Source of the DNA: a virus
Virus record (IMG/VR): IMGVR_UViG_3300027844_002282
DNA length: 64,000 bases
Reading direction: 5' to 3' (one strand)
Shown: positions 1 to 64,000 of the stretch, in pieces
How the letters are laid out: the number at the start of each line of letters is the position of its first letter
Numbering within the stretch: the first letter of the stretch is position 1
Notes under the pieces: model-generated
The model's database searches: none
The model's input: the letters and a program-made list of their open reading frames with translations, nothing else
What the model was told of the DNA's origin: nothing
Made by a program: the position numbers and the translations under genes

Positions 1-3000
1 AGATCAACGGTCGCAGCCCTCTTCATCATCTTATCAAAGACCATGGTTGCTGCGAACTTCTTCGCTTCCTGTTTGCAAGAACCGCACTTTCTCTTCATTG
101 GATCAATTGACCAAGCGATTTGCAACTTACTTTCTGTTGGACTATCAACATTAATCATCATTGTCTTCTCAGTCTCGGTCTTGCACTTGGAGCAAGCAAT
201 CGTGAGTTCGGATGGATGTCCCTGAACCTGAACCTCTCCGCTTCCGCATGCTGGGCAAATATGTCCAACTTCCTTCTGCATATCAGCGATCTTCTTCATG
301 GAACCTCTATCAATATCAATCATTGCCGCAACTGGCATCTCTGGCGCTGATGGCGCTTCAAGATCAAGTTCTGACTCGTCATCTTCGGCGACCGACTCTG
401 GATTCAACAATTCTATGTTTACGTGATACAAGTACTTGATTCCGCAAGAGTTACAGTCGAACTGTCCCGGTTGCTGATCCTTGTTTCCGGTCTCGGTATC
501 GGTTGATCCACAGACTGGGCAAATCGTTCCCGGTTCCATCTGCTCATCGTCACCAGGAAGCTCTTCTTCATCCGTAAACGACTGGAGGCCAGCGCCTTCT
601 TCTGGAACGGTATCTGGAGTTAATCCAATAGATGGATCTACGCCACCGCCACTTTCATCCGGGAGGGCTCCGCCTGATCCAGCGCCGGGGTCGCCGCCGC
701 CAAACTGAGCAACCTTCTTCTCACCCTTCGTTGATGTAAAAGCACCAAGTCCGGTTGATAATTCAGGGGTTTCTGGACCGCCTTCGCCGAAATCGCCCAG
801 TGGAGCAGCGTCTTCTGGCATCGGACCTTCATCGGCCAAGCCATCGGCCAACTCTATTGGCTCTTCAATCGCACCTTCGTTTTCTACAGGGATCTCAACC
901 GATCCGCCTTCTGTGTCAACTGCGATAATAACATCGCCGGTATCACCATCAACTGTTACATTGACAACGGCGGCGACCTTGACTCCAAGATGGGCGAACG
1001 CGCCATGCGCAAAGCATGAGGCAGCAGCCTTGACAATGTTGTCATTGCCACGACTTGCTTCTGGGACACCAATTTCTTTGAACGAGGTTTCAATAATATG
1101 ACTTGAGGTTTTAACGGCCTTCCTTTCTAGCGCGGCTGTCAATATATCAACGTCTTCCTTGACTGAGGCTTCCTTGTCGTCAGAGCAGGAGCATTCGCAT
1201 CCAGCACTTTCGCAATCGGTGCATTCCTTGCATTCCTTGTCTTTACACTTGAAACAGAAACCGGAAGCTTTCTTGCATGCGCATTCGCATCCAGCGCTTT
1301 CGCATGTTACACATTCCTTACACTCTTCATTTTCGCACTTCTCGCAGCAATCTGAGGCTTCCGTAATCATGGAATCAAGCTCGCTGTTCATGTCGTCTTC
1401 AAGACTCGCTTCTACAACTTCACCGCTTTCTATAATTTCTTCAACTCGGCCTGAAACGATTGCGTCGGAGTGATCGTTGGCCTTAACCACGGCAAATGCC
1501 TTAAGCAACATATCGGGATTAAGCTTTTGTGTCTTGGAGGCGTTTGCTGCAAAGGCTATAATCATCTGCTTAATTTGTGGGTCTGTTGCGGAAGAAGCAG
1601 TAACACCTTTCTGTGCCCAATAAGCTACCCTTTCGTTGAAATTATCAACTGCTGGAACTTCGCCCGAATAAACGGAGATGTCATTGACAAGTGATGCCTG
1701 GTTATCTAATGAAAGCAACGCGAAAGATCCCGCTGTTTTAATAACCTTGCTTGGGGTTGACTGAGAACTTACAACTGTCTTCGCAATAACGTCAACAGCA
1801 GCCTTGATGTGATCCTGATGACTTGCCCATCGAGTAGACGGAGTGTCAACCTTAGGATGGCTCAAAAGATCTTCAATGATCGTATTCGGCTCATTGTTTG
1901 TTCTTTCAGTTTCAAGCTGTGCTTGGGTTGTCTGTTCTACAGCATCACCCTCGCGAGTTGGTTCTAACTGATTCTGGCCAACGGTATTTGGGGCGTCATC
2001 TGTTCTGACAGACTCAAGTAGCCCCTGTTCAATTTCGTTTGGATTACCCTCATGGAAATCCGCGAGTTGCTTACCAATGACGTCTTCTCTGACATCGCCC
2101 TCTCTTGGGTGATGCTTGACACCGTCGCTAAGTTGCTTCTCTGTTACAGCAAGAGGCGTTTGTTTCGCCTTCGCTTCTATAATGTTTGACATATCTCTAC
2201 CTCCGACTTGTTCGATATTTTTGTCACTTAAAGTTACTTCGCCTGCAAGACTTTCTTTCATTGTATTACTAATTTTTTCTACTTTTTCCTGCCAGTTTGT
2301 CTCTAATGCGCTAGTTATTTTTTCCCTCTCCTTCATATTATTAGCTGGGGTTCGTCTCATATTCGTATTTTCCTCTATTGTTGATGCCCCTTTTGAACGC
2401 GGTGATACGGGCTTTTTAACCCCACCGAGTCCCATGCTTGGAGACGGTCTTGTTTTATCCTTAAATTTACCTGGAGCGGATGGCGCAGCGGCAAGTGGTG
2501 ACCCATCGGCCCCGCTTACCTCTCCGGCTCCACCCAAGGATTGTTGATCTGAAATTGGTCGGTCTCCAGGAAGTCCGCCGACTCCGGCGGCTGGTAACGG
2601 CGGCAAGCCAGCGTCACCCATTCCTTCAGCACCTGGCATTCTAGGATCTGCGGCCTCATCAGGAACGTTTCCTGGGATCTCATCTGGCAATCTGCCAAAT
2701 CCAGCCTGTACAAGAGCGTCTACATATTCTTGAAGGTCTGCCAAAATAGATACTAAATCAGATGAGAATTGCATTTCAATGTTTTCTCTCTGTCCGATTA
2801 GCTTGATCGCAATATCCTCAAGAGTGGACAAGACTTCATTCAGTCTCTCAATATCCTGCTCTGAAGCTTCTTTCTTAAACGTATCGCTTGACGCAAAAAC
2901 CATTAGCTTGTTTGAGAAATTACAAATTGATGAAGCTGCCTTTGTGAAGTCTTCGTTATTATAGATGGCTCCAATCTGACATGATGGGCAGGCCGGGTCT

Positions 3001-3683
3001 ACAACTCCACTTAATTCAATAAATCTTATTCCGAAGTTGTCTTCGTAAACCGCCGCTTCCTTATAGTCTCTGGTTTGTCCGGTTTTAACATCGGTAGCTC
3101 TTCCTGTGAATTTTCTACCCTTAAGGTTTCTAATATGTGCGCAATAATCATCTTGGGAGATGGCCTGGTTACTACAAATGGAGCATGTGCTATATTCAAC
3201 GCTGCATCCCATCGATACGCCAGTGACATACTCTTGCTCAATCCCGCGAGCTAACGGGGCATAAGCGTCTCGATCAACGAACGCAATAACATAAATCGCC
3301 TGTTGCTCTTCGCTCCATTCGGCAAAAACAATTTTACCCTTGGCTTTTTCAACGTCGTCGTTTTGATGGTTTGTGAAAAAAGGAACCCCAACAAATGTCT
3401 GTGTGGATTTCTTTAGCTCGTCTGCGCTGAAGAAGTCTCCGTTATTGTTGGGGATGTCTGCCTCGATTGCTCTTGCTTTGAAGAACAAAGCATTTGGTCG
3501 CTTAGCAATCTCTTGTTTTAGTACTGAATCAGCCTCTGAAGAACCATCTATATCCTTTGAGGAAGCGGTTTTAATATTTTCACTTCCAACCTTGCACTCT
3601 CTAACTTCTGAAAAGTCAAAACTTGCTATTTTTCTAATCCCAGATGGCTTGTGGCCACACTCGGAATCGCTTAAATTTTGCAT
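1..3683 (-). CDS. Prohead protease-scaffold fusion, 3'-truncated by the window edge (>1227 aa)
   Basis: Absent from the ORF track, probably because it has no stop in the window; frame checked at several points. ATG 3683 after AGAGGAA. MQNLSD...ARAIEADIPNNNGDFF...FTNHQND...VTGVSMGCSVEYSTCSICSNQA...YCAHI...FIELSGVVDPAC is typical of large-phage prohead proteases; followed by repeats and CxxC Zn ribbons. Confidence 0.8.
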   Translation of the reverse strand, partial: MQNLSDSECGHKPSGIRKIASFDFSEVRECKVGSENIKTASSKDIDGSSEADSVLKQEIAKRPNALFFKARAIEADIPNNNGDFFSADELKKSTQTFVGVPFFTNHQNDDVEKAKGKIVFAEWSEEQQAIYVIAFVDRDAYAPLARGIEQEYVTGVSMGCSVEYSTCSICSNQAISQDDYCAHIRNLKGRKFTGRATDVKTGQTRDYKEAAVYEDNFGIRFIELSGVVDPACPSCQIGAIYNNEDFTKAASSICNFSNKLMVFASSDTFKKEASEQDIERLNEVLSTLEDIAIKLIGQRENIEMQFSSDLVSILADLQEYVDALVQAGFGRLPDEIPGNVPDEAADPRMPGAEGMGDAGLPPLPAAGVGGLPGDRPISDQQSLGGAGEVSGADGSPLAAAPSAPGKFKDKTRPSPSMGLGGVKKPVSPRSKGASTIEENTNMRRTPANNMKEREKITSALETNWQEKVEKISNTMKESLAGEVTLSDKNIEQVGGRDMSNIIEAKAKQTPLAVTEKQLSDGVKHHPREGDVREDVIGKQLADFHEGNPNEIEQGLLESVRTDDAPNTVGQNQLEPTREGDAVEQTTQAQLETERTNNEPNTIIEDLLSHPKVDTPSTRWASHQDHIKAAVDVIAKTVVSSQSTPSKVIKTAGSFALLSLDNQASLVNDISVYSGEVPAVDNFNERVAYWAQKGVTASSATDPQIKQMIIAFAANASKTQKLNPDMLLKAFAVVKANDHSDAIVSGRVEEIIESGEVVEASLEDDMNSELDSMITEASDCCEKCENEECKECVTCESAGCECACKKASGFCFKCKDKECKECTDCESAGCECSCSDDKEASVKEDVDILTAALERKAVKTSSHIIETSFKEIGVPEASRGNDNIVKAAASCFAHGAFAHLGVKVAAVVNVTVDGDTGDVIIAVDTEGGSVEIPVENEGAIEEPIELADGLADEGPMPEDAAPLGDFGEGGPETPELSTGLGAFTSTKGEKKVAQFGGGDPGAGSGGALPDESGGGVDPSIGLTPDTVPEEGAGLQSFTDEEELPGDDEQMEPGTICPVCGSTDTETGNKDQQPGQFDCNSCGIKYLYHVNIELLNPESVAEDDESELDLEAPSAPEMPVAAMIDIDRGSMKKIADMQKEVGHICPACGSGEVQVQGHPSELTIACSKCKTETEKTMMINVDSPTESKLQIAWSIDPMKRKCGSCKQEAKKFAATMVFDKMMKRAATVD

Positions 3684-3703
3684 TGCATTTCCTCTATTTT
3701 AAG

Positions 3704-8482
<4,779 letters not shown>

Positions 8483-8490
8483 TCAAGTTA

Positions 8491-10773
8491 TTACTTTTTG
8501 TCAGGTATACTATTTTTACGCTTTTCCTCTAGCTTTTTCCTTTGTTCGGTGATCCAGCGCTCTCTTTTTCCTATCTCGTTCATGATCCTGGTCATCACAC
8601 CACCGATGTTACTTTCGATTTCTTCTTCTCCAAATCTAATTATTACCCAACCTTTATTATTTAATTTCTGATCTCTCTTCTTATCTCGCTCTATATTCTC
8701 TGGAGAGCCGTGGAATGTAGTTCCATCACACTCTACTCCAAGCTTAATATCTGGGAACGCAACGTCAATCATAACCGGTCTTCCACCAGTATGCACTTCG
8801 TATGAAGGGGATACGTTATATGTTATCTTCCCACTTCTCTGATGGTTCTCAATAGCTTTGATAACCGCCCTCTCAATAGAAGTAAGCATTATTCTTCCCA
8901 TTCTATCTCTCATGAACCCATCACCACCAACCCCGCTGGGGGATTGAACGTTATGCTCTCTCTTTGATTGTTCTTTATCAACCTTTTCTCTATCTCTATC
9001 AAGCTTTTCTCTGGTTTTGTCAGTTAATATCTTTCCGCCGTATTGTCCAGGGTCCGCCTGTGAGGTTACTTTAATCGATTTAGACGACGCTAAGCCCATT
9101 GGGGCGGCGTCGCCCGGGTCTCCCATGCCTCCGCCCATTTCTCCGCCCATTAAGTCACCACCGCCTGGTTCTCCCATGCCTCCGCCAAGGTCTAAGCCAC
9201 CGCCACCGCCTCCCAGGCCGCCACCCATGTCCATTCCACCCATGCCGCCCTCTTCACCAGCAGCCTGTCCCGGTGGTTGTTCAGCCATCGCTTCAATTCT
9301 TTCCCATCTCATCTGCTCGAATTCAGTGTCTGGATCGATATCGAACTCTGTCAATACTCTTGTGGCACTAATAAGTCCCTTGTCGAACAACTGTAAAATC
9401 ATTTGTCTTTCTTGCTGTCTGTCTCTAAGATTTAAGCTTCCCCATTTTATCTTCGGATAAATCCATTCGTCTTCGCCCCATTCATTGGTCTTTCTAAAGC
9501 CCTTCATCTTAGAAATCGGCAAGTAGATCTCTTCTTCGATCCATCTTTTTAACTCAAGTCTCCACGACTCAAGTCTCTTAATCATTATTTCCGCACCCAT
9601 AGCTGCGCTTGAGTATGTCGGACCTTCACCAGTAATCAACTGCTTGTTAAGACCGAAACCGTCCATAATTTCCTGATTGATGAACTCGTACTCTCCCTGA
9701 ATAGGAAGAACTTGACCATTTGCTCCAACCCAATCGAGTTCGAATGCATGATGAGTAACGATAACCATGTTAGGATCGTTAGATGCCGCCTGTAGCTGCC
9801 CTTGTACGGCAGTAATGTCCGCTTCGCTCGCTGGACGTTCCTCAGTACCGACTTTGACGACCTTGATAGGAAGGATCAGTCTTTCTGCCACGATCCATTG
9901 GGCGGTCATGATCTTCGTCTTATAACTCAAGATCGGGAAAAGTCTTCTGGTCATCGAGATCCCGTATCTTCTATAGCCAGACTCGCCAAATTTCAAATGA
10001 CTTACATTTCTGCTATCTAATGGAATTGGTCTTCCTTGAGCAATAAAATCTTTCACTTCTTTTGACAGCTTATCTGTACCTGGGCCACTCTTAATAACAA
10101 GATCTCGCAATTCATCATCTGGAACGTATGTGATAACGTCTTCTGGTGAAATCGAGTTTGAGAAAACCTCAACAAAGTCGGGATTTAGGATTAGGAGCCT
10201 CTTGAACGTTCCACCTTCATGCTCGCAGATTTCATCTCCAATCCTACCGCTTCCACCGCAATGGTCGCATTCTATTTCTTTGAACGGAAAACAATCTCCC
10301 ATCAAATGGACTTCATGACTAATGAGTCGAGCCCACTTGTCAATGTTTAGTTTCTTGTTAACCTCTTCATCAAAGAAGTGTTTAATGTATCTATCTGAAC
10401 ATTCTGTCTCGAAAGTCGTAATAGGGAACTTGCTGTAAAAATCAATAGCGGTCGCGACACGGGGCTCGTTCTCGTACCAATAGCGACACCACATATATAT
10501 TTCTCGGCGGCGTGATGGGATCTGCCAGTTGATTGGCGTATATACAGGAGAAAAGAACTGTGGCTGACCATAAGAGATTCCAGCTGTCGTCTGCTTTGTT
10601 TTCCTATTGTAACTACCAAAGTTAGAATGGGAAACCGTTGCGGCAGAATAATCCCTTGGTGTCTGTGTTGCTTGTGGCGCTTGCCCGAACGTTGTATTCG
10701 GGCTCGCCTCTAATCGTTCACCCCTCTTAAGACTGTTGAAGTGCTTTTCGAGATCGGCTACTACCATTTCCAT
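8491..10773 (-). CDS. Portal protein with Gly/Met linker and C-terminal DUF559/Vsr-like endonuclease domain
   Basis: WCRYWYENEPRVATAIDFY, LNPDFV, HLKFGES..YGIS, P.KVVKVG portal-like segments; C-terminus IDVAFPDIKLGVECDG..FH...DKKRDQKL..KGWVIIRF. Confidence 0.8.
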   Translation of the reverse strand: MEMVVADLEKHFNSLKRGERLEASPNTTFGQAPQATQTPRDYSAATVSHSNFGSYNRKTKQTTAGISYGQPQFFSPVYTPINWQIPSRRREIYMWCRYWYENEPRVATAIDFYSKFPITTFETECSDRYIKHFFDEEVNKKLNIDKWARLISHEVHLMGDCFPFKEIECDHCGGSGRIGDEICEHEGGTFKRLLILNPDFVEVFSNSISPEDVITYVPDDELRDLVIKSGPGTDKLSKEVKDFIAQGRPIPLDSRNVSHLKFGESGYRRYGISMTRRLFPILSYKTKIMTAQWIVAERLILPIKVVKVGTEERPASEADITAVQGQLQAASNDPNMVIVTHHAFELDWVGANGQVLPIQGEYEFINQEIMDGFGLNKQLITGEGPTYSSAAMGAEIMIKRLESWRLELKRWIEEEIYLPISKMKGFRKTNEWGEDEWIYPKIKWGSLNLRDRQQERQMILQLFDKGLISATRVLTEFDIDPDTEFEQMRWERIEAMAEQPPGQAAGEEGGMGGMDMGGGLGGGGGGLDLGGGMGEPGGGDLMGGEMGGGMGDPGDAAPMGLASSKSIKVTSQADPGQYGGKILTDKTREKLDRDREKVDKEQSKREHNVQSPSGVGGDGFMRDRMGRIMLTSIERAVIKAIENHQRSGKITYNVSPSYEVHTGGRPVMIDVAFPDIKLGVECDGTTFHGSPENIERDKKRDQKLNNKGWVIIRFGEEEIESNIGGVMTRIMNEIGKRERWITEQRKKLEEKRKNSIPDKK

Positions 10774-10794
10774 ATGAGCCCTCTTCTATTTTTA

Positions 10795-11589
10795 TTATTC
10801 GATTAAGCCAACTTCTTTACATGTATTCACGAGAGAACCGCCCCCTTCTTCCACGGTTTCCTTCTGAAGACCAGTAGCATCCTCATCGGTCCCTGGAACA
10901 TCGTTCTTCTTTGAACATGGGAGACACTTTTCATGGCGATTCTTCCTACGCCTTCTTCTACTTCTCGATACATCAGCATATTTCTTTGTTATCTCTGTGG
11001 ACTCCGAAGCGATTGCTTCTAACATAATTACTTTGTTGACAGGTATATTATACGCCGAACTTATATCAACGAGATCACTGTTCTCCAATTCTCCTATGTC
11101 AGTCAAATATGCAATCCTCTCGAAAGCTCTCGCCATAGATAGTTTCTTATTGTCAAAAGACTCTGTCAATGCTTTCTTCTTTTTCTTTGTCTTTTTATGA
11201 AGAGATCTTCTATCATCGTCACTCAAAATCATACCTTCGGTAATGCCGAGAGCCAATTCATCAGTGTCGGTCGCTTGATGGAAAGCGACCTTTTCCCCTC
11301 TGCTCTCTGATAATCTCGCTTCTGTAGAATACTCTTGAGGCCTTGGCGTTGAAGTTCTAAAATCAACATTTCTTCTCATGTCGTTTCCGGCAGTGTCGAT
11401 CTCTGTGTCATAAATTTCGTCTGGAATAACTCCCCTATCGGAGATCTTGGCTTTTGAATACCAACTAATACGGTCTTCGGTTGTAACCTCTGCTTCGCCC
11501 ATTTCGAGGACTTCTATACCGCCATCGCGATTAACCCTCTCAACACCACTGGCGTTGGCCCTTCCTCCAATTGATCTATATGCGTTCAT
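10795..11589 (-). CDS. Hypothetical head-region protein
   Basis: 264-aa ORF with GGAGG RBS; SWYSKAK and EKVAF motifs. Confidence 0.7.
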   Translation of the reverse strand: MNAYRSIGGRANASGVERVNRDGGIEVLEMGEAEVTTEDRISWYSKAKISDRGVIPDEIYDTEIDTAGNDMRRNVDFRTSTPRPQEYSTEARLSESRGEKVAFHQATDTDELALGITEGMILSDDDRRSLHKKTKKKKKALTESFDNKKLSMARAFERIAYLTDIGELENSDLVDISSAYNIPVNKVIMLEAIASESTEITKKYADVSRSRRRRRKNRHEKCLPCSKKNDVPGTDEDATGLQKETVEEGGGSLVNTCKEVGLIE

Positions 11590-11598
11590 GATTGCCTC

Positions 11599-11829
11599 CT
11601 AAACAATTCCTATTTTATCTTCAAGAAAGTCGAAAAGAGAATTGACATCTTCAAAAGCTCTGTCATAAGTCGAACCTTCAGATATCAAAGTGCAAGAGTC
11701 TTTAATGTCTTGTGTTAGATCTTCCCCCGTAGCCGCCTGAACGGACCTTGAAAGCCCGCCAATTGCCTTGCCAACATCATTGTTGACAAAGGTGAAAAGA
11801 TCATACTGGTTAACAAAAAAGCATCCCAC
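11599..11829 (-). CDS. Hypothetical protein
   Basis: 76 aa, GTG start coupled to the upstream stop. Confidence 0.55.
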   Translation of the reverse strand: MGCFFVNQYDLFTFVNNDVGKAIGGLSRSVQAATGEDLTQDIKDSCTLISEGSTYDRAFEDVNSLFDFLEDKIGIV

Positions 11830-12791
11830 TATTTTATCTTCTCCATTTCATCTTGTAAGCAATTAAAAAATAAATCCGAAACTAGTGGAGTCTTACTTGA
11901 CTTGACGGTGTCCCAACTTCTATCGTCTTTCTTTCCACGCTGAATAGCCTCTCTTCTGGAGGTGGTCTTATCAGCAAGGTGCTCGCCCGCCGTCTTTTCA
12001 GGAATAGACTCGTTGTTGTCTTTATCATCAAACATAGAGTGCTGCCCTTGCCCTATAGATCCATGTTGCTGCCCATGACCGGCACCTGTCAACTTTACTC
12101 CATCCTTGGCAATAATGCCAGGGTCTGGCAAGTTAGCTAACGTTTCCCTTTCCCATTCAGACTTGTCAAAAGCGATCTCCTTTCTTCTCGCCTCATTAGC
12201 CTCTCTAAGCTGAGCTACCGTAAGACTCTGATCAGGGGCTTTAATCTCTGGGTCTGCAATTGAGTTTTCGCCAGGTCTTACTCCAACAACTCTTTGCTCT
12301 TCGTAAGTCTCTCTTCCGTCAAGTCTGCCAACGGACCCGGCCTGTGATGGTTTGCCACTAATAGGCATCTTCTGAGAAGGTGTTACCTTATTCCAATCTT
12401 CATTTTTCTCAAAAGAAGATTCTGATGCGAACCCTTCTAATATTCCAAATGGATCTGGGGCCTCGGAGGCGTCTACTTCTGCCACCTTCACCTCTCTTTC
12501 GTTAGCGGATAAAGCGATCTCTTCTTTCGAGACTCCGATAACATCCTCGTCTCTCAAACCGCACAGTGATGCGTATTCTTTTAGCTCGCCCTGATTCTTG
12601 CTTGAAGAGTCAAAATAAAACGGCTTGCCATCTTTGGAACAAGCTTCTATTTTAGTTCTCGCGTCCACCAAATCATCATCGCTATTAACGATAACCGCAG
12701 AAGACACGTCATCTCCAATGTTTATAACAGCGGCGTTTGTCATCCAATCGGCCACTGATCCTTCAGAGTTTTTATTAAGTGGAATTGCCAT
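11829..12791 (-). CDS. Hypothetical head-region protein
   Basis: 320-aa ORF with AGGAG RBS, downstream of a late-promoter motif. Confidence 0.7.
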   Translation of the reverse strand: MAIPLNKNSEGSVADWMTNAAVINIGDDVSSAVIVNSDDDLVDARTKIEACSKDGKPFYFDSSSKNQGELKEYASLCGLRDEDVIGVSKEEIALSANEREVKVAEVDASEAPDPFGILEGFASESSFEKNEDWNKVTPSQKMPISGKPSQAGSVGRLDGRETYEEQRVVGVRPGENSIADPEIKAPDQSLTVAQLREANEARRKEIAFDKSEWERETLANLPDPGIIAKDGVKLTGAGHGQQHGSIGQGQHSMFDDKDNNESIPEKTAGEHLADKTTSRREAIQRGKKDDRSWDTVKSSKTPLVSDLFFNCLQDEMEKIK

Positions 12792-12880
12792 TTAGTCTCT
12801 CCTGTTTTAATTTCCTGGCTATTACTATGGTTGAATAAGCCATTAAAAAATCTTGTAAATCTATTATACCACGGGTTAAA

Positions 12881-12908
12881 CTACAATTTTTTTTAGTTGT
12901 TTCCCTTT
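12881..12908 (-). promoter_or_regulatory. Putative phage late promoter AAAGG-N18-TGTAG
   Basis: Matches a motif recurring before many genes (see findings). Confidence 0.5.
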
Positions 12909-12916
12909 ATACAGAC

Positions 12917-12950
12917 AAAAAAAAGGACCAGGTTTCCCTGGCCCTTTTTT
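12917..12950 (-). terminator. Intrinsic terminator, possibly bidirectional
   Basis: Minus strand GGGCCAGG-GAAA-CCTGGTCC followed by T8. Confidence 0.8.
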
Positions 12951-12969
12951 CATATCATTCTTGGAATAA

Positions 12970-13641
12970 TTACTTATATTCCTTGAGCATCATACCAACC
13001 CACTCAGAGTCATAACCTAAAGTCTTAACCCAATAGGACTTCAACTTCTTTTTATTAGCTGGGGATAGTGTCGCGATTTTAACAAACCTTTCGCTACTCG
13101 CTTCAACAGACGCTGTTTCATCAGAGTACACACCCGCTTCCGCTTCTGGCTCTTCAATCTCTACGACGACCGCTGAATCGCCAGGCTCATCAATGTCGAT
13201 AGCGTCTTCTTCAACAGAAACCGGAACTTCCGCTATTTCATCGTCGCCTTCAACCGTTGCTCCAGCATCGGTCAACGCCTCGGCTGCGTTATCAAGGATG
13301 TCCTGCGCGTCCGCAACCGCTTCGGCTGCTTCGTCAAGGGGATCTCCGCCAAGTTCGGCATCATCGAGATCGTCAATGTCGTCGCCTTCACCGCCAATCT
13401 CGTCTGAAATAGGCGCGTCTTCCAACCCTGGTTCTCCATCGACAACCACTGCCTCTTCAACAGCCACGTCTTCCGGCGGCTCGACCTCAAAAGAAAACTG
13501 TGCAAGCTTTCTTAAATCGTCCGTAGACATAGCGTCAACGCCGATCTTCTCTATATTATCTTCTGTTGAAACAACCTCTTCACCAGGAACGTTATCGGTC
13601 CAGGATCTGTTCTTTCCGCCAGCTGAAAAAATCTTACTCAT
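12970..13641 (-). CDS. Acidic hypothetical head-associated protein
   Basis: Likely start MSKIFS after GGAGGG; very acidic; RKLAQF and VKIAT motifs. Confidence 0.7.
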   Translation of the reverse strand: MSKIFSAGGKNRSWTDNVPGEEVVSTEDNIEKIGVDAMSTDDLRKLAQFSFEVEPPEDVAVEEAVVVDGEPGLEDAPISDEIGGEGDDIDDLDDAELGGDPLDEAAEAVADAQDILDNAAEALTDAGATVEGDDEIAEVPVSVEEDAIDIDEPGDSAVVVEIEEPEAEAGVYSDETASVEASSERFVKIATLSPANKKKLKSYWVKTLGYDSEWVGMMLKEYK

Positions 13642-13705
13642 ATTAATCCCTCCATTAGATTGCAATTAATTATTGATTCAAAATCAAACCAACATTAATT
13701 CCCCT

Positions 13706-13733
13706 ATTCTTAAATGCTCAACGATTTCCCTCT
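13706..13733 (-). promoter_or_regulatory. Putative late promoter AGAGG-N18-AGAAT
   Basis: Recurrent motif. Confidence 0.55.
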
Positions 13734-13755
13734 ATAAAGAGAGAATAATTTCTAT

Positions 13756-14514
13756 CTACTGAACTTCCACAATGCCGTTTTCATAAACGGTAGCAAAATA
13801 ACCAACGAAGTTTACACCATCTATATCATAGTCTGAAGACGAATTGATCGTTTCGTCAATGGTTAAATCTATAGGGCTTTCTTCCTCTAAAGTATATTCT
13901 GTATCGTGAATATACAAAAGACTCCATTCACTTGATAAATTAAGCTCTGAAATCGTATTTAGAGGTGTTATATGAAGATTCGCCACATCATCAGAATAAA
14001 TAAAGTTTGAAACGCCGTCTTCTGTCCAAACTTGAGACCCCTTAGATTCATAAAATCCTGGAGACGTGACTGTTACAGATGCTATTCCGGTAAACAAAGA
14101 CAGTTCTTCTCCGTCGAGGTTTATATCTGATAGGATAAGCCCTCCACCACCCCCAACAAAAGATAAAATGTTGGCCCTAATGAGAGGGGAGAGATTGTTG
14201 TCTATCCCAAAAAACAACACCGCGTCGAAACCCTGAATATATTCAAGTGTTGAGAGATCTTCGATAGCCCCTCTCGTAACATTTATATCATCTACATTAT
14301 CTACGATACCGACACTTCCATCATCTACGCCATCCACTATCACTAATGCATTTATTACCCCCTCGTCGCTTATTGATGATGCGAACTGGAAGCACCTCTC
14401 CACCAATGATGGCGGAAAAGAGGCGTTGTCTGTATTAATATTTGCAAATCGGCTGCAAATTAACAGAATATTACCTTGCTGATAGTCTAATGATGATATA
14501 ATTGAAAATTTCAT
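13756..14514 (-). CDS. Hypothetical structural protein
   Basis: Likely start MKFSII; last gene of a tightly packed tail-type block. Confidence 0.6.
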   Translation of the reverse strand: MKFSIISSLDYQQGNILLICSRFANINTDNASFPPSLVERCFQFASSISDEGVINALVIVDGVDDGSVGIVDNVDDINVTRGAIEDLSTLEYIQGFDAVLFFGIDNNLSPLIRANILSFVGGGGGLILSDINLDGEELSLFTGIASVTVTSPGFYESKGSQVWTEDGVSNFIYSDDVANLHITPLNTISELNLSSEWSLLYIHDTEYTLEEESPIDLTIDETINSSSDYDIDGVNFVGYFATVYENGIVEVQ

Positions 14515-14515
14515 G

Positions 14516-15490
14516 TTAGTCCAATACGTTATCCGAATCTGCACCAAGCAAAAACGCTATTTCCTGTACTACTGGAACGCTAACGTCGCTATAAGACGAT
14601 AGTTTTATCCCTACTTTGACCGAGCTTCCCCATGTGGTTGAAAGATCTTCCACTTTATCAAGATCAATGATCTTATAATCCTGCCAATTGGAACTGTTCC
14701 CGCTCGTTACCCCAAATCTTATTTCTGTATTTTCAGGTATAGATGTGGATGCGGTCAAAAGCATATCGTCTACATTTGAATTCTTTTCTATCTTTATCTT
14801 CCTCGTGAAGAAGAAAACAGAGTGTTTTCCGCCATAGGTTATTATGAATTCACTAACTATTGGGTTCTCAATGGTTGTTTCTGTTTCGAGATCTACCTTA
14901 AACATCATGAATCTGCCTTTAAGGTTGAATCTATCCAAATCTTTATTAACAACAAACGTGCTTGGCAAGGCATATCCGCCATAAGCGACTTCGGCCTCTT
15001 CTGAAATGTAATACTCCCAATCTTTTGCAATAACATCCGCCTCCGTCTCGGCTACCTTGAGCGCCACAACGACTCTTCCATGACTACTATTTTGTGTCCA
15101 TGTTATAGACTTCCAGAATCCGAAGTCTTCATCGGCTTTAAGAACGTCAGATGTATACACAGCCGTAGCCCTGGTGTTTTTTGACACTCTAAACGAATCG
15201 GTATTCTCTTCTATAATATCGAACCCGGTGCCTATTCCACTCGACTTTACAATAGCGTTGTACAGATCATAATAAATAGAAGTGTTTGCTACGGATGAGA
15301 TGTCGCCCTCTCCATTAACGATCTGAGCGAACACATAATTAAGGCCTTTACCGAACGGGTTTATTGGAAGCTCGTTAATATTACTTACCACGCCTTCCTC
15401 TGAAAATATAAACACTTCTCCCGCGCCATGAAAATATTTCACGTCGGTTATGTTCCCATTTTGGGACTTAAAAATTGGTCTGAAACTCAT
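14516..15490 (-). CDS. Putative tail/baseplate structural protein
   Basis: 324 aa, beta-rich (FGFWKSITW, GRFMMFKVDLET..NPIV). Confidence 0.55.
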   Translation of the reverse strand: MSFRPIFKSQNGNITDVKYFHGAGEVFIFSEEGVVSNINELPINPFGKGLNYVFAQIVNGEGDISSVANTSIYYDLYNAIVKSSGIGTGFDIIEENTDSFRVSKNTRATAVYTSDVLKADEDFGFWKSITWTQNSSHGRVVVALKVAETEADVIAKDWEYYISEEAEVAYGGYALPSTFVVNKDLDRFNLKGRFMMFKVDLETETTIENPIVSEFIITYGGKHSVFFFTRKIKIEKNSNVDDMLLTASTSIPENTEIRFGVTSGNSSNWQDYKIIDLDKVEDLSTTWGSSVKVGIKLSSYSDVSVPVVQEIAFLLGADSDNVLD

Positions 15491-16419
15491 TATAAATAAT
15501 AAACCTGGTCAAGTTTTCCTGGTCTAACGCTATATCCGCTATCGTTAACAATTACTTCGTCTTCCTCGCCAAGGAATAGTTTCCCTGTCGAAGTGTCAAA
15601 GCCAACGTATATAAAACTACCATAATTCAAGCTTTCTGACAGGACATACCCCTGTGTTAATATGCCATTGAATATTCCAGCTCCGTCTGTACTTACCCCA
15701 CCCTTTTTGACAAACTTGCCGGATGATACGAGCATCAATCTCGACACAAACGTTACCGGTGTGAAAACATCTAAAGAAACTGGTGGTGAAGATACGATAA
15801 GGGTTCTGTCTTCGTCAAAATACCACTTCAAAGTGAGCGAAAATAACATTGTTAGAACGCCATAATTTCCAGTGTCTATAACCGACTTGTTAATCGACGA
15901 GCCAGGCGATATTGTAGAGGCGGAAATAGCAAAGGGGGTATTATAATCGCTTGAGTATGTAACGTCGCAGCTTAAAGACGGATAGTACGATGTCCCTGAC
16001 ACAACTTCAGCATCAAATTTTGACAGTCCGCCTGACACATATATCGATATATCAGTATCGTCGAAGTCCCATGGCGTTTGTCTTAGGTCTAACGCCTCTC
16101 CATTGTTTGCACTTTTAGACGCGACCTCGTCTAACCAGGACTTCATACTAAATTGAGAGGTAAATACACTTGTTGAGTCGGGAATTATCTCATACAAGAG
16201 CTTCTTCCCATCCCCAACGTATCCAATAAACTCTTCATCAGAGTGGTCTATATCTAATAAGAAGTCCCCATCAGTCTTGTAGAACGCTCTCTTTATAGTT
16301 TTGGTTCCGGTTTCAAGAAACGTCACCGATGCGGTTTGGCTCTCCACAAGAGAAAGGTTCCTACTACCTATTTCAAATGGAACTGGATACTGTTCTGGGT
16401 CTTGGACTAAATTAATCAT
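15490..16419 (-). CDS. Putative structural protein
   Basis: 309 aa, coupled to its neighbours. Confidence 0.55.
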   Translation of the reverse strand: MINLVQDPEQYPVPFEIGSRNLSLVESQTASVTFLETGTKTIKRAFYKTDGDFLLDIDHSDEEFIGYVGDGKKLLYEIIPDSTSVFTSQFSMKSWLDEVASKSANNGEALDLRQTPWDFDDTDISIYVSGGLSKFDAEVVSGTSYYPSLSCDVTYSSDYNTPFAISASTISPGSSINKSVIDTGNYGVLTMLFSLTLKWYFDEDRTLIVSSPPVSLDVFTPVTFVSRLMLVSSGKFVKKGGVSTDGAGIFNGILTQGYVLSESLNYGSFIYVGFDTSTGKLFLGEEDEVIVNDSGYSVRPGKLDQVYYL

Positions 16420-17218
16420 TTGCCCCCTCCATTATATAAACCATGTCATCTACGGCCACCAAAAGCTGGTCTGCCCCAACGACATCAAGAGATCGTATCT
16501 TCTCGCCTTCCCACTGTCCTGCGATCTTCACATCTGTCCCGTCATATTCATAGAGATTACACCTGTTCTCCGGGGCAAAGTAAAGCTTATCATCAAATGA
16601 TACTGCACAGGAAAACGAGACATCAAAGTTTTCGTTCTTTTCAAGAGTAGCCAAGGATGTTGTGACCTTTGAAAATGTTGAAATAGAGAAAAAATCATCC
16701 CCATCCTTTAGCATGGACCAGCCACTCGAATTCAAAACTGGAATAGACTCTATCCCCTCGACAAAAACATATAAAGAACCCCCATGAGAAACCATTGCTT
16801 TAATCCCCCCACCATATGCGTCATACTCCATTCTCCAATCAGTTCCGTCAAATGATAATATTAGCCCGCTCGGAGAAGTCCCAGCATAAAGTTTGTTATC
16901 ATGAACTTCGAATGCTGTTACTTTGTAATCTCCAGTGGTTACATAATGGAATCTATTTCCAGTGTTGAAATTGTGCATCATTATCCTACCATTTGGAGAG
17001 GTTCCAACGAATAAGGCGTTTCCATAGTCGGCAATCGCCGTGGCATACATGTCTCCCACCTTGTAAAACTCCAAATTAGATGTCCCGTCAAGGGTTCTAT
17101 AAACAATACCCTCTGGACCGGTCCCTACATATAGGTATCTACCAAAAACATGGGTTGATTGAATAACTCTGTTATCAACTGATTTATACTTGGCTATGAT
17201 TGTTCTTGTTGTAATCAT
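16412..17218 (-). CDS. Beta-propeller repeat protein
   Basis: Repeated LYVGTGPEG / LFVGTSPNG / LYAGTSPSG blades. Confidence 0.7.
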   Translation of the reverse strand: MITTRTIIAKYKSVDNRVIQSTHVFGRYLYVGTGPEGIVYRTLDGTSNLEFYKVGDMYATAIADYGNALFVGTSPNGRIMMHNFNTGNRFHYVTTGDYKVTAFEVHDNKLYAGTSPSGLILSFDGTDWRMEYDAYGGGIKAMVSHGGSLYVFVEGIESIPVLNSSGWSMLKDGDDFFSISTFSKVTTSLATLEKNENFDVSFSCAVSFDDKLYFAPENRCNLYEYDGTDVKIAGQWEGEKIRSLDVVGADQLLVAVDDMVYIMEGAND

Positions 17219-18978
17219 TATATTTTCGCGGCCTCAAATGTTTTATCTTGATAATCAGTTGGGTCTCTATCCGAGCCCGAACCATTAAAATCAAAGTAAG
17301 AGGAGTTCTCTCCTCCTCCAGAAAGATCCACATTTCTCTTATCAACCTTATACGCACCATGTCTCAAGTCTGTTACAGTAATATTATCAACTGAAAAGTC
17401 AGCGGTGAAGCCCCCTACAATACTCGCGCTAACACCTTCGTTTCTTGCGGTCGCAGAAAACGTCCCGTTAAAATAAACGCCACTATCATAGTCGAAGCTC
17501 AAAATATTTATTCCAGGATTACTAACTCTATTTACCATCGCTCTAAGATTAGTATTGTCTATTGCCACAAAACTATCCTGGTTATACCCTCTTCTTACGT
17601 AGATTCGATCTATATTCACCATTATATTAGAGGAGAAATTAGGCTCGAAGGCTTTATTGAATGAGTACACTCTTCCATCAGAATACGCCGTTACTATATC
17701 CCTTGTGTTTACATTTAACCCAAACCCAACGAACCCAGATGATAAAGTTAGGGCCTTAATAACAGCATTGCCTCTAACCACATATATCTTTTGATCATAT
17801 GGAGAGTGGACATAAACGTCTCCATTGATGGCGACCTCAAGATACCCAGACCTACTTATTGGTTTGTTTACCAATAAGTTTCCGTCTGAGTCATAATGTC
17901 TAATCCTATTATAGCCAACATCCGAAACCCAGCAAGATCCATCGAGTCCCAATTTTACAAATCCCGGATTGCTGAATCCAGAAGAAATGGTAAAGACAGT
18001 ATTCATATTTTCATCAAGCTTCACCAGACTTGTCTTATTAATCACCCAGACGCCATCACAGGTTGAATCGTCATAATATAAAGACTTTGGGTAGTCCAGA
18101 CCATCCTTTTGTATAAGGGCTATCGATTTTGGTTCTTCAAATAAATCTGACTTGGCTGATATTTTTGATCTGGTAACATCAAACTTCATAACCCGACCAG
18201 CCTTGTATCCGTCCCCAAAATATGAAGAGAAGTATATGTCACCTGTTATGTCACAAATCTCAAGACATGATTCCGAATCGGCGAAGCATTTTATTTCCTC
18301 AACAAAAGTGGGGCCTTTATATAACCCATTGCCAAAAAACAAGCTCCCATTTTTCCCAACCAAAACCGCTTCATCAAGACTAAATCTAAAGTGGGTTAGG
18401 CTGGACACCGAATCGTTTTTTCCAACAGGAACATTTGAGTAGGTAACTATATCGTCGATATTACACTGTAGGTTAAAATCTACGGTCTTCGAGTCAAGTG
18501 AGAAGAAATCCAAGTCAGATATTGTCTCTGAATATATGTTAAAATTACCAGACGCTGTACATTCATCGTTAACAAATATAGCCATAGTTGCGCCTGACCC
18601 AAGAATTAAACCTGAACTATCCCAATAAAACTCAACGATGAATGACGTGTCTGAAGATATTGACGTTTTAGTATCGACTATTACAAACTTTCCATTTCGA
18701 GTCCATAATGTAAGAATTATTCCTTCGTCTGACAATGAAGCGTAAACCCCTGGGAAGTCGATAAATTGCGCCTTCTGGTTAGTTCCGAACAAAATATAAT
18801 CTGTAAGATACTTCTCACCATCGCATAAAGCATACACCCCATTTGATATGGCGTTTGGAAGAGTTAATTGTAATAGGACCCCTCCAGACGAAAACGTGAA
18901 CAACTCTGATGCGTCATCATTATAAATGAACGTGTCAGAGTACTCAGTCTTTTTAATACTGTTTTTATTTGTTTCCAT
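17218..18978 (-). CDS. Putative tail/baseplate protein with NHL-like propeller
   Basis: 586 aa; FSNPGFV..DGSCWVSDVGYNRIRHYDSDG is an NHL-like repeat. Confidence 0.6.
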   Translation of the reverse strand: METNKNSIKKTEYSDTFIYNDDASELFTFSSGGVLLQLTLPNAISNGVYALCDGEKYLTDYILFGTNQKAQFIDFPGVYASLSDEGIILTLWTRNGKFVIVDTKTSISSDTSFIVEFYWDSSGLILGSGATMAIFVNDECTASGNFNIYSETISDLDFFSLDSKTVDFNLQCNIDDIVTYSNVPVGKNDSVSSLTHFRFSLDEAVLVGKNGSLFFGNGLYKGPTFVEEIKCFADSESCLEICDITGDIYFSSYFGDGYKAGRVMKFDVTRSKISAKSDLFEEPKSIALIQKDGLDYPKSLYYDDSTCDGVWVINKTSLVKLDENMNTVFTISSGFSNPGFVKLGLDGSCWVSDVGYNRIRHYDSDGNLLVNKPISRSGYLEVAINGDVYVHSPYDQKIYVVRGNAVIKALTLSSGFVGFGLNVNTRDIVTAYSDGRVYSFNKAFEPNFSSNIMVNIDRIYVRRGYNQDSFVAIDNTNLRAMVNRVSNPGINILSFDYDSGVYFNGTFSATARNEGVSASIVGGFTADFSVDNITVTDLRHGAYKVDKRNVDLSGGGENSSYFDFNGSGSDRDPTDYQDKTFEAAKI

Positions 18979-18985
18979 TATTTAC

Positions 18986-21253
18986 CTAACTTGAACTTGA
19001 ACTACTTGAGCAACTACTTGAACATGATGTCCATGTTCCAGAGTTCAAAAATTTACCGGACCCGTTATTATACAAAGATCTGGCCATTGCTGCACAGGCT
19101 CGCTCATTTGACAGAGTGGGCTCTTTCCAAACTGCCACCTCATCCATTGTGACATCAAAATTTGACCAATTCCCATGTAAAAGGAATGGGCACGAACTCT
19201 CACTTATAGTCCCATCATAAGATTTGCTCTCCTTCAAAACGCCATCTATATAAAGATGTATATTACTACCGTCTGCCACACCAAAGATATGATGAAAAAC
19301 GTCTTCGGTAACCTCATGATTACCCATTGATGAATAAGTCAAATCTGATTGTCTAATCAGCCAACTAACTCTAAAATGCTGTGAAGAACTCCCATTAAAT
19401 GTAAAGTGGTAACTGCTAAGTTTACCCTCTGAAGATCCACCAGAACCAGAATTGTAATGTTGTTTTACCCACATTGAAATAGCAACCTTATTGGTGGCGG
19501 ATAAATCAATGGAGTCCGGTGCCATCAGACTCGCCGCAGCTCTACCAGTTGGCCCTGGCCCGCGACGGCCTGCGCTTTCACTAAACAAGGATGCGTTGCC
19601 CTCTTTGCCGGAAACTGCGTCAATGGTCTCATTGTCTATTAAATCATTCGACCCTACCGAGTCGAACCTCCTACCAGTCGTTTCCTCCATATCCCAATAC
19701 GCCACTAATTTTGAATCCTGGTCTGTAATGTTGGTACAAAAATTCGTTGAGCTACTCGAACTCGCGCTACTTACAGAGCTTGTGCTGGTACTAACATAGC
19801 TTGAATATGAAGGACTTGATGGGCTAAGCCAACTCGAACACGAACAGCTACTACTGCTGCTTGAGGAGCTTGAGCAAGAACAGCTTGAACTACTCAACCA
19901 GCTTGAGCAACTACTCGAACTACTCGCTACTGTACCATGCTCGAATCTCCAAAATATATGTACTTTTTCATCCCCATCATAGTTTTCACCAGACGTGAAT
20001 GTTATCTTAATATCCTTTGAATCATCAAACCCAAAATTTCCAGGTGGGTGAATACTTCCATTTTCATATAGATCAAACTTACTTCTATCAAGAGTCTCGG
20101 CGGTGTTGGCATAATCAATCAGACCGTCAAAAAATGGATTCAACTTTGTAAAATCATTCAATAATCCATCGTCAAAATATTCTGATAATACCGGGCTTGT
20201 TCCGACAATCACATGTGCATCATACCTGTCTGGGAAAGTTCCCGCCGATATCTCAATAAATGATGACGTGTTGAAAGATCTACCTGGAGTCTTTATAAAA
20301 TCAGACGACTGTAGAACTTTTGCTATCCAAGTCGTGTTCCCACCATCCCAATAAGCCCTGTAAACGGCGAACAGGGCCGTTTTTGTATCTATTGATGGTG
20401 AAATAAAAACCATTTTATTTCCGTACAAGGAGCCGAGTGGTCCGTCCTCACCAAACCCTACAAAAGACGATCCGTCAAAATAAGTGAACCCAGTCGGAGA
20501 ATCTCCAGAATCTCTGTACATCAATGGTGTAACCAAACTTCCAGTATAATCGGAAACGTCTCCAGATGATCCTATATAAATCTCATAATGGATATTAGAA
20601 GACGGTGGCCAGGTGTTAAAGTAATCGCTTATTTCCGGTAGAAGATCTACGGATAATGGTGACGTTCTGTTTTCTCCAGTATTAGAAAAGGTGCTTGCAT
20701 ACAGGTTTATTTTTTTGCCAGAATAACTAGAATACTCGTTAGACAGTGTTATATCACCGCCAGATACTGTGCAGCCCCTCGATCTATGGAATAAGTACAA
20801 GTCCTGAGTGAAATCAATTGTCAAATCTGTTGCTATAAATTTAGACTTTAATAGCCTTGTAGTATGCCATGATGTATACCCCTCTCCAGGCAGGGAGTAT
20901 ATCTTATCATATTCTATTGCCCAGCCATCTATATCTATAGATTCAAACTTATACAAAACATCGGCGGTCAACTCTCCATCCAGAACAAAATCCTGATTAT
21001 ATGTGAGAACATACTCAATATGGGCATAAGAATACCCAATTGGGACATCTGGCAAATCTGTTTCCAGAATTAATATGGTACTGTCTGAATAATAAGGTGG
21101 CGTAATACTAGATTTCGCCCATGACGAAACATCAATATATTTTCTTGGGTTCGATCTATAAATGGTCCCCTCACTATTCAATGTCAAGTCCACATCGCCA
21201 GAATCCACCCCTACAATATGTCCAAAATGCTTGTTTAGTTTTACTTTCTTCAT
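18986..21253 (-). CDS. LamG/ConA-like domain tail-type protein with Ser/Cys tracts
   Basis: LVAYWDMEE...ISMWVK...FHHIFGV..IHLYIDG..MDEVAVW; two poly-Ser/Cys tracts; start placed at MKKVKL after a GGGG RBS. Confidence 0.75.
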   Translation of the reverse strand: MKKVKLNKHFGHIVGVDSGDVDLTLNSEGTIYRSNPRKYIDVSSWAKSSITPPYYSDSTILILETDLPDVPIGYSYAHIEYVLTYNQDFVLDGELTADVLYKFESIDIDGWAIEYDKIYSLPGEGYTSWHTTRLLKSKFIATDLTIDFTQDLYLFHRSRGCTVSGGDITLSNEYSSYSGKKINLYASTFSNTGENRTSPLSVDLLPEISDYFNTWPPSSNIHYEIYIGSSGDVSDYTGSLVTPLMYRDSGDSPTGFTYFDGSSFVGFGEDGPLGSLYGNKMVFISPSIDTKTALFAVYRAYWDGGNTTWIAKVLQSSDFIKTPGRSFNTSSFIEISAGTFPDRYDAHVIVGTSPVLSEYFDDGLLNDFTKLNPFFDGLIDYANTAETLDRSKFDLYENGSIHPPGNFGFDDSKDIKITFTSGENYDGDEKVHIFWRFEHGTVASSSSSCSSWLSSSSCSCSSSSSSSSSCSCSSWLSPSSPSYSSYVSTSTSSVSSASSSSSTNFCTNITDQDSKLVAYWDMEETTGRRFDSVGSNDLIDNETIDAVSGKEGNASLFSESAGRRGPGPTGRAAASLMAPDSIDLSATNKVAISMWVKQHYNSGSGGSSEGKLSSYHFTFNGSSSQHFRVSWLIRQSDLTYSSMGNHEVTEDVFHHIFGVADGSNIHLYIDGVLKESKSYDGTISESSCPFLLHGNWSNFDVTMDEVAVWKEPTLSNERACAAMARSLYNNGSGKFLNSGTWTSCSSSCSSSSSSS

Positions 21254-21261
21254 TATTACCC

Positions 21262-23130
21262 CTAACTCGAACTGCTCGAACTGCTTTGGGTCCAAGTTCC
21301 GCCATCATAAAATGTTCCATGATCGCCATTATAAATATAGTCAGCCATACTGTCTGCTTCGGCAACACTACTAAGTGGAATGTCTCCCCAAAAAGCAAAT
21401 TCATCAAGGCCCGAATCGTCATCTACACTTATCCATACCTCAGTGTCATTGGAAAAGTCCTGTATTGTGCTGGAAAACGACTCTATACCCGACTGAACCC
21501 CATCGACATATATTATGATCCTATTTATACCAGAATCAGCAATACATAAAATGTGATGCCAATTTGCAAGTGACATCGCCCCAGACGTTATCAATCTATC
21601 ATCAGCCTGAAAAGTAAGTTTTGCACTTCCAGTGTCTAAAAAGTGAGAAACTTCGTACTCATTTGTCTTTCTTATAATTATTTTCCCAGGAGATACATTT
21701 AGTGGGTCTGGGTAATACCAGAAACTCATTATAACAGAACTCGCATGGACCCCGCTTATTCCAGTCACCAAACCAAACGTCACATCCGCCTCTGGTGTCG
21801 TTGCGTTAGTCTTCTTTCCAGGATCTGTTTTTACTGTTGATGCGTCTTTTGTTATCAAATGATTATATGGTAGCACATCATCGGAATGAATCGACCCAGT
21901 AGTCTCATCAAAGTCCCAATGAGCCAGCATATACGAATTGTAAGCATTAATGTCCGAAGTCCAAGAAGAGGAACATGAGCAAGAACTACTACTGCACGAT
22001 GAGGAACACGATGAGGAGCACGATGAGGATGATGAGTTATTGCAAGATGACGAACTACATGATGACGAACTTGAAGAACTGCTTGACACAATCGCGTCAT
22101 CTAAGTTCATCGTGATCGCTGTGTCAAAATTTTTCCATTGATTTTCAGTCTTGCTGAAGTATGTCATGTATATATCTTCGCCCTTTTGGGCGGAGGCGTA
22201 AACAACACCTCTGTTGTCAACGCTTATTTGAGGATATATCAAGTCAGAAACAGCACCAAATGGTGTTGACGATGCAAAGAACCTCCACTCATCATTGTCT
22301 TTACCAAACCCTACAACCGGGACAAATATTGAGTTTACAGGGTCATAGCTTACAGATATCGCATATACATAGCTGTCGTAAATAAAAAATGAGTTATCAT
22401 CTGTCGGGTTCTCTAATGAGCATAATGAAGGGAAGATAGATCTTTCGGTACAGAACGACCTGAAAGTAGAATAAGAGCCAGAGGCCAGACATAGAATTGC
22501 TTCTGGACTCCCTGCATAGTGTTGTATCGTTTCCCCAAAATCTTCTTCTATAATTTCATACGGGTATTCTATATCTCTTTTTACAACAAATAGTATAACA
22601 TCATTCACCATCGACTTGGCATCAACAAGGATATAGTCTGTCAATTCTGCTTTCTTGGTTACCGACGTTGTTGTAACTTCATAAATAACAACGTTGCCTC
22701 CAACTTGAGAGGCCATGAAAATATCATCGGTGTCAACCTTCACTAACTTAGAGAATGATGGAAAGATTCCATTTACACATGCGTCACTATCGATAGCTTT
22801 CCATGTGGTATCAAGATATGTGTAATAGCCACAGTCAAATTGTCCATCAAAAACTCTGTTTGGATTGTTTCCTGTGCCCAAAACTGAGACGTTATCTGAG
22901 GCGAGTTCTACGAGGGACAGGTTCTCCCCCACATAGTCTCTTGGAAGACGGTCTGTCGAGGCTGGGAAAGATACAGTGGTGTCCAACACCTCATCAGTTC
23001 TATAGACTGAAATGTTACCGTCTTTATCTCTAAACAAATAATGGACATAATCATCAGAGAACCTCTTAAAGTCTCTGATGTTTGTTTTTATTGGTGTTAG
23101 GAAGTTTCTTCTGTCATTCTGTGGTTTCAT
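21262..23130 (-). CDS. LamG/ConA-like domain tail-type protein with Ser/Cys tracts
   Basis: LAHWDFDE...MSFWYY...WHHILC...IYVDG...LDEFAFW; Ser/Cys tract precedes the domain; poly-Ser C-terminus. Confidence 0.75.
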   Translation of the reverse strand: MKPQNDRRNFLTPIKTNIRDFKRFSDDYVHYLFRDKDGNISVYRTDEVLDTTVSFPASTDRLPRDYVGENLSLVELASDNVSVLGTGNNPNRVFDGQFDCGYYTYLDTTWKAIDSDACVNGIFPSFSKLVKVDTDDIFMASQVGGNVVIYEVTTTSVTKKAELTDYILVDAKSMVNDVILFVVKRDIEYPYEIIEEDFGETIQHYAGSPEAILCLASGSYSTFRSFCTERSIFPSLCSLENPTDDNSFFIYDSYVYAISVSYDPVNSIFVPVVGFGKDNDEWRFFASSTPFGAVSDLIYPQISVDNRGVVYASAQKGEDIYMTYFSKTENQWKNFDTAITMNLDDAIVSSSSSSSSSCSSSSCNNSSSSSCSSSCSSSCSSSSCSCSSSWTSDINAYNSYMLAHWDFDETTGSIHSDDVLPYNHLITKDASTVKTDPGKKTNATTPEADVTFGLVTGISGVHASSVIMSFWYYPDPLNVSPGKIIIRKTNEYEVSHFLDTGSAKLTFQADDRLITSGAMSLANWHHILCIADSGINRIIIYVDGVQSGIESFSSTIQDFSNDTEVWISVDDDSGLDEFAFWGDIPLSSVAEADSMADYIYNGDHGTFYDGGTWTQSSSSSSS

Positions 23131-23570
23131 TATGAGTGATCAAGGCTTACCTGATACGTCACAGACCCCGCTTCTGCGGCGTCCATGGACATTCTTGAGT
23201 TCATGAATATATACTTTGACACATTGTCAGCCCTTGTCCCTATCGTTACTGGTTGGTCAAGACCCGCGAAGAATCTCGACAGTGTGCTTCTTGAGACAAA
23301 ATTATCGTCAAGTTCTATTCCGAAATTTCCATTCCCCGCTGTCCCGTCAGAAGTGATATCTACAGGGCTGTCATTTACTGTGATTTGTGGGGAGGCTGTT
23401 ATTTGAAGAGTCACATTAGAAAGAAACGATACGTCTGGGACATACAGATCAAAAACTCTGATCGGGCTGAATTCGCCTATGTTGACATTTCCAAATGACA
23501 AAGAGGTGACTGTTCCCATTAACTTTCCTGTCGATGGGTTATACTCTCTCCATACTGCTGCTATAGCCAT
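23130..23570 (-). CDS. Putative structural protein
   Basis: Start MAIAAV after GGAGGGAG; first gene after a late-promoter motif. Confidence 0.65.
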   Translation of the reverse strand: MAIAAVWREYNPSTGKLMGTVTSLSFGNVNIGEFSPIRVFDLYVPDVSFLSNVTLQITASPQITVNDSPVDITSDGTAGNGNFGIELDDNFVSRSTLSRFFAGLDQPVTIGTRADNVSKYIFMNSRMSMDAAEAGSVTYQVSLDHS

Positions 23571-23595
23571 TTTTCTCCCTCCAAATATAGTCCAA

Positions 23596-23623
23596 ATTCT
23601 TTCATAACACTTCAAACTCCTTT
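23596..23623 (-). promoter_or_regulatory. Putative late promoter AAAGG-N18-AGAAT
   Basis: Best match to the recurrent motif. Confidence 0.6.
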
Positions 23624-23639
23624 AATTTATAATTGTACA

Positions 23640-24566
23640 TTAACTAAGGCCGTTGGACATCCAACGACTAAAACATTCGTTATTCAAAATGTCCTCACAA
23701 CTACTGTCTATCATTAATTGATGCCTCATTATCGCCCCAAGATAGTTCTTTACCACTTCCCTATCTGGGGTGAAGTCGTCAAACCCTGACAATTTACCTT
23801 CGTAAGTAGCCCCTGAGCCCGTATATGCCGATCTGCCGATGGTCGCCACAGGAATACCACTAAATAGCGCCTCAGTTGCCACTGTTGAATTAATTGTAAT
23901 AACCTTTGAGCATCTTGATATAGATCTATATACAGATTTTTCCAAATCTAACTCCCATCTATCGCCAAATATTTTAACCCCCTCTTCTCTAACTTCTTCC
24001 CAGTCGGATCGGTGCCTTGGGTGTGGTCTAACAATAATTTCCTTGTCTGGGAACTGTTTCTTTACTCTTGACAACAATGATAAGATACTACTCCCTTTAC
24101 CGTAATCGTCATAACAATATTTTACAGGAGCGTCATTCTCTCTTTGTAAAACTACAAGAATCGGACCTTCCGGGTCGTATTCTTGAAAATAATCAACCCA
24201 ACCAAACCTTTCTTCCGCAATTTCATAGAACTTATCTATCTCAAATGACGAGGCGGATTGTAAATACTCCTTATCTGTACATATTGTAGAGTCCGAAAAC
24301 CACCCGTTCGTATCTAAGAATATTCCACTCCCCTGATTGAATAATGCGTTCTCGATAAACAAAAAGTTTTTGCCGTGTTTGTCGTACCATTCTTTTGGAA
24401 CTTTCAAACCCCAGGTAATAATATTGTCATATTCTTTTATAAGATTTATATACTCATTTTTAACGCAAGAAAATCGGACAGATATTTCTTTATCAGTTAA
24501 AACATGTTCTATTTGATGTTTTAACTGATCGTGGTTTTCTGGGAAAAATAAACATGCTACTCTCAT
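23640..24566 (-). CDS. Capsule-synthesis (KpsS/KpsC-like) glycosyltransferase
   Basis: FIENALF...LDTNG, LVVLQRENDA, IIVRPHP, VITINSTVATEAL..G.PV.T.G.S.Y. Confidence 0.75.
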   Translation of the reverse strand: MRVACLFFPENHDQLKHQIEHVLTDKEISVRFSCVKNEYINLIKEYDNIITWGLKVPKEWYDKHGKNFLFIENALFNQGSGIFLDTNGWFSDSTICTDKEYLQSASSFEIDKFYEIAEERFGWVDYFQEYDPEGPILVVLQRENDAPVKYCYDDYGKGSSILSLLSRVKKQFPDKEIIVRPHPRHRSDWEEVREEGVKIFGDRWELDLEKSVYRSISRCSKVITINSTVATEALFSGIPVATIGRSAYTGSGATYEGKLSGFDDFTPDREVVKNYLGAIMRHQLMIDSSCEDILNNECFSRWMSNGLS

Positions 24567-24592
24567 GATTTAATCTCTTATGATGACGATAA

Positions 24593-26215
24593 TTATATAC
24601 TGCTACTACTTGAACAGCTACTTGAACAGCTACTACTGCTGCTTGAGAAACTCATTGATGATGACGAGAGCGAATAGCTCGACGAAGAACTAATACTTTC
24701 TGATGAACAACTACTTGACACCCAACTTGAACAGCTGCTTGACGAACTGCTTGAATTTGTCCAACAAAGGGAACTAACTTGACCGCCAGACTGATTCAAT
24801 GTAAAGTCGCACCCTGTGATATCAATAATCCATGCTGTGCCAGCTAATGGTGCTTGAACGCAAACTTCAACAGGACAAGTCGCCTCAACAATATAGGTGT
24901 TGTAATTCTGATAAGTAGATATTGATCCCGTATCCAATATACTTCCGGTATTATCTGTAACGGTCAATCTGTCTGGAATCGTATACGTCTTAAATTTGAT
25001 AGTCATTGTTCCGCACGATTCTCCAGGTGAACATTGACCAATGGCCTGGACGGAGCTTATAGACTCGCTCGATTTGCTAAACGAACTACTGCTTGATTCC
25101 CAACTTGAACATGAACTCGAACAACTTGAGCTACTTGAGCTACTTGACGAGCTACAAGAGTTACTCGATGAGCTACTTGATATGCAAACGGTACAGGCGG
25201 CATGTGTTGATGGAGGTGTCGGAACAGTGTCATTGCCCTGCCTTTTTATGTAAAAGCAATAGGCGTCGGGTGGGGGACAACACGATAAAAAATTCCACGT
25301 GGTAGTTACTGGAGCACCTGTAAGTTTTGCACTCTTTATCCTAACAATGGATGTAGCATCAATATCTTCAATAGCATTATAGGTAACCTCGAATCCTGCT
25401 CTGGCAAAAGACTCTGTTGGAAGCGGTGGCGTTCCTTCGCCAGAATATTTCTTTCTAAATGTGACAGAGAAACTGTCAAAATAAACGCCTGTGAAAAAAT
25501 TGTACTTAGTCACATCTTTATTCAACATTGTTAGTGGGTCTCTTACCCATGAAGCTGGAGCGGTTCCAGAATACAGCCCGGTATTATTGAATTCTGTCAA
25601 TGTAAGAACAGATCCGCCAGACTCTGGAGCTTCGAACTGGGCTTTTGCCTCCCAATAAAATTCTCCTACACCACTTAGTGATGAGCTTTCCCAACTTGAA
25701 CAGCTTGAAGAGCAACTACATAATGAGCTTTCCCAGCTGGAACAGCTTGAGGAACAGCTTGAGGAACAACTACTACTTGAGGAACTACATGAACAACTAC
25801 AACTTGATGAGCTACAACTTGAGGAAAGACTTGATGAGCTAAAGCTACCAGATCTTGATGATGAAGAACAAGAACAAGAACAGCTTGAACTACTATTCGA
25901 CGAGCTACTGGAAGAACAGCTGCTGGAAGAACTTGAACTGCTTATTTGATCACCAAGAATAGCGGGGAAAATATTCTCCTTATATCTTGATCCGGTTGCC
26001 ATAACTACCGGGCCATTGATCATCACGTTTTTCAACTCTCCCTTTTCTGGATTATTGAAAGCGTCTACCTCATCACAAGAAGAATAGAATGACACATCAT
26101 CAATGGGGTTTTTATTATTCCATTGAAAATCGTCTGGGTAATTTCCCTCCTGATTCACCGAAGAAGCATTGCTTCCCGGTAGCGCTAAGTCTGCGTACCA
26201 ATTTGAAAGTGCCAT
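24593..26215 (-). CDS. Ser/Cys-rich putative virion appendage protein
   Basis: 540 aa with three long S/C tracts separating small globular domains. Confidence 0.7.
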   Translation of the reverse strand: MALSNWYADLALPGSNASSVNQEGNYPDDFQWNNKNPIDDVSFYSSCDEVDAFNNPEKGELKNVMINGPVVMATGSRYKENIFPAILGDQISSSSSSSSCSSSSSSNSSSSCSCSCSSSSRSGSFSSSSLSSSCSSSSCSCSCSSSSSSCSSSCSSSCSSWESSLCSCSSSCSSWESSSLSGVGEFYWEAKAQFEAPESGGSVLTLTEFNNTGLYSGTAPASWVRDPLTMLNKDVTKYNFFTGVYFDSFSVTFRKKYSGEGTPPLPTESFARAGFEVTYNAIEDIDATSIVRIKSAKLTGAPVTTTWNFLSCCPPPDAYCFYIKRQGNDTVPTPPSTHAACTVCISSSSSSNSCSSSSSSSSSSCSSSCSSWESSSSSFSKSSESISSVQAIGQCSPGESCGTMTIKFKTYTIPDRLTVTDNTGSILDTGSISTYQNYNTYIVEATCPVEVCVQAPLAGTAWIIDITGCDFTLNQSGGQVSSLCWTNSSSSSSSCSSWVSSSCSSESISSSSSYSLSSSSMSFSSSSSSCSSSCSSSSSI

Positions 26216-26258
26216 GTTTACTCATCTCAAAACTTTTAGTAGAAATTCACAAGTCTTT

Positions 26259-26432
26259 TTACTTCTTGCCTCTTTCTCTCTTGTGTTTCGCCTCGTTTTC
26301 ACTTAAATACTCAAGGATTGCCTGCCCTTCCGTCATACCCTTATCTTTCTTGCTCTTTAGATTTTCCCAATACTCTGTCATCATATTTGAGCTATCTCCG
26401 GCGTCTTGGGCTTCTTTTTTAATATCTTCCAT
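26259..26432 (-). CDS. Small protein, 57 aa (MEDIKKEAQDAG...)
   Basis: Below the ORF-track cutoff; AAGGAG RBS; fills the gap; carries KKEAQ. Confidence 0.65.
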   Translation of the reverse strand: MEDIKKEAQDAGDSSNMMTEYWENLKSKKDKGMTEGQAILEYLSENEAKHKRERGKK

Positions 26433-26441
26433 TTTAACTCC

Positions 26442-27368
26442 TTATGAAATTAGATCTGACCAATCATCAAGAAAGGTCTTCTTCTTTGGTGGTTTTTCCT
26501 GCACCGGAACATTTTGTACCGGAACATCCTGTACTTGAGTATCCGGTGGCGGGGTCTCTTGAACGGGCGGTTCTCTTCTTTTTGTATCAATTACATCTAT
26601 TCGATTAGGGTCAAACATTTCAATTTGATCACGCGCTTGTTCAAGCGTCTCTCTCGCCCGCTGCTCATGATCTTTTCCCTCTTCAATAGAGGTTAAATAA
26701 TTTCTAATGTCATGAGGGTTAACTGGGCCGTCCTTTGTTATAAATTGATACCCAACGATATCATCCAACTTAAATGTTCTTGGTTGACCGCCTCTAGTTA
26801 AATCAACAACAGTTATATTGTCGCCGTCCCTCTCAAATATTTTACCGCTTGGAAGCTTGGCGGTTCCACTTGTTGCTAATTGATGATCTAACATGCCTCT
26901 GTGGCCACCGGTGTACATATAGGATATCTCCATGTTCAACCCGTTCTTTATTGCGAAATCAAGGGCGTCAACAAAGTTCTGTGTTATTCTAACGTTAAAC
27001 TCTTCGGCTCCGGCTGTTTTTATACTGTCTCCAAAACTATGACCAACCACAACATTGTTCTTAGCAAACCACCCACGATTAACTTCAAGTGCGTACCTAC
27101 ATTTTGTCGATGACTTTACGGGCCTTAGAGATAATGGTATCAAGGGTTTAATATCTAACACTTTGAAATCGCTACTCAAAAAGGCTATGTCCAAGGGAAT
27201 ATAGGTGTTAGACATCCAGAAACTAAGGTGCCTATCTGACGCAAAGCAAAATAGCATCCCGCGATTTTCTCCGAGATGCTTCTTGTACATCAGCCCCTGC
27301 TCTCTTGTGTAGGGGTCGTTTGCGACATCTACCATTAAATTAATTGTCTTTTTTTCACTCGCAGCCAC
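26442..27368 (-). CDS. DUF192 domain protein fused to a WYL-like domain
   Basis: REQGLMY..GMLF..FWMSNTYIPLDIAF..YALEVNRG (DUF192); AIK...EISY...PRTFKLDDI (WYL-like). Confidence 0.75.
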   Translation of the reverse strand: MAASEKKTINLMVDVANDPYTREQGLMYKKHLGENRGMLFCFASDRHLSFWMSNTYIPLDIAFLSSDFKVLDIKPLIPLSLRPVKSSTKCRYALEVNRGWFAKNNVVVGHSFGDSIKTAGAEEFNVRITQNFVDALDFAIKNGLNMEISYMYTGGHRGMLDHQLATSGTAKLPSGKIFERDGDNITVVDLTRGGQPRTFKLDDIVGYQFITKDGPVNPHDIRNYLTSIEEGKDHEQRARETLEQARDQIEMFDPNRIDVIDTKRREPPVQETPPPDTQVQDVPVQNVPVQEKPPKKKTFLDDWSDLIS

Positions 27369-27392
27369 GGCTACAAACCTCCAATTTCACGC

Positions 27393-27590
27393 TTATCTTC
27401 TATTTGTTCTTGTCGGCGTATTAGACTGCCATGCACAACCATATGAAGAAACTATACGTATTAATTTAGAAGCGCTCGCCTCATCAACCTCAACATAATA
27501 ATTTCGACCACTTGATTTATACTTAAAACCACTCAGCCTACCTTCTTTTATCTCACGATCAAATTTTTCAGTCGCAAAGAAAAAGATCAT
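27393..27590 (-). CDS. Hypothetical protein
   Basis: 65 aa, coupled to the upstream stop. Confidence 0.55.
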   Translation of the reverse strand: MIFFFATEKFDREIKEGRLSGFKYKSSGRNYYVEVDEASASKLIRIVSSYGCAWQSNTPTRTNRR

Positions 27591-28051
27591 TACTTTTTAC
27601 CCACAGAGAGTCTTGGTCCATTTCCAAATTTCTTCTTTTTATCAGCGAGAATTTCCTGGAGCCCCTTGGTTTCAGAACTCTTATCAAAACTATTCTCTTC
27701 TGAAAGAACCAGAGTCTTAATAACCTCTCTCCCTCTGCTTGTGTACGTAAAAGTCTCTATATCTCCACTTATAAGACCAGAGGCTTTTAGCCTTAAAACG
27801 TCGTTCTGACTTACCGTCTCTGGAATAGGTATCTTTTCATCACTGGCGCTACCGCTACTGTCTTTCCAAAGCTTGAAAAGTATTCCCGCCTCGAAATTGC
27901 TGACCTTTATGATATCATTGGCTTTCGACTGTTTTTCTGTAACAAATGGTAACAGGCTTACATCTATACCGTAATCAACCTGAGGGGTCATTGGTTTGTT
28001 TTGATCTAACATCAAATAATCTGTATTCATTGGTACTATTGGGACTGGCAT
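27590..28051 (-). CDS. Hypothetical protein, possible winged helix
   Basis: LRLKASGLI....TYTSRGRE resembles a wHTH; GGAGG RBS. Confidence 0.55.
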   Translation of the reverse strand: MPVPIVPMNTDYLMLDQNKPMTPQVDYGIDVSLLPFVTEKQSKANDIIKVSNFEAGILFKLWKDSSGSASDEKIPIPETVSQNDVLRLKASGLISGDIETFTYTSRGREVIKTLVLSEENSFDKSSETKGLQEILADKKKKFGNGPRLSVGKK

Positions 28052-28060
28052 TTTGACCTC

Positions 28061-30496
28061 CTATACTGTTTCAAAAAATTCCGGCTGCTCTTTAACTACT
28101 TTTGCATGTATTTCTTTCAATTTTTCAAGGCCGTATTCCTTTAGCATGTATTCTCCGTCAGGGCCGTAGCCTATGATCTTCTCATATTCATATGCCAATC
28201 TCTTTTCAGAAACCTTCGCGCCGTCAAACAATAATTCTTTATTTCTATGAATCGACTCATCAAGCTCTGGGTCTATAGAATATCCTCTAAGGTTTAATAT
28301 GATCGCCCTCGTAACCATGAGCGGATTAATCGGGATAACAACGTCTGGGTTGAGGATCGGTCTAACAATCTTGGCCTCAATATCATCCATGGCTTTTCCC
28401 GTTATATCGTAGATATTATTGTCAATAAAACTATAAAGTAGACTATTGACGGTAAAGTCTCTGGCATACACGTCTAAGTGAATTGGGGTCGTTGAGATAT
28501 TCTCTTCTCTCATAAGCGGTCTTACACCCTCTGTGAAAATACGTTTTCCACGAAAGTCCATCGATACGCCTTCATACTCATAACTCATCGTTCCAGTTCT
28601 TTGGCTAAATCCGATATCGACAATACCAAGATCTGCCGCAAGAAGACCGCCAAGTTTTTGAACGTTCTCGACTACCGGAGATGTGAAATCAAGATCGTTA
28701 ACCTCAAGGAAATTCTTTGTCGTTGCCAATGTTCTTGGGAATCCACCAACTACGAAACAGTCTTCTATCCCATATGTCTGTGATAATATCTTACACTTAC
28801 TAAGTATCTTATTGATTGTTTCCTTAAGTCTTCCCTGAAGGTTAACAAATGAGTTTACACGATCAATGTTAGATCCAGAGTTTACATTGTCCTCAATTTC
28901 TTTAATATCTTCTAAGTCTTCATCCCCAGTAATCCAAACTACAACTTTATCCTTGAGATTGTCATTCTCAAATATTGCATACGGAAAATCTCCTAATGCG
29001 TCAACAACATGAGGTAAAGCGTCTTCATGAACAATCAGCCTGGCTACATTTATCTTTTTTGACAAAACCATCTTCTTATAATACCCAACCCTTCTCAATA
29101 TTTGAACAATATAATTCTTAGATTCGTTATCTGTCACATTATAAAGAGAGTTGCCAACTGCCCCAGCAGTACCAAAATCGGATCGGCCAGACCAATAAGT
29201 ATCTCTATCGTTCCACTTCTCTGGTCTATTCCTATGTTCTGGTGAAGCAAGGTCAATCTGGATATCATTTTTCCAGTAAGATCTACCAAATCTATCTTTG
29301 GCTATTTTACCCCTACCGTACCTTTCATCATATCTTCTCATCCAATATCTTCTGTCTGAAGATTCTCCGTCGTAATATCCATGGGTGTCAGAAATATCAT
29401 CAGCCTCAAATGGCTCTCTCCAACCCGCATTAAATCCATTTAGATATCCAAAGACGCCACCAATATGCGGGCCACCAACGTTACTTCTCCATGACGCGAA
29501 CTTAATAAGTTTATTTGTCGATGCCGCTTTTTGAATAGGAATAATCAAAGCGTGAGGAAGCTTGTCCATTAACATTTTCTCTAACGTTACAGACTCTGTC
29601 TCAGCAACCCCCTTCTCTTTCCTTTCTTGAGTAAGGTTTTCCTCACAAGTTTTATCTCCCGATTCGTCACCAGTGTGAAGATTGTTTTCAAGAAGGGTTT
29701 CCACTGAGTCATACTTTGTCCCTTCGGTAGCGAATTCTTGAAAGTTAACCTCTTGATTGGATCTCAACACTGTTTCAATTAGACTCCACTGGAACGGGGC
29801 GATCTGAGCCTTCCTATACCAACTATTTTCATTTGAAGCGTGAGTCATTTCCCCTGTCGTTTCAAAAGGCAGGTTAAACCTATTCATCCCCCAAGAAAGA
29901 AGGGAATTTTGCAACTCTTGACATGGGCCTTCGTCCCCACCTTTGGCATGTAAGGCTTCGTGGGCAATAATGGAAGCTAACTGAACTTTTCGAAGGTTGT
30001 TCTTATCATCCTCGGTAATCGTATCTGGATCGGAGTCCAAAATCATTTGGTCAGTAATATCCATGATTCTTGCAATATCGATGCCAATAACGCTTCCACC
30101 TTCAGATTTTTTCTTTTCAAAAAGTCTTCTCATCTCTTCTGTCACTTCTTCTGGATCTTTATCTGGAGAATATGCATATAGAAGATCACTTTCTGAAGGG
30201 CTCTCTGGAATATTAGTTACATAACCAGATCTTTCAAGCTCTTTCTTAACCCTGACCCAATCAACTGTTTCGTTCAATGATGGGTTGAAAACCCCGAATG
30301 CATCTACATCAGTAGAATTGTAAATGTATGCTACATTTTTCAACAGATCTCCCCCAGCAAATTCGTTAACTAACGAAACAGCCTCGGAAGCGCCGGGGAA
30401 TCTCCCGGAAATTTCATCAGAATTAACATTTCCTGAGCCTACGTTCTGCTCAATTGTGTCAACCTTCTGTTCTATCTCTTGCAATTCTGGATTCAT
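28061..30496 (-). CDS. CCA-adding / poly(A) polymerase family nucleotidyltransferase with long N-terminal extension (HEXXH domain plus repeat linker)
   Basis: CFVVGGFPR...NDLDF...ARDFTVNSL class II nucleotidyltransferase head motifs; IAHEALH near the N-terminus. Confidence 0.8.
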   Translation of the reverse strand: MNPELQEIEQKVDTIEQNVGSGNVNSDEISGRFPGASEAVSLVNEFAGGDLLKNVAYIYNSTDVDAFGVFNPSLNETVDWVRVKKELERSGYVTNIPESPSESDLLYAYSPDKDPEEVTEEMRRLFEKKKSEGGSVIGIDIARIMDITDQMILDSDPDTITEDDKNNLRKVQLASIIAHEALHAKGGDEGPCQELQNSLLSWGMNRFNLPFETTGEMTHASNENSWYRKAQIAPFQWSLIETVLRSNQEVNFQEFATEGTKYDSVETLLENNLHTGDESGDKTCEENLTQERKEKGVAETESVTLEKMLMDKLPHALIIPIQKAASTNKLIKFASWRSNVGGPHIGGVFGYLNGFNAGWREPFEADDISDTHGYYDGESSDRRYWMRRYDERYGRGKIAKDRFGRSYWKNDIQIDLASPEHRNRPEKWNDRDTYWSGRSDFGTAGAVGNSLYNVTDNESKNYIVQILRRVGYYKKMVLSKKINVARLIVHEDALPHVVDALGDFPYAIFENDNLKDKVVVWITGDEDLEDIKEIEDNVNSGSNIDRVNSFVNLQGRLKETINKILSKCKILSQTYGIEDCFVVGGFPRTLATTKNFLEVNDLDFTSPVVENVQKLGGLLAADLGIVDIGFSQRTGTMSYEYEGVSMDFRGKRIFTEGVRPLMREENISTTPIHLDVYARDFTVNSLLYSFIDNNIYDITGKAMDDIEAKIVRPILNPDVVIPINPLMVTRAIILNLRGYSIDPELDESIHRNKELLFDGAKVSEKRLAYEYEKIIGYGPDGEYMLKEYGLEKLKEIHAKVVKEQPEFFETV

Positions 30497-30498
30497 AA

Positions 30499-30879
30499 TT
30501 ATGCTGTCTCTGGACCCTCTTGGACGACTTCTTGCTGTCTCGCAATATCCGCTCTCTGTTCCTCACGGACTGTGTCAACAACTCCGGCACTTGGGTCGTC
30601 TGGTGGCTCATCATCTCCAAACCCGGCTCCGTTTCTCATCTCACCCTGAGATTGCTGTAAACTCTTTGAAGCATCAGATATCGCAAACAAATCATTAAAA
30701 AGATTTATCTCATTTGTTCCCCTGTGCTCACCCTCTTTGGCTTCAATGGCAATATCTACGCCTGTGCCATCATCATTTATCTTGTAACAAACAGTCCATT
30801 CGGCTCTCTGAACGTTTCCCGCTCCAGTTTGCGCCTTAACTAACTGCCCACTACTGTCTACCTTATATATTTTCATCAC
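30499..30879 (-). CDS. Hypothetical protein
   Basis: 126 aa; LVKAQ motif. Confidence 0.6.
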   Translation of the reverse strand: MMKIYKVDSSGQLVKAQTGAGNVQRAEWTVCYKINDDGTGVDIAIEAKEGEHRGTNEINLFNDLFAISDASKSLQQSQGEMRNGAGFGDDEPPDDPSAGVVDTVREEQRADIARQQEVVQEGPETA

Positions 30880-31885
30880 TTACCTCCTGTTGTAAAAACT
30901 TTGAAAACCTCTTAAAACAAACATCTATAGGGATACCTGCATTTAACCCGTAATTTCCTACTGATTCCACTATTACGGCGGCTATCCCAAAAACCCTTCC
31001 ATCTGACGAATCAACAACCGCTCCGCCACTTGATCCTGGATACACAGATAAATCCATAAAGAAATAATTGCTTCCGCTATTTATCTCTCTGTCTTTAGAC
31101 GAGATTATTCCTCGTGACACATTATTGTCATAACCATATGGGCTACCAACGCAAAGTATAGATTCTCCGACGCCGACCGAATCGATTCTTTTAGGCTCTA
31201 CCTCTGTGTGTTTTACAGAGTCGCAATAAAGAACAGCGATATCCAATTCATAGTCAACGTCTAATATTGTTGCCGAATACTGTCTGTCTCCATCTATAAC
31301 ATACGCCGATACACTTTCAAAGCGTTCCTCGTTTCTACTGATTACGTGTGCGCATGTGATGAGGATGTTTGGTTTAACAAAAAAACAAGATCCCACCTCT
31401 TTGACCCCGTGGGTGTGAGACTCTGTCTCTATCTTAAAGCATGAAGATAGAAGATCTGCGACGATTGGAACCATTTCCGTTTCTTTATTGGCGGTTTTCA
31501 TCATAGTATCATCGCTTGATGCCATGGGGGATATTAGACGCCATTTTTTGTTCTTCTTACCAAGATCCGCAACTATCTCATGAATAGGTCTGTTTTCATA
31601 AACGACCTGCTTACCGCCTTCTAAATACACAACAAATCGTCTTACTTTATCGCCAAGTAATCCTGATCTATTCCAAAGGTCTTCCCCATGAAACGGGTCG
31701 TTGATATGCCAAGATATATCTACCGTGTCAGGACTTGATATTCCAGTATGGTCCGAAAAACCCTTATCTAAATCTTTTCTTCTCTTAAGATCTCTATCAA
31801 TATTTAGAGCGCGGCCTTTGTCGGTTATAGGACTAAGCTTATCGTCCAAGAACGGCATCGTCGTTCTATATGATTTAATTTGCAA
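30863..31885 (-). CDS. Trypsin-like (S1/HtrA-type) serine protease with N-terminal extension
   Basis: ITCAHVI (His), DIAVL (Asp), PGSSGG (Ser). Confidence 0.85.
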   Translation of the reverse strand: MQIKSYRTTMPFLDDKLSPITDKGRALNIDRDLKRRKDLDKGFSDHTGISSPDTVDISWHINDPFHGEDLWNRSGLLGDKVRRFVVYLEGGKQVVYENRPIHEIVADLGKKNKKWRLISPMASSDDTMMKTANKETEMVPIVADLLSSCFKIETESHTHGVKEVGSCFFVKPNILITCAHVISRNEERFESVSAYVIDGDRQYSATILDVDYELDIAVLYCDSVKHTEVEPKRIDSVGVGESILCVGSPYGYDNNVSRGIISSKDREINSGSNYFFMDLSVYPGSSGGAVVDSSDGRVFGIAAVIVESVGNYGLNAGIPIDVCFKRFSKFLQQEVSDENI

Positions 31886-31900
31886 GATAATCCCCTCATG

Positions 31901-32515
31901 TTAATCTTTTGGCACAACAATGTCTTCTGATTCTTCAAAGGTATTTTTTCGGCTATCATCTGCAAATATAATGTCATCATCTACTTTTTCAGTACTACTT
32001 TTGGTCATCTCTACAGTCGTTGGTATTTCTCCAACCATAACAACTGCGGGTGAAGAATCTGTTCCGTCAAGATCGCTGTAATTAATGTCACCAGGCTGTA
32101 TGTCGCCATCCAATGGATTAACGTCGTCCTCAAGAATCTCTCTTACATTATCAGCAGTCAATTCTTTCGGTAGGATATTCTCGTCATTCAGATCCTTTGT
32201 CTCTTCTTCAATCATTATAGTTAATGATTGAAGAGGGTCTTCTTTAATAACCTTAGCGTTCGATTCATCGTCGGCGACAACAATATTTTCCTTCTCGGAA
32301 CTCTCTTCCTCTTCTTTCTGATCGAAAGATTCATTAATCCCGCACATTGAGACCAGACCATTATGGATACAACCCAAAAGGTCAGCACTTTTTTCCACAT
32401 CGTCTTTATCATATAGCACGAACTCCGTATTTGATGGTCGGATTGTTAAACCCAAACTGTCAATATGTAAGATCGTTCCGCTATTATTTCTTAGTTTTAC
32501 CAAAGGCATTTTCAT
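31901..32515 (-). CDS. Hypothetical acidic protein
   Basis: 204 aa with AGGAG RBS. Confidence 0.6.
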   Translation of the reverse strand: MKMPLVKLRNNSGTILHIDSLGLTIRPSNTEFVLYDKDDVEKSADLLGCIHNGLVSMCGINESFDQKEEEESSEKENIVVADDESNAKVIKEDPLQSLTIMIEEETKDLNDENILPKELTADNVREILEDDVNPLDGDIQPGDINYSDLDGTDSSPAVVMVGEIPTTVEMTKSSTEKVDDDIIFADDSRKNTFEESEDIVVPKD

Positions 32516-32523
32516 CTCCTGAT

Positions 32524-32880
32524 TTATTTATTTGCTTTCTCGAATTTTTCTTCCTCAACGGGATTGTTAGAAAGTCTCTGTTCCTCAAGTTTCGGAACGT
32601 CTCCTTTCGTTTCAACACGGTGATTAGAAAACATACTTTTCTCATTATCTAATTTTGCTTCGGTCACCCCAGCTTCTGCTCCAGTGTGCCTACTATCTAA
32701 TTGACCTTCCGTCAATTCTGAATCATTTTGCCACCTTCCGTCTTCTAAATTGGCTTCAAGTGTTTCCGTTTTTATTAAATCAGCATAATCTCCAGATACT
32801 TCGTCCAGCATCTTCTCGATTGTTCTCGCTTCTGCGAGCACCTTTGTACGCGCTCTTTTTTCGCTTAAGTTGTAAGACAT
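32524..32880 (-). CDS. Small repeat protein (scaffold-like E-x-x-L repeats)
   Basis: TIEKML, TLEANL, LTEGQL, VTEAKL, LEEQRL. Confidence 0.65.
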   Translation of the reverse strand: MSYNLSEKRARTKVLAEARTIEKMLDEVSGDYADLIKTETLEANLEDGRWQNDSELTEGQLDSRHTGAEAGVTEAKLDNEKSMFSNHRVETKGDVPKLEEQRLSNNPVEEEKFEKANK

Positions 32881-32916
32881 GTTATAAACTCCATTTTTCC
32901 AAATTCATTTGTTGTT

Positions 32917-33002
32917 ATTCTTTATAAGAGCGTTTATAGTCTTTGGCGCGAACCTGCTCCAGACTATCCTTATTTTACACTCAAGGACTATGTAAATCCT
33001 TT
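32917..33002 (-). promoter_or_regulatory. Two tandem putative late promoters
   Basis: AAAGA-N18-AGAAT (32917-32944) and AAAGG-N18-TGTAA (32975-33002). Confidence 0.5.
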
Positions 33003-34752
33003 ATGTAAAGTGTATATTAGCAACAACTCCCTGCGGGAGAGGATTTTTAAGAACTCTACCGATAGCCATCCAGGCAGCACCAGCGACACAATCAAGAAGA
33101 TCATCCGTGGTTATATCAGCCTGTGGGTCAGGAAAAATCTGGACCCCCCTCTGTGTTGGTCTATACTTAATATTAAGCATTTCACCAACAACCAAATCGC
33201 TTCCATAAAGAACCAATTCTCTCCTGTCCATGAGATCGAATAGGTTTTTGTAGTAATTAGCCTTTGGACCTCTTCCAAATGGTAACTGCTTGGCGTAAAA
33301 CCCCTTATTACTCAGGTAGCTTATGGAATGAACACTATTCCACGTGTCATATGTTACTGATATAGGCTTAAATATTCTTGCTATTTCAAGAATTTCATCA
33401 TCCAACTTTACAATATCAAGACCGACACCTGGCTGTGGTTTCCAGACCGCGTGGAAGGCTAATACTATCTTAAACCTCTTTTCCCCAGACGATGTGACAT
33501 ATCTCACTCTTTTAACAACAGCACAAGCGTAAGTGTCGTGTTTTGAGGCCGGGTCAATATGCATAAAGTATTCACAGCCACGGTCTCTTTGGTCCTCCAT
33601 ACTAAGATTAGGGTCAACTGCACCCATAACCTTGTCTTCAGGGAAGTACTTATGTACAGAGCCCATTGTAGACCACATTGCGCCAAACTCAATATTGAAA
33701 GCCTCTGGGTCTTTACTTCTCAACATTGTCAAATAGTCGCCATCATATGGGAATTCATCATTAATATCCCATGTTGCAAGGTGAAACCCAAGAATTCTGT
33801 CAAATTGCTTATCAATACTCTGCCCCTGCTTATGTATTGAATGGAAAATTCCAGACGGAATACCAGTCGTGGATAACTCCACCAACTTTCCTCCACCATA
33901 TGTGTCAAACTTTGCCATGGACGGAATCAAAGCGTTATAGAAGTCTCTTCCTGAAACAACTGGGTGTTCAGTGTAGTACTGTAGCTCATCAAACAGGATA
34001 CAAATAGCTGAATAACCACGCAAACTGTCCGGGTTACTATGTCCGCATATCAAAACAATAGATCCCTCAACAGCGATATTCATATCTGGATCGTCTTTTT
34101 TTCTAAGATCGATATCTGTATACAATCTTATCTCAGATGACGAGTCTCCCTTTCCCTGAACTCTCCCCTTAAAAAATGGAGCATTTCTTATCCTCGCCTT
34201 AACTTGTGAAAACAATCTTCCACCCTGTTTCTGGGAGTTTGCCACATTCAATATTGCTATCTCTTCATCGTATGGGATGTTATAATGCTTATATGGATCG
34301 CCAAGCTTGATTAACTTGTACGACTCGTAAGCGCAAATAACTGATGCGAGAAGGGTCTTGCTCGCACGTCTACCGCAGGCGAGATTTAGTTCCATAAAAT
34401 TGAAATTGTGAGGTTCTCCGGGATTGACCCCATCAACTTTTCTTTTTAACTTTTCAATGGCCGAATCTTGGCTCTTGGCGTATAGCCAGTTCCATTCTTC
34501 ATCCGTAAACTCTGTTTTTTCATTACCAGGAGTTCCGTAATAGAATGATTTGAGAATAACTCTCTGACTTAAAAATAAAACAAGGTTGTTTTTAGGTAGG
34601 GCCATCATGTCGTCCCTTTCACAAAAAGATATAACATCTATTAGACCTTCTTCAGTCTCGCCTTCTTCTATAACAAGATTATTCTTTTTTCTTATTTCGG
34701 TGACAGCGTTAGATAAGAAATTAACGTTGTTCCCTTTATTTTTCTTTTCCAT
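33001..34752 (-). CDS. terL: Terminase large subunit
   Basis: Walker A ACGRRASKT, LRG...ILFDE Walker B, STT motif III, nuclease HIDPA...D and TDDLLD. Confidence 0.9.
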   Translation of the reverse strand: MEKKNKGNNVNFLSNAVTEIRKKNNLVIEEGETEEGLIDVISFCERDDMMALPKNNLVLFLSQRVILKSFYYGTPGNEKTEFTDEEWNWLYAKSQDSAIEKLKRKVDGVNPGEPHNFNFMELNLACGRRASKTLLASVICAYESYKLIKLGDPYKHYNIPYDEEIAILNVANSQKQGGRLFSQVKARIRNAPFFKGRVQGKGDSSSEIRLYTDIDLRKKDDPDMNIAVEGSIVLICGHSNPDSLRGYSAICILFDELQYYTEHPVVSGRDFYNALIPSMAKFDTYGGGKLVELSTTGIPSGIFHSIHKQGQSIDKQFDRILGFHLATWDINDEFPYDGDYLTMLRSKDPEAFNIEFGAMWSTMGSVHKYFPEDKVMGAVDPNLSMEDQRDRGCEYFMHIDPASKHDTYACAVVKRVRYVTSSGEKRFKIVLAFHAVWKPQPGVGLDIVKLDDEILEIARIFKPISVTYDTWNSVHSISYLSNKGFYAKQLPFGRGPKANYYKNLFDLMDRRELVLYGSDLVVGEMLNIKYRPTQRGVQIFPDPQADITTDDLLDCVAGAAWMAIGRVLKNPLPQGVVANIHFT

Positions 34753-34754
34753 TT

Positions 34755-36071
34755 TTACACATATTTTTCTAAGATATAACTCGGTAAAACTATTATATTC
34801 TCAACTTCATTGTCATATGTCATCTTGAGTGGAACGTCAAAATATCCATTCCTCTCTACAATTCCACTATGTATAACCTCTCCAGCTATACCGTCATATT
34901 TAGTTCCCGAATCAATGCATGTCATCAGTTTTGATTCTTGCAATGTCATCCTGTCTTTTTCAAGTGATTGTCTTATGGAATCTTCCACACCAGTCTTTGC
35001 GAACGAGACAAATGAGCAAAGCTTGGTTTCAGACTCTCCACCTTTCAACATGACATATACCTTTGTTTTGGTTCCGTCTCTCTTGTCAAATGCTAAAAAT
35101 CTATCTTTTACATAGTCCCCATTCTCTTGTGTCCCAACACTTATGTCGCCATCATTTGGTGGTTCTGGGACTATGATTATATCATCGTTTACCTTGTAAC
35201 TCGATATGGCCTTGAATATCGGATACCATAAATTGTTATAGTATGTCTGAGACATTAATGGGAACTTTGAAATCATATCTCCAAGTGGCTGGACCTTTGT
35301 CATGATCAAGCCCTTATCAAATTCAATACAGAATGGACCCTCATCAGTCGAGAAGTATAAGATATACTCTCCAGTATGCTCTCTATCTATCCCGGAAAAA
35401 GAGGTCTTAAAAGGAAGCCTTTCAATCACATCGTCGCTCATCTCAGATAGGGCTCCAGATATCCATGGAACATCTTTATTGGCCATTACCTGCATCATAG
35501 CTCCAGAGACGTTTGCTTCGAGGAAATCTCCAAAATGAGTTCTGATTTCCTTATATATTTTCTTCAATTTTCTCTTTAACTTGATCGTGTCTTTAGAATA
35601 TGGGCTCTTAACGTCGTGGTATCCTATTTCTAATATATCGATACCCTCTTTTGCATCGTTAACTGACTCGTCCGCCTCAAATTCCGCAATTGTATTAGAC
35701 ATTATTTCGGCATAATTATCTATCATGGTCTTAAAATTGTTAATTTTTGTCTTTAGACTGCCAGATTTACTATCGCCCTTCATATTCTCAATCATATTTA
35801 GGAAAGTCGTCAAAGCCATATTGAATTTATTTATAACCCTTGTTCTGATCTCATCAGGGCTAACCTTGTCTTCATAATCGGCCATTCTCGTCAGTTTGTC
35901 AGAATTCTCCCAATAGAATAGGCTCGCCTTAGAGGTCGCTTCCTGCATAGTTGGATAAGAACCCTCATCACCTATAAAAGGAAGATAATCATCTGAGCAG
36001 AACAGTTCTGTATCTGCATAAATGATTGAAAAAACGTATCCAGCATTCTTTTTATATATTTTTAGATCCAT
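34755..36071 (-). CDS. Hypothetical protein upstream of terL
   Basis: 438 aa, preceded by a late-promoter motif at 36098-36125. Confidence 0.65.
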   Translation of the reverse strand: MDLKIYKKNAGYVFSIIYADTELFCSDDYLPFIGDEGSYPTMQEATSKASLFYWENSDKLTRMADYEDKVSPDEIRTRVINKFNMALTTFLNMIENMKGDSKSGSLKTKINNFKTMIDNYAEIMSNTIAEFEADESVNDAKEGIDILEIGYHDVKSPYSKDTIKLKRKLKKIYKEIRTHFGDFLEANVSGAMMQVMANKDVPWISGALSEMSDDVIERLPFKTSFSGIDREHTGEYILYFSTDEGPFCIEFDKGLIMTKVQPLGDMISKFPLMSQTYYNNLWYPIFKAISSYKVNDDIIIVPEPPNDGDISVGTQENGDYVKDRFLAFDKRDGTKTKVYVMLKGGESETKLCSFVSFAKTGVEDSIRQSLEKDRMTLQESKLMTCIDSGTKYDGIAGEVIHSGIVERNGYFDVPLKMTYDNEVENIIVLPSYILEKYV

Positions 36072-36134
36072 ATGACACCTATATTTATTACATATTGCTT
36101 CTATAAACGGGTATGTAAACCCTTTTCCTAAAAA

Positions 36135-36899
36135 TTAGATATGAGCTTCTACTATGGGTACTTCAATGACTTTTTCATGGAAGAATGAGTGCCCCCAGAG
36201 GCCATCCTCTCCCATACAATCCCCGTGGTCTGAACATAGAATAATATCTGTGTTTTTCATCTTCGGAGATTGAAGTAATCTTTCGATCATTTTATCAAGA
36301 TACTCTATACATCTGATCTGAGCAGATCGACACCGTTTATCACCCCAATTAATTGGCTCATCATTTTCTCGTATCCTATAACTGTGATGAGTTTCTCCAA
36401 AATTCATAAATAAGAAAAACTTCTTATCTGTAGGTAATTCTTCAAGAACATAGTCAATCTGTTTCTTTGCAACCGTGAACTCTCCAAAGAACCCGAACTT
36501 CTTAAAATCGTCAATTGCCGAAATGTGCGCTGGTTTATTTATATTGAACCATCCAACAGCACCAGTTCCAACAGTATCATACCCCTTCATATTGAATCCA
36601 TGAACAATATTTCTCCCGTCAAGTTGAACATGAGCATCTCCGGGGGACTCTGGGTTATTCAATCTCCACCACTGGCGACCATCTGTCTTCCTACCCGATC
36701 TCGCACAAGTATCGAAAGATCCACTACGTGTATGGGGTAATTTTCCAATGAAGAATGAGGTATGAGCCGGTAGAGTATATGTCCCATGTGTAAATGCCTT
36801 TTCAAATGGGAACGATTTTATTGTCGGCAAGTTAGCGTCTCTGAACGTGTCCCATCTTAAACTGTCAAAAACTATTAATGCTTGATTTCTCATTTCCAA
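36135..36899 (-). CDS. Sulfatase / alkaline-phosphatase superfamily enzyme
   Basis: FDSLRWD, TYTLPAHTSFF (Thr at the nucleophile position), ETH, CSDHGD, WGH, VP. Confidence 0.75.
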   Translation of the reverse strand: MEMRNQALIVFDSLRWDTFRDANLPTIKSFPFEKAFTHGTYTLPAHTSFFIGKLPHTRSGSFDTCARSGRKTDGRQWWRLNNPESPGDAHVQLDGRNIVHGFNMKGYDTVGTGAVGWFNINKPAHISAIDDFKKFGFFGEFTVAKKQIDYVLEELPTDKKFFLFMNFGETHHSYRIRENDEPINWGDKRCRSAQIRCIEYLDKMIERLLQSPKMKNTDIILCSDHGDCMGEDGLWGHSFFHEKVIEVPIVEAHI

Positions 36900-38125
36900 T
36901 TTATCTCGTGAATATCTCCATTAAAACCATGTGGCGTAACTCCAACAGGTAGATACCTCTTTAAAATCTGAATATCTTCATTTCCAAACTTCAAACCGCT
37001 CAAATCTACGGGTCTCTTCCTTACTATTACGCTTATATTATATCCATACTTTTTTACCCTCGCTAATGAACAGTCGAATCCAGCCAGGATGAGATGCATA
37101 AGGAGTAACCCAGCGTTCCACAAAGATACGTGTCCGCCAACGATCTCGTGTTTTAATGGAGGTACTGTTATGGCTAAGACCCCATCGTCGGTAAGGTCTC
37201 TGTGTATCTTCTTCAAAAATTCATTAGGACTTAATTGGTGTTCGAGAACATGAGAACACCATATACAATCGAACTTCTTGTCGAATTCATGATCACTATA
37301 GTCCCCAACTATATCGGCGTGTTTTCCATGGACATAATCTATAGAGGTAACGTCCTTTCTACACGACTTAAAAGCCGCCTTATGGTTCCCATGTCTACCG
37401 CATCCGATATCAAGTACTGATTTGAACTCGAAGTCGTTGACGAGCTTTGAAATGCATTCGTGAGAATGCATTTCAGTAAAAACAATCGGCTTTCTCTTCG
37501 TAATAATAGCTGCACTGTCAATATCTATTTTCATATCAAGAAACTTTGATATTGTATTCCATTCTTCTTTAGGGAAAGATGTGACATCTTCAAAATTAAC
37601 ATTTAGACAATCAATACCCTGATTGCTTACGTGTTCAACCATTTTATCTCTAAACCCGTTCCATTTTTCTATCCTACCCTTATAGTGCTTCGGGCTCAAC
37701 TTGTTCATCTTAGCCGAAGAAGCGGCTTGGTTGTCAATGTTTCTATGGAGAACGATGACTCTTACATCTACACCTGAATCTTTTAACTCTTTCAAGAATG
37801 GAAGGTCGTATGTTCTATATGATTTAGTCGCTACGACATCTTTGTTTTTATACTGGTTATTTAGGAATTTCTTATAGTCCTTAATATTCTCTTCACCCCT
37901 CTCTATAACACTCTCGATTGGTGGCGGGTTTTCGCAAACAAATAATTTCTTGTATATCTTCTTTATCTTATTTATGTGGGGCTCACTCTCAAAATATCCG
38001 CCTGGATTGAATTTGTCTTCAGTCTTCGTGTCCTTCACGAACGCTCCTGATTTCCTCAAAACCTTCATCATGTATGAAGACCCAATCCTCCCCATCCCAT
38101 ATGTTAATACAATCAATTTCTTCAT
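36890..38125 (-). CDS. Sulfotransferase-like domain fused to class I SAM methyltransferase
   Basis: GMGRIGSS, NPGGYFE, LHRN...SS, VNFED; then VLDIGCG, FDCIWCSHVLEH, G.L.ITVP. Confidence 0.75.
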   Translation of the reverse strand: MKKLIVLTYGMGRIGSSYMMKVLRKSGAFVKDTKTEDKFNPGGYFESEPHINKIKKIYKKLFVCENPPPIESVIERGEENIKDYKKFLNNQYKNKDVVATKSYRTYDLPFLKELKDSGVDVRVIVLHRNIDNQAASSAKMNKLSPKHYKGRIEKWNGFRDKMVEHVSNQGIDCLNVNFEDVTSFPKEEWNTISKFLDMKIDIDSAAIITKRKPIVFTEMHSHECISKLVNDFEFKSVLDIGCGRHGNHKAAFKSCRKDVTSIDYVHGKHADIVGDYSDHEFDKKFDCIWCSHVLEHQLSPNEFLKKIHRDLTDDGVLAITVPPLKHEIVGGHVSLWNAGLLLMHLILAGFDCSLARVKKYGYNISVIVRKRPVDLSGLKFGNEDIQILKRYLPVGVTPHGFNGDIHEINWK

Positions 38126-39525
38126 ACCAATTTCTCCAAGAAAGAAGTTTTGTCGTCACTAATGATGATACTTATTTTACCCTTATATTTATCAAGTATG
38201 CTTCTGTACGCTTTTGTTACCCCAGGCCAAGCCTGATTTTTGTAATCGTCAATAGCGATCACTCCGCCCTTAACAACATACGGGAACATCATTCCAAAAT
38301 CAGAATTTACAGCCGCCTCGCTGTGTTCTCCATCTATATACACGAAATTAAATTTTCGCCCTTCTATTTCTTTCTTAAGCTCGCATGAGGGGATGAAAAA
38401 ATGTTTATGGTTGGATAGCTTGGAGATGTGCTCGCAAAATTTTTCTCTAAATTTACCAATATTATTAGCCCCGTCTGTATTTAATCCTCCAGAGGCGAAT
38501 TTATCATTCAGTGGATCACATGAATACAATTCCCAATTTGGGAAAAGTGACATCATCATGTTAGAGATAAAAACAGTCGTCTTCCCAGCCTTCACCCCAA
38601 TCTCACACATATCTCCAACGATGTCTTTTTTCTTAAGCGAGAAAAATATATCTGCCATATCACCCATGACTTGTTTCTGACTTTTTAGATCCTCAACCTT
38701 TTTTGCTTCCCCTATAGCATCCCTAATGATCTTATTTTTCAAAGGTTCTGGGTATACCTCGTTATAGACTTTTCCCTTCTGTCGCCGTTCATTAAGTCTC
38801 TTGAAATGGGGGACATCCATCCAGTTATCTGGCCAGACTTGTGTGGCAGTTTCAATCCTCTTGCAATTCTTAAAATGTAAGTAGCATCTTTTGTCAATTT
38901 TACTCTCAGAAGAAGAATAGTTATTTAAGACTTCGCAGAAATCACCCTGTATATAATAAGACTCCGGGCAAACCTTGAAAACCCTTGGCTCGAATGTCGC
39001 TACCAAGTCTGGACTAAAATGAGAGATGTGATCCCCACTAAGATTTATTCCATGGAAAAACGTCTTCCCAAACTTTTTGTAGTTAGAAAGATCGGCGACC
39101 ATATTTGGCGTGGCTATCATATCACCATCCCACTTACAAACAAAGGATCTACTCGTGAGGGATAAGGACCAATTATAATAGTACGCAAGATCATGTATGG
39201 AGTCTTCTGGAATATCTCTATGACCGGGGCCATTATGATGCATCTTGAAAGGATATTGATATATCTTTATTTTATCAGAGTTAATATTCCTTATAATATT
39301 TTCTGTATTATCTTCCGAGCCATTTAGTGTAACGATTATCTCATCGAAAAACCCAAGTACAGACTGAATACTTGGTAGTATAAACTCTTCTTCGTTCTTT
39401 ATCCTGATCATTGCGGAAATTCCATCTTTCCTATTCTCAAGCCAGTCTTTTTTTATAAAATACTTTTCTACCCCTTCTCTATTTTTAAGATGCATTTTAA
39501 CCTCTATAGAATGGTTCCGAACCAT
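38122..39525 (-). CDS. GT2-like (CgtA-like) glycosyltransferase fused to a Methyltransf_24/TylF-like domain
   Basis: ISAMIRIKNEE..DEII..SEDNT, YYNWSL, KWDGD; EIGV..G, YIDGEH, GGVIAIDDY..WPGV. Confidence 0.75.
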   Translation of the reverse strand: MVRNHSIEVKMHLKNREGVEKYFIKKDWLENRKDGISAMIRIKNEEEFILPSIQSVLGFFDEIIVTLNGSEDNTENIIRNINSDKIKIYQYPFKMHHNGPGHRDIPEDSIHDLAYYYNWSLSLTSRSFVCKWDGDMIATPNMVADLSNYKKFGKTFFHGINLSGDHISHFSPDLVATFEPRVFKVCPESYYIQGDFCEVLNNYSSSESKIDKRCYLHFKNCKRIETATQVWPDNWMDVPHFKRLNERRQKGKVYNEVYPEPLKNKIIRDAIGEAKKVEDLKSQKQVMGDMADIFFSLKKKDIVGDMCEIGVKAGKTTVFISNMMMSLFPNWELYSCDPLNDKFASGGLNTDGANNIGKFREKFCEHISKLSNHKHFFIPSCELKKEIEGRKFNFVYIDGEHSEAAVNSDFGMMFPYVVKGGVIAIDDYKNQAWPGVTKAYRSILDKYKGKISIIISDDKTSFLEKLV

Positions 39526-40325
39526 TTATCTAATTTATCAGACCCTACCGGGATCTGCTTATCAATAAGGGCAGCAAGTAATTTGTCAACCCTATCGGTG
39601 TGAGAATTAACATATCCTATCCCAAGAGATGTCGTGGGAGCGCCAAGCATTAAAGATTCAAGCAAGCATGTTGAATTTATCCCTATCACACGCTTAGAAT
39701 ATCTTGCTATATCTAAAAAATTTCCAGTGCTTGTCACTTTATTTTTGGCAGAACAGGTGACCTTTATTGAATTCGGGTCTAACGGGTGACCCTTGAAAAT
39801 TATTTTGTCTTCTGGATATATCCTTTCAACATAGTTAATCAACGCCTGCATCTTTTTGAAAGGGGAAAACTTCAAAATATTTGTGTCCCCCTCAAGCTGT
39901 AGCGGGCATAGTATATTCTCTCCACCGACCCAAGGTTTACCACCAATGTATTTTTTTTTGAAATCTTCTAAAGATTTAATATGTGCATCCGTTATCCATG
40001 ATAAGTCATCTGACATCAAAGATCCATGCCCATTTATACCCATAGTGTCAACAAAATAGTTCGATCTTTGCGGAAACCATCCAACCTCAACAATCCGATG
40101 CGGAATGTTCAATTTTCTACAAAGGTGTTTGATATGGCTTGTCGATTCCATTTCACCATTCCATATCATTACAAAATCATACCTCTTGCTTGTAAGCTCA
40201 GATTCTGTAATCCTCTTTCGACAAACATTTATTTCAACTATATGACCCTTGTTTTTGCAATACGATTCAAAGCCTTTAAGCCATGGACCAAAATGATCAT
40301 CGAAATAGTCATAAAACCCTACCAT
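39504..40325 (-). CDS. Capsule-synthesis (KpsS/KpsC-like) glycosyltransferase
   Basis: IWNG, VEVGWFP..VDTMGIN, PLQLEGDT, FKGHP, INSTCLLESL; paralog of 23640-24566. Confidence 0.75.
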   Translation of the reverse strand: MVGFYDYFDDHFGPWLKGFESYCKNKGHIVEINVCRKRITESELTSKRYDFVMIWNGEMESTSHIKHLCRKLNIPHRIVEVGWFPQRSNYFVDTMGINGHGSLMSDDLSWITDAHIKSLEDFKKKYIGGKPWVGGENILCPLQLEGDTNILKFSPFKKMQALINYVERIYPEDKIIFKGHPLDPNSIKVTCSAKNKVTSTGNFLDIARYSKRVIGINSTCLLESLMLGAPTTSLGIGYVNSHTDRVDKLLAALIDKQIPVGSDKLDKWFGTIL

Positions 40326-40337
40326 AATAATTAGTCC

Positions 40338-41051
40338 TCAAAATTTAATACCATGTTTTTTATGGAACAGATTCGAATTTCTCCCGTTGCTGCCACCCTT
40401 CTTAGCTAATTCAGAAACTTTATGATGTAGATGTCGTGTCGTCGAAAACTTATGACTTTTGCATAGTATCTTAATATTTGCTGCACGTTTAGAAAAATCG
40501 AGATCTTCGAAGCCCCAGGCTCCATCAAAGCCCTCGTCAAAACCACCAATTTTATTCCAGAGAGCCTTTGTGAAACAAACGTTACCACCATAAGCCTTGG
40601 ACCAATTGATACCAACCAATGGTTTTCCATCTTTGAAATCTTTCCTTCTCGGATCTTTTTGTTGTAGGAACTTTCCGTTCGAATTATATCGATCAGTCAT
40701 ACCAACGGAAATAACTCCTGGGTGGTGCCAGAAAACACGGTCATGACCCTCAAAGTATTTCTTTTCTGGAGCGCAATCCGCATCGAGTAAAACAATGTGC
40801 TCGTGTTTCGCGAGAGAAATACCAATATTTCTATTGCCATTCAATCTGTATTGACCAGATTGGCCACGCTGGTAGATATGGTTGAAAAAATTAGAATCTC
40901 TCGCCCAATCCATAGTTTCGTCTGTTGATTTGTCATCAACCAAAATTATCTCAAGGCATCTCTCGTTTTCACGGATTCGATCAAGGACTATCATTAAAGA
41001 TTCTAATTTATTATAGCTGCAAATAACAACGCTATACGGCAATGTGTGCAT
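40338..41051 (-). CDS. GT2 family glycosyltransferase
   Basis: SVVICSYN, VDDKSTD, RNIG, LDAD, GGFDE...WGFED. Confidence 0.85.
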   Translation of the reverse strand: MHTLPYSVVICSYNKLESLMIVLDRIRENERCLEIILVDDKSTDETMDWARDSNFFNHIYQRGQSGQYRLNGNRNIGISLAKHEHIVLLDADCAPEKKYFEGHDRVFWHHPGVISVGMTDRYNSNGKFLQQKDPRRKDFKDGKPLVGINWSKAYGGNVCFTKALWNKIGGFDEGFDGAWGFEDLDFSKRAANIKILCKSHKFSTTRHLHHKVSELAKKGGSNGRNSNLFHKKHGIKF

Positions 41052-41842
41052 TACTTGGCCTCATCCGGTGGTTCATATTCAAACATACCAAGAAGTCTTT
41101 CTACGCCAATTGGAAAGTCGTCAAAGTTGTCTGGTTTTGGGAGTCCAACTTCTCCATCGTAACCTTCGCTCTGTCTTTTCTTGGCCTTGTCCGCTTGCTC
41201 TTGATACGCTGGCATTGAAGAATAAATTTTCGCATGACTAATACTTTTTTCGTCGCAATTTTTAGGGAAGACCCAGCCGAGATGATAAATTGGTTTTGGT
41301 GGCATGGTCGGCGCGACTACTGGGTCGATCCCCCCCTCAAAAGTCCAAGCGTCTCCCATGAGGGAAATGCTTGGTACGTTCCGAACCATCCGAATCGCGG
41401 CGCTGTATGCTGCGGCACCTTTTGGCAAGGGTGTCCACGATCCAATAAAGTGGTTAAACATGAATTTAACGGAGTTTACTTTCCCCTGCTTACCTTCAGA
41501 AATTCCTTTGATGAACTGCCAGTTGTCTTCGTGAATAATTTCGTCCGCCTGAAGATAGTAGACCCATTCGTGTGAACATCTTTTTAGCGCCTCTGAAGAT
41601 ACGGTAGCGATAACTTCACCGTGAGCACTCTTCTTCCAGTTAGTTCTAAAAAGTTTAACCTTTTCGGGGTGAAGGTATCTGAATTTTTCCATGTATACGT
41701 ATGTGTCGTCATCTGAGTGCCCCTCGCTGATTACGATTTCATCAGCGAAATCAAGACAAGAATTTAGAGATTCCCAAAACGGATAACCATTTCTCATCCC
41801 GTTTCTAATTACGAAACACACTGATATCCCAGGTTTTTTCAT
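41051..41842 (-). CDS. GT2 family glycosyltransferase
   Basis: ISVCFVIRNG, DEIVISEGHSDDDT, YYLQADE. Confidence 0.8.
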   Translation of the reverse strand: MKKPGISVCFVIRNGMRNGYPFWESLNSCLDFADEIVISEGHSDDDTYVYMEKFRYLHPEKVKLFRTNWKKSAHGEVIATVSSEALKRCSHEWVYYLQADEIIHEDNWQFIKGISEGKQGKVNSVKFMFNHFIGSWTPLPKGAAAYSAAIRMVRNVPSISLMGDAWTFEGGIDPVVAPTMPPKPIYHLGWVFPKNCDEKSISHAKIYSSMPAYQEQADKAKKRQSEGYDGEVGLPKPDNFDDFPIGVERLLGMFEYEPPDEAK

Positions 41843-42930
41843 ATTTTTTCGATCCTTTCGAGTAACTGGTTATTAATTGTAAAAATAGCCTCGGCAGAAA
41901 CGTGCTTAGCCCAATCCTTATCGAGATCTTCCACCGTTCTCAACTGCTTCAACATATCTCCGATACATTCCTCGTTTCGAGACTCATTTGGGAAAAACAA
42001 ACTCTGCGTCAAAATCCTAATCAACTCCTTGCGCCAGGTTTTCTGACCGATCTTGCTTTTGACCGTCAAGTCGATCATCCGATCAATATCAAAACCGTGA
42101 ATTATTTTCGGGCTGTGCGTCGTAAAAACTATTTGACAATTTGGGAAACATTTTTCAATGCAGCCAACCAGAGCCATGTGACGACTCAACTCTACGTGCA
42201 TCTCTACGTCATCGATCAACACCACAGATGGCATTATTTCCTTGTTTAACAACGTTGTGAAGCACTTTATGATCTTTTTCTCCCCCTTACTACACTCTCG
42301 GTCAGAAATCGTCTCATTGGGCTTAGTTATCGTCAATCCTAAAACGTGTTCATCCATCTGTGCGGCGCGATTTTTTAAGTTTCCGTTGTTAAGATTAACT
42401 GTGAACGGAGACATCGGACACTCGACTTTATCCACCTTGTATCCTGTAACGGATTCGAAGAGTTCTTTGAATTCTTCCCATTGTTCAAGTCGAAGTTGAA
42501 AAGTATGTAGCTCTTCGTCATATCTCGTCCTGAAAGATTGACGCATGAGCGTCTCCGCAATCTCCTTCGGGTGGCCCTTTTCACGGAGGTATCCACTCTT
42601 GTCGATGGCGATACTATAATCTCCGAACTCGGAACTAATCTCCGCCTCAATCAAAAAGTTAGCCTTCTCCTGCTCTGGCACGGTCATCTGTTTGTAATTA
42701 CGAATGCATTTTCTCATTGACACCTCAATTCTATCAGAATCGTATGCGGCGAAGGTTGACATCGCGAGAGTTATAGCGTCTAAAATCGTAGTTTTACCAC
42801 TGCCGTTGGGACCGAACAGGCCGAACAGTAGATAGATACCCTCGTCATTTGAGAAGTTTAAGTGAAAATCTTCGTAACACTTAAAGTTTTTAAGAGTAAG
42901 ACTTTTGATCGCTAATCGGGGTTGAGACAT
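41839..42930 (-). CDS. ABC/SMC-type ATPase (AAA_15/AAA_21-like)
   Basis: LKNFK, GPNGSGKTT, signature SKGEK, Walker B VLIDDVE, TTHSP. Confidence 0.85.
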   Translation of the reverse strand: MSQPRLAIKSLTLKNFKCYEDFHLNFSNDEGIYLLFGLFGPNGSGKTTILDAITLAMSTFAAYDSDRIEVSMRKCIRNYKQMTVPEQEKANFLIEAEISSEFGDYSIAIDKSGYLREKGHPKEIAETLMRQSFRTRYDEELHTFQLRLEQWEEFKELFESVTGYKVDKVECPMSPFTVNLNNGNLKNRAAQMDEHVLGLTITKPNETISDRECSKGEKKIIKCFTTLLNKEIMPSVVLIDDVEMHVELSRHMALVGCIEKCFPNCQIVFTTHSPKIIHGFDIDRMIDLTVKSKIGQKTWRKELIRILTQSLFFPNESRNEECIGDMLKQLRTVEDLDKDWAKHVSAEAIFTINNQLLERIEKI

Positions 42931-42935
42931 GGTTT

Positions 42936-43346
42936 TTATCCTTCTTTTTGAAATATCATTTTTTCTATTAAAATATCATGGAGTAGACTGACGTGAAACG
43001 TGAGTACTACACCGGCCCCCGTTTCTTGCATGCTAAAATGAACATGACTGAACAGCGAAAACGTGCTGTTGTATTCTTGCGGAGTGATCTCCACAATTTT
43101 TTCGATAAATTTTGAGAGATGACTTCTTACAATTAACTCACCGATAGTATCGACGTGGAAGATTGATATTGAAGCGGGCTTCAGCTTTTTGAAAGTGGCG
43201 GTTAGACGAGAGTCGCCGCCGCATAAATAACTTATTGGAACAGTGAAATTCACTCGCCCCTCTTTTCTCACACGCACATGCTTGATGAAGTCTTGCTCAC
43301 CTGTTGCTTTTAATAATTTGGAGCATATTCTTTCGCCTAAATTCAT
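42936..43346 (-). CDS. Hypothetical protein
   Basis: 136 aa, first gene of the leftward block. Confidence 0.55.
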   Translation of the reverse strand: MNLGERICSKLLKATGEQDFIKHVRVRKEGRVNFTVPISYLCGGDSRLTATFKKLKPASISIFHVDTIGELIVRSHLSKFIEKIVEITPQEYNSTFSLFSHVHFSMQETGAGVVLTFHVSLLHDILIEKMIFQKEG

Positions 43347-43639
43347 AAAAATGGCCCTATAAAAATTAGTTAGTCACTTCGTAATTATACACCTATGCAA
43401 AATAACTTACCCACTAACGTTAGTATTTTCTTACTTCTTTGATCCCAACCTACTTCCTAACTCTTCCATATAAGATTTTCATAGTACGCCCCTAATTATT
43501 AAAATAGATGCGCCTCCATTTTTACTATAGGACCCCTCTGGGATAATTTATTATCCCTTTAAACTAGTCTATAAGGGCCTATTTTTATAACATGTACATA
43601 CCGTGATACCAAGGGGTTACGACACAGTACTTTGGCCCT

Positions 43640-43882
43640 AAACAGTGTTGAGATTACACTGATTGGAGGCAAAGTTGTTTCTTTTCAACATTATTTACTC
43701 CGAAATCAGTGTAAATTTTACACCGATTGTCTGGAAAGATGTCGAAAATAGCCAAAACACTTTTTAGTCTTTGATTTACTCTGAAATCAGTGTAAAATTT
43801 ACATCGATTGAGCCAACGGATTTTTCAATCTCTTCTTTTCAATAATACTTTGCCCGCAAACAGTGTTGAGATTACACTGATT
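43640..43882. repeat. Four 25-bp imperfect palindromes AATCAGTGTAA-N3-TTACACTGATT (possible origin iterons or operators)
   Basis: Copies start at 43640, 43704, 43785 and 43858 in the largest intergenic gap, at the strand switch. Confidence 0.75.
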
Positions 43883-43943
43883 AGCGAGTAAGTGGTGTAA
43901 AATCGAAAAGTTCAGATCGAACAACAAAATTTAACATACCAGC

Positions 43944-43971
43944 TTGAAATGAGCGGTTTTTAAGGTATGTT
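43944..43971 (+). promoter_or_regulatory. Sigma70-like promoter TTGAAA-N16-TATGTT
   Basis: Upstream of the RdgC-like gene. Confidence 0.45.
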
Positions 43972-44025
43972 ACATCCATTAGAAAAGCACGAAAGAAATT
44001 AAAAAAACGAATCAGAGGTAGAACT

Positions 44026-45306
44026 ATGAGCTTTGAAAAGGGCGGAATGACATTTCGAGTACTAAAACCACAAGTGGCGAGAGCAAGCGAAACGGAACAG
44101 GATCTCTTGGATCTTTCCTATCTCGAAACACCCGGCGTTGGCGACTACACCACAGTGGATGTATGTAGAGGCGTAACATTGCATACTGGTGAAAAGCCAG
44201 AAGGCGAAGACTTTTTGAAATACGGTGAGAATGTCTATTTCGCCATGAGAACCAGAGAAAGGGTCATTGATAAAAAAGCAGTTAAGGAACTTGTCAATTA
44301 CTTGTTAGATAAATTCTATACCGAAAAGGGATATGTGGCCAAGGGCAAGAACGTCAAAGAAATCAAAGAGAATGCTGAAGCTATTCTCGCTGACAAGACC
44401 TTCGAGGACTGCTCTGGTATTCGCGCCGTACTCACTCGACCAAAGGCCAATCTTCTCGTGGAGGGAGCCTCTATCAAAAAGGTTGATTCTCTCTTAGACG
44501 GAATGGGCTTGGACACCGCAACCAATTATACGGTATTATCCCCCGACGAACTCTTTACATCCATCACCGGAAAATCGCCAGCAGAATATCTTCCGTATTC
44601 TATTAACGGAAAGTCAACCACAGCAGAAATAGGTAAAGACTTTCTCACGTGGCTCTGGATGGCCTCCGAGACCGATGGTAAGTTGCCTGGGAAGATCGTG
44701 ACCGCTCTTTGCGGAGATATTGTCATGAAGGGCGAAGGAAGAAGTTCTTTGACCACAAAGCTCAGTAAGGGTACGCCTTGGGCTGGGGAAGAGGTATGCG
44801 CCGCATTCAACGAACATAAGAAAGTGTCGTCAGCCAAGTTTCGCGTAATAACGAAGGATGACTACATTGTCGAATGTATGATTGACGAAGAGTTTGTCTT
44901 TTCTGGATTTAAGACCATCACTGAAATTGATGGAAAAGACCCTCAAGAAATCATGGACGAAAGGATAAGAATGGTTGAAAGCTTTCTTGAAACCATTGAG
45001 GCGCTCTTCGAACGATTTTTACAAGAAGTCGATCCTGAACAGGTCGTGACAGCTTGGGTCCACCGTAAACAGGCCGCTCAAATCCAGGTTCAAATAGATT
45101 CTGGAATGGCAGACGCGAGACCGGATGCGCCTCTTGCGGATGGCTCATTTCATATGGATGTAGAACCATGTCCTAAATGTGGGAAAAGTCATGACGCGCT
45201 TATTTTTACAAGCTTGACAGCGCCATTCCAAGACTACAGTCACTGGGGGATGTGTCCCGATAGTCATGATCCAATTATGATGAAAAAAAGAGAGGATGAC
45301 TCTTAA
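44026..45306 (+). CDS. RdgC-like recombination-associated DNA-binding protein with C-terminal Cys/His tail
   Basis: YFAMRTRERVI, EIKENA...L, IGKDFLTWLW; CPKC..H..C tail. Confidence 0.65.
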   Translation: MSFEKGGMTFRVLKPQVARASETEQDLLDLSYLETPGVGDYTTVDVCRGVTLHTGEKPEGEDFLKYGENVYFAMRTRERVIDKKAVKELVNYLLDKFYTEKGYVAKGKNVKEIKENAEAILADKTFEDCSGIRAVLTRPKANLLVEGASIKKVDSLLDGMGLDTATNYTVLSPDELFTSITGKSPAEYLPYSINGKSTTAEIGKDFLTWLWMASETDGKLPGKIVTALCGDIVMKGEGRSSLTTKLSKGTPWAGEEVCAAFNEHKKVSSAKFRVITKDDYIVECMIDEEFVFSGFKTITEIDGKDPQEIMDERIRMVESFLETIEALFERFLQEVDPEQVVTAWVHRKQAAQIQVQIDSGMADARPDAPLADGSFHMDVEPCPKCGKSHDALIFTSLTAPFQDYSHWGMCPDSHDPIMMKKREDDS

Positions 45307-45377
45307 AAGCCACCCTCTCTTATATCAATATCCTATAATTGGGACAATACTATACTATAATTGGGATAATATTAAAA

Positions 45378-45815
45378 CTAAACTGTGTTCTCCAAACGTA
45401 CTCTTTCTTTCTCAGCGTCGGCGTTTTCCGCCGCCTGCTCAGAGGCCTTGTCTTGTGATATTTCATTCTCGGTTAACTCTATCTTCTTCTCAACATCAAA
45501 AAGACTTGTGGGTTTACCCTTAGCGACATCAGCTAAAGCCGTTATTACGGCCTTGATGTCGTTTGGAACGGCAACGGTTTCTGGGTCCATAACATTATTC
45601 GGGGCCAAAAGTCTTTTTAGATCAGAGTCATTAATAAATGTAGAAAGACCCATTTCTACAATATTTTGAATCATAGTAAGGCATTCTTCTTTAACAGTTT
45701 GACTGTCGTCCCACTGCGCTATTTTACCAATAGACTTCCATTCCTTCTTGCTAATTTGAAGAAGCTTCCGTGATTTGCCATTAGAGTTGGCTATTTTTGT
45801 TGTCACAATTCTCAT
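45378..45815 (-). CDS. Hypothetical protein
   Basis: 145 aa; WKSIGKIAQW motif. Confidence 0.65.
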   Translation of the reverse strand: MRIVTTKIANSNGKSRKLLQISKKEWKSIGKIAQWDDSQTVKEECLTMIQNIVEMGLSTFINDSDLKRLLAPNNVMDPETVAVPNDIKAVITALADVAKGKPTSLFDVEKKIELTENEISQDKASEQAAENADAEKERVRLENTV

Positions 45816-46139
45816 TTATATCCCGACCCTTTGCAGTTGGTTGTGTAAATTTGTCACCAGGTCACCGATATCTGTGAGAGATCTCTTGAGACCCTCAACG
45901 GCTTCAACCCTATGCCCAATAGAGGAACTAAGCCTTGCAATTTTTGTTCTTGCCGATACAATCTCACTCAACATAGTATTTAAAGTATCATAAGGTGTGC
46001 TTTCGCCATCCTCTTCAGGCTCATGTATCTCAGCAGCCTTGACTTCTCTTTTTTCAACAACCGGGAAATCAAGCTTGAAACTATCTTTATACTCCAGCTT
46101 ACTTAGCTTTTCAAAAATATCTTTGTTTACATCTCTCAT
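45816..46139 (-). CDS. Coiled-coil hypothetical protein
   Basis: 107 aa with AGGAG RBS. Confidence 0.6.
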   Translation of the reverse strand: MRDVNKDIFEKLSKLEYKDSFKLDFPVVEKREVKAAEIHEPEEDGESTPYDTLNTMLSEIVSARTKIARLSSSIGHRVEAVEGLKRSLTDIGDLVTNLHNQLQRVGI

Positions 46140-46156
46140 AATTTTTCTCCTGACGC

Positions 46157-46597
46157 CTATGGGCCGTGAGGGCCACTTTGTGCATGTTTATATTCTACAT
46201 TAAAATCGGCCTGTTTTCCTTCCGCATCGTCATTTAGCGCTCCAGCATCAGCTGTTTTTATGTTTTCACCATCAAGTATGAATATATCAGCGCCGTCTTT
46301 ATTTTCGGAATCAACCTCTGAAGCTCTCTCTATTGCCGAGGGTGGAGCAGTATTTTTTTCGTCAAAAGATTGTTTGAGATAATTCATACCAAGGAAAACT
46401 ACAATTGTGCAAATTGCAGCGGCTGCGCCCCATAGCCCAGACTTTACTTTAAGCTGTGCGACATCTACAGTTAAAACCGTAACGTCGTTCCTGAGATCAC
46501 CGATGTTATCGTTTAGTCTTTTTAATTCGGCAAGAACGTGATTGGCCCATTGACCCCACTCTCCATTACCACCTGAATTTTTATCATCAGATCCCAT
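46157..46597 (-). CDS. Membrane protein, coiled coil plus one TM helix (holin/XhlA-like architecture)
   Basis: LKRLNDNIGDLRNDV..LKVKSGLWGAAAAICTIVVFLG. Confidence 0.55.
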   Translation of the reverse strand: MGSDDKNSGGNGEWGQWANHVLAELKRLNDNIGDLRNDVTVLTVDVAQLKVKSGLWGAAAAICTIVVFLGMNYLKQSFDEKNTAPPSAIERASEVDSENKDGADIFILDGENIKTADAGALNDDAEGKQADFNVEYKHAQSGPHGP

Positions 46598-46622
46598 TTT
46601 TCACATTCCCATATTAAAGAAG

Positions 46623-47462
46623 TTATCTCTGGGTTTTTAATACATAAAGCTCGGATTGTTCTCCTTTAATATTTATACATAATGTCGTTATTTCTATGTC
46701 ACAACTTGGCCCTGAAATGGGACTTGTATTACAACTAAAAACTATCGTCTCGCCTCCCCAGGCAATTATTGGCTTAAAAAACACATCTATATCCATGCCA
46801 ACTAATTCGACATTCGACTTTGGACCTCTTAAGAAATCATATCCTGACTTGTTAGCATATTTGATAATTCCACAGTTTACCACTATAGCTGGACAGTAGA
46901 TCATATCAATAACTTGATCTACAACAAGGATTGTCCTATCCTTTTCATTAAACTCTTCTTCCACGTCCCTTATAGATACAATATATCCAGAGATCCCATT
47001 CTTTACTGGGGAAACAACAATGTCCGCATGAAAGCTTTTTCCCTTGTCTCCACAAACCTCATCCTGATAGGAGCACTTAACCCCCCCCGTTCTTTCAATA
47101 CCATTGCTCAAGGCCGTGCTAAACGGCTCTCTATCTTTCCCGTCTTCAGAAGGTATAAAAATGAATTTTGAGACATGGAGCCCCTTGACCTCATTAAATA
47201 TAATACCAAACATTTTTTCAGAAGCAGGGTTTATAAAAACAATATTCTCAGATTCATCAAGAACTAAGAAGCCATCGGCAGAGGTGGATAAAATAGAGTC
47301 GGTTATCTTATATAGAGCCTTCAATTCAAAATCCTGAGAAGATATATCATTGGCCATTTTGGACAAGTCATCCAGTCTTCCTTGATTTTTTTTATGTTCT
47401 ATTTCCATGCGCTTGCTTTTCTCAACAGCATCGCCGACAAATAACTTCACAACCCAGTTCAA
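46623..47462 (-). CDS. PAS-domain protein with no output domain
   Basis: ILSTSADGFLVLD..IVFINPASEKMFG...EVKG...SIRDV; second degenerate PAS (IKYANKS). Confidence 0.75.
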   Translation of the reverse strand: MNWVVKLFVGDAVEKSKRMEIEHKKNQGRLDDLSKMANDISSQDFELKALYKITDSILSTSADGFLVLDESENIVFINPASEKMFGIIFNEVKGLHVSKFIFIPSEDGKDREPFSTALSNGIERTGGVKCSYQDEVCGDKGKSFHADIVVSPVKNGISGYIVSIRDVEEEFNEKDRTILVVDQVIDMIYCPAIVVNCGIIKYANKSGYDFLRGPKSNVELVGMDIDVFFKPIIAWGGETIVFSCNTSPISGPSCDIEITTLCINIKGEQSELYVLKTQR

Positions 47463-47562
47463 AATTATACCTCACTGATAAAAAGAGTTAGAAAAAACAT
47501 ATAACACTGTTGTATTAAGTGAGATTTGACACAATCCCTTTGTGTCCAATAATGGATACAAA

Positions 47563-48297
47563 CTAATCTAAGTCAACACCGGTCCCCTTTTGTCTCTCTT
47601 TTATGATCCTAGTCTGAACCTCCACCGGCATTTCCTCATTTTGAATATGAGAAGTCCTATCCAAGTGTTGAATATCCAGAGATCTTTTTTGTTGCCAGAA
47701 TCCGCTGGCCATATCTACCATAGCTGAACCAAGACTATTTATCAGTCTGGTAATAGGCTGTAAGAACGGAATGTTTTGAAAAGCCATCCCTATCATAGTG
47801 AAAGCCAATCCGAAGCCAAGAAGGTACAAAAGGATCAACATGACTCCACTCATTTTCCACTTCCCCTTAGACTTGTTAATCGCATATTCTGAAAAATCGG
47901 TAAACGCTTTAGCACCCGCTTCCTGATCTTTGGATATATCTTGAACCAGACGAGCATCCTCGATAATACCTGAGCTTTTACCTATAATAGCATCTGTATG
48001 CTCAGAGGTTTGGGCAACGATTCCAGGAGCGCCCTTACGAACGATTTTATCGACTTCCGCTGTACGTCCAAGGATCTCAGCCGCATCTTCCTCGATACGC
48101 TCGCCTATTATCCCAACCGCTTCAGCGTTTTCACGCGCCTGTTTCGCTACAATAGCGGCTTCCCCGGCCTCAATTGCCAACCCAACGTCCTCGCCCTGCC
48201 TACCAGAGCTAAAGAAGCTTCGGCCCCCACCAACACACCCCGACATCAACACTGTCAACACCAACGAGATGATTAACATTTTTGGGACGGTCATCAT
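47563..48297 (-). CDS. Lipoprotein with helical region and TM helix (spanin-like architecture)
   Basis: Lipobox LMSG-C, helical middle region, hydrophobic VMLILLYLLGFGLAFTMIGMAF. Confidence 0.55.
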   Translation of the reverse strand: MMTVPKMLIISLVLTVLMSGCVGGGRSFFSSGRQGEDVGLAIEAGEAAIVAKQARENAEAVGIIGERIEEDAAEILGRTAEVDKIVRKGAPGIVAQTSEHTDAIIGKSSGIIEDARLVQDISKDQEAGAKAFTDFSEYAINKSKGKWKMSGVMLILLYLLGFGLAFTMIGMAFQNIPFLQPITRLINSLGSAMVDMASGFWQQKRSLDIQHLDRTSHIQNEEMPVEVQTRIIKERQKGTGVDLD

Positions 48298-48388
48298 AAC
48301 TACCTCCGAACACGTGATTTAGAGGACTAAACGCTTAGGGCAATTGTATTTTTGCCGACCTCCAAACCATGAGCGTCTAACTATTATA

Positions 48389-48545
48389 TAGTATTCTAAT
48401 TAATGAAAAGGAAACCTTTATTTCCCACCAAAAGGAGGATTTTGTGAGAAGCTTTCTTAAAATGACTTGACATCGACCGTTTGTGGTGTATTATAAGCAC
48501 ATTGAAACAAACACATCGACATAAAAGTTTTTCGGAACGAAAGGA
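48389..48545. repeat. 157-bp direct repeat, copy 1 (divergent promoter cassette)
   Basis: Identical to 49287-49443; contains TTGACA-N16-TATTAT (+, 48467-48494) and AAAGG-N17-AGAAT (-, 48393-48419). Confidence 0.95.
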
Positions 48546-48560
48546 ACAGGATATTCAAAA

Positions 48561-48674
48561 ATGACTACAGCAATTACAACCAGAGTAAAAACGAATACAG
48601 TCGCTGCTATTATAGCAGCGTCCATCCGCCATGATAATGGTAGATGGAACGGGATTCGTTCCTCAGGGTTGTAG
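48561..48674 (+). CDS. Attenuator leader peptide, 37 aa (MTTAITTRVKTNTVAAIIAASIRHDNGRWNGIRSSGL)
   Basis: AGGA RBS; Thr/Ile/Ala-rich; its last codons form the antiterminator strand. Confidence 0.7.
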   Translation: MTTAITTRVKTNTVAAIIAASIRHDNGRWNGIRSSGL

Positions 48675-48700
48675 CCTTGTAGTTAAGTACAAGCGTACAA

Positions 48701-48740
48701 AAAAAAGGCCTGAGGGAATCAAAAACCTCAGGCCTTTTTT
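48701..48740 (+). terminator. Attenuator terminator hairpin
   Basis: AGGCCTGAGG-GAATCAAAAA-CCTCAGGCCT followed by a T run. Confidence 0.85.
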
Positions 48741-48756
48741 GTGTTCATACACAGAC

Positions 48757-48769
48757 GATCTTTGAAAAT
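48757..48769 (+). promoter_or_regulatory. rrn-type boxA-like antitermination element GATCTTTGAAAAT
   Basis: Resembles rrn leader boxA; related ACTTTGAAAAT at about 51346 before the second tRNA cluster. Confidence 0.5.
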
Positions 48770-48866
48770 AGAATAGAATAAAGAAAAAACAAAAGGGATG
48801 TTGTACTTCACGGTATAATAGACCTTTAACATACTCCTGTCTCTGCGTAACAAACAGAGGCAGATT

Positions 48867-48942
48867 GCGGACATCGTATAAAGGATAATTACCTTTGGCT
48901 TCCACCCAAATGATGTGAGTTCGAGTCTCACTGTTCGCTCCA
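48867..48942 (+). tRNA. tRNA-Gly(TCC)
   Basis: Cloverleaf, TTTGG-CT-TCC-AC-CCAAA, TTCGA, CCA. Confidence 0.9.
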
Positions 48943-48952
48943 ATTTTTTCTT

Positions 48953-49028
48953 GCGGGTATAGTTCAATTGGTAGAGCAATAGGTTTCCAACCTGTCTGTT
49001 GTCGGTTCGAATCCGACTACCCGCTCCA
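48953..49028 (+). tRNA. tRNA-Gly(TCC)
   Basis: Cloverleaf, ATAGG-TT-TCC-AA-CCTGT, CCA. Confidence 0.9.
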
Positions 49029-49030
49029 CT

Positions 49031-49132
49031 CTTGAAGGGGCTCCCGATTCTGAATATCAATGTAGGTGAGCCAAGTGGCGGATCGTGATTCAGCATGATC
49101 AAGTGGTGCCCAATCACCACCCTTCAAGACCA
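49031..49132 (+). ncRNA. tRNA-like RNA ending ACCA
   Basis: 8-bp acceptor-like stem CTTGAAGG/CCTTCAAG, three internal hairpins, no TTC T-loop. Confidence 0.55.
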
Positions 49133-49286
49133 TTTTTAATCACAACTGTTAAAAGGTTATATTATGGTAACGAAATGTATAAAAATAGTGGTGTTGCATG
49201 TTTGCTCTGATCGATCTATCTAATCTAAAATTGCCAGACATATCGACATTTATGGAAATGCACTCGAATAAGATCGAGTCAACGTT

Positions 49287-49443
49287 TAGTATTCTAATTA
49301 ATGAAAAGGAAACCTTTATTTCCCACCAAAAGGAGGATTTTGTGAGAAGCTTTCTTAAAATGACTTGACATCGACCGTTTGTGGTGTATTATAAGCACAT
49401 TGAAACAAACACATCGACATAAAAGTTTTTCGGAACGAAAGGA
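49287..49443. repeat. 157-bp direct repeat, copy 2 (promoter cassette for a two-gene insert)
   Basis: Identical to 48389-48545. Confidence 0.95.
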
Positions 49444-49458
49444 GAACGATGAGAACAA

Positions 49459-50277
49459 ATGAAAACTTACTGCATAATCGGTGCCTACGAGTATAATGGC
49501 AGTGCTCGTGATGCGATAGTCGAATACTTTTGTATGCAGGGGGTCGATGGCTTGGTTGTCGTTGATCATAGAAGCCAAAGACCGGCTAGCGACGAGATAG
49601 GGAATGCCGATGCTTGGATGTATCTATGCAGTGCTGCCTGTTCTGCTGGGATGGAGGTGATTTTTCAGTATCACGAATTACCGCGAAGCATAGACCAAGG
49701 ACGAATCGAGAAGATCGTGTCTACTGGGTGCGGCAAGATAAGTATCGGGAGCGCAGAAACTACAGAATGGGTCGGCTCTCACGAGTTGGCGGAAGAAAAC
49801 ATTGAGATTGGCAAGCGCATGGGTTTCGAGTGGGTGTGCGGCATAACGCCGAGGACGATCCTAATGGATTTACTTACTCGTAAGCGGAGAGAAGTTCTCG
49901 TCAGGAATAATGTCTTGTGCCTTACCCTTTCTCCCTATATCCTGTGGGGGTATATGTTTGCTGACGAGCGATTCCCCCATCAATGGGAAACCACGCTGGC
50001 GGGAAAGAACCTTCATGTCGAGTACGGTCTCACGCCGGAAAGACTTGCTGACTACGTTGAGCCACTTGACATAATGGCGGGAGTGGGATCACAGGTGGGT
50101 CTTGATGCCGGTAGCGCAGTATATGCCAAGATGTTAAACTTCAAGGGTTTGGTGATCTCGCTGCCGTTCGATCTGACGGGTGTGTTCGACACCTCAGTAA
50201 GAATGTCGCCTCCGGGCAGCTACCCGACTATTTGTGGGAATTTTGAAGAGGGAGGATACAGGAATGCCTATGCGTGA
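49459..50277 (+). CDS. Hypothetical protein, possible TIM-barrel-like enzyme
   Basis: 272 aa with alternating beta/alpha pattern; overlaps the next gene. Confidence 0.55.
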   Translation: MKTYCIIGAYEYNGSARDAIVEYFCMQGVDGLVVVDHRSQRPASDEIGNADAWMYLCSAACSAGMEVIFQYHELPRSIDQGRIEKIVSTGCGKISIGSAETTEWVGSHELAEENIEIGKRMGFEWVCGITPRTILMDLLTRKRREVLVRNNVLCLTLSPYILWGYMFADERFPHQWETTLAGKNLHVEYGLTPERLADYVEPLDIMAGVGSQVGLDAGSAVYAKMLNFKGLVISLPFDLTGVFDTSVRMSPPGSYPTICGNFEEGGYRNAYA

Positions 50278-51238
50278 CGGGATCGTGCTGAGATTTATTC
50301 CGGGGGTCACTTATTCTGTCGTCATTTTTCATATTGGTCACATGACCACGATGATGTGCAATTTTCTTTACGCGAAAAAGCATCATGGTATCTGCTATAT
50401 TGCGCCAGAGATAAGTACAATCGGGTTAAACGGAGCGGGGTTTATAAGACCGTACCTGTCGATAAGTGGCTATCGAACAGATACTTCTCTCAGGCTGTTT
50501 GGTAATCTGGGTATCCCGGAAGTACTGATAAGACCGATTCCAACATACTGGGGTGGCTTAGAGCTACGCCAAGAGATGAGTAAAAAACTTCATGCAGAAA
50601 CTGGAGCATCGATTAGCCAAATATTGGATGAATTCCCGAAGGCTGATATCAGTAGTTCGATAGTCGCTGTTTTTGATTTTCTCTTGGGGTCGAATGTCAT
50701 AATTCGCGGTGGTGATTGGAAGGGCATTGTAGATCCCCATATCCGTGCTTCGACTTATGTAGAGACCCATCGAGCGATCCTAAATTATTTAAGAGGGATA
50801 GTCGGTCAAGGTCCGATTACGGAACACTTCGCACCACTAGTTCTTTCGGACGGAGAGAAGATATCCAAGTCAGCCATTGCTGACATGGGAGAAGACCCCG
50901 TAGTAGTATTCCGAGAAGGGGGATGTTCGACGGAAAATGCCCCCGGAATTTCCCCTCTGGCGTATCTGGTATGGATGGCTGGAAAGGTTGGAGAGGATCT
51001 TAGGTCGATTGATGATTTTGTCAATTATTATCAGCTTTTCGACATCGAGGCTGTTCCGGAAGAGCTTGATTTTGTATTGGATGACCTGCTCAATGCCGAC
51101 GAGGTTGTCAAAAAAGCGTTCGGTCATACATCGAGTAGCGGCGATGACTTGGTGAAACACCTTGCTGTTTTCAGCGATGCTTTAGGGGTTAGTCGGGTCG
51201 ATGGCGTTTACGAGGATACTATAATTTGTAATTTTTGA
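50264..51238 (+). CDS. Minimal glutamyl-tRNA synthetase-like (GluRS/GluQ-RS-like) catalytic domain protein
   Basis: VLRFIP...FHIGH...NFLYAKKHHG, IIRGGDW, PLVLSDGEKISKS are GluRS HIGH, IRGED and KMSKS equivalents. Confidence 0.7.
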   Translation: MPMRDGIVLRFIPGVTYSVVIFHIGHMTTMMCNFLYAKKHHGICYIAPEISTIGLNGAGFIRPYLSISGYRTDTSLRLFGNLGIPEVLIRPIPTYWGGLELRQEMSKKLHAETGASISQILDEFPKADISSSIVAVFDFLLGSNVIIRGGDWKGIVDPHIRASTYVETHRAILNYLRGIVGQGPITEHFAPLVLSDGEKISKSAIADMGEDPVVVFREGGCSTENAPGISPLAYLVWMAGKVGEDLRSIDDFVNYYQLFDIEAVPEELDFVLDDLLNADEVVKKAFGHTSSSGDDLVKHLAVFSDALGVSRVDGVYEDTIICNF

Positions 51239-51454
51239 ACTTTTACAGAATGCATGGGATGAGCCTATTTCAAAGGTGGAAATAGAATTGTCCCCTGTGG
51301 AAAATAAGGATGCATCATCTATCCTGATTATAAAATATGCATAAATACTTTGAAAATGTTGGCGAAACCGGAAGTCATGACTCAGTGGAAACCCTCCGGT
51401 AACTCTCACCGACAGAAAACAAGAGAGCAATAGGCCTGGGCGGGAAAAATAGAT

Positions 51455-51532
51455 GCAGACTGTAGTGTTAGTAGCTCAGCACACTTGATTGTGGCTCAAG
51501 TAGGGGCGGTTCGAATCCGCTCAGCCTGCCCA
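51455..51532 (+). tRNA. tRNA-His(GTG)
   Basis: G-1, CTTGA-TT-GTG-GC-TCAAG, C discriminator, CCA. Confidence 0.85.
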
Positions 51533-51549
51533 TCTTTTGCTGTATAATA

Positions 51550-51636
51550 TCCAGTGTAAACCGTAATGGCAGCGGAACGGACTGTTAATCCGTGACATTT
51601 TATGTCCTGTAAGTTCAAGTCTTACCTCTGGAGCCA
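51550..51636 (+). tRNA. tRNA-Asn(GTT) with long variable arm
   Basis: ACGGA-CT-GTT-AA-TCCGT; extra GACAT-TTT-ATGTC arm; GCCA. Confidence 0.8.
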
Positions 51637-51646
51637 ATTTTATAAT

Positions 51647-51721
51647 AGGTCTGTAGCTTAGTTGGAAGAGCTACTGTCTTCTAAGCAGTTGGTCCGGGCT
51701 CGAATCCTGGCAGGAGCGCCA
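51647..51721 (+). tRNA. tRNA-Arg(TCT) with damaged acceptor stem (possible pseudogene)
   Basis: ACTGT-CT-TCT-AA-GCAGT; first three acceptor pairs mismatched. Confidence 0.6.
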
Positions 51722-51819
51722 GTCGCTCTATACGTCTCGTACCAAGCCGAGTGCAAACGGTTGGGATGTACCCGCAAGGGAAATTTTGCAACCGGATGGT
51801 ACCCGGCTGGACGAGCGCA
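51722..51819 (+). ncRNA. Double-pseudoknot structured RNA
   Basis: Five stems plus two 6-bp long-range pairings (see findings). Confidence 0.6.
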
Positions 51820-51827
51820 TTTTATTT

Positions 51828-51904
51828 GCCCCCGTAGTTCAATTGGATAGAGCAATAGTTTTCTAAACTATCTTGTGTAGGTTCGAGTCCTACCGGGGGT
51901 ACCA
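51828..51904 (+). tRNA. tRNA-Arg(TCT)
   Basis: ATAGT-TT-TCT-AA-ACTAT, CCA. Confidence 0.9.
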
Positions 51905-51915
51905 TTTCTCAAAGA

Positions 51916-51989
51916 GGGTCCGAAGCATTAAGGTGAGGCAATGGGTTTTTACCCTATGGAACAGGGATCATTACCCTGCGGGCCTACCA
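51916..51989 (+). tRNA. tRNA-Lys(TTT) with atypical T-loop
   Basis: ATGGG-TT-TTT-AC-CCTAT; T-loop ATCATTA; ACCA. Confidence 0.75.
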
Positions 51990-52003
51990 ATTTTCAAAAC
52001 AGC

Positions 52004-52031
52004 TTGACTTTTTTCAAAAGCAGGTTATAAT
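52004..52031 (+). promoter_or_regulatory. Sigma70-like promoter TTGACT-N16-TATAAT
   Basis: Immediately upstream of a tRNA cluster. Confidence 0.7.
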
Positions 52032-52044
52032 ACACTTAACAGAT

Positions 52045-52116
52045 GCCTACGTAGCTCAACTGGAAGAGCACTTCGCTACGAAGAGGTTGCAAGTTCAAAC
52101 CTTGCAGTGGGTACCA
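52045..52116 (+). pseudogene. tRNA-Arg(ACG)-derived gene with a 4-nt anticodon-arm deletion
   Basis: CTTCG-CTA-CGAAG where CTTCG-CT-ACG-AA-CGAAG is expected. Confidence 0.65.
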
Positions 52117-52120
52117 TTTT

Positions 52121-52265
52121 GATAATGTGGCGGAATTGGAATACGCGCCGCTGTAATAGCGGTAGAGAGCAATGGGTTCAACTCCCATTTAAGGTACGGT
52201 TACCGCTTGGCTGTAATAGCTAAGGCAATGTCTCCTTGTGGGTTCGAGACCCATCATTATCATCA
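52121..52265 (+). ncRNA. Double tRNA-Leu(TAA)-like RNA with two anticodon arms and two T-arms
   Basis: GATAATG/CATTATC acceptor, Leu-type D-arm, GCTGTAATAGC twice, T-arms with TTCAACT and TTCGAGA loops. Confidence 0.7.
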
Positions 52266-52275
52266 AAATTTAGAT

Positions 52276-52365
52276 TGCGGGTAAATCGACTGGCGTAGCA
52301 GATAACTGGCTCATAACCAGGGAGGGGCAACCCTTAGGTCGGTTCAATTCCGACACCCGCTACCA
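52276..52365 (+). tRNA. tRNA-Met(CAT) with long variable arm and 1:72 mismatch
   Basis: CTGG-CT-CAT-AA-CCAG; AGGG-GCAA-CCCT arm; ACCA. Confidence 0.7.
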
Positions 52366-52461
52366 TTTTAACTATGATAAAATATGAAATCAGATAGAGA
52401 TATGGATGTAGAGTATACAAAAACCCAACTCGTTATTTTTGGGATATATGAGATTTAATGT

Positions 52462-52557
52462 TGTGAGGATTGATTGAAAGTACTATGCTTTCATCAGGAA
52501 AACTGTAAAGTTCCATGGACTTAGCGGCTGGAGGTTCGACGCCTTCTCTCACAGCCA
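52462..52557 (+). ncRNA. tRNA-like RNA with Tyr-type loop and replaced D-arm
   Basis: TGTGAGG/TCTCACA-GCCA acceptor, canonical T-arm, CT-GTA-AA loop, long hairpin in the D position. Confidence 0.6.
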
Positions 52558-52558
52558 T

Positions 52559-52638
52559 AGCGGAAGAGTGGATGTGGATACATAGACCATACCAGCCTCA
52601 TAAGTTGGAGATTGCAGGTTCGACTCCTGCTTCCGCTA
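52559..52638 (+). tRNA. tRNA-Met/Ile2(CAT), no encoded CCA
   Basis: CCAGC-CT-CAT-AA-GTTGG; atypical D-arm; followed directly by a ribozyme. Confidence 0.75.
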
Positions 52639-52709
52639 GATTAGTATAATGACAAGCCTCCACGTGGCACTAATCGGAAACGAACTAACCCTCGGCTAAT
52701 TTGTCATTA
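52639..52709 (+). ncRNA. HDV-like (theta) self-cleaving ribozyme
   Basis: P1 GATTAGT/ACTAATC, P2 TAATGACAA/TTGTCATTA, P3 GCC/GGC, L3 TCCACGT, P1.1 CC:GG, J4/2 GCTAA. Confidence 0.85.
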
Positions 52710-52837
52710 ATAATATCCGTAATTATCATCAAATATTTCTTCGCCCCATCGGTCTTGAAATATCCAAAAGAGGAGGTGTCGATAATACACAAGGAAATTC
52801 CATGGTTAATACACGATCCCATTAATTTTCGAATAGG

Positions 52838-52954
52838 TTGTGACTAAGGCCCGGTAAAGCCGGGTGCCGATCACTTACTAAGGCCTCAGCCCGTAAGTGC
52901 CGGGCGGGAACACAGAGGCTCTACCCCCGAAGATAACCAAACTTTGAGTCACAA
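52838..52954 (+). ncRNA. Structured RNA with probable kissing loop
   Basis: TTGTGACT/AGTCACAA closing stem; CCCGG/CCGGG; CACTTAC/GTAAGTG; loop GCCTC can pair with GAGGC. Confidence 0.5.
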
Positions 52955-53002
52955 TACTTTTTCCTTGGAGATAATATGGAAGATAAAATACACCCGCTGG
53001 TT

Positions 53003-53053
53003 GGACAATCGTTCAAAGTTGAATGGTGGATTCGAATCCCACTTGGTCCACCA
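53003..53053 (+). pseudogene. tRNA remnant or minihelix (T-arm plus acceptor ending ACCA)
   Basis: GTGGA-TTCGAAT-CCCAC-TTGGTCC-ACCA with no D or anticodon arm. Confidence 0.45.
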
Positions 53054-53121
53054 ATTTATTACAGGGATTTCTTTCGAATAATTAGAAGTATTAGCTCAAC
53101 CCACAACAATAGGAGGGTAAT

Positions 53122-53409
53122 ATGAATAAGAACAAAATCATCGGGACACTAATGGTGGCTCCGTTACCGATTTATCTCGTCTATCTTCTTTTGGCAAAAG
53201 AGATTTTGCCGATTGTCATTTGTCTTGCGGCTGGAGTTGGATTATTCCACTTCGGACTCAAACTTTTGACAGGATCAACACTCGAAGAGGTCGGCGAAGA
53301 TGTTGTCAGACATCTCGACGAGGTTGAGGAAGAAGCAGAAGAAGCAGTTGATAAGATTAAGAAAAAGACAAGGAAGCCAAGGGCGAAGAAGGCTGTTAAA
53401 AAGAGTTGA
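53122..53409 (+). CDS. Small membrane protein, two TM helices and basic tail (holin-like)
   Basis: AGGAGG RBS; late-promoter motif at 53061-53088. Confidence 0.65.
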   Translation: MNKNKIIGTLMVAPLPIYLVYLLLAKEILPIVICLAAGVGLFHFGLKLLTGSTLEEVGEDVVRHLDEVEEEAEEAVDKIKKKTRKPRAKKAVKKS

Positions 53410-53532
53410 CGGATAGGGTATGTTAAAATGACCGACGACCATTCTTCCCCACGGGGAAGTAGCTATTACATACGTTGAGGGATTGGATACGAGACCAATA
53501 CGTGAGTTTCACAAGATGGCAAGTCAATTTTT

Positions 53533-53609
53533 GGATCGGTGGCGCAATTAGGTAGCACAGCAGACTTTTAATCTGTGGGTTGTGGGTTCGATTCCCACCC
53601 GATTCACCA
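53533..53609 (+). tRNA. tRNA-Lys(TTT)
   Basis: GCAGA-CT-TTT-AA-TCTGT, ACCA. Confidence 0.9.
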
Positions 53610-53700
53610 GCTTGATTGACAGGGTCTCGCAGACCGTACCAATAACAAAAGCAAATATCTTAATCTATGCCACCTGACATTTTATTTTTACGAGGAGCCA

Positions 53701-54009
53701 ATGAATAATTTAACGGAAGAAAAAATATTTGACGAGTTAAGACCAATATTAGACCCTGATCTTGGAATAAGCATTGTAGATATGGGTTTGATATATAAAG
53801 CCAAGATAAATGGAGATCATGTTGATGTTGAAATGACATTAACATCTATTGGATGTCCATATGGTCCATATTTAATATCTGAAGTAACAGAAACAGTCAA
53901 AAATATTGATAGTATTAAAACGGTAAATGTAGAACTCGTTTGGGAACCACCTTGGTCGATTGAAAATTTGTCAGACGAAGTTAAATTAGATATTGGAATA
54001 GACATCTAA
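53701..54009 (+). CDS. DUF59 / SufT-like Fe-S assembly protein
   Basis: DPDLGISIVDMGLIY, MTLTSIGCP, VELVWEPPW. Confidence 0.9.
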   Translation: MNNLTEEKIFDELRPILDPDLGISIVDMGLIYKAKINGDHVDVEMTLTSIGCPYGPYLISEVTETVKNIDSIKTVNVELVWEPPWSIENLSDEVKLDIGIDI

Positions 54010-54069
54010 ACCGGTTGCAAGTTCGATTCTTGCCTGGAGAGATAATTTTCAACAAGGGTATTTTTATTT

Positions 54070-54148
54070 GGCCTTAGCTCATGTTGTGGCTTAGAGCGCC
54101 TGTTTTGCAAGCAGGAGGTAGTGGGTTCGATGCCCACAGGGGCCACCA
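54070..54148 (+). tRNA. tRNA-Ala(TGC) with shortened acceptor 5' strand
   Basis: CCTGT-TT-TGC-AA-GCAGG; GGCCT opposite AGGGGCC. Confidence 0.65.
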
Positions 54149-54156
54149 ATTTTTAC

Positions 54157-54561
54157 TTAAAGTCCAGCCAATCCCCTAAATAAACGCATGGCACCAATTC
54201 TATCACCCGCGAAATTACCCTTTTGGTCATCTGGGCCAACAAAAAACCAGTAATCTCTGAATCTGTCGGTTGCAATTTCACCGAGGATCTTCCTGATCTG
54301 GGTGTGAGAGATATCTTGAGAAAAGGTCGCCTCAAAATTTTCCGCGAAGAATGTCAACCTACACCAGCCACTTGCGATAGCATTATAGCCAAGGGTGAGA
54401 CTGTCAAAGGGCATTGGAAACGATTCAGAACCAATCTCGTCTTCAGAAAGGTATTCTGCTAAAGCTTTCTCATGTCCCTGGAAATCATTTACGGGGACTT
54501 CTCCACCATCAGGGTCTATCCATAACCCATAAGCCCCTTGAGATTTTTTGTACCAATTCAT
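54157..54561 (-). CDS. Hypothetical protein (MNWYKKSQ...)
   Basis: 134 aa, antisense to the tRNA island. Confidence 0.65.
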   Translation of the reverse strand: MNWYKKSQGAYGLWIDPDGGEVPVNDFQGHEKALAEYLSEDEIGSESFPMPFDSLTLGYNAIASGWCRLTFFAENFEATFSQDISHTQIRKILGEIATDRFRDYWFFVGPDDQKGNFAGDRIGAMRLFRGLAGL

Positions 54562-54798
54562 ATTTTGTCCATATCAAAATTTCTATGCTCAGTTGGGGAA
54601 ACGCCGGAGCGCGTAACTCCGCCCCTCTGGGCTCCTTTTCAACGAAGAGTAAGCATTAAAGAGGTACTGTCACAATTAGATGTACAATAAACTCAGTCCA
54701 CATCCCTCTCATATAACAATGACAGCATCGAGGTAAATATATGAAAAACTATGAAGAAATGAGCTGCGAAGAGCTTCGCCAAAACAGGAAAAAATAGT

Positions 54799-55242
54799 AT
54801 GGGGCTACTTAGCGCTATTTGTAAAGGTTGCAAGAAAAATATTGAACATTTTAGTTTCGACAATGACATCACCTGTAGAGGATGCGGAATTATAAATGCT
54901 TCAAGTGAAATTCAGCTTTCGACCTTAAGCTACGGAAAGGGACGTGAAGACGGAAAAGACTCATCATCCAGATGGCTTAAATCTTGGATGAACAATAGAG
55001 AAAAACATAATTCATTAGAAGATTGGTATAATGCACTATATAGTATTGTTTACAAAACCAAAAAGTCGCCGCCAAAATTCAAAACTAAAATATCCCTACA
55101 CGCATCAAACCTTCTTTTAAATATGGCAAGGCTTAAGAAAGAGGGGATGGGCGACGAGAAACACGACTATATGTGCGAAAAGATTTGCGATGTTATAATA
55201 GACGCAGAAGATTGGGAAAAAGAACATGATATAGAATCATAG
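54799..55242 (+). CDS. Zn-ribbon hypothetical protein
   Basis: CKGC...CRGC. Confidence 0.6.
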   Translation: MGLLSAICKGCKKNIEHFSFDNDITCRGCGIINASSEIQLSTLSYGKGREDGKDSSSRWLKSWMNNREKHNSLEDWYNALYSIVYKTKKSPPKFKTKISLHASNLLLNMARLKKEGMGDEKHDYMCEKICDVIIDAEDWEKEHDIES

Positions 55243-55303
55243 TGGGAATAAATGGTGACAACATGACAAAAAGAATCGTAGTAACGAACAAGAGATAATC
55301 ATA

Positions 55304-56030
55304 ATGCAATGGGACTCAGTATACATGCCAAACTCAGCTTATCCCCCGCACGTTGGACATGCGGCAATGATCTTACACGCAAGAGCGAGCTTTCTCTACA
55401 CAAAATTTTATTTAGAATCTTATAACACGCCTGGAATCGATCTTAGATGGGGGGTCGTTCATGATGTTCGCTCAACACCAGAGTTTGAAAAAATGCAGGT
55501 TGATCTTATGAATTGGATGGGATACCCACCGGAATTTGAATTGCGACTAAATGAATATGGGAATTTTCAAGCCGACGTGATGTGCATGTTGTTAAAGATG
55601 GAAATTCGAGAGGCCGATTTCAAAAGCCTTGAAATTGGGAAGTTTATGGTTCTAAACTCAGTAAGAACTCACATAAGGGGGGTGGGACCTTGTTCCGTTA
55701 GAAAAAGTAGAGAGGCCATTGGCGGGCGCTTTTGGATTCGGCTACCCAACAATAAGATACGCCCCATTATTATTAGACAATAATGGCGAAAAGATATGCT
55801 CTAGTAAAAGCGAGCATAAAAAGTTTCAACTAACTCAAGTAACTATGGATTCAAATGGGCCAGACAGTCTGATTGAAAAGCTATTAAAATGCCACTGCCC
55901 TGACGCGGAACATGTGAGAGGCGAAGACCCTGACGAAATAGCGATCAGATGGTGTAGAAAACTATGGACGCATTACCATGGATTAGCTTGTCTTGGACAG
56001 CCAATGACGCCAATAAAATTTAACTTATAA
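55304..56030 (+). pseudogene. Second minimal GluRS-like gene, split by one extra G in a G6 run
   Basis: PHVGH; removing one G at 55677-55682 joins THIRG-WDL...GYPTIRYAPLLLDNNGEKICSSKS. Confidence 0.7.
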
Positions 56031-56033
56031 AAT

Positions 56034-56110
56034 GCCGATGAAACATTTATATGGATGATGTCCTGTCTTGTAAGCAGGTTAACTCGGATCGTTACCGAGC
56101 TTCGGCTCCA
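56034..56110 (+). tRNA. tRNA-Thr(TGT) with atypical T-loop
   Basis: CCTGT-CT-TGT-AA-GCAGG; T-loop ATCGTTA; TCCA. Confidence 0.75.
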
Positions 56111-56111
56111 A

Positions 56112-56603
56112 TTACGTCTTCAAACCGCCAGGAGCGTTTTGTTGATCAAAGTATTGAGTGACAGCACCCTGGTCAAAGTACCCCAGTTCCCCAAGATACT
56201 TCTCAACATCCAGGGAAGGGGCGAATACGCTTTTGAAATAAGTGCGTAGTTTTGGAATCACCTCACTTGGCATAAAGAGCCCGCTTCTGTTCATATCAAC
56301 AATGTGTATTTGAACCTGTTTGGTCCCTCTCGGATACAACGCTTCCCCTGCGTATGGGATAAGCCACATCTGAAGATACCCCAGACGAACATTCGTAGGG
56401 GCGAAAACCTGGATTTCAACAAGACTCCTGTCAGATCTATTTTCGACCCTTGATTTCACCTCAAGACCAAAAAACTCTTGAACTATATTAACAGCCCCGG
56501 CCTCTGCGGCCTGAACGTCTGCATCGTCCAAAGCCAATTTCTTGTCCAAAACAGATCTTACTTTCTGTTGAAGGGCATCATTATCGTCTGCATAAATTCT
56601 CAT
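56112..56603 (-). CDS. Hypothetical protein
   Basis: 163 aa; late-promoter motif at 56643-56670. Confidence 0.65.
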   Translation of the reverse strand: MRIYADDNDALQQKVRSVLDKKLALDDADVQAAEAGAVNIVQEFFGLEVKSRVENRSDRSLVEIQVFAPTNVRLGYLQMWLIPYAGEALYPRGTKQVQIHIVDMNRSGLFMPSEVIPKLRTYFKSVFAPSLDVEKYLGELGYFDQGAVTQYFDQQNAPGGLKT

Positions 56604-56680
56604 GAAAATAACCTAATATGTAAAATTAACTTGTTTTTTCATATACGCGGTTACATTGCAGATATCCTTTTTCAATCTAT

Positions 56681-56744
56681 ACATTGGTGGCGCAACAGGC
56701 TCTTAATCTGAAGGTTGCGGGTTCGATTACCGCCCGATGCACCA
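56681..56744 (+). pseudogene. tRNA-Lys(CTT)-derived gene lacking most of the D-arm
   Basis: CAGG-CT-CTT-AA-TCTG; T-arm and ACCA present. Confidence 0.6.
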
Positions 56745-56745
56745 A

Positions 56746-57018
56746 TTACTCAAGGCCGAGCATCTCTTTTGCTCTCTCGTCAGTGATCAAGCCTGATTCA
56801 AAAGACTTAAAGATTTGCTCGAAAGAGAAACCGTCTTTGTAAATACGGCCAATCTCGTAAGCCTCGTTCCCATGCGGAACGGTAATTACAGCAGTGGCAG
56901 CCTGGGCGGCACCTAATTGCTTTTCGACTCTGGCCTTTTCTGACTCAAGGTCTTGGACGGAAGCGGGTGAATTTTGAGAGCCAACAGTAACGACAAATAA
57001 TCTTTTACTCATAATCAA
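56746..57018 (-). CDS. Hypothetical protein resembling fragments of the portal
   Basis: VVTVGSQNSPASVQDL / VITVPH / GLIT..A.EMLG echo portal VVKVGTEERPASEADI / IVTHH / GLISATRVL. Confidence 0.55.
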   Translation of the reverse strand: MIMSKRLFVVTVGSQNSPASVQDLESEKARVEKQLGAAQAATAVITVPHGNEAYEIGRIYKDGFSFEQIFKSFESGLITDERAKEMLGLE

Positions 57019-57056
57019 ACTCCTGTGGTTAGGTTAAAATATATTATACATCACAT

Positions 57057-57136
57057 GGACGCATAGCTTAGTCTGGCTAAAGCGCTTGTATGACACATGC
57101 AAGAGATCGTTGGTTCGAATCCAACTGTGTTCACCA
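57057..57136 (+). tRNA. tRNA-Val(GAC) with 2-nt expanded anticodon loop
   Basis: CTTGT-ATGACACAT-GCAAG (9-nt loop); ACCA. Confidence 0.65.
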
Positions 57137-57426
57137 AACTTAAAAATATTAATAGAAGGTCATATTATGGGTAAACATCACGAATGTAAAATTACAAAAC
57201 TAAAAGACCAGGAATTTTTCAAGAAAGATAATCCACACTATGGAAGGTCTCGCAGAATTTATAAGCAAGAATTCCACAGCCTTTGACCCAGATGATAAGA
57301 AAAAGCTAAAGCTATGGGCGGAAGAAGAGTTCGCGAGGCAAGAAAGGGCGTTAACAACTTGATATCAATAAGTAGTTAAAAGGATCTTAGTTAAAATCTA
57401 AAGAAATAGCCTATGGAGGCTATAAA

Positions 57427-57723
57427 ATGGATGCTGACGAAAAAGATTTACAGAAAAGTCTTGGGATTGAAAACATAGATGAAGAAGATGAACTTCAGGA
57501 CGTGATAGGGAGAGAGGGGAAGATCGTTGAGGCGGACTTCCTGATTACGCAAATAATAATGCTACAATCCATCCTTAGAAGGGACTACTCTATCGACGAA
57601 AGAGAAATTAGGAAAAGGTCTTCCGTACTATGTAGAAGGTCCAATTTCGAATATTTATCAGATATTGTTAGAGAAATTGAATCCTTAAGAATAAGACATG
57701 ACAAGAAAAATACGGCGGGATAG
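57427..57723 (+). CDS. Hypothetical protein
   Basis: GGAGG RBS; late-promoter motif at 57379-57406. Confidence 0.65.
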   Translation: MDADEKDLQKSLGIENIDEEDELQDVIGREGKIVEADFLITQIIMLQSILRRDYSIDEREIRKRSSVLCRRSNFEYLSDIVREIESLRIRHDKKNTAG

Positions 57724-57781
57724 CTCAACTGGAAGAGCACTTGTTTCATACGCAAGAGGTTGGGGGGCGGTTCCGCCACCA
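57714..57781 (+). pseudogene. tRNA-Met(CAT)-derived gene lacking the T-arm
   Basis: Intact acceptor, D and anticodon arms; T-arm replaced by GGGGGGCGG. Confidence 0.6.
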
Positions 57782-58279
57782 ATTTCCCACAACGACTTGA
57801 AAACAACGATAACAGTGCTATGTTATCTCATAACCTGCTTAAGGAAAAATCATGAATCATTACATCGAAGTGTTGATCAAACAAGAGATTGGGAAATTTG
57901 TCGAGGAAGAATTGAGAGGTAGATATAGAGATTACGTCTCAGACATCTTCTTGACTTCAATCTTATTGAATCGTATGAATGACAGCCATCATCATGGCGG
58001 CATATCAAGAGGTTAGTACTTTTTCGAGGACGACCACAACGCCACCGTTTTTTTACGAAGCATCTTGCTGTATCTTTGAATCGATCTTATAGTATGGTTG
58101 CAAAGTTGGCGGGAATGGCCATCACGTTGCCCAGAACTTTTATTCATACATGAAGATAAGATTGCATGGAGTGACAAGGGAAATCGCTATTAAAAAGGGC
58201 GAGACTATAGAAAGGGGTTATAATTAGCGCTCTTGAAGGAGAACTTAGTAAAAATCTCATAGAAGCCCGTGTCCCCCAT

Positions 58280-58486
58280 TTGGCTGCGGCGATAAGAGAC
58301 ATGGAAGGTTGCCCTAATGGAGATCTAAAGTGTTCAAGGTGCAAAGCTGAAGGTGCGTCAAACAACAGACAACGCACCGCATATGCAAATCCAGACAATA
58401 TGGCAATTTATTGCCCATCATGTCAAGAAGAAGCGGACGCTTATTGGAAAGAGCAATGGGATGAATATTACGGTGCAATATTATAA
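58280..58486 (+). CDS. Small Zn-finger protein
   Basis: CSRC...CPSC; the true start may be MEGC. Confidence 0.5.
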   Translation: MAAAIRDMEGCPNGDLKCSRCKAEGASNNRQRTAYANPDNMAIYCPSCQEEADAYWKEQWDEYYGAIL

Positions 58487-58506
58487 CTCGTAACCAGGAA
58501 GACATT

Positions 58507-58767
58507 ATGACAATTTATAGAAGAACAATGGAAATTTCTAACAAAGAGTTGAGCAATGGCCAATGGGAAATTTTTAACAAAAAGAATATTGAATTTATTG
58601 CTCTGGCGCTAAGGAGCGACAAGTGGACATCAATTGATAATTTATCAAAAGACATTGGGCTCTATAGAAAAGCTCATAAAGAGCCAGAAATAACTCAAGA
58701 AGAGATCATCGTAGCGTTAGAAAGTTTAATATTGCACGACATGGCGGAGTGCAAAGAGTCCGAATAA
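58507..58767 (+). CDS. Hypothetical protein
   Basis: 86 aa, AGGAAG RBS. Confidence 0.55.
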   Translation: MTIYRRTMEISNKELSNGQWEIFNKKNIEFIALALRSDKWTSIDNLSKDIGLYRKAHKEPEITQEEIIVALESLILHDMAECKESE

Positions 58768-59267
58768 TACAACGAGAGGGAAGTATGGAAGATATGAAAT
58801 GGGAAATTGAGCCTCACAAACTAAGTCCGTGTCCTGGAGACTATGGTGAAATAATAGGGAACGTTAACCAAATGGAATATAATGGTAAAGAAATCCCATG
58901 GATACAGGATGTTCATTTATTGGTTGGCCAGCTACCCACATTTGAAAAAGAGATGAAATACGCGGTATTTCATGATTGCGTAGTAAAGTTAGACCGGAAC
59001 ACGTGCAAAAGTAAGCTAATGCCAGTTTATGAGGTGATCTCCAAAAGAAGGCCCATAGACACAAACGGTGAGGGAAACGAGTCTACTTACAAAGAGATGG
59101 AGATATTTCTTATGTCATGTCATCTTGACGCAAGAAGGACCTTGGCCTGCAATGTTCTCAAAGAGCTTGGTTGTGATTATGTAACTATGATTAGAAGGTT
59201 GGGTCCAACAATGATCGGCCCGCCAAACGGCTTTATTTATGAAGAATTAGCAATCGTTGGTCAATAA
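58749..59267 (+). CDS. Hypothetical protein
   Basis: Likely start at MEDMKW. Confidence 0.55.
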   Translation: MQRVRIIQREGSMEDMKWEIEPHKLSPCPGDYGEIIGNVNQMEYNGKEIPWIQDVHLLVGQLPTFEKEMKYAVFHDCVVKLDRNTCKSKLMPVYEVISKRRPIDTNGEGNESTYKEMEIFLMSCHLDARRTLACNVLKELGCDYVTMIRRLGPTMIGPPNGFIYEELAIVGQ

Positions 59268-59272
59268 TATAT

Positions 59273-59346
59273 GCTCTTGTGGTGAAAAGGAATCATTTCT
59301 CTTTCCTAAAGAGATGTTGCGGGTTCAAGTCCTGCCGGGAGTACCA
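59273..59346 (+). tRNA. tRNA-Arg(CCT)
   Basis: TCTCT-TT-CCT-AA-AGAGA, ACCA. Confidence 0.85.
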
Positions 59347-59732
59347 ATATAGTCCAAATATGATCCTCTCACCAATCTTGTTTATCAAAGATTATTTTGA
59401 AGGAATCGCATACGGACCTCCGAGAAAGTATAAAGCGAACATGAAATTAGTTTGTAATGACATCTATAGTTTAATAGGGGCCAGAGCATTTTCAATTTTA
59501 TAGAACAGGTAAAAAGAACAAACAGCAGGTATAGGTATGAATATCGAAAAAAATTTTTATATAACGATGTCCAATTCGGCGTAGAGGTCTTAGTACCAAG
59601 TTACCATACCATAGATAAAAACGCCATAAATAACGCGATAATAAAACTTGTAATGACTGGAGTGAAAAACATCAGTGTTGTAAAGTCTGGAGGCCAGGTC
59701 GGAATCATGGGATCAGAAAAAGAAATAACACC

Positions 59733-60269
59733 ATGGTCTATATTTGGGGGAAGGGAATGAAAAAGAGTTCATTAATCCTGTTTATACTAATGACCATGGA
59801 GGCATTCTCATTTGAACCAAGGATGCAGGCCGAAGTCAGAACATACACTCCAGAGCACCTGGTTCCAAAAAAAGCAACAATTGAGCTTCTCGATGGCACT
59901 AAGATAATCGGAACTATAGAAGACAAAGATGGGAAATACATTATCAAATCCGAATCTGCCGGTGAAATAATCATAGAAAAAGACGAGGCGAAAATTATTG
60001 AATATAAGGAACGGGTTGTAAAGAAGAAAAGCGAGGGGAAAAAAACAATCAGTGATCTACAACAAATGATGCTTTCAGACCCAGACTTGATCAATGAAAT
60101 CATTCTTAGGTTCGCCACTGATAAAGATTTTCTTGATGTTATATCAGACCCAGAAGTAATAAAACATATCCAAGATTTTAATCTATTGGAGCTTCTTACA
60201 AATCCGAAAATACAGGCTCTTACCGAAAAGGAAAGCATTAAAGATTTTACCAAAAAAGTCACTGAATAA
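59733..60269 (+). CDS. Secreted protein with STI1/DP-like helical C-terminus
   Basis: Signal peptide MKKSSLILFILM..AFS; DPDL, DPEV and NPKI repeats. Confidence 0.55.
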   Translation: MVYIWGKGMKKSSLILFILMTMEAFSFEPRMQAEVRTYTPEHLVPKKATIELLDGTKIIGTIEDKDGKYIIKSESAGEIIIEKDEAKIIEYKERVVKKKSEGKKTISDLQQMMLSDPDLINEIILRFATDKDFLDVISDPEVIKHIQDFNLLELLTNPKIQALTEKESIKDFTKKVTE

Positions 60270-60271
60270 TT

Positions 60272-60664
60272 ATGGTCGAAGATGAAAAAGAATTACAAGG
60301 AATGATTGGACCTAACGGCGGGCCAGATATCCTATTTATAAGAAAATCTGAGACTCTTGATAGCATAGTCACAGAATACGAGTGGCCAAACGGATCTTCT
60401 TTCAGACTGGGATTCTCAGAACAGGGAGTCCGTGGGGATATTTATTGCGCGGACAGAAGTGGCGGTGTTAAAATGGGAATAGTAGACGACTCAGGAGGGT
60501 TTACTGTCCCAACATACTATTGTCATAAAATAAATATGCCAGTAATAATTAACGAATTGGCTATGCGTAGCTGTCGTAATATTTACATACTTAGAAAGGG
60601 CTCAGAACTTGGCGTGTTTGGCGGAAACATAGAACTTGATCTTTCTAAACCAGACAGGGGCTAA
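60272..60664 (+). CDS. Hypothetical protein
   Basis: 130 aa. Confidence 0.5.
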   Translation: MVEDEKELQGMIGPNGGPDILFIRKSETLDSIVTEYEWPNGSSFRLGFSEQGVRGDIYCADRSGGVKMGIVDDSGGFTVPTYYCHKINMPVIINELAMRSCRNIYILRKGSELGVFGGNIELDLSKPDRG

Positions 60665-60670
60665 AGACTA

Positions 60671-60868
60671 ATGCTAAGTAGAGAGTTCCTGTTAGATTTA
60701 GAAAAATGTTGTGGCAGCGGATGCTTTAACTGCCCATATGACCCAAGGCACACGAGAGGGTCAGAAAAAATTTCAAAAGACGCCCCTGTAGTTCAATCGG
60801 AAGAACAGTTGCCTTCGAAGCAATCGCGTCCGGGTTCGAATCCTGGCAGGGGTACCAATAACGATTAA
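60671..60868 (+). CDS. DUF5522-like small Cys-rich protein whose 3' end runs through a tRNA
   Basis: LSREFLL...CCGSGCFNCPY. Confidence 0.55.
   Translation: MLSREFLLDLEKCCGSGCFNCPYDPRHTRGSEKISKDAPVVQSEEQLPSKQSRPGSNPGRGTNND
60782..60857 (+). tRNA. tRNA-Arg(TCG)
   Basis: GTTGC-CT-TCG-AA-GCAAT, ACCA. Confidence 0.9.
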
Positions 60869-60977
60869 TCTGGATTAGGGAGCCAGTTGAATGCCAACTT
60901 CCCAAGGACGGGCGTTGAGGAATCCTCAATAGCTCTTACGAGAGCGAATCCTTGTTAAAAACACGTCGCCATTTTAC

Positions 60978-61242
60978 GTCGATGTAGGCGAGAGGAATAG
61001 CCATCGTAAACACGGAAATGAAGTCCCTAACGGGAGTATGAGAAGATATATCTCGGTAATATAGCTGCGTTGTGGCGTTCCCGGTATACGTCTTTTGGTA
61101 TAAAGGTTGTAAATGAGCTTCTAAGGCGACCTGGAAAAGCGAAGAGTGGAACCAGGTGGGTATAAGTAACCTGCCTTATTGATGCCCGTGACCTAACAGT
61201 ACCGTTCATACCACGTCGATTCAAGTCCGACCATCGACACCA
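60978..61242 (+). ncRNA. 265-nt tRNA-like RNA with about 200 nt of structured insert
   Basis: GTCGATG/CATCGAC-ACCA acceptor, TAGGC..GG..GCC D-arm, GTCGA-TTCAAGT-CCGAC T-arm. Confidence 0.65.
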
Positions 61243-61272
61243 ATTATGTAGAACCAAAAACGTAGAGAATTT

Positions 61273-61359
61273 GCATCGGTGACCGAATTGGCTGAAGGTA
61301 TCAGACTTTTAATCTGAAGAGCTAAGGCTCCACTGGGGGTTCGAATCCCTCCCGATGTA
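61273..61359 (+). tRNA. tRNA-Lys(TTT) with long variable arm, no encoded CCA
   Basis: TCAGA-CT-TTT-AA-TCTGA; GAGC-TAAG-GCTC arm. Confidence 0.8.
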
Positions 61360-61444
61360 AATGTGAAACCATAACCAATAAAGAACAACTAATAGATAAC
61401 AATAAATAGAATAACATAATCATAACTCAAAAAAAGGGGGGCGC

Positions 61445-61843
61445 ATGAGTTGGTGGAAATTTTGGTCTAAGACCAAAAATTATAGGGTGTCGGGAGCGGA
61501 AGTGATTGAAGAAAAATGGCCAAGTGACAGGCTAATAATTATAAGAAAAAACAAGGGCGAATCAGTGATCTATTTGAAAGACACTAAGACCCCAGTAATA
61601 GCAAGAAACGATGATAATGATTACATTTTAATACCAAAATTTGAAGTGGGTAAACCATATCTAAAACTGAAAGATCTCGCATACAAAATAGCAAAATTCG
61701 GAATCTATACACACATACACATTTTCAACATAGACGGGAGTACGGTAGCGGTGGTGGGAACCGTTAGAAAAATCGGGTTAGCTAAGGAGTTTTATAGCAT
61801 AAGAGATAGCTCAAGCGCACATAATATTAACAAATATGTATAA
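61445..61843 (+). CDS. Hypothetical protein
   Basis: 132 aa. Confidence 0.55.
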   Translation: MSWWKFWSKTKNYRVSGAEVIEEKWPSDRLIIIRKNKGESVIYLKDTKTPVIARNDDNDYILIPKFEVGKPYLKLKDLAYKIAKFGIYTHIHIFNIDGSTVAVVGTVRKIGLAKEFYSIRDSSSAHNINKYV

Positions 61844-61849
61844 AAGGGC

Positions 61850-61878
61850 TTGACTTTTCCCAATACCGAGCATATATT
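61850..61878 (+). promoter_or_regulatory. Sigma70-like promoter TTGACT-N17-TATATT
   Basis: Upstream of the lipoprotein gene. Confidence 0.55.
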
Positions 61879-61911
61879 ATCAACCAACGTACAATCAACA
61901 AGAGGTGAACC

Positions 61912-62439
61912 ATGAAGCTCCCGGTGTTATTAGTATTTTCAGCGTTCTTATCTGGATGTGCAACTTTACCAGTGGGGAAACAGTCTGCACCACCAATATA
62001 CACCTGTGAAACAATGCTCCCACCACTTCTTGAGGATTTTTACAGAATTTATCGAGAACCATACGTGGAAAACTTGTACGATTGTTCAAATAAATCTGCA
62101 AAATACACCCTCAAGTTGAGAGAAAATGGATTTGAGGCAAACACGATCCTTATTGAACAAGTCGGCTATGTTGTTGGCGACTTTATACACGCGGTTGTTA
62201 TTATAAAGATAGGGGACGATTGTGAGTTTTTCTGTGATATTACAAATGGGACTTGGACTACCGATTTACCCACACTCGGAATTCCTTTAGCCTACGTCAA
62301 CAGTATAGACTTGTTGACGAATTATGAATATGTTAACAATTTGCATTTGATCCCGTTTTTGGGAGAAGTGATAAAAGTGAGAGCTAATGGGGTCTTATAC
62401 ATAGACATAGCCGTTCCCGTTGTACTTGCACCAAAGTAG
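61912..62439 (+). CDS. Lipoprotein with transglutaminase/papain-like Cys-His-Asp pattern
   Basis: Lipobox LSG-C; YDCSNKS, HAVV, CDIT. Confidence 0.6.
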   Translation: MKLPVLLVFSAFLSGCATLPVGKQSAPPIYTCETMLPPLLEDFYRIYREPYVENLYDCSNKSAKYTLKLRENGFEANTILIEQVGYVVGDFIHAVVIIKIGDDCEFFCDITNGTWTTDLPTLGIPLAYVNSIDLLTNYEYVNNLHLIPFLGEVIKVRANGVLYIDIAVPVVLAPK

Positions 62440-62497
62440 AGATGGGAGTATAGCTCAGATAGGGTTTTTACAGTTAGTTGTTCTCAATTAAAGAAGG

Positions 62498-62737
62498 ATG
62501 TTTCAGGAAAAATGCGTGTTCGTATGTGAAACCTGCGGAACAAAACATCGAAAAGAAAAGACGGCCAAAGGGTGCTCGATACTTGACAAAAGGGAAGCTA
62601 TCATTAAGAAGTGCAAAAATTACACTGTAATGTTTGACTCGGCGATCCATAGACATAATCCAAATGCAGATACAGCAGATAGGTTTTTGGCTGGATTTAT
62701 CATAGACCAAGCCATTAACGATCCAGATTGGGAATGA
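62498..62737 (+). CDS. Small hypothetical protein
   Basis: CETC..H......C. Confidence 0.5.
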   Translation: MFQEKCVFVCETCGTKHRKEKTAKGCSILDKREAIIKKCKNYTVMFDSAIHRHNPNADTADRFLAGFIIDQAINDPDWE

Positions 62738-62738
62738 C

Positions 62739-62951
62739 ATGAAAAATATTACCATATATGATGAAGAATGGAGATATTACCAAAAAGAAAATGGGGACAC
62801 GATTTTATACTCCCCTCTATATCAGATATATGAAATCGGATTCGCCCACTGTAACAAGTTGATGCATACAGGATTCACCATAATAGATCCTGTAAAATTG
62901 AGTGAGTACATAAAGAGGTATATTTTGGAGACTAATCATGGGTCTAAGTAA
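62739..62951 (+). CDS. Hypothetical protein
   Basis: 70 aa, operon-like spacing. Confidence 0.5.
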   Translation: MKNITIYDEEWRYYQKENGDTILYSPLYQIYEIGFAHCNKLMHTGFTIIDPVKLSEYIKRYILETNHGSK

Positions 62952-63276
62952 CCATTGGAAATCTGACAAGGGAGTAAAATTCGATCACGAGTTAAGACTA
63001 ATAAACAATGGAATAGGTGAAGGCGAAATGGTCTTCTTTGGTGGAAAATGCTATCACGACATGGTATTTGGAATCACCAATATATCATTAGGGCGAGATG
63101 AGATCAGCAATGAGGCAATAATCAGAATATCCGAAGTTCTTGATGAGACTTCATACAAAGCGGCGAAAGAACATGCAGATCCGCAATGGGAGATGCAAGA
63201 TTTTGAATATGATGATTTTAGACTCATGTTCAGGAAATACGCAGAGGCAGGAGCAACGTTAACTGGATCGTGGTAG
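62938..63276 (+). CDS. Hypothetical phage protein
   Basis: 112 aa, GGAG RBS. Confidence 0.6.
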   Translation: MGLSNHWKSDKGVKFDHELRLINNGIGEGEMVFFGGKCYHDMVFGITNISLGRDEISNEAIIRISEVLDETSYKAAKEHADPQWEMQDFEYDDFRLMFRKYAEAGATLTGSW

Positions 63277-63294
63277 ATTCGAGGAATACAAACA

Positions 63295-63738
63295 ATGATA
63301 TCAACAGAAAATCCGAAAGGAACAATCGTAATCACAAGCGGATATTTTGACCCTCTACATGTAGGACATATAGAGTATCTTGAGTTAGCAAAACACTGGG
63401 GCGACTATTTAATAGCGATAGTCAACAACAACAATCAAGCTCTCCTTAAAAGCGGCGGATTTTTAATGGATCAGTTCGATAGGTTGAAAATTGTTGGCTC
63501 ATTGGGAATAGTTGATTCCGCACACCTTTCCATTGATAAGGGGCAATCAGTGAAGGACACAGTCGCTTACTTGCGACAGCAGTACCCAGACAACAAAATG
63601 ATCTTCGCCAATGGCGGAGACAGGCCCTCTGAGGGGCTCGAAGAGACCCAAGTGTGTGCTGATGGCGGAATCGAGTTAATAGACGGCCTCGGTGATAAGA
63701 TCAGATCTTCATCAGATTTTAGGAATTATTCTGTGTAG
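63295..63738 (+). CDS. Cytidylyltransferase-family nucleotidyltransferase (TagD/RfaE-like)
   Basis: SGYFDPLHVGHIEYL, FANGGDR, KIRSSS. Confidence 0.85.
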   Translation: MISTENPKGTIVITSGYFDPLHVGHIEYLELAKHWGDYLIAIVNNNNQALLKSGGFLMDQFDRLKIVGSLGIVDSAHLSIDKGQSVKDTVAYLRQQYPDNKMIFANGGDRPSEGLEETQVCADGGIELIDGLGDKIRSSSDFRNYSV

Positions 63739-64000
63739 ATTGTAGCTCGTCCTTATACGATTGCAGCGCCGGGTTGTCAGCATCCCTTTGACGAACCCTC
63801 TTTTGAAAACCAGGATCGTCTTTCAACCAACCCTTTGCATCCCCCATCATGGTACTGATTCCAATACTTTTTGATTTTTCCTTAAGATATCTGTCCCAGG
63901 CACTAATCGTGTCATCTATTCCTGAGTCCATGCCTTTGACCAAGTCAAAAAACTTTCTCACCGCAAGATAGGCGGCATTTTTCTTTTCGTCATTACTATC
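63719..64000 (-). CDS. Hypothetical protein, 5'-truncated by the window edge
   Basis: Frame stays open from 63961 to 64000 (DSNDEKKNAAYLAVRKFF...). Confidence 0.55.
   Translation of the reverse strand, partial: DSNDEKKNAAYLAVRKFFDLVKGMDSGIDDTISAWDRYLKEKSKSIGISTMMGDAKGWLKDDPGFQKRVRQRDADNPALQSYKDELQSTQNNS

Follow-up and report, generated by a model that had tools for sequence, protein, structure and literature searches.

Serine-rich repeat adhesins of streptococci are O-glycosylated, and SunS, a GT2 enzyme, S-glycosylates Cys. Polyserine linkers (PSLs) are known from the marine Cellvibrionaceae Saccharophagus degradans, Teredinibacter turnerae, and Cellvibrio japonicus (Howard et al. 2004, as cited in PMC2386152 and PMC2699552). 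The documented PSLs of S. degradans and T. turnerae are ~80% Ser, span 39–44 residues, and join carbohydrate-binding modules (PMC2386152, PMC2699552); PMC2699552 describes them as having no known function. In mycobacteriophages, glycans on the C-termini of capsid and tail-tube proteins are documented according to PMC12619734, which cites mass spectrometric proof of virion glycosylation for Che8, Corndog, and Myrna (Freeman et al. 2023).

The window considered here is the whole analyzed stretch of 64,000 nucleotides of viral DNA. Three of its genes, termed A, B, and C, encode proteins from a clade of giant, uncultured phages that contain Ser tracts punctuated by Cys. Comparison of the predicted proteins with their relatives shows these tracts to be connectors, each joining an N-terminal module that is conserved to a C-terminal one that can be exchanged, and to mark points of module swapping. 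The tracts also form free C-terminal tails in the predicted proteins.

The three genes and their neighbors are read from the minus strand as a co-directional, late-type block of closely spaced or overlapping genes. The preliminary description had labeled the products “tail-type”, a term that finds no support, as the block has no PHROG tail match and sits between the terminase (33001–34752) and the portal (8491–10773). Gene A (P0001, 18986–21253) encodes 755 residues from the ATG at 21253, the probable true start within an ORF of 18986–21295, to which the residue numbers refer. Its conserved 440-residue N-module is followed by a Ser/Cys tract with two CSSWLS units (19748–19924, residues 458–516), a LamG domain (19118–19528, residues 590–726; Pfam PF13385, 7.6e-15), and a Ser/Cys tail (18989–19027, residues 757–769). 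Downstream of A, a gene for a 586-residue protein (17218–18978) is syntenic in two related loci (L009 and L010).

Gene B (P0002, 21262–23130) encodes 622 residues. Its N-terminal region (22123–23082, residues about 17–336) is modeled by AlphaFold2 as a beta-propeller (pLDDT 80.9, pTM 0.84), resembling Kelch, sialidase, and Photorhabdus lectin propellers in Foldseek (TM up to 0.57). The tract of B (21964–22086, residues 349–389), which is followed by a CSSSWTS unit, begins past the modeled end of the propeller (~residue 336) and ahead of a LamG-like domain, and the protein closes with a poly-Ser tail (21265–21285, residues 616–622). The C-terminal halves of A and B are 28% identical (E 2e-14), and both proteins terminate in G-T-W-T-x-poly-Ser after paralogous LamG domains, in agreement with the W-T-x-poly-Ser endings first described.

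Gene C (P0005, 24593–26215) encodes 540 residues, 31% Ser and 6% Cys, in three folded segments split by tracts. The first tract (25679–25942, residues 92–179) carries two CSSWES units, the second (25082–25180, residues 346–378) carries one CSSWES unit, and the third, which includes the C-terminal Ser/Cys tail (24596–24754, residues 488–540), carries one CSSWVS unit. Residues 211–316 show weak homology to a tract protein encoded upstream of a P0003-like gene in a related locus (L011). The N-terminus of C reads MALSNWYADL. Neither the N-domain of A nor the middle domain of C gave a usable match in the ESM Atlas. Between B and C lie P0003 and P0004. P0003 (23130–23570) is a conserved 146-residue module protein, 62–68% identical in relatives, whose stop codon overlaps the start of gene B (TAATG); its family has no match in the PDB or Pfam, and a word search gave no longer fused forms.

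The 12 tracts of A, B, and C comprise 237 residues (192 Ser, 35 Cys, and 10 others), corresponding to 81% Ser and 15% Cys. When the 35 ORFs of the minus strand were scanned by regex, [SC] runs of at least five residues turned up in these adjoining genes and in none of the 32 others. All seven tract Trp residues lie within C-S-S(-S)-W-[ELTV]-S, and successive Cys residues are mostly 2 or 4 positions apart. Both the Cys-punctuated Ser tracts of three neighboring genes and the recurring SCSSW-type unit of the preliminary description are therefore real.

Because homologous domains flank the tracts within one ORF, the tracts are translated in frame; this and the imperfection of their repeats rule out a slippage artifact or a wrong frame. 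The DNA repeats are short (2–4 copies of 9–27-nt units, at most 86% identical over at least 35 nt), and no long exact DNA repeat was found in the tracts. All six Ser codons are used, with AGY at 49% versus 30% in other genes. In a comparison with one-step codon neighbors, 18 of 32 non-Ser tract residues are Cys and 5 are Trp, as against 9.8% and 1.3% expected, and none is Thr, Pro, Gly, or Arg. On account of the mixed codons, the enrichment of Cys and Trp, and the retention of tract position across relatives that are 30–50% identical, the tracts are judged to be under selection at the protein level, as had been argued, rather than products of slippage. Within the predicted tracts, Cys and the C-S-S-W unit are likewise shown to be maintained by selection. 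Hypervariability of tract length in the population was also considered and not seen; members of the gene A cluster differ by one substitution, located outside the tract.

A full HMMER search with the N-domain of B yielded 11 other library representatives, all of which keep the propeller. In nine, the equivalent junction (around residues 345–365) is occupied by a Ser or Ser/Cys run; seven of these proceed to unrelated C-terminal modules and two end inside the run. Both relatives of the A N-domain carry a tract at the same junction, followed by different C-modules, and in two loci (L007 and L008) a P0003-like module is fused N-terminally to a Ser/Cys tract and other modules. The C-modules also recur on differing N-modules: LamG is found on both A and B, and a ~90-residue C-module is common to B-family proteins and P0003-like fusions (39% identity, E 5e-16). 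As read from these alignments, the demonstrable main role of the tracts is that of connectors at module junctions, a reading absent from the preliminary description.

Regardless of glycosylation, conserved N-modules of three or more families exchange C-terminal binding modules at a junction marked by a low-complexity Ser/Cys run. Receptor-binding proteins typically combine a conserved N-terminal with a variable C-terminal part in this way, but the genes here are located between terminase and portal. Junction swapping provides a testable model for the diversification of the huge-phage host-binding repertoire, and the junction itself is a useful marker for annotating and dissecting otherwise opaque huge-phage proteins. 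Megablast of positions 18000–27000 and tblastn of P0004, P0003, the 586-residue protein, and a 320-residue protein gave no match among 50,697 phage records, and IMG/VR scans for A, B, and the B-family relatives found none. A literature search returned no paper linking polyserine tracts, phages, and glycosyltransferases.

P0004 (23640–24566, 308 residues, no transmembrane helix) is the KpsS-like gene product correctly placed among the tract genes at the outset, and it matches Pfam PF05159 (9.5e-14). Its family profile retrieves KpsC (6mgd, 9e-10) and WbbB (5fa0, 2.3e-9) from the PDB. Q141-x3-D145 and H182-P183 are invariant in the family and line up with the corresponding motifs in KpsC and WbbB, which we take to supply the catalytic Asp and the CMP-binding His. 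P0004 is not a KpsS equivalog because it scores only 21 bits against the NCBIfam KpsS cut-off of 600. The best Foldseek match of its model (pLDDT 66) is KpsC 6mgd (2.5e-7). In VIA-align, KpsC (Z 10.0, rmsd 4.9, 204 residues aligned) is tied with many GT-B enzymes (Z 9.7–11.7), and the structural neighbors include GtfA and SdgB (Z 9.7–9.8), tied with many others of this fold. P0004 is thus predicted, from sequence and model, to be a soluble GT-B protein that is closest to the beta-Kdo transferases KpsC and WbbB. To our knowledge, the known beta-Kdo transferases use lipid or glycan acceptors and no protein acceptors.

The six-gene glycan cluster reported upstream in the same block is present at 36135–41842 on the minus strand, ~10 kb away. 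Its products, all soluble, are an STM4013-like hydrolase, a methyltransferase, a GT2 plus methyltransferase, a KpsS-like paralogue, and two GT2 proteins. The sulfation once suggested finds no footing, as the sulfotransferase match of a cassette methyltransferase is below threshold (20.8 bits versus 27). Among 39 window ORFs scanned with Pfam (10 beyond 44 kb, the others being 29 of the 35 on the minus strand), the only glycosyltransferases were of GT2 and PF05159 types, and no SecA2/SecY2 or Asp proteins were found. None of the eight enzymes has a transmembrane segment and no exporter was seen, such that the acceptor is expected to be intracellular.

It is tentatively proposed, as close to an even call, that the tracts are polyserine-type connectors and tails of modular proteins and that their Ser runs are O-glycosylated by the nested enzymes. 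The connectors are plausibly sugar-coated because relatives keep the runs at the same junctions, often with genes for sugar-adding enzymes among them. The proteins, built from carbohydrate-binding-type folds (beta-propeller and LamG), would lie on the virion surface, where A, B, and C are probably exposed, judging from gene position and fold type. Each tract acts as a flexible spacer between N- and C-modules. Soluble phage glycosyltransferases from the same operon-like cluster, here the beta-Kdo-transferase-like GT-B protein, possibly aided by the upstream cassette, would O-glycosylate the Ser runs while these are still in the cytoplasm, either prior to assembly or as it proceeds. The outcome would be a hydrophilic, protease-resistant glycan brush, with Cys residues stapling chains via disulfides or bound metal once extracellular. 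Tight gene spacing, solubility of the enzymes, the differing families of nested enzymes, and the similarity of P0004 to KpsC and WbbB make glycosylation plausible, and the free C-terminal Ser tails suggest a need for explanation beyond tethering. O-glycosylation itself, the core of the glycosylated-fiber idea put forward earlier, is plausible but somewhat short of an even chance.

A plainer explanation, doubtful though a serious contender, is that the tracts are unmodified polyserine linkers and tails, in which Cys forms inter-chain disulfides or metal-thiolate clusters (CxC, Cx3C) that stiffen or bundle the spacers, while the glycosyltransferases are unrelated cargo. The Ser content, the lengths of 13–88 residues, the location between lectin-type folds, and the Cys spacing are all in keeping with this. 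The gene neighborhood points both ways. Non-orthologous enzymes fill the slot that separates the C-like gene from the P0003-like one in the window, in L008 (GT2, radical-SAM-like, and methyltransferase), and in L010 (radical SAM and Capsule_synth), so that all three occupied slots hold sugar-type enzymes of differing families, contrary to the cargo explanation. However, the slot is empty in three of six related tract loci (L006, L007, and L011, on contigs 1–6 kb long). No tract lies within 10 kb of the KpsS-like relatives at five viral loci (L001, the closest viral relative of P0004 at 38% identity, and four others) or at two bacterial loci; in bacterial genomes, a first pattern set gave 0 matches, and a second gave these two distant loci. 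A 99-kb viral contig (L005/G001) in which no long Ser/Thr/Cys tract was found has a syntenic cassette, with 32–42% identity for four of the genes. The co-occurrence of tracts and glycosyltransferases, proposed in the preliminary description as a check, consequently holds for the three occupied slots and fails for the empty ones, the KpsS-like relatives, and the cassette, by which glycosylation is weakened. Unmodified linkers, in turn, leave the C-terminal Ser tails with nothing to tether, and any function of Cys is compatible with glycosylation of Ser.

Alternatively, the glycosyltransferases may act on phage DNA or on host envelope lipid or glycan, for restriction evasion or superinfection exclusion, and they would lie near the tracts by chance, at a hot spot for cargo insertion. 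The best-known roles of phage glycosyltransferases are DNA glucosylation and serotype conversion (PMC12619734), KpsC, KpsS, and WbbB act on lipids or glycans, the cassette GT2 at 40338–41051 weakly matches GtrB-like PHROGs, and the cassette travels as a unit independent of tracts. In contrast, searches of the 64-kb window (of a genome exceeding 150 kb) revealed no flippase, exporter, hydroxymethylase, or other gene for base modification, the enzymes are all soluble, and the genes around the slot run in one direction, overlap in part, and form a block of late type; this alternative is considered unlikely.

An extension of the sugar-coated connector, rather improbable as a whole, would make the Ser/Cys run a universal enzyme-addressable connector with exchangeable nested enzymes (beta-Kdo-type here; GT2, radical SAM, and methyltransferase in relatives), an LPS-core-like brush on the lectin modules of the virion, CSSW as the recognition site, and Cys cross-links. 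If true, a ulosonic-acid transferase of the GT99/GT107 type would for the first time be known to act on proteins. That the tracts are substrates of other chemistry (radical SAM thioether or other cross-links, Cys S-glycosylation, or Ser phosphorylation for metal binding) is highly improbable: although radical SAM genes occur in the L008 and L010 slots and Cys and the CSSW unit are under selection, those radical SAM matches are far under every family cut-off, the window yielded neither a radical SAM protein nor a kinase or an enzyme of the lanthipeptide type, some relatives have tracts free of Cys (P0023), and the best SunS match (TIGR04195; window 41051–41842, 15.3 bits, E 0.0067) is so far below the 350-bit cut-off that no window GT2 belongs to this family and the SunS-type S-glycosylation first envisaged finds no support.

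If the tracts are glycosylated, the lectin-type modules exposed by giant phages of marine and fresh waters would bear a coat of sugars made by the phages themselves. Virion glycosylation would then extend beyond mycobacteriophages and include an enzyme family (beta-Kdo-type) unknown on proteins.

Among known systems, the beta-Kdo transferases KpsC/KpsS (CAZy GT107) and WbbB (GT99; PDB 6mgd, 6mgc, 8fuw, 5fa0, and 8csb) share with P0004 a GT-B-like fold and the sequence of the C-terminal domain, including Q-x3-D and H-P. Unlike these enzymes, which extend lipid-linked or O-antigen glycans, P0004 has 308 residues, is phage-encoded and 16–20% identical to them, and is known from its sequence and a model. 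Serine-rich repeat adhesins (GtfA/GtfB), Sdr proteins (SdgA/SdgB), and autotransporters (BAHT heptosyltransferases TibC/AAH) follow the logic proposed here, in which the gene of a soluble GT-B enzyme lies beside that of a Ser-rich substrate modified in the cytoplasm. However, P0004 has no sequence membership in GT4 or GT9, the locus has no accessory Sec system, SD repeats, or autotransporter, and the GT4-family GtfA/GtfB pair with accessory Sec genes near the adhesin substrate has no counterpart among the 39 Pfam-scanned window ORFs.

Like PSLs, the tracts are ~80% Ser and tens of residues long, and the internal ones separate folded modules of the carbohydrate-binding kind, a placement that the C-terminal tails do not share. 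Howard and colleagues are said to have given mixed Ser codons as a property of PSLs, a feature that the tracts display. We know of no dedicated glycosyltransferase for the PSLs of marine Cellvibrionaceae, whereas glycosyltransferase genes are nested among the tract genes, and the tracts further differ in belonging to phage proteins, in their selected Cys and CSSW unit, and in forming free tails. The mycobacteriophage systems, as summarized in PMC12619734, target capsid and tail-tube subunits and in that account involve no beta-Kdo-type enzyme, in contrast to P0004 and to the modular lectin-fold proteins here, which are known from their genes. The window glycosyltransferases lie in the terminase–portal block, with A, B, and C as candidate virion proteins by position and fold. 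The likeness to mycobacteriophages would be that phage-encoded glycosyltransferase genes adjoin structural genes, which are putative here, the mycobacteriophage glycans being carried at the C-termini of virion proteins.

The window belongs to an uncultured giant phage. The minus strand carries all window genes from 3 to 43346, among them a block of five consecutive genes that, in transcription order, encode the tract protein C (24593–26215), the KpsS-like enzyme P0004 (23640–24566), the 146-aa module protein P0003 (23130–23570), and the tract proteins B (21262–23130) and A (18986–21253). The genes are closely packed, and the stop of P0003 overlaps the start of B. The block lies between the large terminase (33001–34752) and the portal (8491–10773, minus strand; 34% identity to gp14 of Bacillus phage G). 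The preliminary description considered these proteins tail-type; PHROG searches and tblastn against 50,697 phage records found no tail, baseplate, or fiber homology for the block proteins, and the label is therefore unsupported. None of the 50,697 records is a close DNA relative of the window.

The portal has an extra C-terminal part (residues 650–750) that matches the HNH-endonuclease phrog_559 (9.3e-6). A prohead-protease domain opens the minus-strand gene 3–3683, the product of which exceeds 1227 aa and runs off the window; its residues 38–234 match the head-maturation protease phrog_18299 (4.9e-15). This very large protease fusion adjoins a 1592-aa protein and the portal. Elsewhere, a PAS sensor domain (PF13426, 3.6e-13) was identified in the 279-aa phage protein encoded by 46623–47462 (minus strand).

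A harbors a LamG domain (PF13385, 7.6e-15), and the C-terminal half of B is a paralogue of the LamG part of A (28% identity, E 2e-14). In both proteins, the C-terminus consists of G-T-W-T and then a poly-Ser tail, in agreement with the W-T-x-poly-Ser ends described for two of the three proteins. Residues 1–345 of B are modelled as a β-propeller (pLDDT 80.9, pTM 0.84) resembling Kelch, sialidase, and Photorhabdus lectin propellers as well as gp427 of phage G (TM up to 0.59). The N-terminus of C (26171–26215) reads MALSNWYADL.

Translation confirms the Ser/Cys tracts. Among 35 minus-strand ORFs, [SC] runs of at least 5 residues are confined to A, B, and C, in which 12 tracts comprise 237 residues (192 Ser and 35 Cys). 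Ser codon usage is mixed, as had been claimed: all six codons are employed, with AGY accounting for 49% inside the tracts vs 30% elsewhere. Tandem DNA units are short (9–27 nt, 2–4 copies) and identity between longer repeats does not exceed 86%; thus, the tracts are old and diversified rather than products of fresh slippage. A second kind of low-complexity spacer occurs in the same phage, in which the 1592-aa protein (gene 3704–8482, minus strand) carries ~13 Glu-Pro repeats (4200–4247) and then a Pro/Ala/Val-rich stretch.

In the purest tracts, Cys and Trp represent 18 and 5 of the 32 non-Ser residues, vs 9.8% and 1.3% expected from one-step neighbors of the used Ser codons, while Thr, Pro, Gly, and Arg (~56% jointly expected) are absent; formal p-values for this bias are inflated by duplicated units. 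The Cys bias recurs in relatives. All seven tract Trp residues fall within C-S-S(-S)-W-x-S, encoded by TGY-TCA-AGY-TGG, such that the reported SCSSW-type unit is indeed recurrent, and the Cys–Cys spacing is mostly 2 or 4. An alternative with which the Cys spacing is compatible is that the tracts are unmodified linkers stapled by disulfides or metal ions; with sugar-type enzymes encoded among the tract genes, this reading is considered somewhat less likely than glycosylation.

The B propeller, used as query in a full HMMER search, yielded 11 other representatives, and in nine of them the junction likewise consists of a Ser or Ser/Cys run. Beyond this run, seven have unrelated modules at the C-terminus (small Cys-rich domains, a repeat propeller, or a ~90-aa module), and two end inside the run. 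In one relative, BNR-type repeats are followed by a further tract, located N-terminally. The A N-module has two relatives, and both show the B-family pattern. In six JGI metagenome loci, the gene order is tract protein, variable slot, P0003-like protein (62–68% identical), B, A, and a 586-aa protein. The P0003-like module is also found fused to a tract and other modules, and the same kinds of C-modules are borne by different N-modules. On the basis of the shared junctions and module exchange, the tracts mark conserved sites where modules are swapped, and they very probably serve as connectors and tails, subject to selection at the protein level.

In the window, P0004 occupies the variable slot that separates the tract gene from the P0003-like gene. 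The corresponding slot in locus L010 contains a radical SAM gene together with a Capsule_synth gene sharing 30% identity with P0004, and that in L008 contains a radical-SAM-like gene and a methyltransferase alongside a double GT2. Every occupied slot thus carries sugar-type enzymes, not all orthologous. The slot is empty in L006, L007, and L011, the contigs of which are short.

P0004 matches PF05159, as expected of the KpsS-like transferase described among the tract genes, and its family profile matches KpsC (9e-10) and WbbB (2.3e-9). Q141, D145, H182, and P183 are invariant in the family, at positions aligned with the Q-x3-D and H-P motifs. Structure modelling (pLDDT 66) gives a GT-B fold, for which Foldseek ranks KpsC first; by VIA-align, KpsC (Z 10.0) is level with numerous other GT-B enzymes, among them two protein O-glycosyltransferases, GtfA and SdgB. 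The six-gene glycan cassette was likewise located upstream (36135–41842, minus strand) and encodes an STM4013-family hydrolase, a methyltransferase with a sub-threshold sulfotransferase match, a GT2-methyltransferase fusion, a KpsS-like paralogue, and two GT2 enzymes. The "sulfatase-like" gene (36135–36899, minus strand) best fits the STM4013/SEN3800-family hydrolases (1.6e-32, below the 250-bit cutoff) and weakly matches phosphoethanolamine transferases. Neither P0004 nor the cassette enzymes have transmembrane segments and no exporter gene was found in the window; an intracellular acceptor is therefore expected. At the window edge lies a cytidylyltransferase-like gene (63295–63738, plus strand; PF01467, 1.4e-8).

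The proposed co-occurrence of tracts and glycosyltransferases holds for the occupied slots, is countered by the three empty ones, and fails from the enzyme side. No tract lies within 10 kb of the nearest viral P0004 relative (L001, 38% identity) or of relatives at four further viral loci, and none was found at two distant bacterial loci. The L001 relative (2898–4292), the closest in IMG/VR, is a 465-aa fusion with a DUF6171-like N-terminal part, followed by a DXD-type glycosyltransferase gene (PF04488). The cassette recurs at 9366–13688 of L005, a 99-kb IMG/VR contig, as GT2, KpsS-like, two methyltransferases, GT2, and STM4013-like hydrolase; four of these genes are 32–42% identical to window 36135–40325, suggesting a mobile unit of otherwise unrelated phage contigs. 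This contig has no (WSN)x12 run, a pattern that covers tracts of at least 12 residues and was run with a positive control. Enzymes without neighboring tracts would suit a role on DNA or the host envelope, which is considered unlikely.

The radical SAM genes of L008 (4906–5778) and L010 (84–1160) lie beside the slot glycosyltransferases; their matches, twitch/SPASM-like and viperin-like, score well under every family cutoff. No radical SAM gene turned up in the window, and other tract chemistry, such as radical-SAM cross-links, is very improbable.

It is hypothesized that the tracts are connectors and tails of modular proteins whose Ser residues are O-glycosylated by the nested enzymes; the full statement falls just short of an even prospect, and the O-glycosylation by itself is somewhat more tentative. 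S-glycosylation is not sustained (SunS match of 15 bits vs a 350-bit cutoff), nor is sulfation, which was based on the sub-threshold sulfotransferase match. A literature search found no paper connecting polyserine tracts, phages, and glycosyltransferases. Similar to the tracts are the polyserine linkers found in enzymes of marine Cellvibrionaceae, described as ~80% Ser, 39–44 residues long, and of unknown function (PMC2699552, PMC2386152). Beyond these linkers, A, B, and C add free C-terminal tails, selected Cys, and the CSSW unit.

Follow-up and report, generated by a model that had tools for sequence, protein, structure and literature searches.

A candidate leader-peptide transcription attenuator at the head of a phage tRNA island

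The tRNA island and the leader in front of it

The window analyzed here is a stretch of 64,000 nt from the IMG/VR virus record IMGVR_UViG_3300027844_002282, and all coordinates, unless assigned to another contig, are positions in this window. It is part of the genome of an uncultured marine phage, encodes a portal protein and a large terminase, and its sequence is also present on a 153.6-kb ENA scaffold and on several JGI/ENA contigs. No cultured phage close to it was found, and terminase relatives reached only 22-24% identity. About 20 tRNA or tRNA-like genes, all on the plus strand, form a tRNA island that extends from 48.8 kb to the end of the window. The tRNA set comprises Gly-UCC, His-GUG, Asn-GUU, Arg-UCU/CCU/UCG, Lys-UUU, Met-CAU, Thr-UGU, and Ala-UGC, with Lys and Arg species being abundant. 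The island is headed by two tRNA-Gly(UCC) genes and a structured RNA of about 100 nt (Table 1). The fold of this RNA (-40.1 kcal/mol, z -3.5) is closed by a long 10-bp terminal stem, and it has no match in Rfam. The tRNA cluster of T4 includes stable non-tRNA species, which this RNA recalls.

Other features of the island and of the window touch on tRNA handling. A weak match to an HDV-like ribozyme (RF02682, 33.8 bits against a gathering score of 44) at 52639-52708 adjoins the 3' end of the tRNA at 52562-52638, and this element could be a self-cleaving 3' processing element. The tRNA-like gene at 52045-52113 scores 47 bits in Rfam and has a shortened anticodon loop, for which ARAGORN gives a 2-nt 'anticodon', and the tRNA at 57057-57136 is assigned the anticodon ACA ('Cys') by ARAGORN, A34 being unusual in that family. 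An 811-aa protein (28061-30496, minus strand) carries a PolyA_pol head domain of the CCA-adding enzyme type at residues 580-712, and two methyltransferase-like genes are located at 36890-39525; these predicted genes point to a rich tRNA-handling gene set. A gene for a PAS-domain protein (46623-47462, minus strand) lies beside a 244-aa lipoprotein-like gene, and the pair is syntenic in relatives (contig L003 and the contig encoding protein P0016).

Table 1. Positions of the features at the head of the tRNA island
Feature	Position in window	Strand	Details
Promoter/5'UTR/ATG block, 176 nt	48389-48564, repeated at 49287-49462	+	157 nt exact, last 19 diverge
Promoter P1, TTGACA-16-TATTAT	48467-48494	+	11/12 matches
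SD-like AGGA	48548-48551	+	9 nt before ATG
Leader ORF, 37 codons	48561-48674	+	start ATG 48561, stop TAG 48672-48674
Region 1, 5' strand of long helix (codons 1-13, proposed stall zone)	48562-48601	+	in the MFE structure
Apical hairpins (two)	48602-48620, 48621-48648	+	in the MFE structure
Region 2, 3' strand of long helix	48649-48685	+	contains the antiterminator strand and the stop codon
Region 3 (terminator 5' arm and loop start)	48707-48720	+	
Region 4	48726-48734	+	
Intrinsic terminator	48707-48740	+	stem, 10-nt loop, T6; A8 upstream
Structured spacer	48741-48866	+	9-bp hairpin ending 3 nt before the tRNA; z -4.8
tRNA-Gly(UCC), two genes	48867-48942, 48953-49028	+	first genes 3' of the terminator
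Structured RNA, probably co-transcribed	49029-49133	+	directly 3' of the second tRNA-Gly

Upstream of the island lies promoter P1, a sigma70-like promoter with a predicted transcription start near 48501. The leader ORF behind it encodes a peptide that starts MTTAITTRVKTNT. Thr occupies six of the first 13 codons (nominal p ~3e-5 at 5.4% Thr), and the ORF as a whole contains five Ile, five Ala, two AGA, and one ATA. The long helix formed by regions 1 and 2 partly occludes the start codon. The intrinsic terminator consists of the 5' arm GGCCTGAGG (48707-48715), a 10-nt loop, the 3' arm CCTCAGGCC (region 4), and a T tract at 48735-48740; its folding energy, with the flanking A8 and T6 included, is -25 kcal/mol. 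It was the sole strong canonical plus-strand terminator detected by a terminator scan between 48 and 64 kb; a simple scanner overlooked it because the loop limit of that scanner was 8 nt. On the minus strand it is at least as good (T8), the A8 making it bidirectional, and it could therefore be a module insulator. A preliminary description of the locus had claimed a sigma70-like promoter, a 37-codon leader with the codon counts given above, and a strong terminator, and all of these were recovered.

Some other calls in the same stretch were dismissed. The minus-strand 44-aa hydrophobic ORF at 48625-48491 was not accepted as a gene, as it has no usable SD and its sole promoter-like site is downstream of its start. 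The intron-containing 'tRNA-Thr' over 48634-48763, reported by ARAGORN under relaxed settings, was discounted, since many of the calls made under these settings are false. The leader peptide has no membrane-spanning stretch, for which reason it was not taken for a type I toxin.

Alternative folds, a second lineage, and codon content

The MFE structure of the leader is a long-range helix in which region 1 pairs with region 2, with the two apical hairpins at its tip. For the 140-nt leader by itself, the folding energy is -55.4 kcal/mol (z -7.1), a stability that none of 300 shuffles equaled, and for the leader together with the terminator it is -87.1 kcal/mol (z -8.7). An alternative pairing, the antiterminator, joins GATTC-gtt-CCTCAGG in region 2 (48653-48667) to CCTGAGGGAATC in region 3 (48709-48720). 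The energy of this duplex is -18.8 kcal/mol, in comparison with -12.4 +/- 2.2 kcal/mol for shuffled leaders, and 22 of 2000 dinucleotide shuffles reach it. This complementarity and both apical hairpins had been proposed in the preliminary description and were confirmed. The switch as drawn there is not supported, since the 1:2 helix was missing from it: the hairpin GGAACG/CGTTCC, which was taken as the competitor of the antiterminator, is not the main one, and the long helix between 48562-48601 and 48649-48685 is. In the fold model, this helix is the anti-antiterminator, which completes a trp-type 1:2, 2:3, and 3:4 layout.

Ribosome-masked folding was simulated on a transcript ending at 48725, just before the terminator 3' arm. 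Masking of codons 1-17 made the antiterminator the MFE structure of the window leader; when the transcript was unmasked, or when the stop region was masked, the terminator 5' arm was free. The masked folds thus act as an attenuator model needs, as simulations and not as functional proof.

A comparable arrangement was found in a distant lineage. A HMMER search with the divergent 244-aa neighbor returned a few distant homologs, among them P0007 (36% identity), which is encoded on contigs L011 and L012. The order on the minus strand of these contigs is the divergent neighbor gene, promoter, SD, ORF, terminator, structured spacer, and tRNA-Gly(UCC). In L011, the promoter (TTGACA-17-TATAAT) has 12/12 matches, and the SD AGGTG is located 7 nt before the ATG of a 36-codon leader ORF, MQFVKMTTRARANHTITKRGNGWDTPYSGSSGESVT. 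The terminator at 988-949 reads CCCCGAG(a)CCC-loop-GGGCTCGGGG-TTTT, its arms being CCCCGAG/CTCGGGG, and the 3'-arm sequence CTCGGGG is repeated in the 3' part of the ORF, within region 2. The L011 leader is predicted to form a long hairpin (z -5.6), in which codons 5-14 pair with region 2. Its antiterminator duplex has an energy of -19.5 kcal/mol, which is weak in comparison with shuffles, as 94 of 2000 reach it (p ~0.05). The stop codon lies 24 nt beyond region 2, so a terminating ribosome would leave region 2 uncovered, and the unmasked MFE structure at the decision point is already the antiterminator.

The leaders of the window and L011 are 65% identical, with an alignment score of 32.8 vs 0.4 +/- 9.7 for shuffles. 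The leader ORF is retained in both lineages with near-equal length (37 vs 36 codons), an SD, and a start codon, and the peptide motifs TTR, NG-W, and SSG are common to both. The first apical hairpin (18 nt) is absent from L011, which is an in-frame difference, and the second is kept around an AATGG..TGG motif. Region 2 is CCTCAGGGT in the window and ACTCGGGGT in L011, region 3 is GGCCTGAGG and ACCCCGAGA, respectively, and region 4 changes likewise. As a result, A-U in the window becomes G-C in L011 in both the 2:3 and the 3:4 helix, a compensatory change that was read from a global pairwise alignment, the MAFFT alignment of the switch region having mis-paired the terminator arms. The leader of L012 differs from that of L011 only by CC -> TT, which converts two G-C pairs of the 1:2 helix to G-U and Pro to Phe. 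This substitution keeps the pairing and alters the peptide, which suggests that the RNA pairing is constrained and not the peptide. The first base of the tRNA-Gly is A in L011 (position 765, A1-C72 mismatch) and G in L012 (position 246, G1-C72 pair).

The comparison thus comprises only two independent lineages, the window and L011/L012, too few for covariation statistics. Among contigs encoding the window's own proteins, the leader sequence is invariant (100% identity), so these contigs provide no variation for comparison. IMG/VR scans with the terminator sequence, a 272-aa protein encoded downstream of the switch, an alignment of the 244-aa family, and a degenerate leader pattern from the two lineages gave no matches, and one JGI metagenome that was scanned yielded no new loci. 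Among GenBank phages, neither the 272-aa protein nor P0007 had a match, and DNA hits were at the tRNA level only, in T4-like phages. Homologs of the flanking gene (P0008, P0009, P0010, and P0017) were found in other gene contexts, where neither leader nor tRNA was present. The protein P0016 is ~60% identical to P0007; the 935 nt upstream of it are gene-free on two Logan contigs, from runs SRR28093593 and SRR28370465, and a search with P0016 gave no further relatives.

The codon content of region 1 was compared with that of phage genes. Region 1 of the window includes ACA (three times), ACG, AGA, AAA, AAT, GCA, and ATG. Codons read by the window tRNA set account for 28.5% of the codons in 31 long window ORFs, which served as the background. 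In region 1, nine of the 13 codons are readable by phage tRNAs (2/13 and 4/13 in the other frames), a count reached by 0.3% of 13-codon windows in phage genes; in region 1 of L011, nine of the ten codons are readable by the window tRNA set (three and two in the other frames), which 0.03% of 10-codon windows reach, although these p-values are modest and partly post hoc, as the region-1 boundaries (from the folds) and the codon set were chosen after the data had been seen. The window tRNA set stands in for that of L011, whose contig shows tRNA-Gly(UCC) and, at the contig end, an incomplete 5' portion of another tRNA gene. Outside region 1, both leaders are at background for tRNA-readable codons.

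Codon conservation between the two stall zones is limited to ACA-ACS-AGA (Thr-Thr-Arg). In L011, region 1 contains two Thr and lacks Ile, and the Thr run and the Ile codons of the window are not common to both leaders. Since region 1 is written in codons for Thr-UGU, Arg-UCU, Lys-UUU, Asn-GUU, Ala-UGC, and Met, slow decoding of these codons is the likely signal. Region 1 of the window contains no Gly codons, though tRNA-Gly(UCC) is the first gene behind the terminator; Gly codons occur in region 2, where a stall would favor termination according to the model, which counts against the attenuator reading.

Reach of the switch and interpretation of the locus

The genes that may depend on the switch were delimited by a search for other promoters. 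The window spacer between terminator and tRNA contains no sigma70-like site with at least 9/12 matches, and the TATAAT at 48814 is part of a hairpin stem and is not preceded by a -35 element. In L011, no sigma70-like promoter was found between the terminator and tRNA-Gly, and the next promoter-like site occurs only after tRNA-Gly. The L011 spacer (948-766, minus strand) forms several hairpins, with stems of 12 bp and 16+7 bp among them; a 145-nt portion folds at -71.6 kcal/mol (z -9.1), and 5 nt separate the last stem from the tRNA. The 10-nt motif CATACTCCTG is present both in the L011 spacer and in the window hairpin that precedes the tRNA (48829-48838). As neither phage has a sigma70-like site before the tRNA, tRNA-Gly(UCC) is most likely dependent on read-through.

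The promoter/5'UTR/ATG block occurs a second time 898 bp downstream, where the promoter copy is exact (49365-49392). This second copy drives a 272-aa ORF and a GluRS-like ORF and has no attenuator. The distance from the promoter block to the leader ATG equals that to the start of the 272-aa ORF, which is also called by public gene callers. Many public contigs (L003, L004, and L007-L010) end in the repeated block, which indicates that assemblers break there. The two ORFs constitute a cassette (49459-51238) with a GC content of 45-50% vs ~40% in the flanks, and the GluRS-like ORF has a weak tRNA-synt_1c match and a HIGH-type motif region. The same cassette was found in another phage (L001, 10001-11780) with 99% protein identity, among replication genes and without tRNAs. 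Because it is GC-richer and found elsewhere without tRNAs, the cassette looks like a recent insertion, and the pre-insertion leader would have headed the whole tRNA array. Given the unattenuated promoter copy at 49365, the switch would at present control only the two tRNA-Gly genes, the adjoining RNA, and some extra flux. The preliminary description had the entire tRNA operon gated by the switch, which is not supported in view of an identical, unattenuated promoter ~900 bp downstream.

We interpret the locus as a ribosome-mediated (leader-peptide) transcription attenuator that heads the phage tRNA island, to which we assign a probability of roughly 55%; translation of the ORF, stalling, regulated read-through, and the sensed signal are all inferred from the sequence. 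Besides the placement of the Gly codons, several features weigh against this reading: the unattenuated promoter copy, the quality of the terminator on the minus strand, the partly occluded start codon, and, in L011, the position of the stop codon and the unmasked fold. The earlier proposal of a translated leader with terminator and antiterminator before the tRNAs is in this part favored by the alternative folds, the layout in a distant phage, the frame-specific codons, and the lack of an intervening promoter; its specificity for particular amino acids fared less well, as discussed below. In the proposed mechanism, the first 37 codons of the P1 RNA would be translated while RNA polymerase advances. 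If the ribosome runs through, or if none loads, region 1 would pair with region 2, the terminator would form, and transcription would stop; a ribosome at the stop codon would cover region 2, with formation of the terminator as well. A ribosome stalled in region 1 would leave region 2 free, so that GATTC..CCTCAGG could pair with the terminator 5' arm and loop, and with this antiterminator formed, the polymerase would pass the terminator and transcribe the structured spacer, both tRNA-Gly(UCC) genes, the structured RNA next to them, and possibly the remainder of the island.

The signal sensed by such a switch would probably be slow decoding of the codons read by phage tRNAs, i.e., the leader would be a demand sensor for tRNA supply. 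Host codon-usage mismatch, late-infection tRNA depletion, and cleavage of host tRNAs by anticodon nucleases are possible causes of slow decoding. The idea that phages use such a sensor to monitor the supply of their own tRNAs and open the tRNA island only when decoding is slow is put forward tentatively, as a possibility that falls short of being probable. If true, classical attenuation would be extended from amino-acid supply to tRNA supply, a translation-coupled attenuator would give the phage a direct read-out of its decoding capacity, and the module would date back far enough to occur in phages with flanking proteins that are only ~36% identical.

Several other explanations were weighed against the attenuator. 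The locus might be a free-standing unit, in which a promoter is followed by a structured sRNA and/or a gene for a 37-aa peptide and the terminator simply ends this unit, with the tRNAs transcribed by leaky read-through or from an unrecognized (phage-specific) promoter in the spacer. In favor of such a unit, sRNA genes likewise combine a very stable hairpin with a terminator behind it, the motifs TTR, NG-W, and SSG of the peptide recur in the relative, the window terminator is bidirectional, and a TATAAT is present at 48814; this TATAAT, however, lacks a -35 element and sits in an RNA hairpin stem, and L011 has no promoter-like site before its tRNA. We consider such a unit unlikely, as it leaves unexplained why both leaders carry a copy of the terminator 3' arm despite differing arm sequences and why the codon content of region 1 is frame-specific, and the change of Pro to Phe between L011 and L012, with RNA pairing kept, also speaks against it. 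A relic without regulatory role, in which the promoter block was duplicated on entry of the cassette and an accidental ORF and an insulating terminator were left, would account for the exact 157-nt duplication and is in line with a cassette that is GC-richer than its flanks and occurs elsewhere, in the L001 phage, without tRNAs. The leader-terminator-tRNA-Gly unit is nevertheless present in L011/L012, where both the duplication and the cassette are absent, and the z-scores of the folds and the score of the leader alignment argue for constraint, which makes a relic extremely improbable.

Two further explanations accept a regulated terminator and concern what operates it. In translation-independent antitermination, a protein, a tRNA, or a small ligand would bind the long hairpin, a phage or host protein being among the candidates, and the bound factor would free or lock the antiterminator, with the ORF being incidental. 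The same layout of terminator, antiterminator, and anti-antiterminator is used by riboswitches, T-boxes, and protein-dependent systems, the leader is extremely structured, and the stop codon of L011 is not placed to mask region 2. We nonetheless regard this mechanism as very improbable: no Rfam family was found at threshold, with neither a T-box nor a riboswitch hit, an ORF of similar length with a well-spaced SD is present in both lineages despite the in-frame 18-nt hairpin difference, and the codon enrichment is restricted to the frame of the ORF. The other explanation, which follows the preliminary description, keeps the translated leader and makes it a thr/ilv-like sensor of Thr/Ile for stress-induced counter-defense, turned on when host anticodon nucleases cut tRNAs. 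It was reported that viral tRNAs rescue infection from tRNA-cutting defense (PMC11464382), Lys and Arg species are plentiful in the phage tRNA set, and the window leader has six Thr in 13 codons. The Thr/Ile specificity was not borne out, however, since region 1 of the relative keeps Thr-Thr-Arg(AGA) only, with just two Thr and no Ile, and the match of the window leader to the Rfam Thr_leader family is sub-threshold and lies mainly over the terminator. A sensor of this kind is distinctly unlikely, and both the counter-defense role, i.e., a response to tRNA cleavage by host nucleases, and the Thr/Ile specificity are speculation.

Relation to known attenuators

To our knowledge, almost nothing is established about the control of phage tRNA genes. 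Codon compensation, late-infection translation, and escape from tRNA-cutting defense (e.g., PMC11464382) have been considered as reasons why phages carry tRNAs, and the attenuator proposed here bears on that question. A search of the full-text literature found no paper describing a leader-peptide attenuator before phage tRNA genes. Among Rfam families, the Thr-rich window leader resembles Thr_leader (RF00506), to which 48671-48742 gives a weak match. It is not a member of this family: the score is 29.8 bits vs a gathering score of 55, and the match covers mainly the A-tract, stem, and T-tract of the terminator. L011 has no match to RF00506, and no T-box or riboswitch match was obtained in Rfam searches (E up to 1) of window positions 47500-64000 and of L011.

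Leader-peptide attenuators are known from enterobacterial amino-acid operons (trpL, thrL, hisL, ilvL, and pheL) and from pheST. The phage locus has in common with them a promoter, a short ORF led by an SD, and an intrinsic terminator before the genes that would be regulated, as well as mutually exclusive 1:2, 2:3, and 3:4 pairings, candidate regulatory codons in region 1, and a stop codon in or near region 2. Unlike in the enterobacterial systems, two extra hairpins are enclosed by a 1:2 helix of unusual length, and a large 10-nt terminator loop joins the antiterminator. Region 1 does not contain a run of a single codon but mixes codons read by phage tRNAs, and the regulated genes would be phage tRNA genes instead of biosynthetic or synthetase genes. 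The novelty of the proposed switch is thus textbook attenuation applied to phage tRNA genes.

Follow-up and report, generated by a model that had tools for sequence, protein, structure and literature searches.

Does the tRNA island of a giant phage encode two minimal GluRS-like enzymes, and what would such enzymes act upon? The stretch of DNA analysed here, 64,000 nt in length and referred to below as the window, comes from an uncultured marine giant phage. A preliminary description of its sequence placed two minimal GluRS-like paralogs inside the island. Our analysis confirms the first of them, ORF B, which is coupled to an upstream gene (ORF A), whereas the second, here called ORF C, is not a single open reading frame. 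The features that we discuss are collected in Table 1.

Table 1. Coordinates of the promoter repeats, reading frames and tRNA genes discussed in the text
Feature	Position in window (nt)	Strand	Description
157-bp exact repeat, copy 1	48389-48545		promoter of tRNA-Gly operon
157-bp exact repeat, copy 2	49287..49443	+	TTGACA-16-TATTAT promoter and 5' leader
ORF A	49459..50277	+	272 aa, no family match, TIM-barrel-like
ORF B	50264..51238	+	324 aa, intact GluRS-like catalytic core and stem-contact-fold stub
tRNA-His(GUG) and tRNA-Asn(GUU)	51456..51636	+	first genes downstream of ORF B
ORF C, upstream frame (frame 2)	55304..55783	+	159 aa, HVGH at residues 16-19
G6 run, coding jump from frame 2 to frame 0 (+1 shift)	55677..55682	+	context AUA AGG GGG GUG
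ORF C, downstream frame (frame 0)	55677..56030	+	117 open codons, (IR)GWD and EKICSSKS
tRNA-Thr(UGU)	56034..56110	+	directly after ORF C

Genomic setting of ORF A and ORF B

ORF B is located in the tRNA island, downstream of a promoter identical to that of a tRNA operon. As read from the promoter sequence in the window, copy 2 of the repeat drives both ORF A and ORF B, and the distance from copy 2 to the ATG of ORF A equals that from copy 1 to the ATG that follows it. The two genes overlap by 14 nt, and the Shine-Dalgarno sequence GAGGGAGGA precedes the ATG of ORF B, in agreement with the coupling to a 272-aa ORF that had been described. His(GUG) and Asn(GUU) belong to the GUN anticodon class, the queuosine-carrying tRNAs of bacteria. 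Other phage-encoded tRNAs include tRNA-Arg(CCU) and two tRNA-Gly(UCC), and no tRNA-Glu, tRNA-Gln or tRNA-Asp gene was found in the island when the window and the next 10 kb were searched.

ORF A has no match in Pfam, PHROG, NCBIfam or PADLOC, and a search of 5.8 billion proteins returned only self-matches. Its ESM Atlas model (pTM 0.69) is similar to the TrpA, PdxJ, aldolase and glycosidase barrels (TM 0.55-0.64). The GC content of the gene, 0.50 versus 0.416 for the window, suggests a recent insertion. ORF A was not found upstream of the 79%-identical relative of ORF B, nor of other members of the family. Because it has no detectable homologue and is missing beside the relatives of ORF B, the pairing of the two genes is not a family trait.

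Motifs and predicted fold of ORF B

The signature motifs named in the preliminary description are all found in ORF B: FHIGH at residues 22-26 (HIGH at 23-26), IIRGGD at 146-151 and KISKS at 199-203. The absences named there are equally evident, with PGVTYSVVIF in place of 'SPTG', YIAPEIST in place of 'RIEDTD', and a protein that ends at residue 324 without an anticodon-binding domain. Residues R10, D138, R148, H23, G25, K199 and S201 are invariant in a seven-sequence family alignment and are also present in an eighth member (L007:8983-10020); the second Lys of the KMSKS-like motif is missing in the relatives P0004 and P0006. In profile-to-PDB alignments, Arg10, Asp138 and Arg148 correspond to Arg5, Asp195 and Arg205 of Thermus thermophilus GluRS, the triad responsible for glutamate recognition (PMC2978374). 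Counterparts of GluRS Glu41 and Tyr187 show no conservation within the family. The stem-contact fold opens with the motif FD(I/L)E, as it does in GluRS.

Profile and structure comparisons point to the same relationship. The family profile matches the GluRS structure 6b1p with an E-value of 6.9e-9, and the matches below it are only GluRS, GlnRS and GluQRS. An AF2 model of ORF B, built from a seven-row alignment and of moderate confidence (pTM 0.69, pLDDT 62.9), has GluRS as its top Foldseek matches. By VIA-align, it superimposes on Mycobacterium tuberculosis GluRS with Z 15.6 and an rmsd of 3.6 over 246 residues, with residues 5-295 aligned to GluRS residues 5-347 only. The scores are lower for GluQRS 4a91 (Z 12.8 over 221 residues, 3-293) and for GlnRS, CysRS and MshC (Z ~10). 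The class I Rossmann fold and the Foldseek comparison with GluRS and GluQ had been put forward as checks on the original reading, and in both ORF B is predicted to have this fold, with GluRS as the closest structure.

Despite this fold, standard family models barely recognize ORF B. The Pfam model PF00749 matches the HIGH region of ORF B and its relatives, with scores under the gathering cut-off of 23.4 bits for ORF B (20.1), P0002 (18.9), P0004 (19.3) and P0006 (20.8), and over it for P0005 (25.1), P0007 (28.4) and P0008 (34.6). The GltX equivalog TIGR00464 gives no match to ORF B at E<=1, and 13.7-28 bits for its relatives against a cut-off of 290. Likewise, ORF B itself matches none of the GluQRS equivalogs (TIGR03838, NF004312-5), for which the best family member reaches 34 bits. 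ORF B is far under every GluRS, GlnRS and GluQRS equivalog cut-off.

Comparison with known synthetase-like proteins

The nearest known counterpart in architecture is GluQRS (YadB/GluQ, tRNA glutamyl-Q(34) synthetase; PDB 1nzj, 4a91; TIGR03838), a GluRS core of ~300 aa that lacks the anticodon-binding domain, as ORF B does, and that shares with it HIGH, KMSKS and the arginine of IRGxD. The GluQRS HMMs also give weak matches in the HIGH and IRG regions. Since the scores of the B family with the GluQRS models (14-34 bits) are far under the cut-offs of 250-453, ORF B is not a GluQRS orthologue. Escherichia coli GluQRS binds zinc in its insertion, whereas ORF B has only one Cys there, a shorter insertion, ~50 additional C-terminal residues and no tRNA-Asp in the phage island. 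Bacterial GluRS (GltX; TIGR00464; PDB 2ja2, 1j09, 4g6z, 6b1p) is the best structural and profile match, sharing the glutamate triad, HIGH, KMSKS and FD(I/L)E. In contrast to GluRS, ORF B lacks both helical anticodon-binding domains, 'SPTG', 'RIEDTD' and an equivalent of Tyr187, and profile alignment shows its acceptor-binding insertion to be ~60 residues shorter. The short insertion and the acidity of the protein (pI 5.0) do not favour classical tRNA binding.

The nearest language-model neighbours of ORF B in the ESM Atlas are viral clusters carrying PF00749 only (score 0.90, structural TM 0.64). These proteins of 230-254 aa are also phage-borne and consist of the catalytic core alone; as compared via the Atlas, all their members pass PF00749, whereas most of the B family do not. 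No sequence-level link from ORF B to other truncated GluRS-like clusters of phages was detected in IMG/VR scans or by tblastn against 50,697 phage records.

Distribution and selection of the B family

Among 1.8 billion representatives, the B family comprises six clusters at 50% identity, all of whose members are on metagenome contigs, some clearly from huge phages. Comparison of ORF B with its 79%-identical relative gave dN/dS values of 0.39 and 0.23, and relatives in two other phages have independent tandem duplicates under selection (0.28 and 0.18). By these substitution ratios, ORF B is a real gene under purifying selection.

The placement in a tRNA island holds for ORF B in this genome and does not extend to its closest relative, which adjoins tubulin and 5'-3' exonuclease genes on a 6.7-kb contig with neither a tRNA gene nor ORF A. 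The L005 and L006 loci have no tRNA genes either, and within 10 kb the L007 gene pair is surrounded by seven tRNA genes, His(GUG) and Asp(GUC) among them. The tRNA context of the family is not conserved; the embedding of ORF B in the island and its coupling to ORF A are specific to this phage genome.

ORF C as a putative degenerate copy

The second paralog had been described as one gene spanning 55304-56030, a reading that does not hold: the region is split by a +1 frameshift at the G6 run. IRGWD and KICSSKS are reached only after a shift into frame 0 within this run, while frame 2 continues for 34 codons beyond the shift site before a stop. The frame-0 stop lies 3 nt before tRNA-Thr. ORF C does not fit the pattern of the B family, in which a single continuous ORF contains HIGH, KISKS and the Arg/Asp/Arg triad.

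When read through the shift, ORF C is weakly but significantly GluQRS/GluRS-like. Its hhalign match to the B family (86% probability, E 4.6e-6) spans the shift, residues 118-183 match the NCBIfam GluQRS model NF004315 (E 2e-5), and its family-HMM score was reached by none of 1000 shuffles. It is quite improbable that ORF C is unrelated to GluRS and that HVGH, IRGWD and KICSSKS arose by chance in two short ORFs of no relation to each other, as might be argued from the lack of a significant direct BLASTP similarity between ORF B and ORF C, the non-significant score of the N-terminal part alone (reached by 48 of 1000 shuffles), the E-value of 0.22 for the downstream piece alone when all six frames of the window were scanned without bias, and an unusable AF2 model (pLDDT 43.5), but against which stand the right order and spacing of the three motifs, the junction-spanning alignment, the independent GluQRS model, the shuffling result and a BLASTP match to the L007 copy (57% identity over 28 residues).

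The triad of ORF C reads Tyr/Met/Arg; HVGH is kept and the KMSKS loop carries an insertion. Because two of the three glutamate-binding residues, the equivalents of Arg10 and Asp138, are lost, ORF C is probably a decaying copy. On balance, we slightly favour a gene recently inactivated in a near-clonal phage population. Alternatively, ORF C could be functional via programmed +1 frameshifting or polymerase slippage in the G6 run, to give a GluRS-like protein of 241 aa whose substrate pocket is altered. We consider this unlikely, even though the chance of a frame-0 opening as long as 117 codons is ~4.5e-4 and its codon log-odds (+0.113) are the same as in intact genes; an open frame with undiminished codon bias is as compatible with programmed recoding as it is with recent decay. 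A tRNA-Arg(CCU) or tRNA-Gly in the P site might re-pair in the +1 frame on AGG GGG G, and the phage encodes such tRNAs; moreover, relatives as a rule keep two copies. Four fetched loci, which represent at least 24 metagenome contigs from several samples, show no difference in the shift sequence, but this identity says nothing on selection because, with 0-2 differences in 6.4 kb, the population is nearly clonal. Functional recoding is further opposed by the lost triad residues, the loop insertion and the poor model; our searches found no relative of ORF C in which the shift site is conserved, and no stimulatory element was identified.

Predicted activity and possible acceptors of ORF B

The two paralogs were originally proposed to be new adenylating enzymes. 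For ORF B this name is reasonable because it keeps both ATP signatures along with the triad that binds glutamate; the 'two enzymes' reading is doubtful, ORF C being frameshifted and altered in its triad. Judging from its conserved residues, ORF B probably has ATP and glutamate (or a closely similar carboxylate) as ligands, from which it makes glutamyl-AMP. The glutamyl group would then be passed to an acceptor that is not selected via a canonical anticodon domain. The roles suggested at the outset, namely anticodon modification or nuclease shielding, charging of tRNA mimics and ligation to a non-tRNA substrate, are not separable by sequence data. A tRNA is our leading guess for the acceptor, at somewhat less than an even chance in all; of the two routes that this covers, glutamylation of a modified nucleoside in the manner of GluQRS is rated slightly above anticodon-blind charging of a 3' end, and each by itself is rather unlikely.

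It is unlikely that ORF B serves as a minimal GluRS that, without regard to the anticodon, esterifies the 3' end of one or several phage or host tRNAs with glutamate. Such a role would suit the retained triad, HIGH and KMSKS, the better structural match to true GluRS than to GluQRS and the location in a tRNA island, and huge phages are known to encode their own aminoacyl-tRNA synthetases and tRNAs (PMC7162821). However, tRNA-Glu and tRNA-Gln are missing in and near the island, the acceptor-binding insertion is trimmed, the scores are far under the gltX cut-off, and 'SPTG' and the Glu41 and Tyr187 equivalents are not conserved.

Similarly low is the probability that ORF B ligates glutamate or another acid to a non-tRNA acceptor and forms with ORF A a two-enzyme module for small-molecule or glycan tailoring. 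The model for this activity would be MshC (cysteine:GlcN-Ins ligase), in which an amino acid is activated as its adenylate by a class I core and then joined to a sugar. The overlap of the two genes under one common promoter, the TIM-barrel-like ORF A, the trimmed insertion and acidity of ORF B, and the lack of tRNA context for most relatives are consistent with such a module, as are the glycosyltransferase, methyltransferase and sulfotransferase genes that lie 10 kb away within the window. On the other hand, ORF A has no detectable homologue, is missing beside the relatives of ORF B and may be a recent insertion by its GC content, while the structural match of ORF B to MshC (8hfn, Z 10.3) is far weaker than to GluRS. 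MshC is of CysRS rather than GluRS descent, and the motifs that it shares with ORF B are only the class I signatures.

The explanation that we prefer, to which we give even chances when taken as a whole, is that ORF B would be a phage-specific, highly diverged descendant of a bacterial-type GluRS/GluQRS, of which only the catalytic Rossmann core and a short stem-contact stub are left. ORF C would be another copy of greater age, far more degenerate and broken by the +1 frameshift, and the TIM-barrel-like, translationally coupled ORF A would be a lineage-specific addition to a cassette driven by the duplicated tRNA-operon promoter.

Conclusions

Synthetase relatives that lack an anticodon reader are a recurrent source of new chemistry, as exemplified by GluQRS, MshC and the cyclodipeptide synthases. 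The B family is phage-restricted and nearly invisible to standard models, appears to keep every residue for ATP and glutamate binding, and has been repeatedly duplicated under selection. As a speculation to which we assign a low probability, the family may consist of phage-only glutamate adenylators that glutamylate tRNAs at sites not picked by a canonical anticodon domain, for example at the modified wobble base of GUN-anticodon tRNAs. If this is true, the adjacent tRNA-His and tRNA-Asn would be examples of targets of ORF B, the repeated duplications would supply copies for different tRNA targets, and during infection decoding would be retuned or tRNAs shielded from host anticodon nucleases. 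Knowledge of the ORF B acceptor would show if giant phages chemically edit tRNAs or other targets with glutamate, a point of relevance to the ways in which the tRNA islands of phages reprogram translation or escape tRNA-targeting defences. Finally, the B family would offer a natural minimal GluRS scaffold.

Sequence and predicted fold of ORF B

Taken singly, ORF B (324 aa) matches PF00749 at E 3e-4 (20.1 bits, below the cut-off of 23.4) and GlnRS and GluRS chains weakly (E 0.015-0.07), in both cases over the HIGH region only. The profile of seven related sequences, termed here the B family, finds GluRS 6b1p at E 6.9e-9, and the chains ranking below it are GluRS, GlnRS and GluQRS only. Bacterial GluRS is the best match of the AF2 model of ORF B (pLDDT 62.9, pTM 0.69; Foldseek TM ~0.52), and VIA-align superimposes residues 5-295 of the model on residues 5-347 of the bacterial GluRS chain (Z 15.6, rmsd 3.6, 246 residues), followed by GluQRS (Z 12.8) and by GlnRS, archaeal GluRS, CysRS, MshC and class I LysRS (Z ~10). 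Independently, viral clusters carrying only PF00749 are the neighbours of ORF B in the ESM Atlas. These profile, AF2-model and ESM Atlas matches indicate that ORF B, as judged from sequence and model, is a descendant of a bacterial-type GluRS/GluQRS. The protein stops right after the stem-contact fold and the anticodon-binding domains are absent, as the preliminary description had proposed in noting no full domain of this type.

The B family alignment contains 21 invariant positions, including H23 and G25 of HIGH, K199 and S201 of KISKS, and R10, D138 and R148. Profile alignments equate the last three residues with Arg5, Asp195 and Arg205 of T. thermophilus GluRS, a strictly conserved network described as 'principally responsible' for specific glutamate binding (PMC2978374). 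Their equivalents are likewise retained in an eighth family member, the tandem partner of P0008 on contig L007. The same alignment bears out the earlier observation that HIGH and KISKS are present in ORF B and that SPTG and RIED are missing, the family having no conserved SPTG, RIEDTD (Glu41 equivalent included) or Tyr187 equivalent. Some 60 residues of the GluRS insertion that separates the Rossmann halves are missing, profile positions 46-109 matching GluRS chain residues 50-172. Scores of the family fall far below the cut-offs of all GluRS, GlnRS and GluQRS equivalog models, and by sequence criteria ORF B is an orthologue of no named enzyme.

Distribution, selection and duplication of the B family

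Among 1.84 billion representatives searched exhaustively with HMMER, B relatives make up six clusters only. No family member is found by a scan of the genomes of 185,579 prokaryote species or by IMG/VR scans using either the family alignments or ORF B alone, and tblastn with ORFs A and B as queries gives no match in 50,697 phage records. ORF B is a working gene: against a 79%-identical relative, its dN/dS is 0.39 in the N-terminal half and 0.23 in the C-terminal part.

On two other phage contigs the GluRS-like gene is present as a pair of overlapping tandem copies, the two pairs having independent origins. Both pairs are under purifying selection (dN/dS 0.18 and 0.28). In the pair on contig L005, the second lysine of KMSKS is gone from P0004, which could hint at a heterodimer or a division of labour.

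Genomic setting of the A-B cassette

ORF B overlaps the upstream ORF A by 14 nt and is preceded by a strong Shine-Dalgarno sequence. ORF A is without sequence relatives in any search, and PHROGs, PADLOC and NCBIfam give no match for it or for the neighbouring small ORFs. Its ESM Atlas prediction is TIM-barrel-like (pTM 0.69) and resembles TrpA, PdxJ, aldolase and glycosidase barrels at TM 0.55-0.64. At 0.50, the GC content of ORF A exceeds the 0.416 of the window.

An exact direct repeat carries a near-consensus promoter and 5' leader, its first copy leading into the tRNA-Gly operon, the first tRNA operon, and its second into ORFs A and B. Since the promoter and leader of the cassette are an exact copy of those of the first tRNA operon, the two are probably co-expressed. 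Recombination between the repeat copies would remove two tRNA-Gly genes. The first genes after ORF B are tRNA-His(GUG) and tRNA-Asn(GUU).

None of ORF A, the repeat promoter and the tRNA neighbours is kept family-wide. The closest relative of ORF B is preceded by a tubulin gene and a 107-aa ORF, and has neither ORF A nor tRNAs nearby; contigs L005 and L006 have no tRNA genes. Among the loci of B relatives, only the L007 pair has tRNA surroundings, with seven tRNA genes no more than 10 kb away, His(GUG) and Asp(GUC) among them.

A conserved partner for ORF B, whether ORF A or another neighbour, was also considered. The 117-aa ORF upstream of the relative P0004 and the 296-aa ORF downstream of the relative P0006 are kin neither to ORF A nor to the B family; the idea was therefore rejected.

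ORF C as a probable degenerate paralogue

The second GluRS-like stretch had been described as one gene. It occupies two frames, and its IRGWD and KICSSKS motifs are reached only after a +1 shift at a G6 run (55677-55682), where the codon-usage log-odds change exactly from frame 2 to frame 0. Both frames have codon log-odds of +0.113, the same as ORFs A and B, and the frame downstream of the shift stays open for ~115 codons (p about 4.5e-4). The shift is unchanged in four fetched loci, standing for at least 24 contigs, within a nearly clonal population (0-2 differences in 6.4 kb).

Similarity to the B family extends across the junction: the read-through protein P0009 aligns with the family at an hhalign probability of 86% (E 4.6e-6), matches the GluQRS model NF004315 at E 2e-5 and scores higher than 1000 of 1000 shuffles. 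The N-terminal part alone is not significant against shuffles, the downstream piece alone reaches E 0.22 in a window-wide scan, and BLASTP of ORF C with ORF B gives no significant match. AF2 with the family alignment yields a read-through model too poor to search with (pLDDT 43.5, pTM 0.33). In the alignment, ORF C replaces the residues equivalent to Arg10 and Asp138 by Tyr and Met, respectively, and its KMSKS loop carries an insertion.

We read ORF C as an old, degenerate paralogue whose frameshift was recently acquired or is tolerated, and lean slightly towards a pseudogene. Its production by programmed +1 recoding is improbable; at the AGG GGG G site, tRNA-Arg(CCU) or tRNA-Gly could conceivably re-pair in the +1 frame.

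The phage and its tRNA island

The window belongs to the genome of an uncultured marine giant phage. Its proteins recur on 24 or more metagenome contigs, the longest of 153 kb, and blastn of the region against deposited phages matches tRNA genes only. The minus-strand half of the window has large ORFs, including a lectin-fold protein and a fusion of a Mu-like portal with a nuclease domain; the portal match is weak, below the Pfam cut-off. Other genes on this strand encode a PolyA_pol head domain (CCA-adding / poly(A) polymerase nucleotidyltransferase) in the C-terminal third of an 811-aa ORF, whose ~570 N-terminal residues have no match, and, in two adjacent ORFs, a pair suggestive of glycan or small-molecule tailoring.

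The island comprises ~18 dispersed tRNA genes on the plus strand (~48.8-61.4 kb); tRNA-Glu, -Gln, -Asp and -Tyr are absent from it and from the 10 kb beyond the window. A PAS-domain gene lies immediately upstream, and a FeS_assembly_P (SufT/MIP18-like) gene within the island has GC 0.31 and GC3 0.20 against the window mean of 0.416. tRNA-Met(CAU) ends one base before an HDV-like ribozyme match (RF02682, 33.8 bits, short of the gathering score of 44), an arrangement to be compared with theta-ribozyme-type tRNA 3' processing. Past the 3' end of the window, contig L012 carries genes that may serve nucleotide or NAD salvage.

Features of the window and of related contigs
Feature	Position	Details
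Mu-like portal match	8491-10773 (-)	C-terminus MTES_1575/DUF559 restriction-endonuclease-like
PolyA_pol ORF	28061-30496 (-)	
ORF pair	36890-39525 (-)	methyltransferase + sulfotransferase-like; glycosyltransferase-2 + methyltransferase domains
PAS-domain protein	46623-47462 (-)	PAS_9, E 3.6e-13
Direct repeat, two copies	48389-48545, 49287-49443	157 bp; TTGACA-16-TATTAT
ORF A	49459-50277	272 aa
ORF B	50264-51238	
tRNA-like, short tRNA-Arg(UCU)-like copy	51651-51717	detected at relaxed thresholds only
tRNA-like, two-base 'anticodon' call	52045-52116	
tRNA-Met(CAU)	52562-52638	
HDV-like ribozyme match	52639-52708	
FeS_assembly_P gene	53701-54009 (+)	
ORF C	55304-56030	
ORF C, frame 2	55304-55783	159 aa, holds HVGH
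tRNA-like, anticodon ACA	57057-57136	
P0004 + P0005	L005:339-2367	tandem, 54% identity
L007:8983-10020 + P0008	L007:8983-11014	tandem, 74% identity; 472-kb scaffold
Genes after tRNA island	L012:11384-17195	~1.4-7.2 kb past window; CTP_transf_like nucleotidyltransferase, PRPP synthetase, APS-kinase/KTI12-like P-loop kinase

Proposed function and relation to known enzymes

ORF B combines a GluRS-like fold, ATP motifs and a glutamate triad with the imprint of selection, and has no anticodon reader. It would form glutamyl-adenylate, an activity that we predict with reasonable confidence. For the acceptor, nucleoside modification of the GluQRS kind leads narrowly, itself at a low probability, and charging of tRNA 3' ends is slightly less likely still. 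The ancestry of ORF B, its retained stem-contact stub, the promoter that A-B has in common with the tRNA operon, and the surroundings at two of five family loci inspected (the window and L007) argue for tRNA as acceptor, whereas the shortened acceptor-binding insertion, an acidic pI, the gene context that is not conserved in the family, and the lack of phage tRNA-Glu, -Gln or -Asp in the island and 10 kb beyond the window argue against it. A ligase for a non-tRNA substrate, possibly acting with ORF A, is given the same low probability as 3' charging, and another role or inactivity accounts for what is left.

GluRS paralogues that consist of the catalytic core alone are already known. ORF B is predicted to resemble GluQRS most closely in action, and in build it comes closest to a truncated bacterial GluRS, but by membership tests it belongs to neither. 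Huge phages encode aminoacyl-tRNA synthetases and tRNA-modification genes (PMC7162821); literature searches turn up nothing specific on phage GluQRS or truncated phage GluRS, nor any description of the B family. The novelty lies in a subfamily that is confined to phages, very divergent and duplicated more than once, and that retains the glutamate triad while other hallmarks of GluRS are gone.

Follow-up and report, generated by a model that had tools for sequence, protein, structure and literature searches.

The non-random signal in the 98-nt element at positions 51722-51819 is a single long hairpin, rather than the compact set of pairings that an earlier note had described there, and at least two more closed spacers that fold well accompany the element in the tRNA island of a giant phage. 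Throughout, "the window" denotes the whole stretch of DNA analysed, 64,000 nt in length. Our preferred reading, which we hold tentatively and at close to an even chance, is that the element is a transcribed structured spacer of a polycistronic tRNA operon, acting as a processing, insulating or stability module. It is most likely an orphan hairpin spacer of a kind known from phage tRNA and stable-RNA operons, with both a ribozyme and a double pseudoknot unsupported.

An uncultured marine giant phage is the source of the window; among deposited phages it is closest to Bacillus phage G, with 34% identity between the two portal proteins. The tRNA island occupies the plus strand from ~48.8 kb onward, where ARAGORN called 13 tRNA genes and Rfam returned 17 tRNA-type matches, along with several non-tRNA folded spacers. 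U-rich trailers follow every tRNA of the island, after the CCA ends. The genome has ~41% G+C, and its unstructured spacers range from 20 to 40% G+C. Around the element, the features are as follows:

51647..51721, plus strand: tRNA-Arg(UCU)-like gene (Rfam tRNA, 44.5 bits, model positions 5-66 only; no ARAGORN call)
51722..51819, plus strand: the element, a 98-nt structured spacer with a G+C of 0.57, between two tRNA-Arg-type genes
51820..51827, plus strand: U-rich trailer UUUUAUUU, 7 U in 8, read from the sequence; similar tracts follow the CCA of neighbouring tRNAs
51828..51904, plus strand: intact tRNA-Arg(UCU) (ARAGORN; Rfam 63.7 bits)
51899-904, 52111-116, 59341-346 and 60852-857: GUACCA ends of four Arg-type tRNA genes (UCU, ACG look-alike, CCU, UCG)

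We noticed several peculiarities elsewhere in the window. ARAGORN placed a tRNA-Asn(GUU) of 87 nt at 51543-51636. By eye, its variable arm (GACAU-UUU-AUGUC) is long, and one U.U mismatch interrupts its 7-bp acceptor stem; such a class II shape is uncommon for Asn. The tRNA-type gene at 52045-52113 (Rfam 47 bits), which ends in GUACCA, carries an anticodon region CUUCG-CUA-CGAAG (i.e., a 5-bp stem over a 3-nt loop holding part of ACG) and looks like a non-decoding tRNA look-alike. Just ahead of it, within the island, lies a near-consensus promoter-like site at 52004-52031 (TTGACT, 16 nt, TATAAT), and the island probably comprises several transcription units. An 811-aa protein encoded at 28061-30496 on the minus strand has a poly(A) polymerase / CCA-adding head domain (PF01743, E = 3e-9), which fits with the heavy investment of this phage in tRNA handling.

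A selected, transcribed RNA structure is suggested by the 57% G+C of the element, its flush position, the U-rich trailer, the lack of an intervening promoter-like site and the presence of two similar spacers in the island. The G+C content, similar to that of the surrounding tRNAs, stands well apart from the genome average. The element lies on the same strand as at least 13 tRNA genes, begins 2 nt past a CCA end and ends 8-10 nt ahead of the next tRNA. Because the promoter scan returned no promoter-like site between the element and this tRNA, the two are probably co-transcribed. A coding sequence was rejected as not credible, since the only open reading frames across the element, of 62 and 65 aa, each overlap the flanking tRNA genes. 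The other closed, well-folding non-tRNA spacers lie at 49026-49135 (z = -3.55) and 52836-52956 (z = -3.07); a third candidate at 60868-60975 folded no better than shuffles (z = -0.47). At the end of the spacer at 49026-49135, CCA and a U tract come after a 10-bp closing stem.

The element had been placed between two tRNA-Arg genes, which holds for the downstream gene; the upstream one is only tRNA-like. ARAGORN does not call it, and just 4 of the 7 acceptor pairs form (5' AGGUCUG against 3' CAGGAGC), leaving the three outer pairs unformed, although the D, anticodon and T arms are intact and the gene has a GCCA end. By comparison, a perfect acceptor stem is present in the tRNA-Arg(TCT) of Synechococcus phage S-WAM2, to which the gene is ~80% identical. 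We consider the upstream gene either a pseudo-tRNA or a repurposed tRNA-like RNA.

The best fold of the 98 nt is a fully nested long hairpin of 29 bp, capped by GCAA, at -41.9 kcal/mol (z = -3.5; 1 of 200 shuffles). In the 114-nt context of 51714-51827, where a small flanking hairpin is added, the energy falls to -48.2 kcal/mol (z = -4.5; 0 of 200 shuffles). The spacer reading is favoured by these values and by comparison with the nested part of the previously described fold, which comes to only -28.4 kcal/mol. The parts of the predicted structure are:

51714..51728, plus strand: small hairpin GAGCG-CCAGU-CGCUC, in the minimum-energy fold of 51714-51827
51733..51766, plus strand: 5' arm in the minimum-energy fold, with bulges at U51735, A51741, A51745 and A51750 and with AAA 51755-57 unpaired
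51771-80, plus strand: apical CCC-GCAA-GGG hairpin with a GNRA loop, common to this fold and the earlier one
51786..51817, plus strand: 3' arm in the minimum-energy fold, with uninterrupted pairing over 51804-51817

The small hairpin is formed between the opening bases of the element and the 3' acceptor strand, with the CCA, of the tRNA-like gene; CGCUC(U), at the start of the element, is complementary to this strand. The small hairpin competes with the closing stem of the earlier fold. The minus strand folds equally well (-40.6 kcal/mol, z = -3.95), which leaves room for an inverted repeat at the DNA level. Furthermore, a z of -3.5 for a single 98-nt window is modest, and not overwhelming, within a 64-kb scan.

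The earlier fold is a four-way junction in which a closing stem surrounds three hairpin arms and two 6-bp loop pairings are made, the whole being taken as an autonomous ncRNA. Besides the apical hairpin listed above, it consists of:

51724-28 / 51813-17, plus strand: closing stem CGCUC / GAGCG
51731-38 / 51763-70, plus strand: helix UACGUCUC / GGGAUGUA, with two G.U pairs
51745-49 / 51758-62, plus strand: helix AGCCG / CGGUU, with one G.U pair
51792-95 / 51803-06, plus strand: helix CCGG / CCGG, with the 7-nt loop AUGGUAC
51752-57 / 51785-90, plus strand: pairing of UGCAAA, a loop in this fold, with UUUGCA
51739-44 / 51797-802, plus strand: pairing of GUACCA, a bulge in this fold, with UGGUAC within the CCGG / CCGG loop

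All of the helices listed in the earlier note are present at the coordinates given there, amounting to 37 bp in 98 nt. Nevertheless, since the same segments are used in both, this fold and the long hairpin exclude each other, and we regard it as unlikely that the four-way junction is the native structure. In its favour, the three G.U pairs, which are its only strand-specific feature, tie it to the plus strand, and its local helices form first in transcription. The two other structured spacers also fold into a closing stem around three hairpins, and the two 2-nt linkers and closed ends recall the abundant tRNA-like RNAs of the island. However, its nested helices are no better than shuffles of the same 98 nt (-28.4 against -29.7 ± 3.5 kcal/mol), with a z of -1.5 for the sub-hairpin 51731-70 alone and +0.8 for the 3' half. 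The stacking of both 6-bp helices, estimated in part from nearest-neighbour values, would contribute ~-19 kcal/mol, which after the usual pseudoknot penalty does not beat the -41.9 kcal/mol of the hairpin: by this estimate, the earlier fold would be at best level with the hairpin and more likely ~9-14 kcal/mol worse. Folding of the growing transcript showed that its local helices are the minimum-energy structure only up to 51780 (z = -0.35). From 51795 onward, the minimum-energy structure at all lengths belongs to the long hairpin, first to its inner helix CGGUUG/CAACCG and then to the stalk as it closes outward.

The earlier note had also judged two perfect 6-bp tertiary pairings to be non-random, which our controls did not bear out. 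Counted in eleven control windows of 98 nt from this phage, perfect pairs of at least 6 nt that are not palindromic numbered 0-4 per window, with a mean of ~1-1.5 that is near the simple expectation of about one 6-nt pair per 98 nt; the 6-nt complements in the element are in line with chance. Self-complementary tetramers (GUAC and UGCA) underlie both pairings, GUACC is present three times in the element, and a third perfect 6-mer pair in the element is the CGGUUG/CAACCG helix of the competing fold. The double pseudoknot is therefore unsupported, its pairings being at the chance rate and unable to coexist with the nested hairpin, which is more stable.

A descriptor fixing both pseudoknot sequences was searched against three large collections and gave 0 matches in IMG/VR; GTDB genomes returned 2 and JGI metagenome contigs 4. 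Of these six, those that were read (L029, L032, L033, L034) are chance coding matches in ordinary sequence, with the other helices absent; in the remaining two (L030, L031) both strands match, as perfect palindromes do. That the four-way junction, whether native or as one state of a two-state RNA, represents a new compact RNA class is very improbable. If it were true, the internal GUACCA/UGGUAC would act as a mimic or a sensor of the GUACCA-3' end that the four Arg-type genes share, and a defective tRNA-Arg-like gene would be linked to the control or handling of real tRNA-Arg. Both this 3'-terminal hexamer and its complement do occur inside the element.

Next to these structural considerations, known RNA families offer no home for the element. 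A cmscan of 351 nt (51600-51950) against Rfam 15 gave no match on the element even at E ≤ 10, the only matches being two tRNAs and chance matches on the minus strand or outside the element, and a gathering-threshold Rfam scan of the window found tRNAs only. Neither ARAGORN nor Rfam recognised 51722-51819 as a tRNA: the 7-nt loop AUGGUAC is not a T-loop, and the element ends in GCA, not NCCA. We also rejected 1) a fragment of the RNase P specificity domain, for which only a 7-nt word is similar and Rfam gives no match, 2) group II intron domain 5, for which only an AGC/GUU 5-bp helix is similar, 3) an integron attC site or MITE, as there is no integrase and no second copy, and 4) a T-box, as the element has no specifier codon and is too small.

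The earlier note had called the element a new ribozyme or structured ncRNA. The second half of this reading is reasonable, given the position in a tRNA operon, the lack of credible coding, the 57% G+C, the better folding than shuffles and the lack of an Rfam family; the first half is unsupported. A self-cleaving ribozyme that trims the tRNA 3' trailer, be it theta/HDV-like or of a new class, is exceedingly improbable. Its attraction is that a tRNA-type gene immediately precedes the element, the position also known for theta ribozymes (PMC10879173), and that the earlier fold loosely amounts to a nested double pseudoknot. On the other side, no ribozyme family of Rfam 15 was matched at E ≤ 10 in the 351-nt search, and the hammerhead core CUGANGA is absent from the element. 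HDV-like and theta ribozymes follow a nested double-pseudoknot plan, P1-P2-P3-L3-P3'-P1'-P1.1-P4-J4/2-P2', with a G1.U wobble at the base of P1, a cleavage site at the tRNA 3' end and the catalytic C as the first base of J4/2 (PMC10879173). Threading the element onto this plan by hand, we found that the helix order, the cleavage-site G.U and the position of P1.1 all disagree, and the element does not fit an HDV-like or theta ribozyme. The loop partner (51785-90) comes after the P4-like hairpin (51771-80), not before it; the loop pairing has 6 bp, not 2, and the P3-like helix 5 bp, not 3. The P1-like helix opens with the pair U51731-A51770 rather than G.U and starts 9 nt past the CCA, and an alternative P1 register from G51722 has only 5 pairs and leaves no room for P2'. 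ACCGGA (51791-96) does contain C residues, but the helix order leaves J4/2 undefinable.

Searches for relatives left the element an orphan. With blastn, the region 51400-52200 matched INPHARED phages in its tRNAs only, with nothing on the element, and IMG/VR yielded no homologue of the element by exact 22-mer or tRNA-anchored patterns. Covariance models of the earlier structure (R1) and of the hairpin (R2) found nothing below E = 1 elsewhere in the window with filters off, in 20 whole IMG/VR records or in ~100 phage tRNA-island loci (~1 Mb). Three contigs (L002-L004) are from the same phage and 100% identical to the window over 51640-51910; two more (L027, L028) are again the same phage, with the element unchanged and 1 SNP in 2.76 kb. 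Four sequencing runs gave only low-depth contigs over the region, identical to the window. An RNA-library contig spans 51505-51709 and ends before the element, and is thus uninformative on its transcription. Covariation cannot be measured, since there is no homologue and all copies of the phage are identical.

This orphan status bears on whether the element is evolutionary debris, an inverted or partly duplicated remnant of a tRNA-gene rearrangement with no function of its own, which we hold to be distinctly unlikely. The broken acceptor stem upstream, beside the perfect one of the cyanophage relative, would suit such an origin, as would the repeats within the element (GAGCG-C(C)A at both ends, GAUG(G)UACCCG twice), the equal folding of the hairpin on both strands and the lack of a relative in every collection searched. 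However, 57% G+C has been kept in an AT-rich genome whose unstructured spacers are far lower, and the remainder of the island is densely packed with well-folding RNAs. The element is also identical in contigs from at least 5 samples, although its surroundings are equally conserved.

Neighbouring genes have relatives of their own. The GluRS-like gene and its 272-aa partner (49459-51238) were found in other contexts without the tRNA block, in marine phage contigs with otherwise unrelated gene neighbourhoods: at 3522-4446 of L001 (85.5% nucleotide identity for the GluRS-like gene) and at 4001-5780 of L025, there with the 272-aa partner. This pair looks like a cassette moving between phages. Relatives of the RdgC-like gene reach at most 42% identity. 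A distant relative, L159, is syntenic, with glycosyltransferase, SMC-like and RdgC-like genes in the same order, and its RdgC-like protein is 34% identical. At 13688-17231, ~2 kb past this gene, L159 has a dense tRNA island (11 tRNAs in 3.6 kb), which indicates a conserved position of the island across this phage group. In the part of that island that is assembled, nothing matches the element.

The complementarity between the element and the tRNA-like gene raises the idea of a composite or switch, in which the tRNA-Arg-like body and the element form one unit and a stem with the U-tract acts as a partial terminator for the downstream tRNA-Arg. CGCUC(U) at 51724-29 has two possible partners, the tRNA-like 3' strand (across its CCA) and GAGCG at 51813-17. 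We consider this quite improbable. The three-way complementarity among GAGCG 51714-18, CGCUC 51724-28 and GAGCG 51813-17 is in line with it, and CGCUCU, as a complement of the acceptor GGAGCG, could substitute for the outer bases of the 5' strand, which are left unpaired. In either fold the last helix is G+C-rich and stops at G51817, with 7 U in 8 beginning 2 nt further on, and the UGGUAC loop is complementary to the GUACCA with which the four Arg-type genes end. Yet this reading draws on one sequence, from which design and accident cannot be told apart for either the CGCUC(U) or the GUACCA/UGGUAC complementarity. The terminator scan made no call, the loop being too large for its rule, and a terminator at 51820-27 would leave the next tRNA without a promoter. 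The tract itself is not special, as a U-rich trailer follows every tRNA of the island. In addition, bases 71-72 of a folded tRNA are not free for such pairing, and the element holds no specifier-like AGA codon.

Returning to the structured spacer, we infer its transcription, its cleavage and its role, as follows. The RNA would fold mainly into one long irregular hairpin with arms 51733-66 and 51786-817, while the small front hairpin would tie up the CCA end of the defective tRNA-Arg-like gene. The double-stranded stalk could keep the folding of the two flanking tRNA-type RNAs apart, and might be a substrate of an RNase specific for double strands (RNase III type) or a barrier to 3' exonucleases. 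An RNase P cut at 51827/51828 would make the 5' end of the next tRNA and free a by-product RNA of ~100 nt. Against the spacer reading, no homologue or covariation backs the selection of any fold, and the stalk, with five bulges of which four are on one strand, is less regular than textbook RNase III sites.

The tRNA islands of big phages also hold many unexplained folded RNAs, and sorting mere processing stalks from real RNA machines decides where bench work pays. The element is of low priority in this regard: it is well folded, but a plain hairpin explains it, and it is known from one phage lineage only. Were the alternative fold true, the element would represent a new small RNA with tertiary structure, linked to the handling of tRNA-Arg, which the data do not favour.

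Among known systems, stalks of the RNase III type occur in polycistronic stable-RNA and phage transcripts, such as the leader-trailer stems of rRNA operons and the intergenic sites of phages T7 and lambda. Like them, the element is predicted to form a long imperfect double-stranded hairpin, non-coding and flush in a spacer between stable RNA genes that are probably co-transcribed, and its 29 predicted pairs over 85 nt agree with their length of ~two turns or more of double-stranded RNA. Unlike them, it has its bulges mostly on one strand and no sequence relative, and its apical GCAA hairpin with internal loops is more elaborate than textbook sites. The tRNA cluster of phage T4 encodes the stable small RNAs species 1 and 2 (rnaC, rnaD), non-tRNA molecules of ~100-140 nt whose function is unknown and which are presumably released by tRNA-processing enzymes. 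The element resembles these in being a non-tRNA RNA of ~100 nt among phage tRNA genes, but it is similar in sequence to no INPHARED record beyond the flanking tRNAs. Theta ribozymes are tRNA-associated minimal HDV-like ribozymes of gut phages (Kienbeck et al. 2024, PMC10879173). The element shares with them its position immediately downstream of a phage tRNA-type gene, and the earlier model is a nested double pseudoknot of similar size. This model differs in that the loop-3 partner follows the P4-like hairpin and pairs over 6 bp rather than 2, and in the U-A (in place of G.U) that opens the P1-like helix, while the element differs in a putative cut 9 nt beyond the CCA, an extra outer stem and no placeable catalytic C. 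The spacers at 49026-49135 and 52836-52956 are similarly ~100-120 nt long and G+C-rich, with a terminal closing stem and a z of ~-3 to -3.5; they share no sequence or covariance-model similarity with the element, and where their predicted structures are branched, that of the element is a single stalk.

Follow-up and report, generated by a model that had tools for sequence, protein, structure and literature searches.

Genomic context of the element

The DNA analysed here, a stretch of 64,000 nt referred to as the window, belongs to an uncultured large phage and encodes a portal protein and a large terminase. No record of the phage collection exceeds about 25% identity to the terminase, the best match being an uncultured 485-kb phage (22.6%), and no close relative of it was found in IMG/VR. 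At approximately 48.8-61.4 kb the plus strand carries an island of at least 20 tRNA or tRNA-like genes together with two GluRS-like genes. In this marine giant phage, positions 52121-52262 of the window hold a 142-nt tRNA-Leu with a second, partial tRNA-like module in its variable arm. All components of this structure that the original prediction had listed were read from the sequence where it had placed them (Table 1).

The same DNA was found in at least seven assemblies of ENA and JGI samples, in contigs of up to 153.6 kb. The island is at least 99.96% identical between these assemblies and the element itself is identical in all of them.

The sub-array containing the element begins at 52045, downstream of a promoter-like site. 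The element starts 4 nt past the CCA of the preceding tRNA-like gene and the next tRNA follows 11 nt on, as would be expected of a gene within a processed array. The only ORF overlapping the element is antisense and codes for 50 aa, and a protein-coding explanation was therefore discarded.

Table 1. Positions of the element, its parts and the related features of the island (numbering of the window).
Feature	Position	Strand	Basis or score
Promoter-like site TTGACT-16-TATAAT	52004-52031	+	11/12 consensus match; consensus match alone
tRNA gene ending in CCA, anticodon arm CUUCG-CUA-CGAAG	52045-52116	+	Rfam tRNA model 47.1 bits, four loop bases missing
Acceptor stem, 5' strand GAUAAUG	52121-52127	+	7/7 Watson-Crick with 52255-52261; pair probability 0.96-1.0
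U8, G9 and Leu-type D-arm (52130-52146), 3-bp stem GCG/CGC, 11-nt loop GAAUUGGAAUA	52128-52146	+	
Hairpin 1, at the anticodon position, GCCGC-UGUAAUA-GCGGU	52147-52163	+	Zips to 7 bp and a UAA triloop; z = -3.07 alone
Variable-arm/insert-closing helix, 5' strand GAGAGC	52165-52170	+	Pairs with 52225-52226 and 52231-52234 in the minimum-free-energy fold
Direct repeat GCAATG, copy 1, left border of insert	52169-52174	+	Sequence
Internal T-arm 1, AAUGGG-UUCAACU-CCCAUU	52171-52189	+	Canonical T-loop sequence
Insert in the variable-arm loop, 56 nt: most of T-arm 1, small hairpin, hairpin 2, second GCAATG	52175-52230	+	
Small D-arm-like hairpin GGUA-CGGU-UACC, GG in loop	52193-52204	+	Sequence and fold
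Hairpin 2, CUUGGC-UGUAAUA-GCUAAG, carrying the 11-nt block GCUGUAAUAGC of hairpin 1	52206-52224	+	z = -3.08 alone
Direct repeat GCAATG, copy 2 (52225-52230), and 3' strand of closing helix: GC, bulge AAUG, UCUC	52225-52234	+	
T-arm 2, next to the acceptor, functional T-arm, GUGGG-UUCGAGA-CCCAU	52238-52254	+	Close to T4 tRNA-Leu T-arm
Acceptor stem, 3' strand CAUUAUC (52255-52261), discriminator A52262, then UCA	52255-52265	+	UCA where CCA is expected
Acceptor-closed 92-nt RNA, UGUGAGG/UCUCACA, T-arm GGAGG-UUCGACG-CCUUC, then GCCA	52462-52557	+	No D-arm
80-nt tRNA, ARAGORN 'Cys(aca)', loop UGACACA (G33, C37), ending in CCA	57057-57136	+	Arm zips to 8 bp and an ACA triloop

Analysis of the neighbouring genes yielded no candidate partner protein: informative domains were present only in the two GluRS-like genes and in one FeS-assembly-like gene, and neither a Ro60 (TROVE) domain nor any other informative RNA-related domain was found in the 35 window ORFs scanned. 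A PolyA_pol head domain was identified in the C-terminal part of an 811-aa protein encoded on the minus strand at 28061-30496 (37.6 bits, against a cut-off of 23). This family includes CCA-adding enzymes, and the protein could supply the CCA that the element lacks; it is also relevant to the other CCA-less tRNA-like genes of the island.

An Rfam search gave a theta/HDV-like ribozyme match behind one of the island tRNAs. A match to the HDV-like ribozyme of the F. prausnitzii type spans 52639-52708 (+), directly 3' of a CCA-less tRNA(CAU) at 52559-52638, and is below threshold (33.8 bits, against a gathering score of 44).

The window also contains an exact direct repeat of 157 nt (48389-48545 and 49287-49443), with a promoter-like site, TTGACA-16-TATTAT, in each copy; several of the assemblies break at the second copy. 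The segment 49456-51308, which comprises a GluRS-like gene and a 272-aa ORF, shows 99.3% identity to positions 9193-11290 of contig L263. That contig, of 35 kb, has nothing else in common with the window and lacks a tRNA island, which points to recent exchange of a gene cassette or to a chimeric assembly. An 85.7% identical version of the cassette, adjoining a tubulin gene, occurs in contig L262. The cassette is the only DNA that the window has in common with other phages.

The outer body of the element

The island was scanned for T-arms closed by an acceptor stem. A single closure with 7/7 Watson-Crick pairs had an abnormal length, 141 nt: GATAATG/CATTATC, which directly follows the canonical T-arm at 52238-52254. 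U8, A14, A15, G18G19 and A20a are all found in the D-arm region of the element. The D-arm (UGGCGGAAUUGGAAUACGCG) is almost identical to those of the tRNA-Leu of Synechococcus phage Sf-FS3 and of E. coli and close to that of T4 tRNA-Leu, and the 3' part, UCCUUGUGGGUUCGAG-CCCA, resembles T4 tRNA-Leu. Most of the other island tRNAs encode their CCA, whereas the element reads A-UCA.

When the element was aligned by MAFFT with the tRNA-Leu of T4 and Sf-FS3, both ends aligned and one gap of approximately 58 nt opened in the variable arm. Deletion of positions 52175-52230 in silico left an 86-nt RNA which ARAGORN called as tRNA-Leu(taa); its variable arm is reduced to 18 nt, GAGA-GCAAUG-UCUC, compared with GAG-GCAA-CUC in Sf-FS3. 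The recognition of this core as tRNA-Leu(UAA) identifies the element as a class II tRNA-Leu whose variable-arm loop carries an insert. Both the type of the body, for which the D-arm, A73 and a T-arm similar to those of T4 and cyanophage tRNA-Leu speak as well, and the location of the additional module are thus as originally predicted.

Several features of a class II tRNA-Leu (within Rfam RF00005) are present: a 7-bp acceptor stem on a 5-bp T-stem, a T-loop of the UUCRANN type and the discriminator A73, the contacts U8:A14 and A15:U48, G18G19, A20a, and a 3-bp D-stem. The element departs from the class in its variable arm, which is multi-branched and 74 nt long instead of one hairpin of about 10-24 nt, and in its anticodon arm, which differs from the usual 17-nt arm with a 7-nt loop, U33 and a purine at position 37. 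It also differs in that it was not called by ARAGORN or by Rfam at the gathering score; Rfam gave a weak tRNA match only, at 52150-52196, with a score (16.7 bits) below that threshold. On these features the element would work like a class II tRNA-Leu, and appears to descend from one, except in its anticodon loop and variable arm.

The set of leucine identity elements described for E. coli (PMC9976931) is complete in the element, comprising A73, A15:U48, G18G19, A20a, U8:A14 and the contacts between D- and T-loop. Leucylation requires neither the anticodon nor the long variable arm, and tRNA-Leu variants from which both arms are missing are still charged (PMC9976931). Since the identity elements are present and the two altered arms are dispensable, it is reasonable to expect that the element could be charged by LeuRS.

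Other families of tRNA-like RNA were considered. In tmRNA, which combines a tRNA-Ala-like end with pseudoknots and a tag reading frame, the pair 3:70 would be G3:U70, while in the element it is U:A, and neither the tmRNA search of ARAGORN nor Rfam gave a call. A YrlA-type Y RNA was rejected as well: there was no match to RF02553, and no TROVE domain among the 35 ORFs scanned.

The insert and its origin

The insert is bordered on both sides by the hexamer GCAATG and in the predicted structure forms a four-way junction. Its closing helix continues into T-arm 1 (6 + 6 bp), which is followed by the 4-bp hairpin with GG in its loop, one base, and hairpin 2.

Segments 52147-52189 and 52206-52254 were aligned with each other. 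The score obtained was 35.5, compared with 13.2 +/- 4.9 for shuffled sequences, none of which (0/2000) scored as well, and the two segments align better with each other than either does with the other tRNAs of the island. Three blocks are common to both and occur in the same order: GCUGUAAUAGC, GCAAUG and GGUUC-A--CCCAU. With this signature the insert has the appearance of an internal copy of the segment that runs from the anticodon arm to the T-arm.

The two copies have diverged unevenly. The T-loops differ at three of seven positions and the hairpin stems at six of ten, while the loop block is identical at 11/11 positions; a repeated 11-mer arose by chance in 23 of 20,000 shuffles. Three of the five stem pairs have changed on both sides and are still paired (G.U to U-A, C-G to U-A and C-G to G.U). 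The earlier argument for selection, that the loops are identical and non-canonical while the stems differ, is borne out in that the stems differ through paired changes, which argues for constraint on both hairpins. This supports the view that the hairpins, and above all their loops, may be under constraint, as far as one comparison within a molecule, as opposed to phylogenetic covariation, can indicate.

The minimum-free-energy fold of the complete element reproduces the proposed architecture (z = -2.28; 4 of 200 shuffles were as good). Pair probabilities are 0.63-1.0 for the acceptor stem, the D-arm and the two anticodon-type hairpins, 0.39-0.64 for T-arm 1, 0.57 for T-arm 2 and about 0.5 (0.54) for the small hairpin. 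The helix closing the insert, with a probability of just 0.08-0.38, is the weakest part of the fold. The similarity of the two T-arms is sufficient for each to compete for strands of the other, and the insert alone folds only slightly better than its shuffles (z -1.4 to -1.9).

The exact GCAATG repeats at both borders would also fit a 56-nt insert that is removed or cut after transcription, either like an intron or through cleavage by RNase P or RNase Z of the 12-bp stack of closing helix and T-arm 1, which resembles an acceptor/T minihelix. The product would be an 86-nt tRNA-Leu with a textbook class II cloverleaf, or a nicked tRNA in two pieces. The borders, however, form a 4-nt one-sided bulge and not a bulge-helix-bulge motif, the insert matches no intron or ribozyme family, and the spliced product would keep a non-canonical anticodon loop. 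Removal of the insert is thus very improbable, and an intron-containing or permuted tRNA gene was rejected on the same grounds.

The anticodon-type loops and similar loops in neighbouring genes

U33 and a purine at position 37 are near-universal rules of the anticodon loop. Both rules are violated in both UGUAAUA loops of the element, which have G33 and U37. In addition, positions 32:38 (U-A) and 33:37 (G.U) can pair, and in the predicted folds both hairpins close to a UAA triloop. The sequence TGTAATA was also considered as a promoter element and rejected as a poor -10 match.

The anticodon arm itself is short. G52147 corresponds to position 26 by homology with the tRNA-Leu of Sf-FS3, and the distance from G26 to U44 is 15 nt, 2 nt below the 17 of a normal anticodon arm; hairpin 1 can be read either as 5 bp with a 5-nt GUAAU loop or as 4 bp with the loop UGUAAUA.

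Loops of this kind recur in three other genes of the island. In the gene immediately upstream (52045-52116), which ARAGORN misses, the anticodon arm ends in a CUA triloop or, read otherwise, in a 3-bp stem with the loop CGCUACG (G33, C37). The RNA at 52462-52557, detected neither by ARAGORN nor by Rfam, contains a 12-bp hairpin with a CUA triloop (GAAAGUA-CUA-UGCUUUC) and a second hairpin. The third gene is the 'Cys(aca)' tRNA at 57057. The zipped cores of the three are CG-CUA-CG, UA-CUA-UG and UG-ACA-CA, respectively.

Together with the element, five hairpins in four genes have complementary bases at 32:38 and 33:37, no U33 and a pyrimidine at position 37, while each of the 12 other tRNAs called by ARAGORN in the island has both U33 and a purine at 37. 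Three of the four genes with zipped loops encode CCA, namely those at 52045, 52462 and 57057. Such recurrence is not predicted by random decay; it is predicted by a deliberate class of loop-closed tRNA look-alikes.

A further short RNA may be mentioned here. Positions 53003-53053 (+) have the appearance of a mini tRNA-like end, composed of a short closing stem, the hairpin UUCAAAGUUGAA, the T-arm-like GUGGAUUCGAAUCCCAC and UUGGUCC-ACCA. It overlaps a predicted 49-aa ORF, and its fold is no better than those of shuffled sequences.

The phage would benefit from a working tRNA-Leu(UAA), since UUA and UUG make up 44% of the leucine codons in the long ORFs of the window and no other tRNA-Leu was found in it. 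The element could then be a functional tRNA that reads UUA/UUG, with the insert as a tolerated or accessory appendage and odd loop bases that escape an anticodon nuclease. The call of the insert-less core as tRNA-Leu(taa) is in line with this proposal. Engineered tRNAs whose long variable arm carries a hairpin aptamer still function in translation (PMC7590224), and phage tRNAs have been proposed to evade anticodon nucleases through mutations in their loops (PMC10264068). On the other side, G33 and U37 break rules that 12 other tRNAs of the island obey, the loop can zip at 32:38 and 33:37 in an arm that is 2 nt too short, and the identical loop is duplicated in a hairpin that is unable to reach a codon. 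Decoding of leucine codons by this RNA is for these reasons quite unlikely.

Search for relatives

A covariance search in phage genomes had been envisaged for the original prediction, with homologues that keep the double architecture as its test; no homologue of any kind was recovered, only near-identical copies from the same phage. The search used covariance model R1, which was run on the window, on about 170 phage and metagenome loci and on the 485-kb phage with the nearest terminase (LR745208.1). It returned ordinary class II tRNAs of 75-90 nt only, with scores of at most 54 bits, compared with 186.5 bits for the element itself. The best long matches, from locus L129, proved to be two adjacent tRNAs with no spacer between them.

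Megablast and blastn searches against 50,697 phage records gave only a 24-nt match to a tRNA-Leu D-arm. IMG/VR was scanned with several patterns. Doubled GCTGTAATAGC gave 40 matches, all of them tandem repeats in protein-coding sequence; the loop-T-loop-loop pattern gave two chance matches; and for a pair of GGGTTCRANNCCC motifs spaced by 38-62 nt most matches were tandem tRNAs, besides a small number of unrelated RNAs that are closed by an acceptor and contain a nested T-arm. One of these acceptor-closed RNAs, of 136 nt (L163:3643-3782 (+), CGAGAUG/CGUCUCG), has an internal and a terminal T-arm and is unrelated in sequence to the element.

The combination of a Leu-type D-loop with two T-loops retrieved a tRNA-Leu followed by mini tRNA-like pieces, and that of a Leu-type D-arm with TGTAATA retrieved three truncated tRNA-Leu fragments. 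A truncated 5' fragment of tRNA-Leu (acceptor, D-arm, GCCGUAAUGUAAUACUGUC...) is conserved in three large phage tRNA arrays (L250:9239-9300, L251 and L252).

A pattern scan of metagenomes produced 44 matches, all attributable to chance, from a collection that did not return the source phage and hence was not exhaustive; two pattern scans of prokaryote genomes produced none. Relatives were also sought through the neighbouring genes. The GluRS-like gene led to few relatives, none of which adjoins a tRNA island, the FeS-assembly-like gene to only one more contig (99.96% identical), and a 95-aa ORF to none. Full-text literature searches found no description of a variable arm in which a partial tRNA is nested that brings a second T-arm and a duplicated loop. 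In the data searched the element is a singleton, known from one phage.

A singleton is also what would be expected of a decaying relic, that is, a tRNA-Leu gene damaged by internal duplication and by loop mutations and carried neutrally, whether transcribed or not. The UCA in place of CCA, the weak thermodynamic signal of the insert and the GCAATG direct repeats at its flanks, as expected of illegitimate recombination, would all be accommodated by such a history. Decay would not readily explain, however, that every helix is still paired and the loop block of 11 nt intact when six of ten stem positions have changed, that the acceptor stem is perfect, or that the zipped-loop design is present in three other genes of the island. 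A relic is accordingly rather unlikely, if somewhat less so than a decoding tRNA.

Comparison with known RNAs

The closest known counterparts are the tRNA-Leu(UAA) of T4 (NC_000866, 72370-72456) and the tRNA-Leu of Sf-FS3 (PV340856.1, 179871-179952). The element has in common with them the acceptor/T geometry, A73, the 3-bp D-stem with the AAUUGG loop, the T-arm GUGGGUUCGAG-CCCA, a variable arm of the GAGA-GCAA type and the location in a phage tRNA array. It differs from them by the 56-nt structured insert, the anticodon arm shorter by 2 nt, G33/U37, and UCA instead of CCA.

Oversized and non-decoding stable RNAs are also known from T4, namely species 1 and 2 (rnaC, 139 nt, and rnaD, 119 nt), which have no known function and are encoded where a phage tRNA cluster ends. 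At its 3' end rnaC has a canonical T-arm and an acceptor-like closure that is only partial; the Leu-type D-arm, the second T-arm and the duplicated hairpin of the element are all missing from it. Homology was not detected: blastn against the phage collection, in which T4 is included, gave only the tRNA-Leu D-arm, and the fold of rnaC shares only the 3' T-arm. By its excess length, its place in a phage tRNA cluster and its probable lack of decoding, the element can be grouped with these RNAs, though not as their homologue.

The element can likewise be placed with giant-armed look-alikes from other phage contigs. Two acceptor-closed examples, L016:8731-8865(-) of 135 nt and L040:10120-10268(+) of 149 nt, carry an insert of approximately 60-75 nt at the variable-arm position and have, as the element has, lost U33 (loop CAUUUAA, A33). 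They differ from it in being of the Lys type with a class I D-arm, and in having an unrelated insert with neither an internal T-arm nor a duplicated anticodon-type hairpin. The aptamer-tagged tRNAs mentioned above also resemble the element in bearing a hairpin module on a long variable arm; in contrast to it, they are man-made, have a normal anticodon loop and continue to decode (PMC7590224).

A tRNA look-alike as the preferred reading

With both "anticodon" loops pinched shut, the element most likely imitates a tRNA and does not read codons. Our leading, still tentative, reading is that it is a non-decoding derivative of tRNA-Leu, possibly leucylated, which shows one closed hairpin twice and binds or titrates a factor that recognises tRNA.

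By this account, the phage would have derived an RNA of about 142 nt from a class II tRNA-Leu(UAA) by housing a duplicate of the segment from the anticodon arm to the T-arm within the variable-arm loop. The outer body would retain what RNase P, 3' maturation and LeuRS require, namely the stack of the 7-bp acceptor and 5-bp T-arm, A73, U8:A14, A15:U48, G18G19 and A20a. The RNA could then be cut from the tRNA array as its neighbours are, by RNase P and repair of the 3' end, and possibly be leucylated. Pairing at 32:38 and 33:37 would close each loop to some three to five bases. The loss of U33 and of the purine at 37, together with this closure, is what leads us to read the element as a non-decoding tRNA mimic. 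The same closed hairpin would be displayed twice on one tRNA scaffold, and the most plausible role would be to bind or soak up a factor that recognises tRNA, such as a host nuclease, a modification enzyme or a phage protein. The 3' UCA in place of CCA counts against this reading and may equally be a mark of decay.

A more elaborate version, which we regard as doubtful, is that of a 'Siamese' tRNA: two tRNA-like bodies, each with an elbow of T-loop and GG-loop of its own and a closed anticodon-type hairpin, would share one variable-arm helix and serve as bivalent decoys or adaptors within a four-gene toolkit of loop-zipped mimics. The original prediction, too, had envisaged a bivalent mimic with two elbows, such as a decoy for a nuclease or sensor; a decoy role of this kind is conjectural, and the weakly predicted closing helix makes a second elbow uncertain. 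Mimics with zipped loops that end in CCA might then be charged or bound by the tRNA enzymes and kept off the ribosome in a contest between phage and host over tRNA.

Phage tRNA genes have been tied to defence and counter-defence in connection with PARIS, retron Eco7/PtuAB, PrrC, VapC and bacterial Schlafens, and these cases concern tRNAs that still decode (PMC11464382, PMC11555353, PMC10264068, PMC13056530). Should the look-alike reading be true, an RNA with the marks for maturation and leucylation and with an anticodon loop that is closed and shown twice would represent a different strategy, either stoichiometric mimicry or the holding of charged tRNA off the ribosome. It would also imply that there is room in a variable arm for an entire additional tRNA-like module, which bears on the evolution of tRNA by duplication and on tRNA engineering. 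Genes of this kind escape the standard tRNA finders and are therefore likely to be under-counted.

Two observations concern the duplicated loop itself. A kissing interaction between the two identical loops was rejected, as judged by eye: the loops could form no pairs other than A-U and G-U, and these would flank a mismatch at the centre. The UGU-containing loop together with its closing C contains the sequence CUGUAA, which resembles the core of the tRNA-Tyr loop with the register shifted by one base. In tRNA-Tyr this core motif is read by tRNA-guanine transglycosylase and by colicin E5. A tRNA-Tyr identity for the element was itself rejected, as CUGUAA is out of register with the stem and the D-arm belongs to the Leu type.
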